DNA from: a virus | DNA: 12,097 bases | Strand: one strand, 5' to 3' | Virus genome (UHGV): UHGV-0124803 | Shown here: positions 1 to 12,097 of the stretch, piece by piece | Numbering within the stretch: position 1 is the stretch's first letter | How the letters are laid out: each line of letters begins with the position of its first letter | Position numbers and translations under genes: made by a program | The notes under the pieces: generated by a model | What the model was told of the DNA's origin: nothing | What the model saw: only the letters and a program-made list of their open reading frames with translations | Database searches by the model: none

Positions 1-49
1 ATGTTTGCAGTTTCAAGGCATTTTCTTAAATCTGCTGGTGATGCCCTGT

Positions 50-700
50 TCATGCAGCACGCTCCCGCCCCTGGATGTCTGTTGGTGACAGCGGAGCATT
101 GCTGAATGCATTTGTTAATCCGCCAATATCCAACGCGTATCCAGGGTGTAGTTGCACTGCCGGGTCTTCGCACTGATTACCCCAAACATCAAAGCCATGA
201 GACGTCTGGCGGGCGAACAGTTCAATGCGAGAAACATCGCCTAATAATTGCACAAGTTTTTCACGAACGATATCTGGCTTTCTTGAATGCTCAAGCCGCG
301 GTGCGGTAAATGACTGAACGATCCCTGCATTAATGCGCGTAGGTAGTTTTCCCTTTACCGCAAACAGGCAATCTTCACTATTGGCGCGAGTCATGTGTCC
401 CATACCCATAACCAGTTTATCTGGTTGTCGACTACCACATTTTATCCACGTGAAGCCCTTCATCGTCATCAGACGGAATCCCCAGGCTTCAACAACTTTT
501 AGTGCTTCGAGTGGTTGTGTTGGCACCCACCACATGGCCAACAGACAGTTTTCATCGGCCAAATCCCATACAGGAAGGCGGCAGATATCCAGCACACTCA
601 TAACCGGATATTTAAAACCGGCACCGCGATTACCATCTGCGGCTTTGTCCCGGTATACCCAGGGTGGATCTGCATAGATTAGTGTGTATTTCTTAGTCAT
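50..700 (-). CDS. MT-A70 family N6-adenine DNA methyltransferase (phage orphan methylase)
   Basis: ORF 50..712; DPPW catalytic motif (YADPPWVY) close to the N-terminus. ATG at 700 (MTKKYT) preferred over the GTG at 712; the upstream ORF stop (693-695) overlaps it. Confidence 0.75.
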   Translation of the reverse strand: MTKKYTLIYADPPWVYRDKAADGNRGAGFKYPVMSVLDICRLPVWDLADENCLLAMWWVPTQPLEALKVVEAWGFRLMTMKGFTWIKCGSRQPDKLVMGMGHMTRANSEDCLFAVKGKLPTRINAGIVQSFTAPRLEHSRKPDIVREKLVQLLGDVSRIELFARQTSHGFDVWGNQCEDPAVQLHPGYALDIGGLTNAFSNAPLSPTDIQGRERAA

Positions 701-941
701 AAACCACCCCACAACATCCTATGCCGCTATAGTCGCCACGGCGAAGGCCGTTACCTTTTGTGATACATTGGTCCCTGCGAACCGCGATCCTTGCACGTTC
801 AACATCACCAGAAGCAACATCCATACACTGAAGCCAAAGGTGAGCGGCAATGCGGAATTGCCCTTTTTTCTCTCTTTCAATCGCGCGTTTTTCGATCTCT
901 ATCGCCGCAGGAGTAACGGCGACAATCTTTGACGGACTGCG
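693..941 (-). CDS. Hypothetical small protein (83-99 aa; start ambiguous: ATG 941, ATG 959 or GTG 992)
   Basis: ORF 693..992 in the same orientation between the AlpA-like gene and the methylase; stop overlaps the methylase start; AAGG 6 nt upstream of ATG 941. No recognisable motif. Confidence 0.4.
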   Translation of the reverse strand, partial: RSPSKIVAVTPAAIEIEKRAIEREKKGQFRIAAHLWLQCMDVASGDVERARIAVRRDQCITKGNGLRRGDYSGIGCCGVVYD

Positions 942-1101
942 CATTGAAACCTTATTCATGTGATATTTTTCAAGTCGGCTTAACTTTCTCACTTAATCCA
1001 ACCCTCTCTGAAAATTAATGCCAGCAGATAAAGCCATGCTGAAACAGAGGCCAGGAATAAGTACCATCCTGACCATTTGCTCCAGTGCCTTAGCAGCGCA
1101 C

Positions 1102-1350
1102 TCATGCAGCGTTGCTCACGGGACGATATACACGTTGCTGAACAGGAGGCTTTTTACCCTGGAACTCTGCCGGGCTTGCTGCCTGACGTTCATCAAGCCA
1201 ACGCTCAACTTCATCACGGTTCCATGCGCAGCGTTTATCGGTGATATACCAGCGTTTAGGAAATTCCCCTGCGCGCTCCATACGGTCGATAGTGCTCCAT
1301 GACAGTGGCACCACCGCCAGGAGTTCCTTCTTACCTAATGCACCTTTCAT
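1102..1350 (-). CDS. AlpA-family helix-turn-helix regulator / excisionase-like protein
   Basis: 82-aa ORF with the AlpA pattern: HTH (LLAVVPLSWSTIDRMERAGEFPK) followed by a W...E..ERWL segment; RBS AGAGAGG upstream of the ATG. Confidence 0.6.
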   Translation of the reverse strand: MKGALGKKELLAVVPLSWSTIDRMERAGEFPKRWYITDKRCAWNRDEVERWLDERQAASPAEFQGKKPPVQQRVYRPVSNAA

Positions 1351-1372
1351 AAATACCTCTCTTGGTTGCAGT

Positions 1373-1391
1373 GCGGCGCGCGTGGCGCCGC
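1373..1391 (-). other. GC-rich hairpin between recT and the AlpA-like gene (7-bp stem GCGGCGC/GCGCCGC, 5-nt loop), no U-tract
   Basis: Perfect inverted repeat read directly from the sequence, 9 nt downstream of the recT stop on the minus strand; lacks the T-run of an intrinsic terminator. Confidence 0.3.
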
Positions 1392-1399
1392 GGTGGTGG

Positions 1400-2422
1400 T
1401 TACTCGAATTCTGGACGCATATCGTTAAGCGTCATCATGAATTTTTGGTGATATTCATCACCGAGCTTTTCAGCCATGGTGTTAATTTCATTTTCAGCGC
1501 GCTTGAACATCGTTTTTGCATCTTCAGCAGATGGATCTAGGCTATTAAGTATCGCGATGATATATTCTCGAGCTTCTTCTCGTTCTGAATCTGAAATTGG
1601 CGACAGGTGTTGACGCTCATCGTCAACTACGGAATATTCACCAGTGATAACAGCTGCGTTATCTTGGCTAAGTCCAGCTTCAGCGCGCTCATCCATAACA
1701 ACAGCCTTCTGCATTTCAATAGAAACAGGAAGATATTTGAACAGTCGGCGAATTACTGTTTTTTTAGCCATCTCATCGAAGTGATCAACCCATGGGCCAC
1801 TGCTACCGGCTTTGCTCAGTGCACGAACTTTCTCAACGTCTGCCCGGCTCATAACTTCAAATTGCACTCCGCCATCTTTCAGTCGTGCAACGGCGTAAAC
1901 GTGCGTTAATTCTCCGCGGTCACCTGTTTCGCAAGGTAAATGCTCGAGCGTTTCTTCCAGGCCGTATGAGTAGCTGAATTTGTCGTTTGTATGTACGGTA
2001 CGAGCCGAGATACTCAGGATCTGCCCAGAGCGGCGGGCAAGGTCAATCATTCCGCGATAGCCGATAATCAGCTGTGCTTCTGTAGATACGGTTTCCCATC
2101 TTCCATTTACTTTCTGGCGTTTGTCGAACGGTATCAGGTAAGCGTGTCCAAGAGCTCCGCCTGGTTCAAGACCCAATTGGGCACATTGCATAATTGCCCC
2201 CAGGAAGCTGGCTTGGTCGCATGATGCAAGTTTTGGAACCTTTCGGATCTCTGTGGTTGCTATGCGCGCCAGACGGTCTGCTGTCATGTGCTTTGGAAGT
2301 GCCAAAGCCATCTGAGCTTTAATTTTTGGGTCTGCCAGAAGTCCGGCCAGAGTTGTTGGTTTCTCATTATGATGTGCAACTTGGTTACCGGTAGCCGCTG
2401 CCTTAAGTGCATTGATAGACAT
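1400..2422 (-). CDS. recT: RecT-family single-strand annealing recombinase with an acidic C-terminal extension
   Basis: 340-aa ORF with RecT-type core motifs (GYRGMIDLARRSGQ, LIPF); strong RBS AAGGAG 7 nt upstream of the ATG; 9 nt after the exonuclease stop. Confidence 0.9.
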   Translation of the reverse strand: MSINALKAAATGNQVAHHNEKPTTLAGLLADPKIKAQMALALPKHMTADRLARIATTEIRKVPKLASCDQASFLGAIMQCAQLGLEPGGALGHAYLIPFDKRQKVNGRWETVSTEAQLIIGYRGMIDLARRSGQILSISARTVHTNDKFSYSYGLEETLEHLPCETGDRGELTHVYAVARLKDGGVQFEVMSRADVEKVRALSKAGSSGPWVDHFDEMAKKTVIRRLFKYLPVSIEMQKAVVMDERAEAGLSQDNAAVITGEYSVVDDERQHLSPISDSEREEAREYIIAILNSLDPSAEDAKTMFKRAENEINTMAEKLGDEYHQKFMMTLNDMRPEFE

Positions 2423-2431
2423 TTTTTCTCC

Positions 2432-3331
2432 TTACTTCATTCTGAAGACGCGTTGTGTCGTTGTTGTTTTGAATTTTTCGAATAACTCAGGGTGTACTGA
2501 CTGGAATAGCTTCTGGTCGAATCTGTTGCTGATCTGAGATTTCCATGTGCAGAGCGGCTTTCCGTCCAGGGTCAGGACTGAGTGCTCTTGCATGTACATC
2601 TTCAGCTTCTCTTCTGATATAGCTATTTCTTCTTCCAGTGATTTTCTGCGTGACTTCATGTCTCGTAGATCGTTGAATAGTGCGAGTGCCTTTCCGTCAG
2701 CCTCGATACTTGTCCCGGCATCTTTCTCAAACATCAGCGATACATCGCTTACGCTGGTAGCTTCCGGCGGGTTAAGATTTTTCACTCGGTCCCAGAAAGC
2801 GATTTCTTTTTCTAAGATCGCCTGGATAGTTTCTTCATCACGCTCAACCCGATAGATTCGGAAGTCGTCGCCACCGATAAGCACACCGAAAACGCATACC
2901 TGTTTGTTTGTAACCATCAACCCGTGCATGGCCTGGGCCGTGTAATGCACAGGAATTGCATCTGTCTGGATTTCTCCCCATTCTTTGGCTTTGAACGGAC
3001 TAACTGTTTTGATCTCAATGTTCTCGCCTGACGCTGCTTCTGCATCGATCTCAGCTGCAATAAAATCGTAATCACGGTGGATATAGCGGTTTCCGCGATG
3101 AACGATTTCCATCCCTGTTTCCTCAGAAAGCAGGTCTATTACGTATGGCTCCATACGCTGGCCACGCGTGAAAACTTTCTGCTTGCTTGGGTCTACTGGT
3201 TTGACACGTGGCTGGACCTTATCCAGATAAACCTCAAGCGGGGTGCGCCATGGGCTAATTCCAAGAATCCCTGCAACATCGCTTCCTCCGATGTATTTTG
3301 TTCTATCCATGATTCCAGCGTTCCGCATCAT
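2432..3331 (-). CDS. YqaJ-type (lambda-exonuclease-like) recombination exonuclease
   Basis: 299-aa ORF; N-terminal YqaJ signature KYIGGSDVAGILGISPWRTPLEVY; the ATG at 3331 overlaps the upstream stop (ATGA coupling), with an alternative internal ATG at 3310 (MDRTKY). Paired with recT downstream. Confidence 0.85.
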   Translation of the reverse strand: MMRNAGIMDRTKYIGGSDVAGILGISPWRTPLEVYLDKVQPRVKPVDPSKQKVFTRGQRMEPYVIDLLSEETGMEIVHRGNRYIHRDYDFIAAEIDAEAASGENIEIKTVSPFKAKEWGEIQTDAIPVHYTAQAMHGLMVTNKQVCVFGVLIGGDDFRIYRVERDEETIQAILEKEIAFWDRVKNLNPPEATSVSDVSLMFEKDAGTSIEADGKALALFNDLRDMKSRRKSLEEEIAISEEKLKMYMQEHSVLTLDGKPLCTWKSQISNRFDQKLFQSVHPELFEKFKTTTTQRVFRMK

Positions 3332-3627
3332 GCCGCGTCCCTCTGCCCATCAAGCTGATCCGCCAGCTCCCAGCGGGCGATAATTGCCATTGCCTCGCGC
3401 CGGTAGGCATCCATCAGTTCTTCGAACTCAGGGCTGTCTTTAGCAGCCTCCAGCACTTCCTGACGAACGCCTTTGCCTGTTACAACGTCGAAAGTTGAGG
3501 CCAGTTGATGAAGCCGGATACTCTCAATCAGTTCAACTTGTCGGTCATATAGCTGTTCTGACAGGCGGTAGTCCTTGTCGAATGCCAGCATGATTTTTTG
3601 AAGATTTTTCTGCTGATTAACGTTCAT
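3328..3627 (-). CDS. Hypothetical protein (99 aa) heading the recombination operon
   Basis: ORF 3328..3642; the ATG at 3627 (MNVNQQ) has a strong RBS GGGAGGG; stop overlaps the exonuclease start. No motif recognised. Confidence 0.55.
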   Translation of the reverse strand: MNVNQQKNLQKIMLAFDKDYRLSEQLYDRQVELIESIRLHQLASTFDVVTGKGVRQEVLEAAKDSPEFEELMDAYRREAMAIIARWELADQLDGQRDAA

Positions 3628-3629
3628 TA

Positions 3630-3782
3630 TCAGCCCTCCCATATCTCGTTATCGTTGGCCACATCGCGAGCTTCTTTGCTGACGAAAGCCCACTTAATGC
3701 CTTCCTGTAAGGTGCGGAACTTCCAGCTCATGAATCCGCATGCAGTAACGCAGTACCAACCGTTGATGATTTTCCACTGCAT
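3630..3782 (-). CDS. Hypothetical small protein (50 aa, Trp/Cys-containing), first ORF after the PL-like promoter
   Basis: Not in the ORF track (under 60 aa). Read by hand: MQWKIINGWYCVTACGFMSWKFRTLQEGIKWAFVSKEARDVANDNEIWEG; RBS GAGGT about 7 nt upstream of the ATG at 3782; stop 2 nt before the next gene start. Confidence 0.3.
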   Translation of the reverse strand: MQWKIINGWYCVTACGFMSWKFRTLQEGIKWAFVSKEARDVANDNEIWEG

Positions 3783-3788
3783 AACTTG

Positions 3789-3793
3789 TTACC
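3789..3793. promoter_or_regulatory. Operator half-site (TTACC) over the RBS of the first leftward ORF
   Basis: Single pentamer matching the half-site of the palindromic operator; could equally be chance. Confidence 0.2.
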
Positions 3794-3801
3794 TCGGCCT
3801 G

Positions 3802-3816
3802 TTACCGCTGAGGTAA
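3802..3816. promoter_or_regulatory. Operator site OL-a (TTACCgctgaGGTAA)
   Basis: Perfect 15-bp palindrome TTACC-N5-GGTAA just downstream of the putative -10 of the leftward promoter. Confidence 0.6.
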
Positions 3817-3844
3817 TGATTATGCGTATTTGGTTTGGTGTCAA
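3817..3844 (-). promoter_or_regulatory. PL-like leftward early promoter (-35 TTGACA at 3844..3839; -10 uncertain, CATAAT or TAATCA at about 3824..3817)
   Basis: Consensus -35 hexamer on the minus strand flanked by two operator palindromes, upstream of the recombination operon; the -10 and its spacing are not clear-cut. Confidence 0.4.
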
Positions 3845-3863
3845 TAGATATGAGTTAAAAAAA

Positions 3864-3878
3864 TTACCCGTAAGGTAA
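3864..3878. promoter_or_regulatory. Operator site OL-b (TTACCcgtaaGGTAA)
   Basis: Perfect 15-bp palindrome, centre 62 bp from OL-a, upstream of the -35. Confidence 0.6.
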
Positions 3879-3888
3879 TCTATCTGGC

Positions 3889-3914
3889 AATAAAAAAGCC
3901 GCCATGAGGCGGCT
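3889..3914 (-). terminator. Rho-independent terminator after the repressor gene
   Basis: 7-bp GC-rich stem AGCCGCC/GGCGGCT with a 4-nt loop, followed on the minus strand by TTTTTTATT; about 20 nt downstream of the repressor stop. Confidence 0.6.
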
Positions 3915-3935
3915 TACTTACTGAAAACTATAGTT

Positions 3936-4520
3936 TTATTGTTTGCTTTTTTCGTTCTGGTTGATGACAAATTCAATGTAACTTTCGATCTTTGCTTTCT
4001 CGGTTTCGGGTAACAATGCGTAGCGTGAGCGGTCATAGTTGATAGTCGCAGGGTCGTGCGGGTGAATCAGTAGTTCATATCCGTGACGCCCGAATGCGGA
4101 TGCAACATTCTCCAGGGTGGAAATGGAAACGCTGACCTCATTGTTTAACAGGCGGCTGATTGTCACCTGGGCGACGCCGGATGCGCGGTGAAGTTTTCCC
4201 TGCGTTGAAAGGTCGCGGCTTTCGCTCATCCAGCGTTCCAGGTTGTGAGCCGCCAGCTGACCAATGTCGCTTGGGCCGACAGGCTGAAAACCTTCCTGAG
4301 AAAGCGAGCGATCGATATCAAGCCAGTTACGTGGTTTATTGGCGGCAGCTTCAATTTTTCGCGCAACCTGGTCGCCGATAACCTTCTTGCCAAGAGCCCA
4401 GCGGTTTACCAGATTTGCCTGAGTTCCAAGTTTTTCTGCCATCCGCGTCTGAACACCATTGAATTCACGGTCGATCAAGTCGTTGAGATTTTGCCTGCGG
4501 ACGTCCTGGATACTTTTCAT
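3936..4520 (-). CDS. Immunity repressor (CI-like function), tandem HTH, no S24 peptidase domain
   Basis: 194-aa ORF divergent from the cro-like gene; two HTH-like segments (around residues 22-45 and 115-145, the second XRE-like: GVAQVTISRLLNNE...SISTLENVASAFG); no Ala-Gly/Ser-Lys autocleavage module visible; flanked by operator palindromes on both sides. Confidence 0.7.
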   Translation of the reverse strand: MKSIQDVRRQNLNDLIDREFNGVQTRMAEKLGTQANLVNRWALGKKVIGDQVARKIEAAANKPRNWLDIDRSLSQEGFQPVGPSDIGQLAAHNLERWMSESRDLSTQGKLHRASGVAQVTISRLLNNEVSVSISTLENVASAFGRHGYELLIHPHDPATINYDRSRYALLPETEKAKIESYIEFVINQNEKSKQ

Positions 4521-4575
4521 TTTCTGGAAAATCGCCTCATATATGAATCAGTAGATGATTCAATTTAAAGCAATA

Positions 4576-4590
4576 TTACCCAACAGGTAA
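4576..4590. promoter_or_regulatory. Operator site OR-a (TTACCcaacaGGTAA)
   Basis: Perfect 15-bp palindrome in the divergent repressor/cro intergenic region. Confidence 0.6.
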
Positions 4591-4620
4591 ATGCACCCCA
4601 TAGGTAACTATCCTTGATTT

Positions 4621-4649
4621 TTGTTACCTTATGGGTGAATATTTATTAT
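4621..4649 (+). promoter_or_regulatory. PR-like rightward early promoter (-35 TTGTTA 4621-4626, 17-nt spacer, -10 TATTAT 4644-4649)
   Basis: Sigma70-like hexamers at 17-bp spacing, about 25 nt upstream of the cro-like ATG; operator OR-b lies in the spacer. Confidence 0.45.
4625..4639. promoter_or_regulatory. Operator site OR-b (TTACCttatgGGTgA, one mismatch)
   Basis: Near-perfect palindrome overlapping the PR-like -35 and spacer; centre 49 bp from OR-a; an extra GGTAA half-site at 4603-4607. Confidence 0.5.
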
Positions 4650-4674
4650 CTGAAATAAATATCAGGCAATAGCT

Positions 4675-4905
4675 ATGAGCGATAACGGACATTTCGATTT
4701 CAAAAAGCACTGGCTTGCACTTACTCCGGATGAGCGTGAAGCCTTCGCACAGGAAGCCGGAACGACGAGTCACTATATCCAGACTCACTTAACAGGTAAG
4801 CGCAAAATGCCAGGTAAGGTATTGATGAATGGGCTTTTTAAAGCCTGTAAAACAAGACAATGGCTGCGCTCAAAAGCAGAACTGGCATACTTCTTCTACT
4901 CATGA
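4675..4905 (+). CDS. Cro-like small DNA-binding regulator
   Basis: 76-aa ORF divergent from the repressor, first gene after the PR-like promoter; HTH-like segment (EREAFAQEAGTTSHYIQTHL). Confidence 0.6.
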   Translation: MSDNGHFDFKKHWLALTPDEREAFAQEAGTTSHYIQTHLTGKRKMPGKVLMNGLFKACKTRQWLRSKAELAYFFYS

Positions 4906-4927
4906 TATCCAGCCACAACCCTCTGTA

Positions 4928-4949
4928 GACCGCCATCCGGCGGTCTTTT
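4928..4949 (+). terminator. tR1-like intrinsic terminator after the cro-like gene
   Basis: 7-bp stem GACCGCC/GGCGGTC, loop ATCC, followed by TTTT; about 23 nt downstream of the cro-like stop. Confidence 0.5.
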
Positions 4950-4960
4950 CATATCTATTC

Positions 4961-4975
4961 GTACCTCAAAGGTAA
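4961..4975. promoter_or_regulatory. Degenerate operator-like site (gTACCtcaaaGGTAA)
   Basis: 14 of 15 positions match the palindrome; lies between the tR1-like terminator and the next gene. Confidence 0.3.
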
Positions 4976-5053
4976 TAAAAAACCAAATCTGGTTGATCAA
5001 ATTTTCCAATTGTGCAAAATAGCCAATATCAATAACAAAAAGGGGCGGAAAAA

Positions 5054-5266
5054 TTGAAGATAGTAACCAGAATGGAGGCCGCAAAAGCCGGGTTAAATCG
5101 CTATTTCACAGGAAAGCGGTGCCGTCACGGCCATCTCTCTGAAAGGTATGTTCTGAACGGAACATGTGTTGAATGTGCAATGAATAGCGCCAACCGCCAT
5201 CGTAATGAATTTGCTTGTGCACTAAAGAGTGCAAGAGGGGAAACCTATGGCAAGCAGCTGGATTAA
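5054..5266 (+). CDS. Small Cys/His-containing protein at the cII position (possible zinc-binding regulator); start TTG 5054 or ATG 5072
   Basis: ORF between the cro-like and O-like genes; pattern C-x-H-x-H ... C-x2-C (CRHGH ... CVEC); GGGG 8 nt upstream of the TTG; no resemblance to lambda CII recognised. Confidence 0.4.
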   Translation: MKIVTRMEAAKAGLNRYFTGKRCRHGHLSERYVLNGTCVECAMNSANRHRNEFACALKSARGETYGKQLD

Positions 5267-6077
5267 GGTTGAAGTTATCACTCCTGATAAACCTGAAATT
5301 TTTCAGATAGCAGAAATTCTGGGTATTGATCCAGATGCTGTTCTTGGAAAGCTGGTTCGTATATGGGCATGGGCTGACCAGCAAACAATAGACGGTAACG
5401 CTGGCAGCGTTACAAAAGGAGTACTTGATAGACTCGCTTTTATTACAGGATTTGCTGACGCCCTCATTAGCGTCGGATGGCTTGCTTATCATGACGGCAA
5501 ACTAATTCTTCCAAACTTTGAGCGACACAATGGAGAATCATCGAAAAAACGTGCACTTACGAATAGAAGAGTGGCAGAGCATCGAAAACGAGTAACGCAA
5601 AAAGTAACGCCAACAGCGTTACAAAAGGAGTTACCAGAGGAAGAGGAAGAGGAAGATATATATAAAACCCCACACATAGCACACGCGCGCGAGAGTGATC
5701 CGACCAGTGAAGCGAACGGTACGCCGTTGCAGGTGGCAGAACCTGCATTTCTGGATGGCCTGAGTGAACCTATTGGGAAATTTCCGATGATCGATGGCTG
5801 GCATCCATCGCCGGATTTTCGACGGCGTGCTGCGCTGTGGGGAACGGCCCTGCCGGAACCGGAATTTACACCTGCTGAACTTGCTGCATTCCGGGATTAC
5901 TGGATGGCTGAGGGCAAAGTGTTCACGCAGGTTCAGTGGGAACAAAAATTCGCCAGGCACGTAAATCATATCAGGGGAAAATCAAAAAACGTCGGGAAAA
6001 GCGATGAGCTTGACTGGAATAACACTGACTGGATAGAAGGGGTGTGGGATGAAATCAACTCCAGAACTTCTCAATGA
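5247..6077 (+). CDS. Replication initiator / replisome organiser (O-like function) with DnaT-like C-terminal domain
   Basis: ORF 5229..6077; ATG at 5247 has RBS AGAGGGGA; acidic linker (EEEEEED); the C-terminal W/F-rich segment resembles the DnaT-type domain; sits immediately upstream of and overlapping the P-like gene; contains the candidate origin repeats. Confidence 0.65.
   Translation: MASSWIKVEVITPDKPEIFQIAEILGIDPDAVLGKLVRIWAWADQQTIDGNAGSVTKGVLDRLAFITGFADALISVGWLAYHDGKLILPNFERHNGESSKKRALTNRRVAEHRKRVTQKVTPTALQKELPEEEEEEDIYKTPHIAHARESDPTSEANGTPLQVAEPAFLDGLSEPIGKFPMIDGWHPSPDFRRRAALWGTALPEPEFTPAELAAFRDYWMAEGKVFTQVQWEQKFARHVNHIRGKSKNVGKSDELDWNNTDWIEGVWDEINSRTSQ
5590..5668. repeat. Candidate replication origin: GTAACGC iterons plus GA-rich and AT-rich tract inside the O-like gene
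   Basis: GTAACGC at 5591-5597 and 5602-5608 (11-bp phasing), inverted GCGTTAC at 5615-5621; the 18-mer CAGCGTTACAAAAGGAGT recurs at about 5405 and about 5614 in different reading frames; followed by GAGGAAGAGGAAGAGGAAG and ATATATATAAAA. Confidence 0.4.
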
Positions 6078-6825
6078 GTACGATCGCTTACGTGAGCATG
6101 GTGTTGCTGTGCATGAAGAGCGGCGTGACAGCAATGGCAAAAAGGAGCAGGTCGCTAGAATTTTCAATGAACTATTTGTCCAGTTACAGGCTGCATTTCC
6201 TGCAAGCGTTTCGACCATAAGGGAGCAGAACAAACTTAATGAATTCCGTAAGCAATGGATGCTTGCGTTTCTGGAGAATGGGATCACTACAATGGAACAG
6301 GTTAACGCTGGTATGCGCCACGCCCGCGCCAGTGAATCTCCGTTCTGGCCGTCGCCAGGGCAATTTATCAAGTGGTGTAAAGACAGCAAGATGGTTCTTG
6401 GCGTCACCATTGACGATGTGATGGCGGAGTTTCACCGGTACAGCAAGGAAAAAAGTTTATATCCTGGTGGTCCCGAAAGATTCCCGTGGCGGCATCCGGT
6501 TATGTACTGGGTCGTATGTGATACCCGCCGTGCAATGTATCAGCGCCAGCTTAGCGAGATTGAGGTTGAGAAACATGCGCGCAGGCTGCTTGATGATTGG
6601 GCGAAAAAGGTGGCTTCCGGACAGCAGATACCCGATCCGGTGATCAGCATACAGGCAAAGCCAGAACCCATGAGTACGCCTCCGGACACAGGGAGAGACG
6701 TTTACCATCCACCAGGGCGAAGTTTCGGGTGTATGCCTAACGCCGCTACCCTGGGGGGAATAACACCGGCGCAGTGGCTGATGGAGGAATACAGGCGGGG
6801 AAAGGCGGCAGGATTTATCAAGTAA
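6049..6825 (+). CDS. Lambda P-family replication protein (helicase loader)
   Basis: 258-aa ORF; the segment FPASVSTIREQNKLNEFRKQWMLAFLENGITTMEQVNAGMRHAR...PFWPSPGQFIKWC closely matches lambda P as I recall it; overlaps the O-like gene by 29 nt. Confidence 0.85.
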   Translation: MKSTPELLNEYDRLREHGVAVHEERRDSNGKKEQVARIFNELFVQLQAAFPASVSTIREQNKLNEFRKQWMLAFLENGITTMEQVNAGMRHARASESPFWPSPGQFIKWCKDSKMVLGVTIDDVMAEFHRYSKEKSLYPGGPERFPWRHPVMYWVVCDTRRAMYQRQLSEIEVEKHARRLLDDWAKKVASGQQIPDPVISIQAKPEPMSTPPDTGRDVYHPPGRSFGCMPNAATLGGITPAQWLMEEYRRGKAAGFIK

Positions 6826-6830
6826 TACCA

Positions 6831-6850
6831 GCGCGATAGCGCATTTTTTT
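6831..6850 (+). terminator. Weak terminator-like element after the P-like gene (GCGC-gata-GCGC then ATTTTTTT)
   Basis: Only a 4-bp stem but a 7-T run immediately downstream of the P stop; low confidence. Confidence 0.3.
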
Positions 6851-6855
6851 ACGTC

Positions 6856-6883
6856 TTGACAATTACCTGTTAGGTAATAAAAT
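6856..6883 (+). promoter_or_regulatory. Third repressor-gated promoter (-35 TTGACA 6856-6861, 16-nt spacer, -10 TAAAAT 6878-6883)
   Basis: Consensus -35 and 5/6 -10 at good spacing; an operator palindrome fills the spacer and a second lies 62 bp downstream at the RBS of the first accessory gene. Confidence 0.5.
6863..6877. promoter_or_regulatory. Operator site O3-a (TTACCtgttaGGTAA)
   Basis: Perfect 15-bp palindrome exactly between the -35 and -10 of the third promoter. Confidence 0.6.
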
Positions 6884-6924
6884 ATTCTAAACTCTATTGA
6901 TTTCGTGTCTTATGTGGTTTTTAA

Positions 6925-6939
6925 TTACCTCTGGGGTAA
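6925..6939. promoter_or_regulatory. Operator site O3-b (TTACCtctggGGTAA)
   Basis: Perfect palindrome 62 bp (centre to centre) from O3-a, the same spacing as the OL pair; 4 nt upstream of the ATG at 6943. Confidence 0.6.
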
Positions 6940-6942
6940 ATC

Positions 6943-7287
6943 ATGAGAAAACAGATACAGGCTCTTGGTCGACTCAAAACAGGCCAGATGAACAAAACAG
7001 AATCTGCGTATTGCCAGCACCTTGAGCAGCGTAAACGTGCAGGGGAAATCGCCTGGTATCGATTCGAGGGTATCAAGCTGCGGTTAGCTGACAACACGTT
7101 CTATACGCCCGATTTTGCTGTGATGCTCGCCACCGGCGAGATGGAACTGCACGAAGTGAAAGGTTTCTGGACCGACGATGCCAGGGTGAAAACCAAAGTC
7201 GCCGCAGATCAGTATCCGTTCCGAATCATCGGGGTAACGGTTAAGCCAAAGAAAGCAGGTGGTGGCTGGAACATCGAAGAGTTCTGA
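6943..7287 (+). CDS. DUF1064-like putative PD-(D/E)xK nuclease
   Basis: 114-aa ORF; pattern KTESAYCQHLEQRKRAGEI...YTPDFAV...ELHEVKGFWT matches my recollection of the DUF1064 / restriction-endonuclease-like fold (D ... E-x-K). Confidence 0.5.
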   Translation: MRKQIQALGRLKTGQMNKTESAYCQHLEQRKRAGEIAWYRFEGIKLRLADNTFYTPDFAVMLATGEMELHEVKGFWTDDARVKTKVAADQYPFRIIGVTVKPKKAGGGWNIEEF

Positions 7288-7348
7288 ATCGACGATCTTT
7301 TTAGTTATCAATGTAATCAATAAGTTATGTGGATAAGCGAGGGTAAAG

Positions 7349-7831
7349 ATGGAAAGTAATATCAAAGGGTTAGTTGCCGCCGGGCATGAGATGGCTTCGG
7401 AACTGAAAGCAGAATGTGGTGCCGTTGATATGCGCAGTGTGGCAAAGCTGATCAGCGATTTGGCAACGCAACTGGAAGTTCAGTTGGTGCGTGCTAATGC
7501 GCTGGCGGCGGAGAATGCGGCGTTTAAGGACATAAACGCATGGTGCAAAACAGATGCGTTCAGCAACATGTATCGTGAGTTCAAAACAGCAGAAGCAGTT
7601 GGATGTTGCAACATTGACTGTATGCATGACGCAATGGTGGTCGCAATTATGCACGCACCAGAAGCGCCAGCCACCGATGTTTTTCTGGCTGAAATTGAAC
7701 GCAAAGCAATCCGCAAATTCATTAACAGCATTGAACACATCCTGCGTGACAAGCTGTATCCGTATGACACCGAAGAGATGCTTGAGGCTATGCGTATTTT
7801 TCTGGAAGAACAGGGAGGCGAGCAAAAATGA
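7349..7831 (+). CDS. Hypothetical protein (160 aa)
   Basis: ORF with RBS GAGGG 5 nt upstream of the ATG; stop overlaps the next start (ATGA); antisense ORFs here are Cys/His-rich and lack RBSs. Confidence 0.55.
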   Translation: MESNIKGLVAAGHEMASELKAECGAVDMRSVAKLISDLATQLEVQLVRANALAAENAAFKDINAWCKTDAFSNMYREFKTAEAVGCCNIDCMHDAMVVAIMHAPEAPATDVFLAEIERKAIRKFINSIEHILRDKLYPYDTEEMLEAMRIFLEEQGGEQK

Positions 7832-8145
7832 CGATCACAAAACAACGTGTAGAAGAAATCATATCCCGCATTGAAATGTATGGGCATGGTGCAGGGTATA
7901 CCGCTGACGAGGTTTATGACCTGGCTGTACTGGCGCTGAATTTATCAAATATCGCAAACCTGAAGCGATACGAGCTTGATATGGATGGTTGTGACTCGTT
8001 CGGTCAGGATTGTGGAGCTGACATGACTGAAGATTCTGATGGCGATTATGTCCTGTTTGATGACGTGGTTAAGTTGTTTGAGTTTGATACAACCACTCAG
8101 AAGCCAGAAAGCCCAGCAAAGGAGGCAACCAGTGAGCGAAATTAA
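7828..8145 (+). CDS. Hypothetical acidic protein (105 aa); N-terminal module shared with the 9111 protein
   Basis: RBS AGGGAGG upstream; N-terminus MTITKQRVEEIISRIEMYG resembles MTTITKERLLTIKQWRETYG of the 9111..9941 product. Confidence 0.5.
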   Translation: MTITKQRVEEIISRIEMYGHGAGYTADEVYDLAVLALNLSNIANLKRYELDMDGCDSFGQDCGADMTEDSDGDYVLFDDVVKLFEFDTTTQKPESPAKEATSERN

Positions 8146-8818
8146 TTACCAGGCACTGCGTGAGGCGGCGGAACGTGCAATTCCGGCAATGGAACGCCTG
8201 TTAATGTTGCCAGTTGATGATGATTTGTTAAGTGAACAGGAACTTAAAGATTACGGTGTGGATATTGATGCGCTCAACGCCTTCAAATTTCTGACCGGAC
8301 CAGAAACCGTGCTGGCACTACTGGATGAACGGGAAAGGAACCAGCAATACATCAAACGCCGCGACCAGGAGAACGAGGATATTGCGCTTACGGTTGGGAG
8401 GCTGCGCGTTGAGCTGGAAGGCAAAGACAGCAAAATAGCCAATCTTACCGCCGAACGCGATGCTCTTCGTGAAGGTGAGATGGGCGACGCTAGGCATAGC
8501 AACACACGGGCCGCAGCTGATATCTACTTCCAACTGGTCGAGGAGTGCGAAATTCCTGCTGGCGGATCTCTGGTCGAGTACGTTGACGATATGCGCGAGA
8601 AGCTGGAAGCCGCAGAGAAGCGCATTGCAGAGTTAGAAAGTGGTTCTGAGGCACAAAAGTTAGTTGAAGCAATCATTGTTGCGATAGAAAACGAACAGGA
8701 AAGGCTTTTTGATGAAGATTACCTAATGGATTCGAAAGAATGCATTGACGTAATTCGTGAAGAAGTAAAGCGATGGAATGATTCCCGTGCCGCTGGCATT
8801 CGCATCAAAGGAGAGTGA
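8132..8818 (+). CDS. Ea22-like family protein (coiled-coil)
   Basis: GTG start at 8132 with RBS AAAGGAGG 6 nt upstream (the track ORF starts further upstream at 8039); segment LLDERERNQQYIKRRDQENEDIALTVGRLRVELE matches my recollection of prophage Ea22-like proteins. Longer than lambda Ea22, so a homologue rather than the lambda gene. Confidence 0.55.
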   Translation: MSEINYQALREAAERAIPAMERLLMLPVDDDLLSEQELKDYGVDIDALNAFKFLTGPETVLALLDERERNQQYIKRRDQENEDIALTVGRLRVELEGKDSKIANLTAERDALREGEMGDARHSNTRAAADIYFQLVEECEIPAGGSLVEYVDDMREKLEAAEKRIAELESGSEAQKLVEAIIVAIENEQERLFDEDYLMDSKECIDVIREEVKRWNDSRAAGIRIKGE

Positions 8819-8819
8819 T

Positions 8820-9107
8820 ATGGCAACTTTGCAGGAATTAATCGACCTGACGCCAGAACAGGAAAAAGCGTGGAATCGCCTTGTGAAGGCTGTAAAGGAT
8901 TTCAGGGCAGCCGGAGGAAAGTTTTATAGCGTCCTGGACACGCTGAGCGCATACAACGGCGAGCACGTTGCCAGCATTGATAACGATAAGGGCTACCACA
9001 CTGCAAGCGTCTATATGCCTAGCATTGATGCGCCAGGGCTAACCAGTTGGGCTGATGATTGGCACGGCATCACGCTGAAAGATGGCGTTGAAGTGGATGA
9101 GGACTAA
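8820..9107 (+). CDS. Hypothetical protein (95 aa)
   Basis: ATG at 8820 with RBS AAGGAGAG 5 nt upstream, immediately after the Ea22-like stop; no recognisable motif. Confidence 0.5.
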   Translation: MATLQELIDLTPEQEKAWNRLVKAVKDFRAAGGKFYSVLDTLSAYNGEHVASIDNDKGYHTASVYMPSIDAPGLTSWADDWHGITLKDGVEVDED

Positions 9108-9110
9108 CAC

Positions 9111-9941
9111 ATGACCACTATTACCAAAGAGCGACTACTGACAATCAAGCAGTGGCGCGAAACATACGGACCTGGTAGCAACGTTGTACTGCCAGCAGAA
9201 GAAGCGGAAGAGCTGGCACGGATTGCGCTGGCATCGCTGGAAGCAGAGCCTGTTCTGTATCAGTCCTGCACTCGCCCCACCTGGAATAGCGGTGTTCCGT
9301 GGACGGAATGGAAAGAACGTAGTCGTGAGGGCTACGAAGACGATTTGCGCTTTACAGACACGCCTGACCATGCCGGTTGGATAAACAAATGCCGAAAACT
9401 ATATACCACTCCGCCAGCGCCGGTAATACAGGCTGATGTCGCGCAAGCAATTGAAAATCTCAAGCAGAAGTTAGTGGAATGCAATCGCTATAACTACTGC
9501 GCAGATGCAGTTAAAGGCGTAGAGGATGCCTGCCGTGCTGTTAGCTATAGCCAAGCCGACAATCAACCAGCATCTGGCAACCAGGCTGCCGAATCCAATC
9601 GCAGTAATGAGTGGACCGGCAATCCTGATATTGATAACGCCATCATCATGCTCGACCGCATAGATACGCTGGAAAATTGCGATGATGACCGTATTGAGGC
9701 GGTTAAGGCTGTTTTGCGTAGACTGGCTGGCAACTATCCGGTAACTCCGGATGGTTGGATAAGCTGTAGTGAGCGAATGCCGGATAAGTTAATTCCGGTA
9801 ATGGTCATGTATGAAGACGGTGAGATGTGGTCTGCAATGTGGAATGGCAATCGCTGGGATGATGGCACCGAATATCCGGATCCGCACTCAGTTACGCACT
9901 GGCGTGAAATGCCAGCAGCACCGCAGCAGGAGGTGAAGTGA
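9111..9941 (+). CDS. DUF551 domain protein
   Basis: 276-aa ORF; C-terminal GWISCSERMPDKLIPVMV ... VTHWREMPAAP matches the DUF551 pattern as I recall it; RBS GAGGA upstream. Confidence 0.55.
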   Translation: MTTITKERLLTIKQWRETYGPGSNVVLPAEEAEELARIALASLEAEPVLYQSCTRPTWNSGVPWTEWKERSREGYEDDLRFTDTPDHAGWINKCRKLYTTPPAPVIQADVAQAIENLKQKLVECNRYNYCADAVKGVEDACRAVSYSQADNQPASGNQAAESNRSNEWTGNPDIDNAIIMLDRIDTLENCDDDRIEAVKAVLRRLAGNYPVTPDGWISCSERMPDKLIPVMVMYEDGEMWSAMWNGNRWDDGTEYPDPHSVTHWREMPAAPQQEVK

Positions 9942-10162
9942 TGGACTCCTTCGCGAAATATACGATTATTGACTGGATAGCCTTCCTTCAGGTTTTGCTC
10001 ATCTGGTTTTATATGGCTTACAGGAGTGGACAGTGGATTGTCAGTGTAGCCTGTAGCAAGGGATGGCGTTGGTGGAACCGAAAGAATAAAAAGCGCTGGC
10101 CTTGGATTCGTTTTACGAAGCATTCAATCTTAACAGTCTTCAGCCTGGTTCTGTCGTTGTAG
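9941..10162 (+). CDS. Small hydrophobic (probable membrane) protein, 73 aa
   Basis: ATG overlaps the upstream stop (TGATG); hydrophobic N-terminal helix (IIDWIAFLQVLLIWFYMAY), basic W/R/K-rich middle, hydrophobic C-terminus. Confidence 0.35.
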   Translation: MDSFAKYTIIDWIAFLQVLLIWFYMAYRSGQWIVSVACSKGWRWWNRKNKKRWPWIRFTKHSILTVFSLVLSL

Positions 10163-10216
10163 TCACCACTCAAAGCGGCATGACGATACAAATTCACAAG
10201 CCAAAGGAGGAAGGTC

Positions 10217-10501
10217 GTGGCTAACCTGCAACTTGCCGTTAAAGGTGAATACTTCGATGCCATGATTCGCGGAGAGAAAACGGAAGAGTATCGCCTGTGT
10301 AATGACTACTGGAATAAGCGAATTATGTTCCGCGAGTATGACCGCCTGATTATCACAAAGGGATATCCGAAGCGCGACGATTCCAGCCGCAGAATTGACG
10401 TCCCGTATGACGGATATGAAATCAAGACAATCACACATCCCCACTTCGGTGATAAACCGGTAAAGGTGTTCGCGATAAAGGTGAATATCGGCAATGAATA
10501 A
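10217..10501 (+). CDS. ASCH/PUA-like domain protein (DUF3850-like), 94 aa
   Basis: GTG start with strong RBS AAAGGAGG 6 nt upstream; pattern LQLAVKGEYFDAMIRGEKTEEYRLCND resembles ASCH/DUF3850 proteins as I recall them. Confidence 0.5.
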   Translation: MANLQLAVKGEYFDAMIRGEKTEEYRLCNDYWNKRIMFREYDRLIITKGYPKRDDSSRRIDVPYDGYEIKTITHPHFGDKPVKVFAIKVNIGNE

Positions 10502-10573
10502 CAATCCTCGCACTCGCGGGGATTTCTTTTATCTGAACTCGCTACGGCGAGTTTTGTTTTATGGAGATGATAA

Positions 10574-10741
10574 ATGCACTTCCGAGTCACAGGTGAATGG
10601 AATGGAGAACCATTCAACAGAGTTATCGAAGCAGAGAACATCAATGACTGCTATGACCACTGGATGCTGTGGGCGCAGATAGCACATGCAGACGTAACCA
10701 ATATTCGAATTGAAGAACTGAAAGAACACCAAGCCGCCTGA
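10574..10741 (+). CDS. 55-codon small ORF upstream of xis (resembles my recollection of a lambda orf-55)
   Basis: Hand-read ORF MHFRVTGEWNGEPFNRVIEAENINDCYDHWMLWAQIAHADVTNIRIEELKEHQAA with RBS GGAG 7 nt upstream; the stop is embedded in a terminator hairpin; not in the ORF track. Confidence 0.4.
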   Translation: MHFRVTGEWNGEPFNRVIEAENINDCYDHWMLWAQIAHADVTNIRIEELKEHQAA

Positions 10742-10753
10742 TGGCGGTTTTTT
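10733..10753 (+). terminator. Intrinsic terminator hairpin immediately upstream of xis
   Basis: Stem GCCGCC/GGCGG(T), loop TGAT, followed by TTTTTT. Confidence 0.5.
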
Positions 10754-10754
10754 C

Positions 10755-10768
10755 TTGCGTGTAATTGC
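10755..10768 (+). promoter_or_regulatory. pI-type CII-activated promoter box (TTGC-N6-TTGC: TTGCgtgtaaTTGC)
   Basis: Tetrad repeat with 6-bp spacing placed so that transcription would start inside xis; this is the lambda pI arrangement as I know it. Confidence 0.5.
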
Positions 10769-10780
10769 GGAGACTTTGCG

Positions 10781-10999
10781 ATGTACTTGACACTTCAGGA
10801 GTGGAACGCACGCCAGCGACGCCCAAGAAGCCTTGAAACAGTTCGTCGATGGGTACGCGAGTGCAGGATATTCCCTCCTCCGGTTAAGGATGGAAGAGAG
10901 TATCTGTTCCACGAATCAGCGGTAAAGGTTGACTTAAATCGACCAGTAACAGGTAGCCTTTTGAAGAGGATCAGAAATGGGAAGAAGGCGAAGTCATGA
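10781..10999 (+). CDS. xis: Excisionase Xis (lambda-type)
   Basis: 72-aa product MYLTLQEWNARQRRPRSLETVRRWVRECRIFPPPVKDGREYLFHESAVKVDLNRPVTGSLLKRIRNGKKAKS, which I recognise as lambda Xis; 23-nt overlap with int as in lambda. Confidence 0.95.
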   Translation: MYLTLQEWNARQRRPRSLETVRRWVRECRIFPPPVKDGREYLFHESAVKVDLNRPVTGSLLKRIRNGKKAKS

Positions 11000-12047
11000 G
11001 CGCCGGGATTTACCCCCTAACCTTTATATAAGAAACAATGGATATTACTGCTACAGGGACCCAAGGACGGGTAAAGAGTTTGGATTAGGCCGAGACAGGC
11101 GAATCGCAATCACTGAAGCTATACAGGCCAACATTGAGTTATTTTCAGGACACAAACACAAGCCTCTGACAGCGAGAATCAACAGTGATAATTCTGTTAC
11201 GTTACATTCATGGCTTGATCGCTACGAAAAAATCCTCGCCAGCAGAGGAATCAAGCAGAAGACTCTCATAAATTACATGAGCAAAATTAAAGCAATAAGG
11301 AGGGGTCTGCCTGATGCTCCACTTGAAGACATCACCACAAAAGAAATTGCGGCAATGCTCAATGGATACATAGACGAGGGCAAGGCTGCGTCAGCCAAGT
11401 TAATCAGATCAACACTGAGCGATGCATTCCGAGAGGCAATAGCTGAAGGCCATATAACAACAAACCCGGTCGCTGCCACTCGCGCAGCAAAATCAGAGGT
11501 AAGGAGATCAAGACTTACGGCTGACGAATACCTGAAAATTTATCAAGCAGCAGAATCATCACCATATTGGCTAAGACTTGCAATGGAACTGGCTGTTGTT
11601 ACCGGGCAACGAGTTGGTGATTTATGCGAAATGAAGTGGTCTGATATCGTAGATGGATATCTTTATGTCGAGCAAAGCAAAACAGGCGTAAAAATTGCCA
11701 TCCCAACAGCATTGCATGTTGATGCTCTCGGGATATCAATGAAGGAAACACTTGATAAATGCAAAGAGATTCTTGGCGGAGAAACCATAATTGCATCTAC
11801 TCGTCGTGAACCGCTTTCATCCGGCACAGTATCAAGGTATTTTATGCGCGCACGAAAAGCATCAGGTCTTTCCTTCGAAGGGGATCCGCCAACCTTTCAC
11901 GAGTTGCGCAGTTTGTCTGCAAGACTCTATGAGAAGCAGATAAGCGATAAGTTTGCTCAACATCTTCTCGGGCATAAGTCGGACACCATGGCATCACAGT
12001 ATCGTGATGACAGAGGCAGGGAGTGGGACAAAATTGAAATCAAATAA
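10977..12047 (+). CDS. int: Tyrosine integrase Int (lambda-type)
   Basis: 356-aa product starting MGRRRSHERRDLPPNLYIRNNGYYCYRDPRTGKEFGLGRDRR, essentially lambda Int as I recall it; catalytic-region motifs HELRSLSARL and LGH...SQYRDD...W present. Confidence 0.97.
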   Translation: MGRRRSHERRDLPPNLYIRNNGYYCYRDPRTGKEFGLGRDRRIAITEAIQANIELFSGHKHKPLTARINSDNSVTLHSWLDRYEKILASRGIKQKTLINYMSKIKAIRRGLPDAPLEDITTKEIAAMLNGYIDEGKAASAKLIRSTLSDAFREAIAEGHITTNPVAATRAAKSEVRRSRLTADEYLKIYQAAESSPYWLRLAMELAVVTGQRVGDLCEMKWSDIVDGYLYVEQSKTGVKIAIPTALHVDALGISMKETLDKCKEILGGETIIASTRREPLSSGTVSRYFMRARKASGLSFEGDPPTFHELRSLSARLYEKQISDKFAQHLLGHKSDTMASQYRDDRGREWDKIEIK

Positions 12048-12097
12048 TGATTTTATTTTGACTGATAGTGACCTGTTCGTTGCAACAAATTGATAAG
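12044..12097. other. attP P' arm: Int arm-type sites (P'3, P'2, P'1) and IHF H' site; window ends before the core
   Basis: Window sequence is the reverse complement of the lambda P' arm as I recall it: arm-type sites at 12044-12053, 12055-12064, 12065-12074 (rc AGGTCACTAT and relatives) and an IHF-like TATCAATTTGTTG on the minus strand at about 12084-12096. Confidence 0.8.

Follow-up and report, generated by a model that had tools for sequence, protein, structure and literature searches.

Which protein reads the palindrome TTACC-N5-GGTAA that recurs between the early genes of this prophage, and how many transcription units does it govern? Within the window, by which we mean the whole stretch of 12097 bases analysed, the 15-bp motif (TTACCNNNNNGGTAA) occurs in perfect form five times (OL1, OL2, OR1, O-P3a and O-P3b; Table 1), with two further sites carrying one mismatch (OR3, TTACC..GGTGA; O-P2, GTACC..GGTAA), one carrying two (OR2, GCACC..GGTAA) and a lone TTACC half-site read directly from the letters at 3789-3793. 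Dinucleotide shuffles of the window yielded a mean of 0.01 perfect sites and none of 200 reached five, in agreement with a preliminary description of this DNA, which had put the chance expectation at about 0.01. According to the list of open reading frames, all eight sites are intergenic and fall in four gaps (3783-3935, 4521-4674, 4906-5053 and 6826-6942) that together make up about 570 of the 12097 bases, less than 5% of the window, and correspond to PL, OR, the region upstream of the replication genes and the region downstream of the P-like gene. A motif scan recovered the five perfect coordinates and the near-perfect site at 4961-4975 given in that description. Its heading of six perfect sites should read five, as in its own list, its other near-perfect site lies at 4624-4638 rather than 4625-4639, and the sites, intergenic as it held, occupy four regions rather than three. 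The 62-bp spacing that it noted in the leftward and post-P pairs (3802/3864 and 6863/6925) is exact in both.

Table 1. Features of the window around the palindromic sites (strand: +, rightward; -, leftward;., symmetric site)
Feature	Position	Strand	Basis or remark
First gene of leftward early operon, 50 aa, phrog_898	3630..3782	-	ORF list, PHROG match, synteny with phiV10 p39 / epsilon15 gp37
OL1, perfect putative operator TTACCGCTGAGGTAA	3802..3816	.	Adjoins PL -10, covers predicted transcription start
PL promoter-like site TTGACA-17-AATCAT, 10/12	3816..3844	-	Consensus match
OL2, perfect putative operator TTACCCGTAAGGTAA	3864..3878	.	62 bp from OL1, ~-60 relative to PL
Intrinsic terminator of rep	3896..3915	-	Terminator scan; also annotated in phiV10
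rep, 194 aa	3936..4520	-	PDB 5D50 and 5D4Z matches, Pfam, alignment
OR1, perfect putative operator TTACCCAACAGGTAA, rep-proximal	4576..4590	.	Identical in 69/71 variants
OR2, weak putative operator GCACCCCATAGGTAA	4593..4607	.	17 bp from OR1
PR promoter region	4614..4649	+	Consensus match
OR3, putative operator TTACCTTATGGGTGA	4624..4638	.	Within PR spacer/-10
cro-position gene, 76 aa	4675..4905	+	phrog_35 'transcriptional repressor', E 5.6e-13; position relative to rep
Intrinsic terminator 3' of cro-position gene	4927..4946	+	Terminator scan; annotated in phiV10
O-P2, weak putative operator GTACCTCAAAGGTAA	4961..4975	.	Upstream of replication-gene promoter
P2 promoter-like site TTGATC-16-CAAAAT, 8/12	4993..5020	+	Read from sequence and alignment
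Replication operon	5054..6825	+	Pfam, PHROGs
Near-consensus promoter TTGACA-16-TAAAAT, 11/12	6856..6883	+	O-P3a fills its spacer
O-P3a, perfect putative operator TTACCTGTTAGGTAA	6863..6877	.	Homologous epsilon15 site annotated repressor-binding
Conserved internal P3 promoter-like site TTGATT-17-TTTAAT	6897..6925	+	Same register as PL
O-P3b, perfect putative operator TTACCTCTGGGGTAA	6925..6939	.	62 bp from O-P3a
First gene of third rightward unit	6943..7287	+	DUF1064 (Pfam); resolvase-like in PHROGs

Promoter-like elements are flanked or overlapped by a palindrome in every one of the four regions; these promoters are consensus matches, and the six found in the PL/P3 scan against 4.6 expected are not significant on their own. 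At PR, an invariant -35 (TTGATT, 4614-4619) may be paired with the -10 GAATAT (4637-4642), the alternative being TTGTTA-17-TATTAT (4621-4649). The P2 site scores below the threshold of the promoter scan, and its -35 and AAAAT are invariant in six phages; O-P2 retains the conserved core nnACC-N5-GGTAAT. At P3, the -35 hexamer of the near-consensus promoter is specific to the window (TCGATA, TCAATA and other variants replace it in 68 relatives), and the columns of the internal promoter are invariant in 68 variants. The genes behind these regions include recE/recT-like, PerC-like and methylase genes downstream of the 50-aa gene in the leftward operon and, in the replication operon, DnaT-like (5229-6077) and lambda-P-like (6049-6825) genes together with one for a 70-aa protein (phrog_1081).

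The repressor and its relatives

From position 1 to about 8000 the window represents a Uetakevirus early region, which shares 97-98% identity with phiV10, TL-2011b and ZX5 and some 80% with epsilon15; the window is mosaic, and its right arm is of different origin. The motif, its placement and the 62-bp spacing are common to phiV10, TL-2011b, epsilon15, SPC32H, Tyrion and a Klebsiella phage, and the hosts of motif-carrying phages span four genera, Escherichia, Salmonella, Klebsiella and Enterobacter. The layout of a PL pair, an OR triplet and a post-replication pair is kept in the six reference phages, as a check suggested in the preliminary description would predict, and in 71 distinct IMG/VR variants. 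Among the 68-71 natural variants the half-sites are constant while the spacers change freely: at P3a, the half-site columns show no change in 68 distinct variants and four of the five spacer columns show 24-31 changes each, the P3 pair is spaced by 62 bp in 68 of 68, and the OL1 half-sites are unchanged across five phages and about 70 variants.

The product of 3936..4520, which the preliminary description took for the repressor, matches SPC32H Rep (5D50) over its full length (residues 1-190 against 2-197, E 3.5e-42, phmmer), and also the C-terminal fragment 5D4Z, its own C-terminus aligning with the SPC32H tetramerisation domain. Rep shares 99.5% identity with phiV10 gp40 and with ZX5 ORF21, whose overexpression represses lytic genes (PMC9782041), supporting that assignment, and 43% with both the epsilon15 repressor (gp38) and SPC32H Rep. 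It is built of three domains, a DNA-binding HTH at the N-terminus (~1-72), an HTH_3-like one in the middle (~89-150) and one for tetramerisation at the C-terminus, with roles taken from the summary in PMC9986798; Pfam detects HTH_3 only, at 106-147. For SPC32H Rep, binding to palindromic DNA is reported to involve a tetramer in which the DNA-binding pairs form across dimers (bioRxiv 10.1101/2021.09.07.459249). The Rep alignment contains 69 invariant columns, and the putative recognition helix (Q/A)NLVNRW is unchanged among Reps only 43% identical overall; this invariant helix matches the invariant half-site, although both are constant in Uetakevirus and thus allow no true covariation test within the group.

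We therefore propose that the palindromes are probably the operators of the prophage's own Rep, of the epsilon15/SPC32H type and acting as outlined below, a reading to which we assign a probability of about 0.82 from sequence comparison. A competing view takes the cro-position protein (4675-4905), or another phage regulator such as a PerC-like, AlpA-like or gp55-like one, as the main reader of the palindrome, with Rep binding elsewhere. The rightward operon begins with the gene for the 76-aa protein, which matches a repressor family, Cro and CI share operators in lambdoid phages, and Rep and the cro-position protein always co-occur with the sites, so that none of the present computations separates them. 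However, the epsilon15 annotators gave the sites to the repressor, and in Pseudomonas phages with unrelated genomes, which have only the Rep N-terminal domain in common, the repressor gene is nevertheless surrounded by palindromes of the TTACC/TAACC kind. These repressors combine a homologous N-terminal domain with an unrelated C-terminus (four loci compared) and have TTACC-N4-GGTAA, TAACC-N4-GGTAA or TAACC-N5-GGTTA on either side; in Acinetobacter, a more divergent homologue is accompanied by a different repeat. The Pseudomonas comparison, of four loci only, suggests that the Rep N-terminal domain is linked to the TTACC-type half-site. The cro-position protein may share Rep's operators, which would extend the Rep model rather than displace it; the competing view itself we regard as improbable.

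Operator-promoter cassettes and the proposed mechanism

Alignment of the PL and P3 cassettes needs no gaps and leaves only the half-sites and TATTGA invariant; the two represent one common 62-bp module of operator, promoter and operator. The module has one operator near -60, an invariant -35 halfway along (at PL inside an invariant CTATTGA between OL1 and OL2), and a second operator that adjoins the -10 over the transcription start. Since this downstream operator covers the start and adjoins the -10, bound Rep would block RNA polymerase. Each 15-bp site presents a pair of TTACC half-sites spaced by one helical turn, which suits two N-terminal HTH domains, and the upstream operator, six helical turns off on the same DNA face, may be bound cooperatively with the downstream one, by one Rep tetramer or by two across a pair; the bridging of 62 bp by a single tetramer is suggested by geometry.

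At a larger scale, terminators would split the early region into short transcription units, each with its own promoter and operators: PL with OL1 and OL2, PR and the rep promoter sharing OR1, OR2 and OR3, the replication-gene promoter with one weak site, and the post-P unit with P3a and P3b. Operator-bearing promoter-like regions come after the terminator at 4927-4946 and downstream of the P-like gene. The complete genomes of phiV10, epsilon15 and SPC32H also carry the motif in front of late transcription units. A regulon larger than previously proposed is thereby supported, and the suggestion that one repressor gates more than OL and OR proves understated, given four regions in the window and late units in the relatives. 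Induction would proceed through a LexA-controlled antirepressor, Ant, encoded outside the window rather than through repressor cleavage, and SPC32H Rep is reported to be released by antirepressor and not cleaved. In phiV10, the Ant protein shares 88% identity with that of SPC32H, and its gene has a consensus LexA box (CTGTATAAATACACAG) directly upstream. No Ant homologue or LexA box was found within the window, and phiV10 ant lies in a part of the phage outside it that may not belong to the mosaic element studied.

Could the palindromes act as RNA hairpins, in transcript processing or in masking of ribosome-binding sites, rather than as DNA operators? OL1 and P3b lie within predicted 5' leaders, the right half of O-P3b doubles as a ribosome-binding site for the gene that begins at 6943, and hairpins formed by the palindromes fold at -3.5 to -6.5 kcal/mol. 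Yet these stems are short and weak, and OL2, OR1, OR2 and O-P2 all precede the promoter-like sites next to them. Moreover, the half-sites never vary and show no compensatory change, indicating selection on sequence and not on pairing, and the weak sites GCACC..GGTAA and TTACC..GGTGA lose pairing uncompensated, leaving this explanation very unlikely. We give similarly little credence to the idea that the cassettes are chiefly recombination joints of exchangeable phage modules, their regulatory appearance being secondary. They do sit at module boundaries in a mosaic window, and the segment from the rep start to P3a varies from 2337 to 2411 bp among relatives while the cassettes stay constant; but joints would explain neither why only the arms and the -35 are invariant among variable spacers nor the fixed 62-bp phase, and the operator model itself leads one to expect that modules are exchanged at such conserved sites. 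Finally, the sites are AT-rich, intergenic and near promoter-like hexamers, a common setting for host factors, but recognition by a host DNA-binding protein is scarcely credible, because the motif travels with the phage through all four host genera named above, and 217 kb of E. coli chromosome, a comparison of the kind that the preliminary description had named as a possible refutation, contain no perfect site (one-mismatch sites are scattered at about 0.05 per kb) against five in 3.1 kb of the window; we know of no E. coli regulator with a TTACC-N5-GGTAA consensus.

Known switches and the reach of the operator

The window is a further example of an already known switch, since the same operator is annotated in epsilon15. 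The preliminary description was right that the operator is not of a classical lambdoid type, but the operator has been recognised before: the epsilon15 record (AY150271.2) lists ATTACC-N5-GGTAAT as 'protein_bind, repressor, lysogeny', with sites at PL, downstream of the replication genes and in the late part of the genome, these features being sequence-based annotations. Epsilon15 shares with the window the core ATTACC-N5-GGTAAT, homologous positions, 62-bp pairs and gene order. It differs in having a third site at PL, a further 76 bp away, more AT-rich spacers and a perfect OR2, where the window is degenerate (GCACC); the aligned position is likewise a perfect TTACC..GGTAA in SPC32H and Klebsiella phages. 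The epsilon15 record leaves the OR sites and the second P3 site unannotated. Likeness to the Rep-Ant system of SPC32H extends to full-length Rep homology, three domains, the lack of an autocleavage domain and the operator layout; the phiV10 lineage has its Ant behind a LexA box, both located outside the window. The repressor domain architecture, the operator palindrome, and the gene order with operator placement all agree with the Uetakevirus Rep-operator type.

Primary papers on the epsilon15/SPC32H-type systems include Kropinski (2007), Kim and Ryu (2013) and Kim et al. (2016), the last two on the SPC32H Rep-Ant switch.

As in lambda, the repressor and cro-position genes are divergent, with three operators between them and more at the leftward promoter, and palindromic sites overlap core promoters. 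The hallmarks of the lambdoid CI/Cro systems (lambda, 434, P22, HK022, 21), an S24 domain and control limited to OL and OR with N-mediated antitermination extending transcription into the downstream early genes, are not seen here. Unlike lambda CI, Rep has no Peptidase_S24 (LexA-like autocleavage) domain in a Pfam search, and it is predicted to form a tetramer through its C-terminal domain. Unlike lambda, the window contains putative repressor-controlled promoters for the replication and downstream early genes, and no N-type antiterminator homologue was found in Pfam or PHROGs among the eight small early proteins scanned. Lambda operators are adjacent, whereas the operator pairs of the window stand 62 bp apart and flank a promoter. 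In mycobacteriophage L5, one repressor, gp71, acts at many genome-wide 'stoperators' and silences early and late units directly; the sites are asymmetric, orientation-dependent 13-mers, often within transcription units, and act on elongation. The window resembles L5 in having many sites for one putative repressor but differs in that its sites are symmetric and at promoters, and the proteins are unrelated.

Each genome carries two intact copies of the 62-bp unit (PL, P3) and one decayed copy (P2), and single or tandem operators precede the late units as well. It is conceivable, though on balance doubtful, that this unit is a portable promoter clamp, in which one Rep tetramer would hold both palindromes from one face of the DNA, with the -35 and -10 enclosed, and that the genus is tied to one specificity. 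Since at least 14 sites per genome would need to change jointly, the genus may be locked into a single operator specificity, and, if so, cross-immunity between phiV10-type and epsilon15-type phages is predicted. To our knowledge, no description exists of either the promoter clamp or the shared immunity. A single specificity of this kind would span four host genera despite the divergence of Rep to 43% identity.

Candidate operators of the early region

The palindrome TTACCNNNNNGGTAA occurs five times in the window by exact search, against a mean of 0.01 perfect sites in dinucleotide shuffles, none of which reached five, in agreement with the preliminary description, which had held its occurrence not to be due to chance. 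That description had announced six perfect sites in its title and had set a degenerate site one base too far to the right, at 4625-4639; the remainder of its site list is right. All eight perfect and degenerate sites lie between genes of the early region, in four gaps that together make up approximately 570 of the 12,097 bases, so that their intergenic position at putative promoters stands, with four regions instead of the three first proposed. The spacing is exactly 62 bp both in the pair at the leftward early promoter (PL) and in the pair after the P-like replication gene (P3), as had been reported. Matches with two mismatches inside genes (4785, 5486 and 6746) were taken as chance occurrences, 2.9 being expected.

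Perfect (exact search) and degenerate (mismatch search) candidate operators, promoter-like sites and transcription units of the window, with the integrase near-site of related phages in the coordinates of their own records
Feature	Position	Strand	Sequence or remark
OL1, PL region	3802-3816		perfect
OL2, PL region	3864-3878		perfect
OR1, between rep and cro-position gene	4576-4590		perfect
OR2, same region	4593-4607		two mismatches, GCACC
OR3, same region	4624-4638		one mismatch, GGTGA
O-P2, before the replication genes	4961-4975		one mismatch, GTACC
P3a, after the P-like gene	6863-6877		perfect
P3b, after the P-like gene	6925-6939		perfect
PL promoter-like site	3816-3844	-	TTGACA-17-AATCAT
Internal P3 promoter-like site	6897-6925	+	TTGATT-17-TTTAAT; invariant in relatives
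Leftward operon		leftward	small gene, exonuclease, RecT, PerC-like regulator, methylase; gene order as in relatives
rep	3936-4520	- (leftward)	own terminator
cro-position gene	4675-4905	+ (rightward)	76 aa; terminator after
Replication genes	P-like gene 6049-6825	+ (rightward)	small gene, DnaT-like, lambda-P-like; weak terminator after
DUF1064 gene, then more early genes			after weak terminator of replication genes
Integrase gene	10977-12047		right arm; excisionase-like gene upstream
Integrase near-site, phiV10 (L007)	26870-26884		
Integrase near-site, epsilon15 (L008)	26882-26896		
Integrase near-site, Uetakevirus locus L009	26960-26974		
Integrase near-site, TL-2011b (L001)	48-62		
Integrase near-site, Uetakevirus locus L010	17548-17562		

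The TTACC at 3789-3793, previously listed as an operator half, is more simply explained as a ribosome-binding site (minus strand 3782-3796), which it probably is: its coding strand reads GAGGTAAC, 9 nt ahead of the ATG at 3782. In the P3 region (6934-6945), the right P3b half-site and its spacer stand 5 nt ahead of the ATG at 6943 and double as a ribosome-binding site, with GGGGTAA in the window versus GAGGTAA in phiV10 and epsilon15.

The repressor and its immunity type

From position 1 to approximately 8000 the window shows 97-98% identity with the Escherichia phages phiV10, TL-2011b, ZX5 and HEMP4 and approximately 80% with Salmonella phage epsilon15; these phages are Uetakevirus or near relatives. 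The gene order of this part agrees with that of phiV10/epsilon15-type relatives. From approximately 8115 (8115-12097) it matches the int/xis arm of the lambdoid phage HK106, as well as vB_EcoP-720R6, and no Uetakevirus. Since no phage record and no complete E. coli genome covers at least 80% of the window, the source element is either a mosaic or a junction of neighbouring elements.

Rep, the repressor encoded by rep, aligns over its full length with SPC32H Rep (PDB 5D50, E 3.5e-42) and also matches 5D4Z, a C-terminal fragment of the same protein. Its identity is 99.5% with phiV10 gp40 and ZX5 ORF21, 78% with a protein of Enterobacter phage Tyrion, and 43-45% with the proteins of a Klebsiella phage, epsilon15 and SPC32H. 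In SPC32H Rep the N-terminal domain binds DNA, the middle domain mediates dimerisation, and the C-terminal domain forms the tetramer and binds the antirepressor (PMC9986798). According to a secondary source, this protein is tetrameric on palindromic DNA, with DNA-binding pairs that span dimers, and the antirepressor Ant disrupts the tetramer (bioRxiv 10.1101/2021.09.07.459249). The only significant HTH_3 match of Rep in Pfam is at residues 106-147, in the middle domain; because this match falls in the dimerisation domain and not in the DNA-binding N-terminus, the labels 'two HTH motifs', 'TreR-like' and 'VapI antidote' carried by this protein are misleading. The N-terminal domain itself gives merely a sub-threshold YdaS-like match in Pfam. 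In the alignment of Uetakevirus Reps the putative recognition helix reads (Q/A)NLVNRW throughout.

The Rep architecture, in which a Pfam scan finds no S24 peptidase domain, the operator palindrome, and the gene order with its operator placement identify the immunity system as the epsilon15/SPC32H type. It is not lambdoid, in line with the preliminary description, which had not recognised the operator among the classical lambdoid immunity types, and the repressor comparison that it had proposed assigns the immunity group. No new kind of system is revealed. In epsilon15 the same palindrome core is already annotated as repressor-binding: the 'protein_bind, repressor, lysogeny' features of its GenBank record (AY150271.2) coincide with ATTACC-N5-GGTAAT. 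Three of these sites lie downstream of the repressor gene and one after the replication gene; others precede the small terminase gene and gene 3 or lie between the Ant-like and tailspike genes. The GenBank records of phiV10 and TL-2011b carry no operator or repressor-binding features; overexpression of ZX5 ORF21 represses lytic genes, in a study that did not locate the operators (PMC9782041); and no operator mapping for Uetakevirus or SPC32H was found in the literature searched, in which experimental work on epsilon15 and SPC32H is represented by GenBank features and secondary descriptions. The present case is a phiV10-type Rep with previously unannotated candidate operators. The detail that it adds, namely four candidate regulated regions, one 62-bp module common to two of them, and fixed half-sites with free spacers, is a modest extension of the known system.

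Phage specificity, selection and a shared module

The motif is phage-specific on the comparison with host DNA that had been suggested as a check. In E. coli EC69, approximately 217 kb of chromosomal DNA not belonging to the phiV10-like prophage contain no perfect motif; one-mismatch sites number ten or eleven there and are scattered. The prophage itself carries the usual set. Four phage records found by tblastn extend the comparison to repressors of Pseudomonas phages that have the Rep-like N-terminal domain alone in common, at least PseuP_224 and Turba being CI-like. The PseuP_224 repressor joins this domain to an S24-like C-terminus, and three perfect TTACC-N4-GGTAA sites surround its gene (L015 3922-3975, 4797-4837), with the half-site of the window and a spacer one base shorter. 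The repressor genes of JBD68 and Turba are surrounded by TAACC-N4-GGTAA and TAACC-N5-GGTTA, respectively, and an Acinetobacter homologue has a different helix and a different repeat. This small sample appears to tie the half-site to the Rep N-terminal domain and not to the rest of the phage.

The seven-site layout recurs among 71 distinct IMG/VR relatives with an identical Rep N-terminal domain. The underlying scan with the N-terminal-domain alignment returned only loci with 100% identical domains, which fits it for micro-variation and not for covariation. In 68/68 variants the two P3 sites keep the 62-bp spacing, at a distance from rep that ranges from 2337 to 2411 bp. None of the ten half-site columns of P3a changes in the 68 sequences, four of its five spacer columns are changed in 24-31 of them, and the flanks vary too; P3b, OL2, OR2 and O-P2 follow the same pattern. 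Such a pattern is the signature that sequence-specific protein contacts would leave, with the spacer not contacted. It is not the pattern of an RNA stem, as the degenerate sites have lost base pairs with no compensating changes and the hairpins fold only weakly.

Placement and spacing are likewise kept in related phages, where a search had been recommended. Across six reference phages, the PL pair is 62 bp apart, except for 63 bp in a Klebsiella phage, with a third site 76 bp further on in epsilon15 and SPC32H; all six have a site cluster between rep and the cro-position gene and, past the replication genes, a second pair with 62-bp spacing. The PL and P3 cassettes of five phages align mutually with zero gaps, and no block is invariant apart from the four half-sites and a CTATTGA midway between them. 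Given this gapless alignment with shared invariant blocks, the two regions are copies of one module, ordered as operator, approximately 20 bp, -35, 17 bp, -10 and operator, the -10 adjoining the downstream operator. In the alignment of the rightward region (OR) three sites keep a fixed register, with spacings of 17 and approximately 31 bp, and the invariance of TTGATT between OR2 and OR3 places OR3 within the spacer or -10 of the rightward promoter, PR. The region before the replication genes retains a weak site, nnACC-N5-GGTAAT, together with TTGATC, which is invariant, and AAAAT as a -10-like element. A lone TTACC adjoins the -10 of its promoter, P2, in the phages epsilon15 and SPC32H and in the Klebsiella phage, so that this region may be a third, decayed copy of the module.

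A promoter scan did not exceed the shuffled expectation (6 versus 4.6 in the PL/P3 region), so the promoter assignments rest on conservation and not on the scan. A near-consensus promoter at 6856-6883 (TTGACA-16-TAAAAT, 11/12), whose 16-bp spacer P3a exactly fills, was weighed as the main P3 promoter. Its -35 hexamer (6856-6861) is TCGATA, TCAATA, TTGATA or another variant in 68 relatives, whereas the internal TTGATT-17-TTTAAT is invariant; we therefore rejected it as the conserved main P3 promoter, and its TTGACA looks like a lineage-specific promoter-up variant. The computed evidence shows that the sites exist, are under selection and accompany Rep. In four early regions they lie beside or across promoter-like elements that are themselves conserved.

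A proposed model of direct repression

Each of rep, the cro-position gene and the P-like gene is followed by a terminator, and a scan of eight small early proteins against Pfam and PHROGs found no homologue of an N-type antiterminator. With terminators between units and no such homologue, each unit needs its own repressible promoter. The operator map makes it probable that Rep acts directly on every early transcription unit and silences it. The motif is also present ahead of the terminase, head, tailspike and lysis units in the complete genomes of phiV10, epsilon15 and SPC32H, and Rep therefore probably silences most of the phage genome in the same way. The earlier proposal of one repressor gating more than the usual OL/OR pair thus gains support from sites at four early regions and, in relatives, at late units.

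We propose a model in which pairs of Rep N-terminal domains would bind each palindrome. OL1, OR3 and P3b, together with P3a in this window, would occlude RNA polymerase, and OL2 and P3a, at approximately -60 and six helical turns off, could provide cooperativity through the Rep tetramer. OR1 and OR2 may autoregulate rep, and the cro-position protein (phrog_35) may use the same sites. Induction in this lineage would presumably occur via Ant: p24 of phiV10 (L007 20543-20840) is 88% identical to SPC32H Ant and has a LexA box, CTGTATAAATACACAG, upstream, although neither Ant nor a LexA box lies within the window. The Ant proteins of phiV10 and SPC32H share this 88% identity, yet their presumed target Reps share just 43%. 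A promoter clamp formed by a single tetramer, combined with an operator specificity common to the whole genus, is a possible but rather doubtful extension of the model.

Prophages of the phiV10 type occur commonly in pathogenic E. coli, O157 and O103 lysogens among them. The sites provide a fuller operator map for these prophages, precise targets for footprinting and for phiV10-based reporter phages, and a basis for testing the use of paired sites by a tetrameric, antirepressor-controlled repressor.

Two tandem sites stand directly before the small terminase gene (L007 87-101 and 105-119, L001 11503-11535, L008 12-26 and 30-44). The terminase coding sequences annotated for phiV10 and the EC69 prophage include them, and the epsilon15 gene is annotated to begin after them, which suggests that the start codon was called too early in the former two records. 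In all Uetakevirus checked, the attP region holds a conserved near-site, TTACC-N5-GGTAT, immediately ahead of the integrase gene; it could be either an additional weak operator for int or an unrelated integrase arm site.

Follow-up and report, generated by a model that had tools for sequence, protein, structure and literature searches.

A probable Ant-controlled, non-cleavable immunity repressor of the SPC32H/ε15 Rep family in a phiV10-type early region

The Rep/Ant mechanism of Salmonella phage SPC32H was reportedly described by Kim & Ryu in 2013 and by Kim et al. in 2016. The repressor of this ε15-like podovirus, Rep, is made up of a DNA-binding domain, a middle dimerization domain (MDD), and a further domain (CAD) that is bound by the antirepressor Ant (PMC9986798). 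Rep is inactivated by Ant and not by cleavage (PMC9638917; PMC7380047; PMC9986798; and the PDB title). When bound to DNA, Rep is a tetramer, which tetrameric Ant splits into dimers (PMC9638917), and the production of Ant follows the self-cleavage of LexA (PMC7380047). For phage vB_EcoP_ZX5 (ZX5), overexpression of the repressor (ORF21) abolished free phage and lowered the mRNAs for holin and endolysin by about 99.97-99.99%, and mitomycin C induces ZX5 lysogens (PMC9782041). The "anti-repressor" tested in the same study is a Bro-N fusion protein, not the small Ant (PMC9782041).

We analyzed a 12,097-nucleotide stretch of the viral genome UHGV-0124803 (the window). Its rep gene spans exactly positions 3936-4520 on the minus strand, including the stop codon, and encodes an immunity repressor of 194 amino acids, an ortholog of phiV10p40 and ZX5 ORF21 and a homolog of SPC32H Rep. 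The phiV10 and ZX5 proteins are 99.5% identical to the window's Rep, and the function of ZX5 ORF21 has been shown by overexpression. SPC32H Rep shares 43% identity with it from end to end (BLASTP, E = 1e-53). Similarity to the known repressor is far above chance: the PDB chain 5d50_A ("Rep-Ant complex from Salmonella-temperate phage") matches residues 1-190 (phmmer, E = 3.5e-42), and 5d4z, which covers Rep 92-198, aligns to the second half (E = 3.6e-20). A Foldseek search against the PDB ranked 5D50 and 5D4Z at the top, followed by classic XRE domains (SinR, the N-terminal domain of P22 C2, and DdrO). We place the ORF, whose homology to SPC32H Rep is full length, in the SPC32H/ε15 Rep family. 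This family is already known, its crystal structure has been solved, and its antirepression mechanism is published, so the window's Rep is not new. Overall, it is very likely that the ORF is the ordinary lysogeny-maintenance repressor of an ε15/phiV10-type (Uetakevirus) early region, with induction controlled by Ant. Repressor activity, tetramerization, the Ant mechanism, and LexA control are ascribed to it by analogy with its relatives in the literature, and the window's copy probably works as they do.

The exact Rep sequence is present in 11,962 indexed blocks of a public assembly collection. It is a very common E. coli prophage gene that is usually annotated just as "helix-turn-helix domain-containing protein," and one GenBank phage record names a Rep homolog "plasmid maintenance system antidote protein VapI."

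The original prediction described two HTH-like segments in the 194-residue product, and Pfam, an AlphaFold2 model, and the alignment to the solved repressor all bear this out. Across the whole protein, Pfam's HTH_3 matches over two stretches (E = 1.2e-9), and HTH_26 matches as well. When scanned alone, the C-terminal half exceeds the curated cutoffs for both families (25.7 bits versus 23 for HTH_3 and 24.8 versus 22 for HTH_26), while the N-terminal half is sub-threshold (E = 4e-4 for YdaS and 0.013 for HTH_3). Despite these scores, we regard the N-terminal half as an HTH domain, because its counterpart in the alignment with the solved repressor is the DNA-binding domain and it contains the textbook motif Q-x-R-x-A-E-x-x-G-x-x-x-N-L-V-N-R-W. 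The model (mean pLDDT 78.5) has two all-helical domains, with HTH helices at residues 24-31/35-43 and 107-114/118-125, and a C-terminal helix at residues 172-193. Residues 157-162 are modeled with low confidence, as one would expect if this strand took shape only on oligomerization.

The alignment to SPC32H Rep takes in all three parts of that protein. Residues 1-72 (4305..4520, minus strand) form the N-terminal HTH domain, which is assigned its role in DNA binding by homology to SPC32H Rep (PMC9986798); in its recognition helix, NLVNRW, N36, R40, and W41 are invariant. Residues 89-152 (4065..4256, minus strand) make up the second domain, which has an HTH_3 fold and aligns to the MDD. Residues 153-194 (3939..4064, minus strand) form a C-terminal strand and long helix, which align to the p53-like tetramerization and Ant-binding domain (CAD), and Y162, L170, and F184 are invariant in this module. 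By analogy, only the N-terminal HTH would be the DNA-binding domain; the second HTH would dimerize the protein, and the last ~40 residues would tetramerize it and bind Ant. The idea of tandem HTH domains thus stands for both segments, but the SPC32H layout refines it: the second HTH is probably a dimerization domain, and a distinct C-terminal module follows it.

Palindromes of 17 bp with the pattern ATTACC-N5-GGTAAT lie on both sides of rep. Counting the 15-mer core TTACC-N5-GGTAA, the window contains 7 sites versus 0.17 expected, and none of 200 shuffles reached 7. The motif is also enriched in SPC32H (18 sites versus 0.65 expected), Tyrion (15 versus 0.59), BUCT711 (13 versus 0.37), and bases 1-28,400 of phiV10 (7 versus 0.46). 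Position and enrichment suggest that the palindromes are Rep binding sites. A generic inverted-repeat finder with default settings reported the rep terminator only and missed these 6-5-6 operator palindromes.

In the window, the operator-like sites overlap three promoter-like sequences. To the left of rep, the candidate for the leftward early promoter (TTGACA-17-AATCAT, 3816..3844, minus strand; 10 of 12 consensus matches) would drive a 50-residue ORF, a 104-residue ORF, exo, recT, and downstream genes. The distal left site, ATTACCCGTAAGGTAAT (3863..3879), lies upstream of the -35 element and is 62 bp from the proximal site, GTTACCGCTGAGGTAAT (3801..3817), which abuts the -10 element and the predicted start. 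Just 3' of rep is an intrinsic terminator (3896..3915, minus strand), and the phiV10 annotation has this terminator too. To the right of rep, the closest site is ATTACCCAACAGGTAAA (4575..4591), and 17 bp from it is a degenerate middle site, TGCACCCCATAGGTAAC (4592..4608), with two mismatches to the 15-mer; SPC32H also has a pair of sites with 17-bp spacing. The third right-hand site, GTTACCTTATGGGTGAA (4623..4639), lies within the spacer of the candidate for the rightward early promoter (TTGTTA-17-TATTAT, 4621..4649, plus strand). This promoter would serve a cro-like gene (4675..4905, plus strand) that is divergent from rep and encodes a 76-residue regulator (phrog_35, transcriptional repressor, E = 5.6e-13) with 76% identity to SPC32H_042. 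Another site, CGTACCTCAAAGGTAAT (4960..4976), is just past the terminator of the cro-like gene (4927-4946), and SPC32H has an equivalent site after its own cro-like gene. The third promoter candidate (TTGACA-16-TAAAAT, 6856..6883, plus strand; 11 of 12 consensus matches) fronts the block of genes from DUF1064 to ASCH. One operator-like site (6862-6878) fills its spacer, and a second, ATTACCTCTGGGGTAAA (6924..6940), is 62 bp downstream and adjoins the DUF1064 start codon. Across the window and its relatives, 9 of 10 operator pairs keep the 62-bp spacing, and the operator-like sites of phiV10 and ZX5 occur in the same order as in the window with nearly identical spacings.

As for rep itself, inspection of 4521-4575 by eye for a sigma-70 promoter turned up weak candidates only. 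Weak candidates are compatible with an activated promoter, similar to lambda PRM, although we make no such claim.

In the mechanism that we propose, the N-terminal HTH domain would recognize the palindromes, which overlap the divergent early promoter candidates that flank rep and the third candidate before the DUF1064-to-ASCH block. The second HTH-fold domain would dimerize Rep and the C-terminal strand-helix module would build tetramers, so one tetramer would present two DNA-binding pairs, and these would fit operator-like pairs that are exactly 62 bp apart. Rep would have no autoprotease. Induction would proceed via Ant, an antirepressor of ~85 residues whose gene, in the late region beside the tailspike gene, would be repressed by the host's LexA. 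DNA damage would lead to cleavage of LexA and then to synthesis of Ant, which would bind the C-terminal region of Rep; the tetramer would break into dimers and the DNA would be released. That Rep is a tetramer on DNA is carried over from SPC32H, and the conserved 62-bp spacing is indirect support for it. More broadly, Rep may regulate genes across the genome, with single tetramers bridging the 62-bp-spaced pairs and with sites that also bracket ant. If the sites around ant are functional, then ant would be under dual control by LexA and Rep. We did not find a description of this dual control or of tetramer bridging in the accessible literature, which excluded the primary SPC32H papers.

The original prediction saw no antirepressor candidate in the window and held that control of induction may lie elsewhere in the genome or be unconventional. 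Our searches likewise found no candidate: a tblastn search of the 12-kb window for a homolog of SPC32H Ant gave a best E value of 1.5, Pfam and PHROG scans of the window's 10 uncharacterized ORFs found no antirepressor family, and the window contains no exact LexA box (CTGT-N8-ACAG). Sites with one mismatch to the LexA box number 9 (3.7 expected), all within ORFs or the att arm, and we rejected them as promoters for ant. We also rejected the 50- and 104-residue ORFs as inducers. They are conserved in SPC32H as the first genes of the leftward operon, and genes in that position would be expressed only after derepression, so they should not be inducers.

Placing the control elsewhere agrees with where the relatives keep ant. 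In SPC32H, phiV10, ZX5, and Tyrion, ant adjoins a tailspike or tail-fiber gene in the late region, with a perfect CTGT-N8-ACAG immediately upstream. Among 36 phage records with a full-length Rep, 35 have ant. In particular, phiV10, ZX5, and HEMP4, whose Reps are 99.5-100% identical to the window's, each have a cognate ant. Unconventional control is not needed, since the mechanism is already published. Identity between the phiV10 Ant (phiV10p24) and SPC32H Ant is 88%, whereas the part of Rep that is expected to bind Ant shares only 38.5% identity with SPC32H Rep. We assume, by analogy, that phiV10-type Rep binds Ant, as has been shown for the SPC32H protein only.

The other end of the window complicates this picture. 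phiV10 and ZX5 use a P4-type integrase for integration at guaA and carry ant in the late region, whereas positions 10781-12097 of the window comprise a lambda-type xis, int, and attP arm. The window's copy of rep leads to this module where phiV10 and ZX5 have the terminase end of the early-right operon. We did not see linkage of Rep to a lambda-type int in the phage collection or in 5,426 complete E. coli genomes, and a 20-mer from the window's int was absent from 90 Rep-carrying loci (10 assemblies with the exact protein and 80 loci from IMG/VR). The hybrid context may separate the window's Rep from the late region that would normally bear ant. We suggest, tentatively and as a rather unlikely scenario, that a phiV10-type immunity module recombined onto the lambda-type module and, if it became uncoupled from its own ant, that induction and excision would require Ant in trans from a co-resident Uetakevirus prophage.

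In a related alternative, which we consider unlikely, Rep would be an orphan. Its phiV10-type immunity and early region would sit on the lambda-type xis-int-attP module as a recombinant or remnant that has lost the ant-bearing late region. In that case, the prophage either could not be induced or would depend on Ant that another Uetakevirus prophage provides in trans. Antirepressors that act in trans are on record for Gifsy prophages, the window has neither ant nor a LexA box, and the rarity of the junction is also in favor: not one of the 5,426 genomes links the lambda-type module to phiV10-type replication genes at a single locus, and none of the 90 Rep-carrying loci contains the int 20-mer. 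However, the left end of the window runs on into phiV10-like sequence (with matches from base 1), and the phiV10 map puts ant about 8-9 kb past that end. Thus, the absence of ant from these 12 kb is uninformative about the element as a whole. Also, a nested or Campbell-type recombinant would keep ant, and the junction could be an assembly chimera across a shared 2.8-kb ea22/DUF551/ASCH region. The hybrid with the lambda-type int is either a small curiosity of phage mosaicism or a warning about the assembly.

It is quite unlikely, though it would leave Rep under the control of an antirepressor, that the main inducer in the phiV10/ZX5 clade is a larger Bro-N/Ant-like protein, or another cargo antirepressor such as an AntA-domain protein, instead of the small Ant. 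ZX5 ORF4 (231 residues) combines a Bro-N domain with a C-terminal segment that is 42% identical to Ant over 74 residues (E = 1e-19), and its overexpression led to a roughly 1000-fold drop in prophage titer and a 75% drop in rep mRNA (PMC9782041). One prophage with an identical Rep also has a gene with an AntA domain beside the methylase. But the Bro-N/Ant-like gene of phiV10 carries a frameshift (p23 and p22) and sits downstream of the terminator annotated after ant, while the small ant and its LexA box are intact. Moreover, the Ant of 35 of the 36 Rep-carrying phage records is of the small type.

The original prediction saw no LexA/CI-type peptidase in Rep and held that such repressors are not cleaved via RecA and are usually inactivated by a separate antirepressor. 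It is extremely improbable that Rep instead resembles lambda CI or LexA and undergoes RecA-dependent cleavage by means of a protease module that is cryptic or divergent. The sole point in favor of cleavage is that phiV10-type lysogens are SOS inducible, which the Ant route explains equally well. Rep has no Pfam match to an S24 or LexA-type peptidase at E values up to 10, and S24 is absent from the precomputed Pfam domains of 86 Rep homologs, nearly all of which are ~194 residues long. Aligned to the solved structure, the entire C-terminal half falls on the MDD and CAD, neither of which is catalytic, and the model is all helical except for one short strand region, unlike the beta-rich S24 fold. 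Judging from these alignments, the distinct module at residues ~153-194 is not a peptidase and corresponds to the tetramerization and Ant-binding domain of SPC32H Rep. Together with the full-length homology to the antirepressor-controlled SPC32H Rep, the missing S24 domain supports both parts of the prediction, that is, that Rep is a non-cleavable repressor and that a separate antirepressor inactivates it.

Finally, it is hardly credible that Rep is an XRE-type antitoxin or accessory regulator: this reading can draw on the VapI label and on a sub-threshold Pfam match to YdaS_toxin (residues 21-61, 20.9 bits versus a curated cutoff of 30), but rep is bordered by divergent early promoters that carry operator-like arrays, no toxin-like gene adjoins it, its product has two HTH domains and an oligomerization module where a HigA/YdaS-like antitoxin would have a single HTH, the 99.5% identical protein blocks the transcription of lytic genes when overexpressed, and the homology to a characterized repressor is full length.

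The analysis has little discovery value for the repressor itself, because the structure and the antirepression mechanism are published and a 99.5% identical protein has already been tested as a repressor. Its use is that a prophage gene can be confidently annotated as an Ant-controlled, non-cleavable immunity repressor. Similarly, the "hypothetical protein" of ~85 residues beside the tail-fiber gene in phiV10-like phages is likely to be the LexA-controlled inducer. The map of operator-like sites, with its 17-bp palindromes, 62-bp pairs, and three promoter candidates, is a testable regulon.

Among known systems, SPC32H shares several features with the window. Its Rep belongs to the same length class (198 residues versus 194) and has the same three-part layout of DNA-binding, HTH-fold dimerization, and C-terminal tetramerization/Ant-binding domains. 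The position and neighbors of rep are also as in the window, with a downstream terminator, a divergent cro-like gene, ORFs of 50 and ~100 residues, exo, and recT, and its operators share the TTACC/GGTAA half-sites and the 62-bp pair spacing. The differences are that the low identity noted above (38.5%) extends over the C-terminal half, that the linkers are unrelated, that operator-like sites in the window are richer in G+C at their central 5 bp, and that SPC32H has three left sites where the window has two.

The original prediction likened the system to phage 186 Tum and to Gifsy. As a functional analogy this holds, but the true family is that of SPC32H/ε15 Rep. The repressors of Gifsy-1, -2, and -3 (GfoR, GftR, and GfhR) are non-cleavable and have LexA-controlled antirepressors (GfoA, GftA, and GfhA), with the same logic as Rep/Ant. 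To our knowledge, these antirepressors are unrelated in sequence to Ant. The Gifsy repressors are set apart by size and architecture, as they are 136-residue proteins of the DicA/RacR type and the window's Rep is a three-part protein of 194 residues. The Gifsy antirepressors are small, encoded outside the immunity region, and directly controlled by LexA, and their binding frees the repressor from DNA (Lemire et al. 2011). The Gifsy proteins are reported to interact most likely as dimers, not as tetramers (Lemire et al. 2011). Coliphage 186 follows the same logic as Rep/Ant, in that a LexA-controlled antirepressor, Tum, inactivates an uncleaved repressor, CI; Tum has 146 residues and a DinI-like half. 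The 186 CI protein comes from another fold family and assembles into higher-order wheels, and homology between it and the window's Rep would not be expected.

Rco/Rap of the Bacillus plasmid pLS20 has been compared with SPC32H-type Rep, with homology reported for the DNA-binding domains only (PMC9986798). Rco lacks the middle dimerization domain and controls plasmid conjugation, not phage immunity. Lambda CI, P22 C2, and LexA share with the window's Rep a DNA-binding domain of the XRE-type HTH class at the N terminus. The layout of the locus also resembles the lambda CI type, with divergent early promoters and three right-hand operator-like sites, and we infer that Rep binds multiple operators cooperatively, as repressors of that type do. 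Unlike these proteins, Rep has no S24 domain and no cleavage apparatus of Ala-Gly plus Ser/Lys, and in place of an S24 domain it would oligomerize, as SPC32H Rep does, via an HTH-fold domain and a p53-like tetramerization motif.

Rep, the 194-residue product of the window's repressor gene (3936-4520, minus strand, stop codon included), matched chain A of PDB entry 5D50 over its whole length (E = 3.5e-42) and also matched 5D4Z (E = 3.6e-20). These entries are titled [quoted passage not shown] and [quoted passage not shown] respectively, as listed by Foldseek, and the protein in both is Rep of phage SPC32H. The window's Rep shares 43% identity with SPC32H Rep (BLASTP) and 99.5% with both phiV10p40 and ORF21 of phage vB_EcoP_ZX5 (ZX5); phage HEMP4 has an identical (100%) copy. 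The phiV10 record annotates p40 with [quoted passage not shown] In an assembly collection, 11,962 indexed blocks contain the exact sequence of the window's Rep, and all 10 of the places shown are guaA-integrated prophages of the ε15/phiV10 type. In this protein, we found every feature of SPC32H/ε15-type Rep that lends itself to an in silico check, and did not find the feature that defines S24 repressors. Thus, the repressor finding is correct but already known: the mechanism of Rep and its small antirepressor, Ant, was reportedly published in 2013 and 2016. The function of the 99.5% identical ZX5 ortholog was tested in 2022: its overexpression abolished free phage and reduced the transcripts for endolysin (by 99.99%) and holin (by 99.97%), and mitomycin C induces ZX5 lysogens (PMC9782041).

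The original prediction described two HTH-like segments and no S24 peptidase domain, and both descriptions hold. Against Pfam, Rep matched HTH families exclusively: HTH_3 (E = 1.2e-9, in two stretches), HTH_26, and a LacI-type HTH, with a sub-threshold YdaS-like HTH match at residues 21-61. The C-terminal half alone clears the curated cut-offs (25.7 bits vs. 23 for HTH_3 and 24.8 vs. 22 for HTH_26), and the N-terminal half alone is sub-threshold (YdaS, 4e-4; HTH_3, 0.013). In an alignment of 30 family members, the XRE signature is present in both segments (QTRMAEKLGTQANLVNRW and QGKLHRASGVAQVTISRLL). An AlphaFold2 model (29 input sequences; mean pLDDT of 78.5) has two domains, both all-helical, with a disordered linker between them (74-83), and a long C-terminal helix (172-193); when we compared Rep to the PDB with Foldseek, 5D50 and 5D4Z were on top, followed by classic XRE domains. 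Peptidase_S24 was absent from Rep at E values of up to 10, and S24 was absent from the precomputed domains of 86 homologs, nearly all of about 194 amino acids.

The "tandem HTH" description is accurate for the fold but not if it means two DNA readers. By alignment, the second HTH (residues ~89-152) corresponds to the middle dimerization domain (MDD) of SPC32H Rep, and functionally the first HTH would be the sole DNA reader. N36, R40, and W41 of the recognition helix (NLVNRW) are invariant across the family. Residues ~153-194 are a real C-terminal module, which would serve oligomerization and Ant docking rather than proteolysis. PMC9638917 describes the tetramer as the DNA-binding form of SPC32H Rep, with the dimer binding only weakly; proposes that the two DNA-binding domains on one palindrome come from different dimers; and reports that Ant, itself a tetramer, disrupts the Rep tetramer by binding two Rep dimers. 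PMC9986798 assigns tetramerization and Ant binding to the C-terminal domain (CAD), which has a p53-like strand-helix fold. According to a review (PMC7380047, citing Kim & Ryu 2013 among other studies), Ant is synthesized after LexA self-cleavage and inhibits the repressor via protein-protein contact.

The window itself does not seem to encode an antirepressor, as originally predicted: tblastn with SPC32H Ant as the query found no homolog in it (best E = 1.5), and none of ten uncharacterized ORFs examined in it belong to antirepressor-type Pfam or PHROG families. Nor does it contain an exact LexA box (CTGT-N8-ACAG); its nine one-mismatch sites are all within coding sequence or the att arm. The suggestion that induction is controlled from elsewhere in the genome is borne out by the relatives, in which ant lies beyond the rep region. 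In SPC32H, ant (19676-19936; 86 amino acids) lies about 14 kb away from rep and diverges from the tailspike gene, with the LexA box CTGTATGTTTATACAG just upstream. phiV10p24, which is annotated as hypothetical, is 88% identical to SPC32H Ant and is preceded by the LexA box CTGTGTATTTATACAG. A perfect LexA box (CTGTATAAATATACAG, as read on the ant strand) also accompanies this gene in ZX5, and the only exact LexA box in phage Tyrion is in front of ant. Ant was found in 35 of 36 phage records that encode full-length Rep, and in the other record, the match runs up to the sequence end.

Other observations concern antirepressors. The only exact LexA box in Klebsiella phage BUCT711 (384-399) is far from ant (17054-17314), which may have a degenerate box or a different form of control. 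Ant is 88% identical between SPC32H and phiV10-type phages while Rep is 43% identical overall, with 38.5% identity in the Ant-binding C-terminal half and 12.5% in the linker; Ant is much better conserved than its putative docking surface on Rep. Finally, a prophage in E. coli CP088729.1 with an identical Rep has an AntA-domain gene (14493-15149) beside the methylase gene, in place of a DUF1382 gene, perhaps as extra cargo of the antirepressor type.

The "anti-repressor" of ZX5 that was tested experimentally is a Bro-N protein, ORF4 (PMC9782041). ORF4 (1078-1773) combines a Bro-N domain with a C-terminal Ant-like domain, which is 42% identical over 74 amino acids to the small Ant (gene region 2089-2346). 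In its phiV10 counterpart (19551-20230), a frameshift separates p23 from p22. The ZX5 paper mentions neither SPC32H nor LexA (PMC9782041), and the annotation of the small LexA-controlled Ant in these E. coli phages goes no further than "hypothetical." For the E. coli clade, then, the literature that we examined has a small gap.

Taken together, the genes of the window make it the early region of a podovirus of the ε15/phiV10 type (genus Uetakevirus). One strand encodes a methylase, PerC, AlpA, RecT, a YqaJ exonuclease, two small ORFs, and then rep; the other encodes a cro-like protein (76% identical to its SPC32H counterpart), DnaT-like and P-like replication proteins, DUF1064, Ea22, DUF551, and ASCH. 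We found 7 operator-like sites (15-mers matching TTACC-N5-GGTAA with at most one mismatch, located by their starts), as compared to 0.17 expected, and 0 of 200 shuffles reached 7. All 7 are at intergenic regulatory positions. The sites at 3802 and 3864, just past the rep terminator, flank a leftward promoter candidate (TTGACA-17-AATCAT). To the right are 4576 and 4624, with a degenerate site between them (4593); the cro-like gene has a rightward promoter candidate whose spacer is filled by 4624. Another site (4961) is directly 3' of the terminator after that gene, and the last two (6863 and 6925) are in front of the DUF1064 gene, where 6863 fills the spacer of a third promoter candidate (6856-6883; TTGACA-16-TAAAAT; 11/12 consensus). 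This candidate is downstream of the replication P gene and ahead of the DUF1064/Ea22/DUF551/ASCH block; it would be a third Rep-controlled transcription unit.

Site order and spacing are nearly the same in phiV10, ZX5, and the window. Relative to shuffles, the sites are also enriched in SPC32H (18 vs. 0.65 expected), phiV10 (7 vs. 0.46, in bases 1-28,400), Tyrion (15 vs. 0.59), and BUCT711 (13 vs. 0.37). Their position, enrichment, and conservation lead us to infer that Rep binds these palindromes, and both the invariant N36, R40, and W41 and the 76% identity of the cro-like protein agree with conserved half-sites. The left pair and the third-promoter pair are each spaced by exactly 62 bp in the window, phiV10, ZX5, SPC32H (33604/33666 and 35972/36034), and Tyrion (34195/34257 and 37265/37327). 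This spacing is exact in 9 of 10 pairs across five phages, and the tenth is in BUCT711 (63 bp at 7124/7187; its other pair, 4210/4272, has 62 bp). Sixty-two base pairs is about six helical turns, which suggests that each pair is bridged by one Rep tetramer, whose two DNA-binding pairs would contact two sites that share one face of the helix.

Operator-like sites also bracket ant, 380-412 bp apart, in four phages: phiV10 (20497 and 20877), ZX5 (2043 and 2423), Tyrion (21393 and 21776), and BUCT711 (16965 and 17377). SPC32H has a single site upstream of ant (20013). Given these sites, ant or the divergent tailspike promoter may be under the control of Rep as well as LexA. Sites of this kind are also found ahead of the terminase, int, and lysis units. 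For rep itself, we saw neither a good sigma-70 promoter nor a good Shine-Dalgarno sequence in 4521-4575 (minus strand), and the weak -35 candidates are directly adjacent to the closest operator-like site; this arrangement is reminiscent of an activated, lambda PRM-like promoter.

The right end of the window, from 10781 to 12097, is occupied by a lambda-type xis (10781-10999), int (10977-12047), and attP arm (to 12097), where the early-right operon of the relatives has its terminase end. Matches to phiV10-type phages cover 1-10488 and matches to lambdoid prophages cover ~7668-12097; the overlap (~7668-10488) is an Ea22/DUF551/DUF4752/ASCH block that is common to phiV10-type phages and lambdoid prophages at attB-lambda. 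Recombination within this block would yield the observed hybrid. The phiV10-type and lambda-type parts were not linked in any complete E. coli genome that we searched, and the window's int sequence was in 0 of 90 Rep-carrying loci examined. Either rare recombination or chimeric assembly produced the hybrid. It is improbable that the window's Rep has been uncoupled from an ant of its own. Three terminator-like hairpins (10503-10524, 10535-10554, and 10731-10750) lie between ASCH and xis, and no N-type antiterminator was seen in the window, so the candidate promoter at 6856-6883 may not drive xis and int.

The original prediction compared this repressor to the phage 186 Tum and Gifsy-type systems. 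The parallel is sound for the logic of induction, which Gifsy and 186 share with Rep and Ant, but the proteins are probably unrelated; the Gifsy repressors are 136-amino-acid proteins of the DicA/RacR type.

Follow-up and report, generated by a model that had tools for sequence, protein, structure and literature searches.

The unusual gene order of an Escherichia coli prophage contig is a seam at a 541-base identical repeat, most probably introduced during assembly

Two kinds of E. coli prophage are relevant to the locus described here. Prophages of the Uetakevirus group (phiV10, epsilon15, vB_EcoP_ZX5) lie at the 3' end of guaA, and their integration at this site through a P4-like integrase has been published (PMC9782041). 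The phiV10 genome is 39.1 kb long, with the attP core attgagtgggaatgatt. The native order in this group starts with int, followed by a leftward methylase-RecT-YqaJ-repressor block and then, rightward, by the cro-like, DnaT-like, P, DUF1064, Ea22, DUF551, gp55-like, terminase and late genes. By contrast, lambdoid prophages inserted at lambda attB (the defective prophage of E. coli B/BL21, HK106, L033 and L043) have the order DUF551, DUF4752, ASCH, orf55, xis, int, attL and ybhC in common, a block situated distally in their leftward PL operon (with cI, N, recombination genes, Ea22 and others). In the stretch of 12,097 nucleotides analysed here, hereafter the window, this block follows Uetakevirus replication genes instead.

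The window was traced, at 100% identity over its length, to contig NODE_27_length_82348_cov_11.1 of assembly ERZ784339 in ENA, which has a k-mer coverage of 11. A first-pass annotation had described, on one strand, cro-like, O-like and P-like genes, Ea22/DUF551 accessory genes, xis and int, and, divergently, a YqaJ/RecT/methylase operon. ORF order and Pfam matches bore out the first block on the plus strand and the second on the minus strand, the latter with an MT-A70 methylase and a two-HTH repressor, as well as the statement that the window contains no Q, lysis or morphogenesis genes. The accompanying reading as a single lambda-type genome with rearranged modules was not supported; instead, two ordinary prophages are spliced exactly within the window. 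The canonical lambda module order, which groups int, xis, ea and recombination genes in the leftward operon and has nin, Q and lysis genes after O and P, is absent from the window and was found in the lambdoid parent prophages when gene orders were compared. The odd gene order is thus a seam at a 541-base identical repeat, and not a new phage genome layout.

The left part (1-9784) matched L018, a canonical prophage at guaA within a 670-kb contig, without a single mismatch. It begins with a phiV10-like early operon on the minus strand (50-3782), 100% identical to L018 and arranged in the same order in phiV10 and 17 other prophages. Pfam identified in it an MT-A70 methylase (50-712), PerC (693-944), an AlpA-like protein (1102-1350), RecT (1400-2422) and the YqaJ exonuclease (2432-3331), to which the ORF list adds two small ORFs (3328-3627 and 3630-3782). 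On the same strand lies the two-HTH repressor (3936-4520; Pfam HTH_3/HTH_26), which is the homologue of gp40 in the phiV10 annotation and has a terminator-like hairpin downstream (3915-3896). The plus-strand genes start at the cro-position gene (4675-4905), which had no Pfam match and is recognised by its position and by the phiV10 annotation as the gp41 homologue; the hairpin scan placed a terminator-like structure after it (4927-4946). Next come a DnaT-domain protein (5229-6077; Pfam DnaT, 8.9e-18) and a lambda-P-family protein (6049-6825; Phage_lambda_P, 1.7e-55). The former had been called O-like; Pfam gave the DnaT domain and no lambda O match. The native Uetakevirus accessory cluster follows (6943-9107, plus strand), with DUF1064 (6943-7287), an unnamed 160-aa ORF, an unnamed 105-aa ORF, Ead/Ea22 (8132-8818) and a 95-aa ORF preceding DUF551; the DUF1064 and Ead/Ea22 genes were assigned by Pfam. 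Canonical guaA prophages carry identical genes in the same order, and then DUF551, a gp55-like gene and terS, followed in L018 by the portal gene.

In Uetakevirus phages, Ea22/DUF551 accessories lie natively in the rightward operon after the DnaT-like and P genes, with the terminase genes next. The window shares with these prophages the divergent layout of both operons, and its early region runs collinearly with that of phiV10 and of 17 other prophage contexts. All 17 distinct phiV10-like contexts shown, which represent 48 contigs read, were canonical. Each left-arm protein was found in at least 1000 contigs, and exact-protein look-ups returned only long canonical contigs. phiV10 itself matches much of positions 1-9784 at 94-99% identity, the Ea22/DUF551 cluster being a different mosaic variant. 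An inverted block within a lambda-type prophage, or a decayed defective element, might be suggested by the superficial gene order. Such an origin is scarcely credible, as no inversion breakpoint was found, the left 9.8 kb run collinearly with intact, inducible-type Uetakevirus prophages at 100% identity (PMC9782041), and the genes for replication and recombination encode a DnaT-domain protein and RecT/YqaJ instead of lambda's O and Exo/Bet. The inversion of the immunity, replication and recombination block proposed earlier fails on the same collinearity. The parallel suggestion of a mosaic phage with late genes to the left of the methylase was partly right, the lysis genes of free phiV10 lying beyond the integrase on that side. 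In the source contig, a P4-type integrase lies just left of the window and is preceded by 43.8 kb of sequence. The guaA gene was observed at the left in L018 and in a sister contig (L023, see below), and the latter suggests that guaA also lies left of the integrase in the source contig.

Past position 9784, the window diverges from L018, and lambdoid xis-int and ybhC replace the gp55-like, terminase and structural genes. The right part (9244-12097) showed 0 mismatches to L033, a canonical lambdoid prophage at lambda attB; together with 7.8 kb of ybhC-pgl flank, it was likewise free of mismatches to L033, L039 and L043. Over positions 9244-12097, the identity of 100% to L033 and L043 compares with 97.9% to REL606. 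The int-proximal accessory genes of the lambdoid prophage (9941-10741, plus strand) comprise a DUF4752 pseudogene, which is truncated by a 1-bp deletion in an A-run near 10088, an ASCH gene (10217-10501; Pfam) and orf55 (10574-10741). Three terminator-like hairpins were located by the scan at 10503-10524, 10535-10554 and 10731-10750. The lambda-type excisionase Xis (10781-10999; Pfam Exc, 3.9e-41) and integrase Int (10977-12047; Pfam Arm-DNA-bind_1, 7e-33, and Phage_integrase, 5e-40), both on the plus strand, overlap at 10977-10999. They belong to a lambda Int/Xis module as judged from the arm-binding N-terminal domain and the Exc family, and the xis-int region is 97.9-100% identical to lambda-attB prophages.

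An attP site had been reported beside int, a claim that did not hold. The window contains only the 50 nt of a partial lambda P' arm that follow int (12048-12097), and the 15-bp att core TTAGTATAAAAAAGC (window strand) lies at window-equivalent positions 12121-12135, 24 nt beyond its end. Neither the window nor the source contig contains a complete attP (P arm, core and P' arm) next to int. Beyond the core, the source contig continues with the bacterial B arm and ybhC, as read directly at positions 12938-13030 of L006, so that the site is attL and not attP. The right flank thereby showed the lambda attB context that the first-pass annotation had proposed to look for, attL adjoining ybhC.

The two parts overlap within a hybrid DUF551 gene (9111-9941, plus strand, 276 aa). 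Sequence comparison showed that the N-terminus of its product comes from the phiV10-type protein P0110 and its C-terminal DUF551 domain from the lambdoid-type protein P0107. The crossover or mis-join falls within the exact overlap at 9244-9784, where 541 bp are identical in both parents; when positions 9210-12097 were aligned to L033, mismatches occurred at 9221, 9226 and 9243 only. The repeat is approximately 10 times as long as a k-mer of 55. The breakpoint thus falls within an exact repeat that exceeds k in length, and each flank is identical to an independent locus (L018 and L033), as in an assembly chimera. The hybrid protein (P0106) was found in 1 contig of the whole collection, the source itself. 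As for its parents, P0107 was retrieved in 125 blocks, and the 24 contigs read showed two canonical contexts, while P0110 was found in 19 contigs, with 4 distinct contexts shown that were canonical or too short to contradict, the rest being grouped as similar. The contexts obtained through the rare proteins (hybrid DUF551 and truncated DUF4752) reach left as far as the P4-type integrase. In addition, partial DUF551 proteins ending at the same '…SCSERMP' boundary form a group of 19 member sequences (P0176), which shows that contigs end at this repeat in other assemblies too. The junction was replicated in no other assembly, which again is the behaviour of a chimera.

A sister assembly was particularly informative. 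Contig NODE_37 of ERZ784130 (L023) carries guaA to the left, matches the window at 100% identity from 1 to 9298, and stops there, exactly 55 nt past 9243, the last base that distinguishes the parents. A stop 55 nt into the repeat is the signature expected of a graph branch at k=55, and such a branch implies that both repeat contexts coexist in the sister genome. Repeat-induced chimeric contigs from short-read de Bruijn assemblies resemble the window in their exact repeat longer than k, their canonical flanks, their confinement to a single low-coverage contig and the k-length overhang in a sister assembly.

In our view, the window probably unites two E. coli prophages that were integrated separately, as a chimera created by the de Bruijn-graph assembler rather than by the cell. 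An assembly chimera, which the first-pass annotation had itself raised as the outcome counting against its reading, is now favoured by the evidence. Positions 1-9784 would then represent the left end of a phiV10/epsilon15-like prophage, normally located at the 3' end of guaA with its own P4-type integrase, and positions 9244-12097 the distal end of a lambdoid PL operon, from Ea22 and DUF551 through DUF4752, ASCH, orf55, xis, int and attL to ybhC. With the DUF551 genes of both prophages carrying the same 541-bp segment, the contig would enter the repeat from the guaA prophage and exit into the lambda-attB prophage, that is, into DUF4752-ASCH-xis-int and not into the gp55-like gene and terminase as in Uetakevirus prophages. 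Such an entry and exit would place xis-int apparently "at the end of the rightward operon". The source genome presumably carries both prophages in canonical form. One point against an assembly origin is that SPAdes normally requires read-pair support to cross a repeat, and in the source sample the repeat was indeed traversed.

The geometry of the two loci bears on whether a cell could have produced the junction. REL606 has guaA and ybhC on one strand, with 1.76 Mb between them. The repeats are hence direct, and a cell could arrive at the observed junction by deleting 1.76 Mb; a real crossover between two resident prophages of one chromosome was rejected on these grounds. Another route, which we regard as unlikely but of some weight, is that a circular phiV10-like genome, induced or infecting, used the 541-bp homology in DUF551, and possibly its own RecT/YqaJ, to recombine with a resident lambdoid prophage. 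The whole phage would then lie inside the lambdoid prophage at lambda attB, as a composite double prophage with two integrases, and the window would be one of two hybrid junctions. The homology at the junction is perfect and long enough for RecA or RecT recombination, and the phage encodes both RecT and YqaJ. Furthermore, comparison of DUF551 proteins revealed natural domain mosaicism at exactly this boundary, which would make a real crossover there mechanistically easy; both this mosaicism and the RecT/YqaJ pair count against the assembly origin. The late genes of the phage could also lie in the left flank of the source contig. However, this route requires the contig to cross the repeat once more approximately 28 kb to the left, since 43.8 kb precede the integrase and only approximately 28 kb of phage remain. 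The hybrid is confined to one low-coverage contig, and in the sister sample this prophage lies at guaA and its contig ends in the repeat. Finally, given the three hairpins between ASCH and xis and a Uetakevirus arm devoid of N or cII function, the xis-int module would not obviously be expressed from the rightward operon.

If the join were real, it would be an intermediate in the formation of a mosaic phage, podovirus by lambdoid, caught in the act and flanked by a P4-type integrase on one side and by lambda Int/Xis/attL on the opposite side; it would offer a modest case of homologous recombination between podovirus and lambdoid prophages, involving no new mechanism. From a practical point of view, accessory genes of the Ea22, DUF551 and ASCH types are common, nearly base for base, to unrelated prophages of the same E. 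coli genome, and contigs often break or are wrongly joined at them. The repeat structure should thus be checked before a "non-canonical" prophage architecture is interpreted in draft or metagenomic contigs. The part of the initial observation that is real, namely ea-type accessory genes 3' of the replication genes and recombination genes on the opposite arm, has already been documented for Uetakevirus phages.

The arrangement was also sought elsewhere. A single locus covering 80% or more of the window was found in 0 of 5,426 complete E. coli genomes, which weighs against a real recombinant as well, and in 0 of 641 matching phage records; among the 30 best genome matches listed, none reached beyond approximately 10576. 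Among complete RefSeq E. coli genomes, none was found to carry the exact 541-bp repeat twice, the best match being 98%. A pattern scan of IMG/VR (left-specific 25-mer, 541 N, right-specific 18-mer) for the hybrid and both parental junctions gave 0 matches each and, having no positive control, was uninformative. These searches bear on a further explanation, a circulating mosaic lineage in which a Uetakevirus would have gained lambda xis-int-attP between its accessory and terminase genes and would lysogenise at lambda attB. The right flank is indeed a correct lambda attL beside ybhC, and exchange of integration modules is known among temperate phages. Such a lineage is nevertheless very improbable: its layout was seen in no phage record and no other contig searched, the opposite end has retained a P4-type integrase, and the lambdoid side matches resident prophages at 100% identity over 2.85 kb and onward for 7.8 kb into the chromosome, as expected if the right end simply belongs to a resident prophage. 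One phage, vB_EcoP-720R6, at first resembled a podovirus whose record ends with int; it is in fact P22-like, with the ordinary PL-operon order.

Base-by-base comparison revealed that the window is an exact concatenation of two parental prophages. Positions 1-9784 indeed show zero mismatches with L018, a canonical guaA prophage on a 670-kb contig which runs on into a gp55-like gene and terminase, and positions 9244-12097 show zero mismatches with three canonical lambdoid prophages at ybhC (L033, L039, L043), this identity extending 7.8 kb further into the flanking chromosome. The two parents thus share an exact 541-bp repeat (9244-9784) inside their DUF551 genes; within the aligned block, the window differs from the lambdoid parent only at 9221, 9226 and 9243. 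The resulting DUF551 protein (P0106) is a hybrid, its N-terminus being that of the phiV10-type P0110 and its C-terminal DUF551 domain that of the lambdoid-type P0107. The source contig, ENA ERZ784339 NODE_27_length_82348_cov_11.1, is 100% identical to the window.

The gene order proposed in the first-pass annotation was borne out by the ORF list and by Pfam scans of both strands. The minus strand carries an MT-A70 methylase (50-712), PerC (693-944), an AlpA-like gene, RecT (1400-2422), a YqaJ exonuclease (2432-3331), two small ORFs and a two-HTH repressor (3936-4520). On the plus strand follow a cro-position gene (4675-4905), a DnaT-domain protein (5229-6077), a lambda-P-family protein (6049-6825), DUF1064 and two unnamed ORFs, Ead/Ea22 (8132-8818), a 95-aa ORF, DUF551 (9111-9941), a truncated DUF4752 (9941-10225), ASCH (10217-10501), orf55, Xis (10781-10999) and a lambda-type Int (10977-12047). 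As the annotation had stated, no Q, lysis or structural genes were found in the window by either approach.

This order had been read as that of one rearranged lambda-type genome. However, database searches placed the window's left three quarters in the phiV10/epsilon15 group, genus Uetakevirus, phages which a P4-like integrase inserts at the guaA 3' end (PMC9782041). In phiV10 and E. coli guaA prophages, the left end consists of guaA, attL and a P4-type int; the leftward genes are DUF1382, methylase, PerC, AlpA, RecT, exonuclease and repressor, and the rightward ones cro-like, DnaT-like, P, DUF1064, the eae/Ea22/DUF551/DUF4752/ASCH accessory genes and a gp55-like gene, beyond which lie small and large terminase, portal and capsid genes. 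This layout was found in all 17 distinct prophage contexts (two exact-protein look-ups; 48 contigs read), and NODE_27 likewise carries DUF1382 and a P4-type integrase left of the methylase. Ea-type genes that follow O/P on the rightward strand, with recombination genes on the opposite arm, are therefore the native, already described Uetakevirus order, and an inversion or a defective lambda is exceedingly improbable. By all the features tested, the left part belongs to the Uetakevirus prophage group, apart from what comes after the DUF551 gene. Recombination modules are swapped in the leftward operon of guaA prophages: the module at 1403-3328, which has no phiV10 match (blastn, E 1e-10), encodes RecT (340 aa) and YqaJ (299 aa) as two proteins, whereas phiV10 has a single annotated 586-aa RecE/RecT fusion and other guaA prophages a DUF3799/RecT pair.

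The sequence from about 9900 on corresponds to the int-proximal end of lambdoid prophages integrated at lambda attB, of which the E. coli B/BL21 defective prophage is one example. In these, DUF551, DUF4752, ASCH, orf55, xis, int, attL and ybhC, in this order, form the distal end of the leftward PL operon, and the right part has the standard form of a lambda Int/Xis/attL end. The site previously labelled attP is in fact the attL of an integrated prophage: the window holds only 50 nt after int, and in NODE_27 the 15-bp lambda core, 24 nt beyond the window end, leads into the bacterial B arm and on to ybhC, ybhJ, ybhI, ybhH, ybhD and pgl. The DUF4752 gene is a pseudogene, cut to 73 aa (94 aa in REL606) by the loss of one base from an A-run near 10088; this frameshift is inherited rather than a sequencing error, since it is common to all lambdoid prophages of the lineage (L033, L043, L044, L046, L047).

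At the sequence level, the splice has all the hallmarks of a repeat-mediated chimeric contig, and the window is probably an assembly chimera: the assembler would have entered the repeat from the guaA prophage and exited into the lambda-attB prophage, creating an in-silico join. An exact-protein look-up over the whole collection found the hybrid P0106 in one contig, NODE_27, as against 19 contigs for P0110 and 125 index blocks for P0107, whose distinct contexts shown were all canonical save two fragments of insufficient length to judge. In 5,426 complete E. coli genomes, no single locus covered 80% or more of the window, none of the best 30 genome matches listed reached beyond about 10576, and the arrangement was absent from phage records in a database search; a circulating mosaic phage lineage is thus very unlikely. 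A contig of the same ENA batch and almost equal coverage, ERZ784130 NODE_37, has guaA on its left and is 100% identical to window 1-9298, where it ends, exactly 55 nt past the last base separating the two parents. Because a k=55 de Bruijn graph stops in this way where two paths merge, both repeat contexts must coexist in that genome, its assembler having left the repeat uncrossed. This break suggests a final assembly k of 55, the metaSPAdes default. It should be noted that ERZ784339, ERZ784130 and ERZ783578 (the last holding L043) belong to one accession range, with k-mer coverage of 11.1-11.6 and prophage sequence in common at 100% identity, which points to a single project and perhaps to repeated sampling of one strain. 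In REL606, guaA (2.55 Mb) and ybhC (0.79 Mb) share a strand and the orientation of each prophage is set by its flank, so that the two repeats are direct; a junction of guaA side, repeat and xis-int-ybhC would therefore mean the deletion of 1.76 Mb across the terminus region, which would not be viable given the essential genes of E. coli.

A real hybrid, formed by recombination of a circular phiV10-like genome with a resident lambdoid prophage via the 541-bp homology, would place the whole phage inside the latter. The phage does encode RecT and YqaJ, and DUF551 proteins show natural mosaicism at this same boundary; however, the hybrid junction is known from one contig only, the sister sample (ERZ784130) has a canonical guaA attL, and the contig would have to cross the same repeat again about 28 kb to the left, which makes such an event unlikely. 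Were the join real, three terminator-like hairpins (10503-10524, 10535-10554, 10731-10750) would lie between the rightward operon and xis-int; as they intervene, and as the Uetakevirus arm supplies no lambda N or cII function, expression of xis-int from the rightward promoter would be doubtful. None of these four readings calls for new biology.

DUF551 proteins (P0107, P0110, P0145, P0153) share a conserved N-terminal and middle part up to "…SCSERMP", beyond which the C-terminal domain comes in at least four unrelated variants, and this boundary seems to be a hot spot of recombination in the accessory regions of prophages. Of the 5,426 complete E. coli genomes, 2,573 carry DUF551 segments, in up to eight places per genome. 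Deposited partial DUF551 proteins (P0176, 19 members) end at the same boundary, and the repeat thus commonly breaks assemblies.

Elsewhere, a possible GTG start 12 nt upstream of the usual ATG would extend the methylase from 216 to 220 aa and make it overlap the PerC gene end, gene callers differing between assemblies (50-712 / 693-944). A 70-aa Cys/His-rich ORF (CRHGH…CVEC; 5054-5266), without a Pfam match, lies directly upstream of the DnaT-like gene, which it overlaps, and is the positional homologue of phiV10 gp42. Finally, a near-consensus sigma-70 promoter-like site (TTGACA-16-TAAAAT, 6856-6883, 11/12 matches) is located in the gap between P and DUF1064 (6826-6942), and phiV10 has an annotated terminator directly after P; the Ea22/DUF551 accessory genes may therefore be transcribed as a unit of their own, outside the replication operon.

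Follow-up and report, generated by a model that had tools for sequence, protein, structure and literature searches.

The replication initiator gene of the prophage studied here carries short, regularly spaced DNA repeats in the middle of its coding sequence, and this raises the question of whether the gene houses the very origin at which its own product acts. We considered this question for the window, by which we mean the whole stretch of 12,097 nucleotides (UHGV virus genome UHGV-0124803) that was analysed, and for relatives of the gene in phages, viral contigs and bacterial genomes. The gene that hosts the repeats is 831 nt long, follows a repressor-like gene and a cro-like gene, and is overlapped at its end by a gene for a helicase loader resembling lambda P (Table 1). 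A small ORF at 5054-5266 (phrog_1081, function unknown) overlaps its start, and a small gene occupies the corresponding position in Enterobacter phage BUCT554 and in a Klebsiella prophage. Over the compared region, positions 5200-6100 are 99% identical to Escherichia phage TL-2011b. The Eru classification of Stx phages was considered as a lead and set aside: TL-2011b is not the Stx phage, and neither DnaT-type initiators nor the repeats figure in that paper.

The gene product matches phrog_2509, 'replication initiation protein' (E 1.5e-128), and Pfam DnaT (PF17948) aligns to residues 179-247 (E 9e-18). It is not a full-length E. coli DnaT (primosomal protein I), as the NCBIfam equivalog model gives 93.5 bits, below its cut-off of 201, and covers residues 171-252 only. 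The first 170 residues have no match in Pfam (E <= 0.01) or NCBIfam, and profile comparison of the N-terminal domain with PDB sequences gave no similarity to any of them. An AlphaFold2 model of residues 1-112 (pLDDT 79.6) combines a helix-turn-helix with a beta hairpin and closes with a basic helix (residues 99-111), from which a winged-helix fold is predicted for the domain. The family defined by the N-terminal domain is large, with 13,319 representative clusters (50% identity, E <= 0.001) and neither a Pfam nor an NCBIfam model of its own; it is nearly missing from plasmids, where two PLSDB records contain it.

Table 1. Positions of the initiator gene, its neighbour and the elements of the candidate origin in the window
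Feature	Position	Strand	Description
Initiator gene	5247-6077	+	276 aa; N-terminal winged-helix-like domain, origin-bearing linker (candidate), C-terminal DnaT-like domain
N-terminal domain coding region	5247-5582	+	aa 1-112; predicted winged-helix DNA-binding fold
GTAACGC copies	5395, 5592, 5604	+	
GTAACGC copies, inverted	5407-5413, 5616-5622	-	
GTAACGC, lone extra copy	3745		
Site A	5395-5413		perfect 19-bp palindrome GTAACGC-TGGCA-GCGTTAC, within codons 50-56 of the DNA-binding domain
Basic helix	5541-5585	+	SKKRALTNRRVAEHR; codons 99-113, directly upstream of site B; inferred recognition element
Site B	5592-5634		four half-sites: GTAACGC at 5592, GTAACGC at 5604, GCGTTAC at 5616, (GA)GTTAC at 5628-5634
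Polypurine tract	5636-5656	+	AGAGGAAGAGGAAGAGGAAGA; (GAGGAA)3, 21 nt, joined to the last half-site via GTTAC-CAGAG
AT-only stretch	5656-5667		ATATATATAAAA; 12 bp, candidate start of strand opening
Mosaic joint	5668-5672		just right of the AT stretch; similarity to relatives with another C-terminal domain stops here
GC-rich imperfect palindrome	5680-5697		CACACGCGCGCG/CGCGCGAGAGTG; right of the AT stretch, membership of the origin uncertain
Lambda-P-like helicase loader gene	6049-6825	+	overlaps the initiator gene at its 3' end; phrog_109 'P-like helicase loader'; Pfam Phage_lambda_P PF06992, E 1.7e-55

The repeats are built on the 7-mer GTAACGC, which occurs six times in the window, counting both strands, against 1.1 expected. 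At site B, the four half-sites follow one another in 12-bp steps, two direct and then two inverted, around a symmetry centre at 5613. The inner pair forms a perfect 19-bp palindrome, GTAACGC-N5-GCGTTAC (5604-5622), and the outermost half-sites (5592, and GTTAC at 5630) each lie 12 bp outside it. A pattern scan found GTAAC-N9-GTTAC at sites A and B and nowhere else in the window. An earlier note on this DNA had described phased GTAACGC repeats; these are real, but its coordinates were off by one, the spacing is 12 bp rather than 11 bp and the copy at 5395 had been missed. Its report of an 18-mer, CAGCGTTACAAAAGGAGT, recurring about 209 bp apart is confirmed: both copies, at 5405 and 5614, are exact, against a chance expectation of 0.01. 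The 18-mer is a portion of a 28-nt repeat, and the 209-bp offset puts its two copies in different reading frames (SVTKGV versus ALQKEL), again as had been claimed.

The gene contains six copies of GTAAC/GTTAC, a number that none of 5000 synonymous-codon shuffles reached (null mean 2.1), with protein and codon usage held constant. The count of GTAAC/GTTAC served as the statistic; the maximum 7-mer count was dropped, being contaminated by poly-Glu codons. The GTAACGC-type elements, six half-sites with two perfect 19-bp palindromes, are candidate dyad-symmetric binding sites for the initiator. No DnaA box lies within 1.6 kb of the repeats. A perfect DnaA box, TTATCCACA, is present at 7328-7336 (-), about 1.7 kb off and downstream of the P-like gene; across the window, DnaA-box matches with at most one mismatch are not more frequent than expected by chance. 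Helical phasing between sites A and B was considered as a sign of looping and rejected: the distances cluster at 207-209 bp, because the sequences are related, yet include non-integral numbers of turns.

Close relatives point to conservation of these elements at the DNA level. An alignment of the gene with its counterparts in Enterobacter phage BUCT554, two Rac-like E. coli phages and a Klebsiella prophage (66-93% protein identity) shows no change in the half-sites, whereas the 5-nt spacers and the third codon positions around them differ. It also shows that the GA tract and TATAAATA have been retained. In the Rac-like genes, a 12-nt insertion creates an extra GTAACGC at site A, and an extra GCGTTAC follows site B. 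More broadly, GTAAC-N9-GTTAC at both sites, together with the GTTAC-CAGAG junction, was found in all but one of 71 distinct viral-contig sequences, and the GTAAC-type relatives keep the arrangement with one to three palindromes plus extra half-sites. In the exception (IMGVR_UViG_2574180332_000004; L056:1501-2020), N-containing foreign sequence cuts site B after the first GTAAC, which may represent a disrupted origin or an assembly artefact.

Codon choice within site A leads in the same direction. Among 11 GTAAC-type genes, the codons for Gly50 (GGT), Asn51 (AAC) and Val55 (GTT) are identical in 55 of 55 pairs, compared with 15-36% of pairs for the other Gly and Val codons of the same genes. 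At site B, the frame in which the half-site is read differs between phages, giving V-T in the window and Gly-Asn-Ala in many of the distant relatives. These comparisons bear out the view that the region is conserved as DNA rather than as protein, and they support the conclusion that half-sites and tract are maintained, whatever the reading frame, throughout a very large family of phages.

The same layout extends to distant relatives with 33-57% identity, in phages of Pseudomonas, Xanthomonas, Xylella, Ralstonia, Vibrio, Cobetia and Salmonella (epsilon15). Here, a cluster of direct and then inverted half-sites at about nt 340-405 of the gene is followed by C(C/T)AGAG and then by a polypurine tract, often with a second half-site cluster closer to the 5' end of the gene. 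The arrangement recurs at an equal gene position across 197 distinct relatives, including those from Escherichia, Salmonella, Pseudomonas, Xanthomonas, Ralstonia and Vibrio phages. What changes between clades is the half-site itself, which is GTAAC(GC) in the clade of the window, GTCCGC in epsilon15 and phiPSA1, GTAGAC in Raharianne, GTCACA in Vibrio phages and GCGC-rich in further types. In each of three classes, sites A and B, about 200 bp apart, share one half-site, which argues for a single binding factor shared by both. Several clades lack site A, and site A is therefore not essential to the mechanism of the family.

The half-site class tracks the basic helix that follows an invariant HNG-x-SAK-x-R motif, and not the body of the domain. 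GTAAC is accompanied by a T-A-K-R-V-A-N-H type of helix, GTCCGC by R-K-R, GTAGAC by R-Q-A-R-W-R and the GCGC types by R-M. A natural swap illustrates this relationship: two relatives that are 80% identical over residues 1-96 (L204, GTAAC; L200, GTCCGC) differ in both helix and half-sites, whereas L204 shares its half-site with the window at 33% protein identity and L200 shares its own with epsilon15 at 39%. The helix is encoded less than 50 nt from site B, so part of this co-variation could reflect joint inheritance. A one-residue code, in which the residue after R108 would set the half-site, fitted the phage sample and failed in the wider set of representatives. Taken together, the co-variation suggests that the basic helix (residues 99-113) is the recognition element and determines specificity.

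Directly to the right of site B lies the longest + strand polypurine run of the window. The sole other homopurine or homopyrimidine run of at least 15 nt is CCCTTTTTTCTCTCTTTC at 861-878. At the position of the tract, (AGAGA)n is found in 126 of the 197 distinct relatives and (GAGGAA)n in 51, about 90% together; in addition, 128 of 146 newly listed cluster representatives from a whole-library search show the peptide footprint of the tract. Among relatives, (AGAGA)n is translated in all three frames, and the product is always a charged low-complexity linker. Copy number changes readily: relatives with 92-100% protein identity (the window compared with L001, L020, L025, L027 and L039) have two to five GAGGAA units, and TL-2011b has two where the window has three. 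The tract therefore behaves as a slipping in-frame microsatellite. The tract was also considered as a binding site for the DnaT-like domain, an idea that we rejected, as the tract is equally frequent where the C-terminal domain is not DnaT. Its presence regardless of the C-terminal domain or loader indicates that it belongs with the N-terminal family and not with DnaT or any one loader.

At the AT stretch, relatives keep TATAAATA or GATAT. The 20-bp segment starting at 5647 ranks fifth least stable as a duplex in the 12-kb window (z 2.85); at 40-60 bp, the surroundings of the AT stretch reach a z of about 2.2, which is unexceptional in the window. The GA-rich run and AT-rich segment noted earlier are both present, with two qualifications: the AT part is only 12 bp long, and it is the polypurine tract that is conserved next to the repeats.

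Further to the right, conservation is less uniform. In the window, 5668-5697 reads CCCCACAC...CGCGCGCG and is epsilon15-like, and an element like CGCGCGCG occurs in epsilon15 and others. In other clades (L003, L010, L011, L014 and L200), the tract is followed by C6-N4-C6 and then G5 motifs, coding PPxPP. Strong palindromes are found to the right of the tract in 14% of the sequences, compared with 3% of the control windows, an enrichment across the family too weak for a conserved lambda-style right-hand palindrome, which we did not retain as an element.

The mosaic joint falls in this same interval. By megablast, two matches (H8 and H9) span the N-terminal part only and one (H10) the C-terminal part only. 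The DnaT domain is present in 4 of 11 proteins tested, namely those of the window, BUCT554, VW-6S and epsilon15, and the partner gene among relatives is P-like, DnaC-like, DnaB-like or absent. These patterns suggest that the N-terminal domain and its binding sites travel as one specificity module and that the C-terminal domain would be swapped by recombination to the right of the AT stretch. A set of 116 complete E. coli genomes match 5622-5664 only, that is, the last half-site, the GA tract and the AT stretch, in otherwise dissimilar genes; these partial matches are consistent with 5622-5664 serving as a shared recombination joint.

We propose that 5592-5667, with 5395-5413 as an auxiliary site, is most probably the theta replication origin of the prophage, placed inside its own initiator gene. 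The layout in 197 relatives, the co-variation with the helix and the lambda-like position all favour the origin that the earlier note had placed in this gene, as far as sequence comparison can tell. In the mechanism we envisage, initiator dimers or higher oligomers would use the winged-helix domain together with the basic helix (residues 99-113) to bind the half-sites. The resulting nucleoprotein complex, possibly bridging sites A and B, would distort the DNA and open the adjoining polypurine/AT stretch, to which the DnaT-like C-terminal domain and the neighbouring P-like protein would deliver the host DnaB helicase, as lambda O and P do.

Three other explanations were weighed against this proposal. 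The repeats could be operators at which the initiator or another phage protein throttles transcription or translation of the gene, with replication starting elsewhere. Their dyad symmetry is typical of operator sites, site A lies in coding sequence distant from AT-rich DNA, and in iteron plasmids the binding sites of initiators often double as autoregulatory sites. An operator, however, leaves the near-universal polypurine/AT tract beside the last half-site without a role, whereas the position of the repeats agrees with that of ori-lambda, and an unsystematic look at the rest of the window brought up no other repeat cluster or unusual element. Autoregulation and origin function can moreover coexist, and we regard operators with an origin elsewhere as unlikely.

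It is also improbable that the conserved DNA is a recombination sequence at a module boundary, with a GA tract that merely codes for an acidic or charged linker (EEEEEE or repeating REEKR). Selection on the protein alone would not hold a pure-purine 5-nt period over distant clades and in three frames, and a boundary sequence leaves the half-sites, their dyad symmetry, the repetition at site A and the co-variation with the helix unexplained, even though it accommodates the loss of similarity just right of the tract, the swapped C-terminal domains, the E. coli genomes that match the last half-site and tract alone and the uniformly charged linker. Finally, we consider it very improbable that the palindromes act as hairpins (mRNA stem-loops, an antisense terminator or single-strand DNA hairpins) and not as double-strand protein sites: site B does fold as single-strand DNA (-8.8 kcal/mol, z -4.5), both palindromes fit a simple terminator pattern on the minus strand (5604-5622 and 5395-5413), and clade changes of the half-site preserve inverted symmetry in the manner of compensatory changes, but the T-run is unconserved in relatives, the palindrome region has no Rfam match, and hairpins require neither one sequence at sites A and B nor the three to five direct against one or two inverted copies seen in two relatives (L207 and L187).

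Beyond an origin within the initiator gene, we tentatively suggest that the periodic tract, joined through C(C/T)AGAG, might be a new strand-specific origin element, and that helix and site B might form a portable specificity unit; this extension is possible but rather doubtful. By analogy with DnaA-trios, the tract may be read as single-strand DNA during opening, by the initiator or by the loaded helicase. Exchange of a cassette of helix and site B may likewise create new replicon specificities within one protein scaffold.

Most origins of temperate phages are unannotated, and a simple rule (two direct half-sites and two inverted ones in an array, followed by C(C/T)AGAG and a polypurine tract) would locate the origin in a family that counts more than 13,000 representative protein clusters. 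Among its members are Uetakevirus (epsilon15-like) phages; it is found in about 2% of complete E. coli genomes and extends to phages that infect the plant pathogens Xanthomonas, Xylella and Ralstonia. An origin here would also explain where the mosaic joint lies in these initiator genes. The comparison points to a short basic helix as the determinant of specificity, for which natural swaps are available. Such origins could furnish compatible, orthogonal initiator/origin pairs for vectors, and the 5-nt periodic purine tract raises the question of what role such an element plays at an origin. We found neither a description of this origin nor an experiment on binding, unwinding or replication for any family member in searchable papers, a body of literature that leaves subscription journals mostly outside, so that an earlier mention is possible; the epsilon15 record (33679-37047) annotates repressor and IHF sites and nothing inside the initiator gene. 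A lambda-style origin in a large initiator family unrelated to lambda O does not appear to have been described.

How does this candidate origin compare with known systems? The Rac prophage of E. coli K-12, with its oriJ region, offers no precedent: its YdaU protein (DUF1376) was examined as a homologue and rejected (BLASTP E 0.26, hhalign probability 0.2%), since K-12 ydaU belongs to the unrelated DUF1376 family. A different allele, named 'ydaU' in phage record MN652886, is a member of the present initiator family. The middle of K-12 ydaU contains about five repeats resembling ATGTTCAAACA, some of them inverted (L006:4472-4578; NC_000913.3, about 1421471-1421577); these are candidate oriJ iterons, which would likewise place an origin in an initiator gene.

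In plasmids, iterons are 17-22 bp long, repeat directly in tandem and lie outside the rep gene, usually accompanied by DnaA boxes. The sites described here, unlike those of iteron plasmids (Rep_3), lie within the gene and are symmetric, the protein has no Rep_3 match and there is no DnaA box nearby. A partial likeness exists to the DnaA-trios and DnaD recognition element of oriC, where a short periodic motif on one strand similarly sits directly beside the last double-strand initiator site; unlike the trios, the period here is 5 or 6 nt and not 3, and the likeness is one of analogy only.

Closer in protein architecture is the DopC/DopE pair, a domesticated O-like/P-like pair of Cellvibrionales and Oceanospirillales (Brezellec et al. 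2017, PMC5509034). In both systems, a DNA-binding N-terminus is fused to a DnaT C-terminal motif, and a lambda-P-like protein follows. The N-terminus of DopC is an HTH_36 domain related to lambda O, and dopC has no iteron-like repeats, from which its authors infer that origin specification has been lost (PMC5509034). The present gene, unlike dopC, has a full repeat set, resides in a prophage and encodes an N-terminus with no match to HTH_36 in Pfam.

The closest parallel in layout is with lambda. In lambda gene O, the four iterons span nt 349-433, and to their right come ACAAAAGAAAAAAGAAAAGATTATT, also rich in purines on that strand, and a palindrome; in the initiator gene of the window, site B starts at nt 346, and the interval from site B to the AT stretch covers nt 346-421. 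As in ori-lambda, the candidate origin sits inside the initiator gene and directly follows the N-terminal DNA-binding domain (here after the predicted domain of residues 1-112 and before the DnaT domain of residues 179-247), dyad-symmetric sites are repeated with a purine-rich AT stretch to their right and a gene for a P-type loader next, and the N-terminal domain with its sites would form one specificity module to which an exchangeable C-terminal domain is attached. Origins corresponding to ori-lambda are also present in lambdoid phages such as P22 (gene 18). The two systems differ in that four 7-bp half-sites in 12-bp steps, two direct and two inverted, take the place of the four 18-bp tandem iterons of lambda; a second site lies 209 bp upstream; a strictly polypurine periodic run of 21 nt with 12 bp of pure AT forms the unwinding candidate, against about 40 bp of AT-rich DNA in lambda; and the C-terminal domain is DnaT-like. 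The N-terminal domain showed no similarity to lambda O by Pfam, and hhalign of the family profile against residues 1-120 of lambda O gave a probability of 0.1%, a weak test with lambda O as a single sequence. The term 'O-like' used earlier for this gene therefore fits its role and not its sequence. With a lambda-like layout and an N-terminal domain that lacks similarity to lambda O, the initiator and its candidate origin would work like ori-lambda while standing apart from the lambda O family (Phage_rep_O/HTH_36).

Follow-up and report, generated by a model that had tools for sequence, protein, structure and literature searches.

A conserved operator pair upstream of the accessory genes of a Uetakevirus-type phage, a putative third Rep-controlled point of the early-right unit

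The stretch of DNA analysed here (the window) is the 12,097-nucleotide virus genome UHGV-0124803. Positions 1 to ~10490 correspond to the early region of a Uetakevirus (ε15/phiV10/SPC32H type), with a DNA identity of 97–98% to phiV10, TL-2011b and ZX5 and of ~80% to ε15. An ordinary Uetakevirus prophage in a draft E. coli assembly (L146, GCA_032151465.1) is 100.000% identical to the window over positions 1–9784. Our analysis concerns the third site, a 117-bp gap at 6826–6942 located between a P-like replication gene and a resolvase-like gene, the latter being followed by ea-type accessory genes. The elements in and around the gap are listed below.

6049–6825, plus strand: P-like replication gene (Pfam Phage_lambda_P, E = 1.7e-55), which closes the preceding early-right segment
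6831–6850, plus strand: hairpin and T-run (GCGC at 6831–6834, loop GATA, GCGC at 6839–6842, A, T7 at 6844–6850)
6856–6883, plus strand: outer sigma-70-like promoter, predicted (TTGACA at 6856–6861, 16 bp, TAAAAT at 6878–6883; predicted start near 6890)
6863–6877, no strand assigned: putative operator O3a, TTACCTGTTAGGTAA, that is TTACC-TGTTA-GGTAA, part of a 17-bp palindrome at 6862–6878 and within the promoter spacer
6894–6925, plus strand: inner segment, cTATTGATT, 17 bp, TTTAAT, delimited by cassette comparison and in the register of the PL promoter between its operators
6925–6939, no strand assigned: putative operator O3b, TTACCTCTGGGGTAA, that is TTACC-TCTGG-GGTAA, overlapping the Shine-Dalgarno sequence and lying 3 nt (ATC) before the ATG at 6943
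6943–7287, plus strand: DUF1064 gene, a Holliday-junction-resolvase-like nuclease (Pfam DUF1064; PHROG 190 Holliday junction resolvase, E = 6e-43) and first gene of the presumably gated unit

The local arrangement proposed in the initial annotation was recovered in each of its elements. After the P-like gene lies a GCGC hairpin followed by T7 (6831–6850), whose 4-bp GC stem and folding energy (−8.4 kcal/mol, z = −2.2) are those of a weak intrinsic terminator; the phiV10 record labels the equivalent hairpin a putative rho-independent terminator. The near-consensus promoter (TTGACA, 16 bp, TAAAAT) is present at 6856–6883 with 11 matches out of 12, its spacer holds the palindrome at 6863–6877, and the second palindrome (6925–6939) begins 62 bp downstream of the start of the first, at the ribosome-binding site of the 6943 gene. 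The T7 run is separated from TTGACA by 5 nt, TTGACA from O3a by 1 nt and TAAAAT from O3b by 41 nt. These elements and their spacing are seen directly in the window. We also noticed an antisense promoter-like sequence between the operators (AAGACA-16-TAGAAT, 9/12, 6911–6884 on the minus strand), facing the P-like gene; its −10 is missing, by eye, from ε15-type sequences.

The motif shared by O3a and O3b recurs elsewhere. TTACCN5GGTAA, with at most one mismatch, was found in seven copies in the window against 0.17 expected, a number reached in 0 of 200 shuffles, and all seven copies fall in intergenic control regions of these 12 kb. The palindromes are thus clearly non-random and placed as expected for repressor operators. 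Outside the third site, the operators and the features associated with them are the following.

3802–3878, minus strand: PL-like cassette, with operators at 3802–3816 and 3864–3878, 62 bp apart, bracketing a leftward TTGACA-17-AATCAT
3936–4520, minus strand: Rep (194 aa; Pfam HTH_3; match to SPC32H Rep), the presumed operator-binding prophage repressor
4576–4590 and 4624–4638, no strand assigned: rep/cro-like intergenic operators of a PR/PRM-like switch, in a region invariant among relatives
4927–4946: strong terminator (−15 kcal/mol) after the cro-like gene
4961–4975: degenerate operator, GTACCTCAAAGGTAA, downstream of that terminator

The PL-like promoter follows closely on the repressor gene and the terminator of that gene. 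Sequence comparison suggests that the PL-like and third-site cassettes are paralogous, forming a duplicated regulatory module. The two have in common the order terminator, ~11 nt, operator, 47 nt, operator, and cTATTGA is found at an equal offset within the 47-nt segment of each. Further to the right, a weak promoter-like sequence (TTGATC-16-CAAAAT, 4993–5020) is located ahead of a 70-aa gene at 5054, and the stretch 4976–5053 is nearly invariant (pi 0.007). The region 4927–5053 may be another Rep-controlled restart point.

Homology between the window Rep and SPC32H Rep (PDB 5d50) was observed over the full length of the protein (E = 3.5e-42). SPC32H Rep binds palindromic DNA as a tetramer, one tetramer being enough for repression, and this tetramer is disassembled and released by a tetrameric antirepressor (PMC9638917). 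In the ε15 RefSeq record, 'protein_bind: repressor, lysogeny' is annotated at the site orthologous to O3a (35906–35922) and at the PL sites. The third site is therefore already partly known, its first operator being marked in the ε15 record, and the cassette is an ordinary one for the genus. From these data we infer that Rep binds here, that a single tetramer bridges the two operators and that the promoter is active. A literature search for Uetakevirus transcription-start or site-binding data found none, the primary papers on ε15 and SPC32H lying beyond its reach; the ZX5 paper predicts four promoters, with positions not given.

Conservation of the site was examined at two scales. Rep proteins in the phage records fall into four classes, with 99–100%, 76–78%, 45% and 43% identity to the window Rep, and one representative of each class was compared directly together with phiV10. 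The same layout (hairpin and T7, 11 nt, operator, 47 nt, operator over the Shine-Dalgarno sequence and ATG) recurs in phiV10, ε15, SPC32H, Tyrion and BUCT711, with Rep proteins sharing only 43–78% identity with that of the window. In the six phages compared directly, the third site sits between the last replication gene and a resolvase-type gene, the slot of the DUF1064 gene being filled by a RuvC-like resolvase in ε15 and Tyrion. The PL-like operator pair also has a 62-bp spacing across the phages compared (63 bp in one). A test of covariation between operator and repressor class was uninformative, with the same TTACC/GGTAA half-sites in all four Rep classes.

The larger census was obtained by a pattern scan of IMG/VR followed by anchoring on the hairpin/terminator only; its 104 loci comprise 86 distinct third-site segments. 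In 83 of these 86, neither operator has a mismatch in its half-sites and the 62-bp register is exact. Diversity was estimated on 46 E. coli-type loci and on a 19-locus subset not selected by motif, with results that agree. In the 19 loci, pi was 0.000 and 0.011 for the operator half-sites, 0.000 for the hairpin (likewise in the 46 loci) and 0.044–0.050 for synonymous (third-codon) sites of the flanking genes. Across all Rep classes the stem of the hairpin is kept while its loop varies, as expected for a functional structure. This conservation is directly visible in the alignments: strong purifying constraint acts on the half-sites, on the hairpin and on the operator spacing, which is close to six helical turns.

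Two further observations were made on the distribution of the site. The third-site region (window 6790–6990) occurs in 529 of 5426 complete E. coli genomes (~10%), a count that makes phiV10-type prophages common E. coli residents. In one IMG/VR locus (L066, IMGVR_UViG_3300012195_000011), the 47-bp inter-operator segment is missing and the operators lie ~17 bp apart directly before the ATG, a pair resembling the adjacent pair in the ε15 rep-cro region. This locus keeps both operators and the gene, without a recognisable promoter.

The evidence for the promoter is of a different nature. In a promoter scan, TTGACA-16-TAAAAT is the best sigma-70-like site in the window (11/12), and it has the usual sigma-70 features (a spacer within 16–18 bp, and a −10 with A as its second and T as its sixth base). 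Alone, this match is not significant, since sites scoring 11/12 or better also turn up in 18% of dinucleotide-shuffled windows; the promoter case gains weight from where the site lies and how it is oriented, in a 117-bp gap immediately before a gene. Among the 86 distinct relatives, 52 have TAAAAT as their −10 and 20 have CAAAAT (72/86 together). The hexamer at the −35 position has on average ~3.1 matches out of six to TTGACA, compared to 1.5 for random sequence; individual values range from 1 to 6 and are most often 3, and in the E. coli group T1 and A4 hardly vary. No significant association was found between strong −35 and strong −10 alleles (Fisher p = 0.053, Spearman rho 0.08).

The full TTGACA was found only in the window and in L146, identical to it over the region, among the 86 relatives, and the nearest allele in the 5426 complete E. 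coli genomes is TTGATA, the hexamer of strain B1. Promoter alleles as a whole run from 6/12 (TCAATA/CAAAAC) to 11/12, that of the window being the strongest seen; most relatives have 6–9/12, below what the promoter scan would pick up, and phiV10, with TCAATA/CAAAAT, is among those with a weak allele. The −35 hexamer (pi 0.27) changes more quickly than synonymous sites do, and strong purifying selection is therefore not acting on it. On the alleles compared, the promoter is thus less secure than the operators, and the near-consensus −35 appears as an allele-specific rarity and not as a family feature. Of the third repressor-gated early promoter that had been claimed, a third operator-bearing control region stands, together with a near-consensus promoter overlapping O3a in this particular genome; the consensus −35 does not extend beyond the allele.

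Such a contrast between operators and promoter raises the possibility that the operator pair is mainly a lock or roadblock, where Rep and the small terminator would stop readthrough to the accessory genes and late regulator in the lysogen. After induction, expression would then be mostly by readthrough and the TTGACA allele would be an incidental up-mutation. This fits the invariance of operators and hairpin next to a −35 that is the most variable part of the region, the many relatives with promoter matches of only 6–8/12, a terminator that is weak and hence leaky, and the retention by L066 of both operators without the 47-bp inner segment or a recognisable promoter. However, a TAAAAT abutting O3a is widespread, the −35 hexamer is closer to TTGACA than chance, and promoters are classically occluded by operators placed, as here, exactly in the spacer. 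We regard a function mainly as roadblock as unlikely, and the two roles of the operator pair could coexist. A Rep-occluded promoter, strong here and weak in many relatives, with operators also able to roadblock, is probably the best explanation.

The segment between the operators offers another candidate. It is strongly conserved, with pi of 0.022 in the 46 loci and 0.010 in the 19-locus subset, and the functional promoter might lie within it as a PL-paralogous TTGATT (6897–6902), 17 bp, TTTAAT (6920–6925). Transcription would then start inside O3b and produce a very short leader, and the outer TTGACA/TAAAAT would be coincidental. Besides its low diversity, the register of the third-site cassette with the PL cassette, whose −35 is cTATTGACA, and the presence of 'TATTGA' in all six phages compared directly speak for this inner promoter. 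In nearly all groups, however, the second base of its −10 is a T, where A is almost essential; the exception is the Klebsiella group, in which a TATAAA hexamer one base upstream carries the A. In addition, the inner promoter was missed by the promoter scan, and L066 is devoid of the whole segment yet retains operators and gene. We therefore consider the inner site improbable as the functional promoter. From its sequence, the segment is possibly a vestigial or weak second promoter.

Other candidate functions for the inner segment were looked for. An Rfam search of the window gave no match, so no RNA family covers the segment, and the predicted leader (6890–6960) folds no better than shuffles (z = 0.03). 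An IHF site was considered and rejected, the match to WATCAANNNNTTR being one base out of register (by eye); the ε15 record puts IHF sites elsewhere. The conserved 6894–6924 segment is left unaccounted for by the Rep-occluded promoter model.

Several positions of the two 62-bp cassettes are hypervariable: 6856–6861, 6868–6872 and 6930–6934 at the third site, and 3869–3873 and 3880–3885 in the PL cassette. At the third site, pi reaches 0.27 for the hexamer outside the first operator, 0.43–0.47 for the O3a centre and 0.27–0.28 for the O3b centre; in the PL cassette, it is 0.30 for the centre of the distal operator and 0.57 for the hexamer outside it. Synonymous sites have a pi of 0.04–0.07, and half-sites are invariant alongside the hypervariable centres in near-identical prophages. 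The outer hexamers and the uncontacted operator centres hence diverge at 4–14 times the synonymous rate. No variation was seen in the rep/cro-like switch operators in the 15 loci compared. Simple promoter tuning is not the whole explanation, because the hexamer of the PL cassette is no −35. This hypervariability may result from diversifying selection on Rep affinity, or from a local mutational bias in Rep-bound DNA. That both 62-bp cassettes (PL and third site) contain a deliberately fast-evolving tuning segment is, in our opinion, unlikely. If selection for diversity in Rep affinity and promoter strength were at work, closely related prophages would set different release thresholds for the accessory/late-regulator unit and, among alleles ranging from 6/12 to 11/12, that of the window would be the most strongly 'open' (11/12).

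The initial annotation had gone further, proposing that the accessory genes, xis and int have their own operator-controlled promoter at the third site and that excision functions are derepressed directly on induction. The right end of the window, on which this reading depends, is organised as follows.

10380–10493, no strand assigned: recombination junction located by three-way alignment in the final ~110 nt of ASCH, Uetakevirus-type to the left and lambda/434-type to the right
10503–10554, plus strand: two tandem intrinsic terminators of the lambdoid segment (together −25.5 kcal/mol, z = −5.1)
10731–10750, plus strand: third terminator, with a cII-type site (TTGC-N6-TTGC) at 10755–10768, in a PI-like promoter region
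10781–10999, plus strand: xis, lambda-type, assigned from the Xis translation
10977–12047, plus strand: int, lambda-type, encoding a 356-aa Int (DNA 98–99% identical to 434, HK106 and ev099)

The segment 10494–12097 is lambda/434-type DNA, 98–99% identical to 434, HK106 and ev099. Its Xis translation presumably matches lambda Xis, and the phage 434 record annotates its own Xis as lambda-like and places a terminator, a cII site and pI at homologous positions. ORF55 lies between the tandem terminators and the third one. The ASCH protein is the exact lambdoid 94-aa form, which adjoins xis-int in many lambdoid prophage genomes, and the lambdoid contexts of its gene contain N, cIII and kil. In lambdoid prophages, xis-int adjoin a pectinesterase gene, which we take to be ybhC, on the lambda attachment-site side.

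The ea/DUF551/DUF4752/ASCH block (~8115–10490, ~2.4 kb) is found in pieces, at 91–98% identity, across both phage types, and homology is therefore available for a Uetakevirus-lambdoid join. A junction at 9784–9921 was also considered and rejected, the DUF551 3′ end, DUF4752 and ASCH being present in ordinary Uetakevirus prophages too. None of the 5426 complete E. coli genomes contains the whole window in one place (the best covers 74%) or a high-identity match across 9400–10300; the window int/xis had no match in ~120 viral-contig (IMG/VR) loci, and no second example of the hybrid junction was found in complete E. coli genomes, IMG/VR loci or contigs encoding window proteins. In all 16 other gene contexts inspected, the third-site unit leads to a 112-aa PHROG 'transcriptional regulator' and then to terminase. 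The junction may have arisen once, by recombination of two prophages, or it may be an assembly chimera formed over the ea block that both phage types have.

In favour of a promoter for excision, xis and int are encoded further down the same strand, and the stretch between holds no other strong promoter. However, the two tandem terminators (10503–10554) and the third one (10731–10750) intervene, Rfam detected no known antitermination RNA in the window, and no N-like family was found among 10 proteins scanned. Transcripts from 6890 would thus meet three terminators which lambdoid phages pass with N-modified polymerase, and a promoter serving excision is unsupported. Moreover, the segment, of lambda/434 type, brings cII-type PI signals of its own, and its junction with the unit is absent from the 5426 complete E. 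coli genomes and the 16 contexts, as int and xis are from the ~120 viral-contig loci. The genus has its own excisionase-like gene, of the AlpA family (1102–1350, minus strand), on the PL side, and its integrase is also on that side. We judge it very improbable that the third-site promoter exists for operator-controlled transcription of the accessory genes, xis and int with direct derepression of excision. The proposed direct derepression of xis and int does not hold: xis-int is a lambda/434-type segment spliced on 3.6 kb and three terminators away, and the unit leads elsewhere to the late regulator and terminase, with the genus excisionase and integrase on the PL side. The lambda-type xis-int is joined to the unit by an accident of mosaicism and lies outside the designed regulon.

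Taking these elements together, we favour, with a probability of roughly 0.6, the view that 6826–6942 is a genus-wide third Rep-controlled point of the early-right unit, where transcription would be restarted from a promoter. According to this scheme, the small terminator would end the replication-gene segment, and a sigma-70 promoter would restart transcription near 6890 towards DUF1064 and the ea-like accessory genes; in ordinary members of the genus, the restarted transcript would also reach the 112-aa late regulator. O3a and O3b, 62 bp (about six helical turns) apart, would most likely be bound together by one Rep tetramer, which would keep RNA polymerase off the promoter and form a further obstacle downstream. 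Upon inactivation of Rep by an antirepressor of the family, the third-site, PL- and PR-like promoters would all be released at once. Judged from its sequence, the site is a real, conserved and presumably Rep-gated internal control point of known kind, with an unusually strong promoter allele here.

Such an organisation would give ε15-type phages a way to conduct early transcription without a lambda-style N, terminators cutting the early-right unit and restart points carrying Rep operators. Every segment, including that of the late regulator, would be locked by a single repressor, probably with one tetramer on each operator pair. For annotation, the hairpin and T7, operator, 47 bp and operator over the ribosome-binding site provide a reliable landmark in the genus. 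What looks like an accessory-xis-int operon in the window is the result of a mosaic join, or possibly a chimera of the assembly, and not a regulatory design.

The closest known counterpart is the ε15 site (NC_004775.2, 35906–35922). It occupies the same position between the last replication gene and a resolvase-type gene, with TTACC-N5-GGTAA, a GCGC-N4-GCGC-A-T7 hairpin, TAAAAT after the operator and a second operator 62 bp on over the ribosome-binding site. The ε15 record differs in marking only the first operator at the third site, and no promoter; the hexamer at the −35 position is CAGTGA (2/6) instead of TTGACA, and the downstream gene is RuvC-like whereas that of the window is DUF1064. 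The SPC32H Rep/Ant system (PDB 5d50, 5d4z) provides the mechanism, its Rep being homologous to that of the window over the full length and the same third-site operator pair being present in SPC32H. A Rep tetramer on two palindromes fits the fixed 62-bp pairs (PMC9638917). The SPC32H Rep is, however, only 43% identical, and the antirepressor gene of the present phage, with its control, lies outside the window.

Lambda PL/PR and N resemble the present system in having divergent repressor-controlled early promoters, terminators inside the early units and ea-type accessory genes, and the window ends with a genuine lambda-type xis-int (Xis, Int, cII-type PI and upstream terminator). In contrast to lambda, no N/nut was recognised in the window, which has operator-bearing restart points after terminators. 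Lambda xis and int are read from PL via antitermination or from the cII-dependent PI, whereas the segment of the window is joined to a foreign unit without those factors. The CB repressor of N15 also controls a distant early promoter, that of repA, and is comparable in that one immunity repressor acts on operators at several separate early promoters; it belongs to an unrelated repressor family and its target is a replication gene. Finally, the stoperators of mycobacteriophage L5 are numerous asymmetric, orientation-dependent sites which block elongating polymerase inside early units. They resemble the sites described here, as read in the roadblock alternative, in being repressor sites within early transcription units. 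Unlike them, the window sites are symmetric palindromes, few in number (seven in 12 kb), paired at a fixed spacing and accompanied by promoter-like sequences.

Follow-up and report, generated by a model that had tools for sequence, protein, structure and literature searches.

What is encoded by the run of small genes that, in this viral DNA, lies between the replication genes and xis, and is it a likely seat of anti-defence or defence functions? The window—that is, the whole 12,097-nucleotide stretch that was analysed, from virus genome UHGV-0124803—contains this block at positions 6943–10501, which the initial annotation put forward as its best place for such functions. The best explanation of the block as a whole, held here with moderate confidence, is that of a separately promoted, shuffled early accessory operon of a Uetakevirus prophage. 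The block forms the far end of the early-right region in an Escherichia coli prophage of the epsilon15/phiV10-like genus Uetakevirus: bases 1–10488 of the window are Uetakevirus DNA, and identity to phage ZX5 over the left 7.5 kb is 97.9%. The relevant features are as follows.

3936–4520, minus strand: prophage repressor, 194 aa, with two helix-turn-helix domains (operator clusters on both flanks)
6831–6850, plus strand: weak terminator-like hairpin, GCGC-GATA-GCGC plus T7, after replication gene P (read from the sequence)
6856–6883, plus strand: predicted sigma-70 promoter of the block, TTGACA-16-TAAAAT, 11/12 consensus (promoter scan)
6863–6877, no strand assigned: operator-like palindrome TTACCTGTTAGGTAA filling the promoter spacer (motif count)
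6925–6939, no strand assigned: second operator-like palindrome TTACCTCTGGGGTAA, 3 nt 5′ of the first start codon (motif count)
6943–7287, plus strand: g1, DUF1064, candidate PD-(D/E)XK nuclease resembling T7 endonuclease I, 114 aa (Pfam, PHROG, motif)
7349–7831, plus strand: g2, acidic "Eae-like" protein, 160 aa, pI 4.9 (PHROG)
7828–8145, plus strand: g3, very acidic protein, 105 aa, pI 4.1 (phrog_3126, 1.4e-66)
8132–8818, plus strand: g4, Ead/Ea22-like coiled-coil protein, 228 aa, GTG start, pI 4.5 (Pfam)
8820–9107, plus strand: g5, acidic protein, 95 aa, with a compact alpha/beta fold (predicted structure)
9111–9941, plus strand: g6, 276 aa, C-terminal DUF551 and N-terminal "MTTITK...ALASLEAEP" module (Pfam)
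9938–10162, plus strand: g7, frameshifted DUF4752 gene, 74 aa, with an N-terminal transmembrane helix (Pfam, alignment to EC69)
10217–10501, plus strand: g8, ASCH-like protein, 94 aa, GTG start (PHROG, motif, RefSeq name)
10503–10524 and 10535–10554, plus strand: two terminator-like hairpins straight after the ASCH stop codon (terminator scan)

The eight same-strand ORFs reported earlier were recovered at exactly the same coordinates, filling 97% of the block (3440 of 3559 nt). They are real genes as opposed to chance ORFs: PHROG E-values of the products range from 1e-16 to 1e-66, variable sites in the block are plus-strand third codon positions, and seven of the eight exact proteins are recorded in public genomes, some in at least 1000 contigs, the one absent from these records being the truncated 74-residue g7 product. 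Two starts had to be moved, with the Ea22-like gene starting with GTG at 8132 (mechanical ORF, 8039) and the 95-residue gene at 8820 (mechanical ORF, 8778). Likewise, the tight packing and coupling described for the block hold for five junctions (g2/g3, −4 nt; g3/g4, −14 nt; g4/g5, +1 nt; g5/g6, +3 nt; g6/g7, −4 nt), each preceded by a Shine–Dalgarno sequence, but not for g1–g2 and g7–g8, which are separated by genuine gaps of 61 and 54 nt, respectively. Acidic pI values (4.1–4.9) run across g2–g6.

Comparison of gene neighborhoods bore out the view of this region as accessory and hypervariable. Among the 68 relatives with the same flanking anchors, 62 gene orders were found, comprising 2–12 ORFs and spanning 1.2–4.8 kb, and all genes after g1 are cassette-shuffled. 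In intact relatives at guaA, g1–g5 are identical and lead into a DUF551 gene, then a regulator and the terminase. Swaps were shown to occur at short conserved junctions, each made up of the tail of one protein and the next ribosome-binding site: a shared tail ending in GIRIKGE precedes g5 in 40 of 77 cases, another ending in PQQEVK precedes DUF4752, and the gap to the downstream N-module genes is fixed at 3 nt in 69 of 76. In relatives, the same slot was found to hold Lar (7.8e-9), a Mom-like protein, a dATP/dGTP pyrophosphohydrolase, a type II or orphan methyltransferase (8.8e-73, 1.7e-49), and NinX-like proteins. The block is an ordinary, widespread type of phage accessory region.

The closest known system comprises phiV10 genes 45–55 and their equivalents in epsilon15, ZX5, TL-2011b, and PAS61, all of them Uetakevirus. 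There, as here, the genes follow those for a DnaT-like protein and P, with the same terminator, the same operator pair, and DUF1064 first; both also carry genes of the Eae-like and Ead/Ea22-like types and close with an ASCH gene, and the matched DNA is 97–98% identical. phiV10 differs in having other small middle ORFs, in lacking g3, g5, and DUF4752, and in ending with the regulator gp55 at the genome end beside the terminase, not with xis-int.

The proposal of a repressor-gated promoter was borne out more strongly than had been claimed, the block having its own predicted promoter (6856–6883) with operators, beyond read-through from PR. The hairpin at 6831–6850, missed by the terminator scan because its stem is shorter than 5 base pairs, is conserved in the alignment, and the identical stretch in phiV10 is annotated as a putative rho-independent terminator; it is predicted to separate the block from the PR transcript. 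The promoter is the top-scoring promoter-like site within 4400–12097, and its −35 hexamer is weaker in EC69 and phiV10. TTACC-N5-GGTAA occurs seven times in the window (0.17 expected), the sites other than those of the block lying at PL (3802, 3864), at PR (4576, 4624), and at 4961. Between the window, EC69, and phiV10, the half-sites are conserved and the N5 varies; the same operator pattern is found in phiV10 and in the relative L164. Because a PL/PR-type palindrome lies in the promoter spacer, no transcription of the block is expected in the lysogen. The presumed trans-acting gate is the 194-aa repressor, residues 111–148 of which form a TreR-like helix-turn-helix; in ZX5, the ORF21 repressor was verified by over-expression (PMC9782041). 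However, the palindrome in L164 is also found upstream of int and terminase, so Cro or some other regulator might bind it instead. At the other end, the hairpins at 10503–10554, which belong to the lambdoid segment starting at 10489, are predicted to bound the transcription unit and to insulate orf55-xis-int. Scans of the block detected no internal plus-strand promoter-like site and no moron-type promoter-gene-terminator unit. A moron (lysogenic-conversion unit) would be expressed from the repressed prophage; the block as a whole has its own predicted promoter and terminators, and the repressor-type operators of that promoter predict silence in lysogens.

The first gene stands apart from the rest. 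g1 lies directly downstream of P in 80 of 80 loci, all of which were selected for encoding the g1 protein at 97–100% identity. It belongs to Pfam DUF1064 (31.1 bits; gathering cut-off, 24.7) and to phrog_190, "Holliday junction resolvase" (6e-43), and its translation contains PD57 and E71-V-K73—that is, the PD...ExK motif—with E20, D57, E71, and K73 as candidate catalytic residues. T7 endonuclease I (gene 3) is similarly small and shares the core motif YTPDF...E-x-K-G-(L/F)-W..D.R.K, but the overall similarity is marginal (E = 0.2), and g1 scores only 15.4 bits against Pfam Phage_endo_I, below the cut-off of 29.1. g1 is described as a candidate nuclease, based on the weak PDB E-value and the motif, and is probably a junction-nuclease homologue with a housekeeping role.

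Of the genes that follow, g2 matches phrog_492 (8.6e-43), with a conserved N-terminus and a variable C-terminus, and its N-terminal 73 residues match phrog_250, a group also covering Ea22-like proteins; no match was found in Pfam, NCBIfam, or the PDB. Of 80 relatives, 77 have a g2-like gene (41–100% identity or partial coverage), with the same start offset after DUF1064 in nearly all of these. g3, present in only nine of 80 relatives, represents a narrow family, given that every one of the best 120 of its 269 matching clusters shows an identity to g3 of 77% or more. The N-termini of g3 and g6 are 42% identical across 38 residues, and hhalign aligned g3 with the N-terminal module of g6 at a probability of 55% (E = 1.2e-4). 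Membership of g4 in Pfam Ead_Ea22 (PF13935) is clear, with 100.6 bits over residues 2–169 (cut-off, 27), and the exact protein occurs in 60 contigs. The Ea22 proteins of lambda and Stx phages are tetramers and pro-lysogenic (PMC7093339, PMC10834534), but the C-domain of g4 differs from theirs. For g5, with conserved motifs LTPEQ, NG, and ADDxH, a fold was predicted confidently (pLDDT 92.8), and no structural relative of it was found in the PDB or BFVD.

The C-terminal residues 215–272 of g6 match Pfam DUF551 (PF04448) at 65.7 bits (cut-off, 22), so that the family calls of DUF1064, Ea22, and DUF551 all stand; the AlphaFold2 model of g6 was unusable (pLDDT 45). The allele is mosaic, its two parts meeting near 9784/9785: positions 8701–9784 are 100% identical to L164 and positions 9785–9920 are 100% identical to L002 and L019, and the exact g6 sequence is recorded only in the source contig. 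g7, previously called a small membrane protein, does have a transmembrane helix but is really a truncated DUF4752 gene, matching the profile (PF15944) at 50.6 bits (cut-off, 27) over positions 2–45 of 84 and not over its full length. Its A5 run at 10088–10092 carries a 1-A deletion confined to this contig, A6 being found in 20 other loci; alignment to the intact EC69 gene showed the original C-terminus to continue in the frame of the ORF at 10102–10224, and an intact gene, encoding 94 aa, would run 8 nt into the start of ASCH. The ASCH-like call for g8 held in part: the protein matches phrog_625 (1.8e-51), has the GxKxxExR motif (GEKTEEYR), and is identical to one named ASCH domain protein in RefSeq, but it scored only 14.3 bits against Pfam ASCH (PF04266; cut-off, 21.2), and g8 is best described as resembling ASCH. 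The ASCH gene is the last of the variable region in 43 of 80 Uetakevirus loci, and adjoins orf55-xis in lambdoid prophages at att-lambda (L002, L169).

Taken as a mechanism, the block would make up the far part of the early-right arm in an epsilon15/phiV10-type temperate phage, with a promoter of its own, and would occupy the place held in lambda by the nin region; with the repressor operator in the promoter spacer, it would be kept off in the lysogen and be switched on early, once infection or induction has begun. From homology and position, the most likely task of g1 is to trim or resolve branched intermediates of replication and recombination, which is what Rap and RusA do in lambdoids. g2–g8 would be translationally coupled cassettes that combine a small set of shuffled modules: the Ea22 coiled coil, an N-terminal helical module of about 45 residues, the DUF551 C-domain, the orphan-fold 95-residue protein, DUF4752, and ASCH. 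By analogy with the lambda exo-xis genes, their mostly acidic, non-essential products most likely bind host or phage proteins, biasing lysis-lysogeny and host physiology, and some of them may counter host defences; for g2, g3, g5, g6, and g8, the suggested roles are an extrapolation from analogues that are either distant or positional. Phenotypes have been published for the exo-xis region and Ea22 (PMC7093339, PMC10834534, PMC10789677), and the DUF551 protein YfdS contributes to inhibiting DnaA-dependent initiation (PMC4776307). The earlier statement that no product has an experimentally defined role was too strong, given the pro-lysogenic Ea22 relatives and YfdS, although among the families of the block these are the only ones whose relatives have phenotypes, and mild ones.

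A possible but doubtful reading, overlapping and compatible with the operon explanation, is that the block is counter-defence cargo, with g2, g3, g5, the g6 modules, or the ASCH-like protein inhibiting host immunity at an early stage of infection, the target being restriction, RecBCD, or a signalling or abortive-infection system. The predicted early, repressor-gated expression, the acidic products, the confidently folded orphan g5, and the extreme cassette turnover, as in an arms race, are consistent with it. Moreover, an anti-defence role for the unknowns among g2–g8 is plausible because the slot in relatives sometimes holds Lar, methyltransferases, or the Mom-like protein, and the pyrophosphohydrolase points the same way. 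However, neutral or selfish cassettes also show high turnover, the Tad2-like proteins, a recognised anti-defence family of this phage lineage, occupy another slot, the phenotypes of published relatives point to lysis-lysogeny and replication control, and none of the eight products matches a known anti-defence Pfam family or any NCBIfam or PADLOC family. Indeed, no component HMM of PADLOC-DB 2.0 was matched at E ≤ 0.1 by any of them, in agreement with the earlier view that the block contains no complete known defence system. The hotspot proposal is partly supported: Lar, the methyltransferases, and the Mom-like protein are recognised anti-restriction cargo of this slot in relatives, but g1 is invariant and probably housekeeping. 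The block is a reasonable place to look for anti-defence genes, but not clearly the best in the window, where a more tangible candidate is the MT-A70 methyltransferase at 50–712 (minus strand).

The position between replication genes and xis, while true of this contig, is peculiar to it. Positions 10489–12097 are lambdoid in origin, the contig from 10489 being lambda-type orf55-xis-int at att-lambda, and this join was found nowhere else; in every relative examined, the block ends at the regulator and terminase, or the right-hand cassettes lie in a lambdoid PL operon. Under the operon explanation, cassettes shared by the two phage types would link the 3′ end of the block to a lambda-type prophage at att-lambda, at its orf55-xis-int end. 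It is rather unlikely that the contig is instead a misassembly in which a Uetakevirus prophage at guaA and an att-lambda lambdoid remnant were connected by way of the DUF551/DUF4752/ASCH cassettes common to both, with the DUF4752 frameshift being a sequencing error. The single-contig g6 allele, contig coverage of about 11x, and the 97–100% identity of the shared cassettes in either context would fit such a chimera; furthermore, 80% coverage of the window is reached by no complete genome and no phage record, and among 5426 complete E. coli genomes none has a one-piece high-identity match to 9500–10100, which holds the 9784/9785 joint. Judging from gene orientations, about 1.8 Mb would be lost in a direct-repeat crossover between guaA and att-lambda, but the same order arises without deletion when a circular phage genome enters a resident remnant by a single crossover, and short-read assemblers usually break at such repeats instead of joining across them.

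That the block serves defence or superinfection exclusion in the lysogen—for example, through a DUF4752 membrane protein blocking DNA entry—is very improbable, even though many prophage accessory genes are defence genes and DUF4752 has an N-terminal transmembrane helix, since the sole promoter, with its spacer operator and second operator downstream, should keep the genes off in the lysogen, the scans detected neither an internal promoter-like site nor a moron-type unit, PADLOC gave no match, and DUF4752 is frameshifted in this contig.

The early accessory operon also resembles three other known systems. Like the nin region of lambda, which encodes Rap/NinG or RusA, it lies between replication and late genes and combines a junction-processing nuclease with small dispensable ORFs, but it has the T7 endonuclease I-like DUF1064 in place of Rap/RusA, a separate operator-controlled predicted promoter, and no Q antiterminator after it. 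With the yfdQRST cluster of the E. coli cryptic prophage CPS-53, where over-expression inhibits DnaA-dependent initiation (PMC4776307), it shares a DUF551 protein (YfdS) in an early prophage cluster, but it lacks homologues of YfdQ (DUF2302) and YfdR (HD domain), and the DUF551 domain alone is common. The exo-xis ("ea") region of lambda, Stx, and P22-like phages (Ea22, Ea8.5, orf60a-73) is, like the block, an early, non-essential mosaic of small proteins, including Ea22-type coiled coils with swapped C-domains, one variant of which has DUF551 (PMC10834534). That region belongs to the N-antiterminated PL operon, from exo to xis, whereas most of the block lies 3′ of the replication genes under its own promoter, following P rightward, with the recombination genes on the minus strand at 1400–3331. 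Neither the orf60a-orf73 cassette nor Ea8.5 is among the genes identified in the block, but in content it does share the Ea22-type gene and other "ea" cassettes. Only the cassettes at 9785–10501 also occur in true exo-xis positions: the DUF551 C-terminal domain, DUF4752, and ASCH are found, at 97–100% identity, beside xis at att-lambda in L002 and L169.

Eight consecutive plus-strand ORFs occupy approximately 97% of positions 6943–10501 of the window, between the replication gene P and orf55-xis-int, and all of their products match PHROG families (1e-16 to 1e-66), in agreement with the close packing described for this block in the initial annotation. With realistic start codons, the genes are as follows.

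6943–7287, plus strand: g1, 114 aa, DUF1064
7349–7831, plus strand: g2, 160 aa
7828–8145, plus strand: g3, 105 aa
8132–8818, plus strand: g4, 228 aa, GTG start, Ead/Ea22-like
8820–9107, plus strand: g5, 95 aa
9111–9941, plus strand: g6, 276 aa, C-terminal DUF551
9938–10162, plus strand: g7, 74 aa, GTG start, DUF4752
10217–10501, plus strand: g8, 94 aa, GTG start, ASCH-like

The spacing is −4 (g2/g3), −14 (g3/g4), +1 (g4/g5), +3 (g5/g6), and −4 nt (g6/g7), with a Shine-Dalgarno sequence upstream at each of these junctions; two wider gaps, of 61 and 54 nt, follow g1 and precede g8, respectively. Besides the PHROG matches, exact proteins are on record in public genomes for seven of the eight products, several in at least 1000 contigs, and substitutions among variants fall mostly on plus-strand third codon positions; thus, these ORFs are genes and not chance reading frames. 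The exact g6 protein occurs in one contig only, namely the source contig, and the exact sequence of the truncated 74-aa g7 product is absent from public genome records. With respect to family assignments, DUF1064, Ead_Ea22, DUF551, and DUF4752 exceed the Pfam thresholds, so that the first three of the proposed calls stand, whereas the proposed ASCH call for g8 falls below its cut-off (14.3 vs. 21.2 bits), with a GEKTEEYR motif and the RefSeq name agreeing with it. PADLOC and NCBIfam scans of all eight products returned nothing meaningful, which bears out the earlier statement that the block holds no complete known defense system, and an Rfam scan of the whole window gave no match. Minus-strand ORFs within the block (up to 151 aa) were rejected as genes on the basis of the codon-position variation. 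Two antisense ORFs have PHROG matches, one at 10163–10513 (minus strand), opposite the ASCH gene, to family 20945 (4e-65) and the other at 8251–8505 (minus strand), opposite the Ea22 gene, to family 13760 (1e-20); since the variation marks the plus strand as coding, both families appear to have been derived from mis-called shadow ORFs.

The first gene product, g1, carries residues E20, PD57, and E71-V-K73 and shares the catalytic motif of T7 endonuclease I exactly (YTPDF...E.KG.W..D.R.K), in an alignment with an E-value of only 0.2. It also matches phrog_190, "Holliday junction resolvase" (6e-43), and its PDB sequence search gave only weak matches, to T7 endonuclease I and Bax1. These features point to g1 being a nuclease.

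The regulatory sites bearing on the block are listed here.

6856–6883, plus strand: block promoter, TTGACA-16-TAAAAT, the highest-scoring promoter-like site of the window's right half
3802–3816: TTACC-N5-GGTAA copy
3864–3878: TTACC-N5-GGTAA copy
4576–4590: TTACC-N5-GGTAA copy
4624–4638: TTACC-N5-GGTAA copy
4961–4975: TTACC-N5-GGTAA copy
10503–10554: two terminator-like hairpins, after the stop codon of the ASCH gene

Just upstream of the block promoter are a short hairpin and T-run, annotated as a terminator in the phiV10 record. The palindrome TTACCTGTTAGGTAA fills its spacer, and a second palindrome copy lies 3 nt upstream of the g1 start codon. The window has seven TTACC-N5-GGTAA sites where 0.17 would be expected; apart from these two, they lie at PL and PR, on either side of the repressor gene, and one follows cro. 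Between the window, the relative EC69, and phiV10, the operator half-sites are kept and the central five bases vary, and phiV10 and one intact relative share the window's distribution of the motif. The repressor-gated promoter of the initial annotation is therefore supported in a more direct form than was implied there—that is, as a promoter of the block's own with operator palindromes—although repressor binding and the timing of block expression are deduced from this sequence pattern. Downstream, two features suggest that transcription of the upstream operon would not extend into xis and int: the hairpins at 10503–10554 and the window's lack of an identified N-like antiterminator.

The block is probably an operator-gated early unit, silent in the lysogen, in which an invariant junction nuclease is followed by a shuffled tail of modulators. 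Its transcription unit would be early, gated by the operators, and off in the lysogen, and g1 would serve replication and recombination. For the uncharacterized block proteins we infer roles as follows: the mostly acidic proteins of the shuffled tail would bind host or phage partners and thereby tune the lysis-lysogeny decision and host physiology.

Comparison of neighborhoods across relatives, as suggested in the initial annotation, found the first gene constant and the rest shuffled. In 80 viral contigs chosen for a DUF1064 protein 97–100% identical to g1, P is directly upstream of the DUF1064 gene in every case, and a g2-like gene is present in 77, nearly always at an equal offset downstream of the DUF1064 gene. 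The g2-like genes share 41–100% identity and are often alike in the N-terminal third only. Presence of the other genes among these loci is patchy (g3 in 9, g5 in 2, DUF4752 in 13, and ASCH in 43). The variable slot was counted in the 68 loci with both anchors, namely the DUF1064 gene and a regulator or terminase gene, and spans 1.2–4.8 kb and 2–12 ORFs, with 47 single-linkage families in 62 gene orders. Around g5, the upstream gene falls into 26 clusters among 78 g5-containing loci and ends in ...I(K/R)G(E/G) in 40 of 77; the following gene starts 3 nt downstream in 69 of 76 cases and usually encodes the N-terminus MTT(I/F)T...ALASLEAEP, hereafter the N-module. Proteins downstream of g5, from different families, end in ...PQQEVK-like tails. 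At these conserved junctions, a short stretch codes for the end of one protein and also supplies the ribosome-binding site for the gene that follows; such seams are the likely recombination points.

The g2–g6 proteins are acidic (pI 4.1–4.9), and PDB sequence searches with g1, g2, g3, g4, g6, g8, and a g5 profile yielded no significant relative; TPR matches to the g5 profile, with no stretch within the E-value limit, were treated as spurious. With conserved NG and ADDxH motifs, g5 is, according to its model (pLDDT 92.8), a confidently folded orphan protein, and the AlphaFold2 prediction for g6 (48-sequence alignment) reached a pLDDT of 45, too low for a usable model. The N-module is common to g3 and g6 (42% identity over 38 aa; hhalign E-value 1.2e-4, probability 55%), and in the g6 homologue set the DUF551 domain is replaced by other C-domains. 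By its family match, g4 is an Ea22-type coiled-coil protein. The Ea22 proteins of lambda and Stx phages are tetramers with interchangeable C-domains (one variant with DUF551) and favor lysogeny, and the whole exo-xis region exerts a bias on development and on the expression of host genes (PMC10834534, PMC7093339, PMC10789677). YfdS, a DUF551 protein encoded by prophage CPS-53, has a part in inhibiting DnaA-dependent initiation (PMC4776307).

Whether the slot carries anti-defense functions was assessed from 150 representatives of the 182 slot protein clusters of relatives. Most are DUF551 (34) or Ead_Ea22 (33) mosaics, accompanied by dATP/dGTP pyrophosphohydrolase (3), NinX (2), HNH (1), a 3′-5′ exoribonuclease fused behind the N-module and DUF551 (1), Lar restriction alleviation (1), and a Mom-like protein (1, under the Pfam cut-off); the PADLOC type II and orphan methyltransferase models gave one match each. 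Judging from these matches, the slot does draw anti-restriction cargo in some phages, which raises the prior for the uncharacterized products of the block and proves nothing about them. That at least one of these counters a host defense is compatible with the modulator-tail explanation, and we regard it as possible but rather unlikely. Literature searches for a tie between anti-defense and either the exo-xis region or ASCH domains found nothing specific. The PADLOC DpdH model matches four of the 150 representatives (best E-value 4.8e-37; slots of L005–L084 and g5 neighbors of L085–L162), and none of ten long slot proteins scanned as the source of the DpdH-like and methyltransferase matches gave them. 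A motif scan marked 8016–8501 of locus L016 as a candidate methyltransferase.

Two genes outside the block weigh against an anti-defense role of its uncharacterized products.

50–712, minus strand: MT-A70 family DNA methyltransferase, at the end of the leftward early operon
L166 (a relative), 15141–15437, minus strand: Tad2-like gene (PF11195, 85.7 bits), also in L167 and L168

The MT-A70 methyltransferase at 50–712 is a classical self-protection (anti-restriction) candidate and is more concrete than anything among the block's uncharacterized products, so that the block is not clearly the best place in the window for anti-defense functions. Tad2-like proteins are an anti-Thoeris family. Intact relatives have, between the genes for large terminase and portal, a minus-strand slot that is occupied by either a Gp49-family or a Tad2-like gene; L163–L165 have the alternative to the gene of L166–L168. 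By these family matches, this slot is a second accessory hotspot of the lineage, with a recognized anti-defense family.

More doubtful still is that at least one uncharacterized block protein is a new kind of early host-takeover or anti-defense factor; we consider this improbable. In the most specific version of the host-takeover reading, the g5 family would pair with N-module proteins, and the N-module would be a common adaptor bringing interchangeable C-terminal effectors (DUF551, DUF551 plus 3′-5′ exoribonuclease, and others) to a host target. In one locus, L092, the gene after the g5 homologue (4292–5875, plus strand, 527 aa) encodes the N-module, DUF551, and an Rv2179c-like 3′-5′ exoribonuclease domain (1.7e-74), a match which shows that enzymes do occur fused behind the N-module and DUF551.

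The link of the block to xis concerns the layout of the element. The window corresponds to bases 891–12987 of the source contig locus, approximately 44,735–56,831 of ENA contig ERZ784339 NODE_27. Positions 1–10488 match Uetakevirus phages (phiV10, TL-2011b, ZX5, and PAS61) and guaA-integrated E. coli prophages. Intact guaA relatives hold an identical g2 gene and run from int, MT-A70, RecT, exonuclease, and repressor, through the divergent cro, DnaT-like, P, and DUF1064 genes, to 160-, 105-, 228- (Ead_Ea22), and 95-aa genes, a DUF551 gene, a 112-aa regulator, and terminase. From 10489 onward, a lambda-type orf55-xis-int adjoins ybhC, as it does in lambdoid prophages and in the prophage remnant that E. 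coli B and C have at att-lambda. Positions 8701–9784 are 100% identical to the guaA Uetakevirus L164, 9785–9920 are 100% identical to both the lambdoid prophage L002 and the Uetakevirus locus L019, and 9921–10488 show 97–99.5% identity in both kinds of loci; the DUF551 C-domain, DUF4752, and ASCH cassettes are, by this near-identity, common to both groups. A crossover placed at 9784 was withdrawn, as 9785–10488 is 97–100% identical in both phage types. On these alignments, the switch at 10489 is the sole certain changeover point, and the crossover attaching xis-int is somewhere within the three cassettes. By the same comparison, the element combines a guaA-type Uetakevirus with a lambdoid prophage of the att-lambda site in a hybrid layout unique to the source contig, and one crossover between a circular Uetakevirus genome and a resident att-lambda remnant would give the observed gene order. 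It has two integrases, a P4-type one left of the window and lambda Int on the right. The arrangement of replication genes, block, and xis was not found in complete E. coli genomes or phage records, and an assembly chimera, which would account for the link to xis, is in our estimate unlikely. A defense expressed in the lysogen is very improbable: the operators at the block promoter and the lack of moron-type units both speak against it.

The 74-aa "small membrane protein" of the initial annotation is better described as a DUF4752 gene lacking one A of an A6 run (A5 at 10088–10092). The intact 94-aa allele runs on in the frame of ORF 10102–10224 and overlaps the ASCH start by 8 nt. Among 22 copies examined, A5 occurs in the source contig only and A6 in 20 other loci; A5 reflects either a mutation that recently inactivated the gene or a sequencing error at low coverage. 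A literature search on DUF4752 found nothing.

The block corresponds in region type to the well-known early-right distal genes of Uetakeviruses and to the lambdoid exo-xis and nin regions. All eight families are catalogued already, and E. coli commonly carries most of the proteins in exact form; for all eight products, a biochemically defined function is lacking. What is new is modest: a promoter of the block's own with an operator in its spacer, junction seams that are conserved, cassettes common to Uetakevirus and lambdoid prophages, the hybrid and frameshifted state unique to the source contig, and the confidently folded orphan g5. The cassettes are very common in E. coli genomes and phages, and an operator-gated early operon with one fixed nuclease and a shuffled tail, with Lar, methyltransferase, and Mom-like cargo in relatives, is a tractable test bed that yields five small acidic proteins screenable for host targets or anti-defense and, in g5, one confidently folded orphan. 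It also makes visible the gene trade between Uetakeviruses and lambdoid phages through short conserved junctions. Should no protein have host-target or anti-defense activity, the block is one more well-known mosaic accessory region of temperate coliphages.

Of 5426 complete E. coli genomes, 4066 have matches to parts of the window, as do 641 phage records. DUF551, Ead/Ea22, ASCH, and Eaa cassettes also occur on phage records RCS47, PH444, and BP9 (approximately 115–138 kb), and 583 of 9970 matching places in E. coli genomes are plasmid-borne; the cassette pool thus extends beyond lambdoid and Uetakevirus prophages. The att-lambda remnant of E. coli C (L169, 691–1449, minus strand) contains a pseudogene named in RefSeq as an anti-CBASS Acb1 family protein. 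Uetakeviruses have no obvious Q-type antiterminator, and in intact relatives two TTACC-N5-GGTAA copies lie directly upstream of the small terminase gene, with others upstream of the integrase gene and near the portal gene.

L164, positions 1200, 13330, 13348, and 16495: TTACC-N5-GGTAA copies
L003 (a further locus), position 48: TTACC-N5-GGTAA copy

A common operator motif appears to precede many Uetakevirus transcription units, and one regulator may gate nearly all of them.
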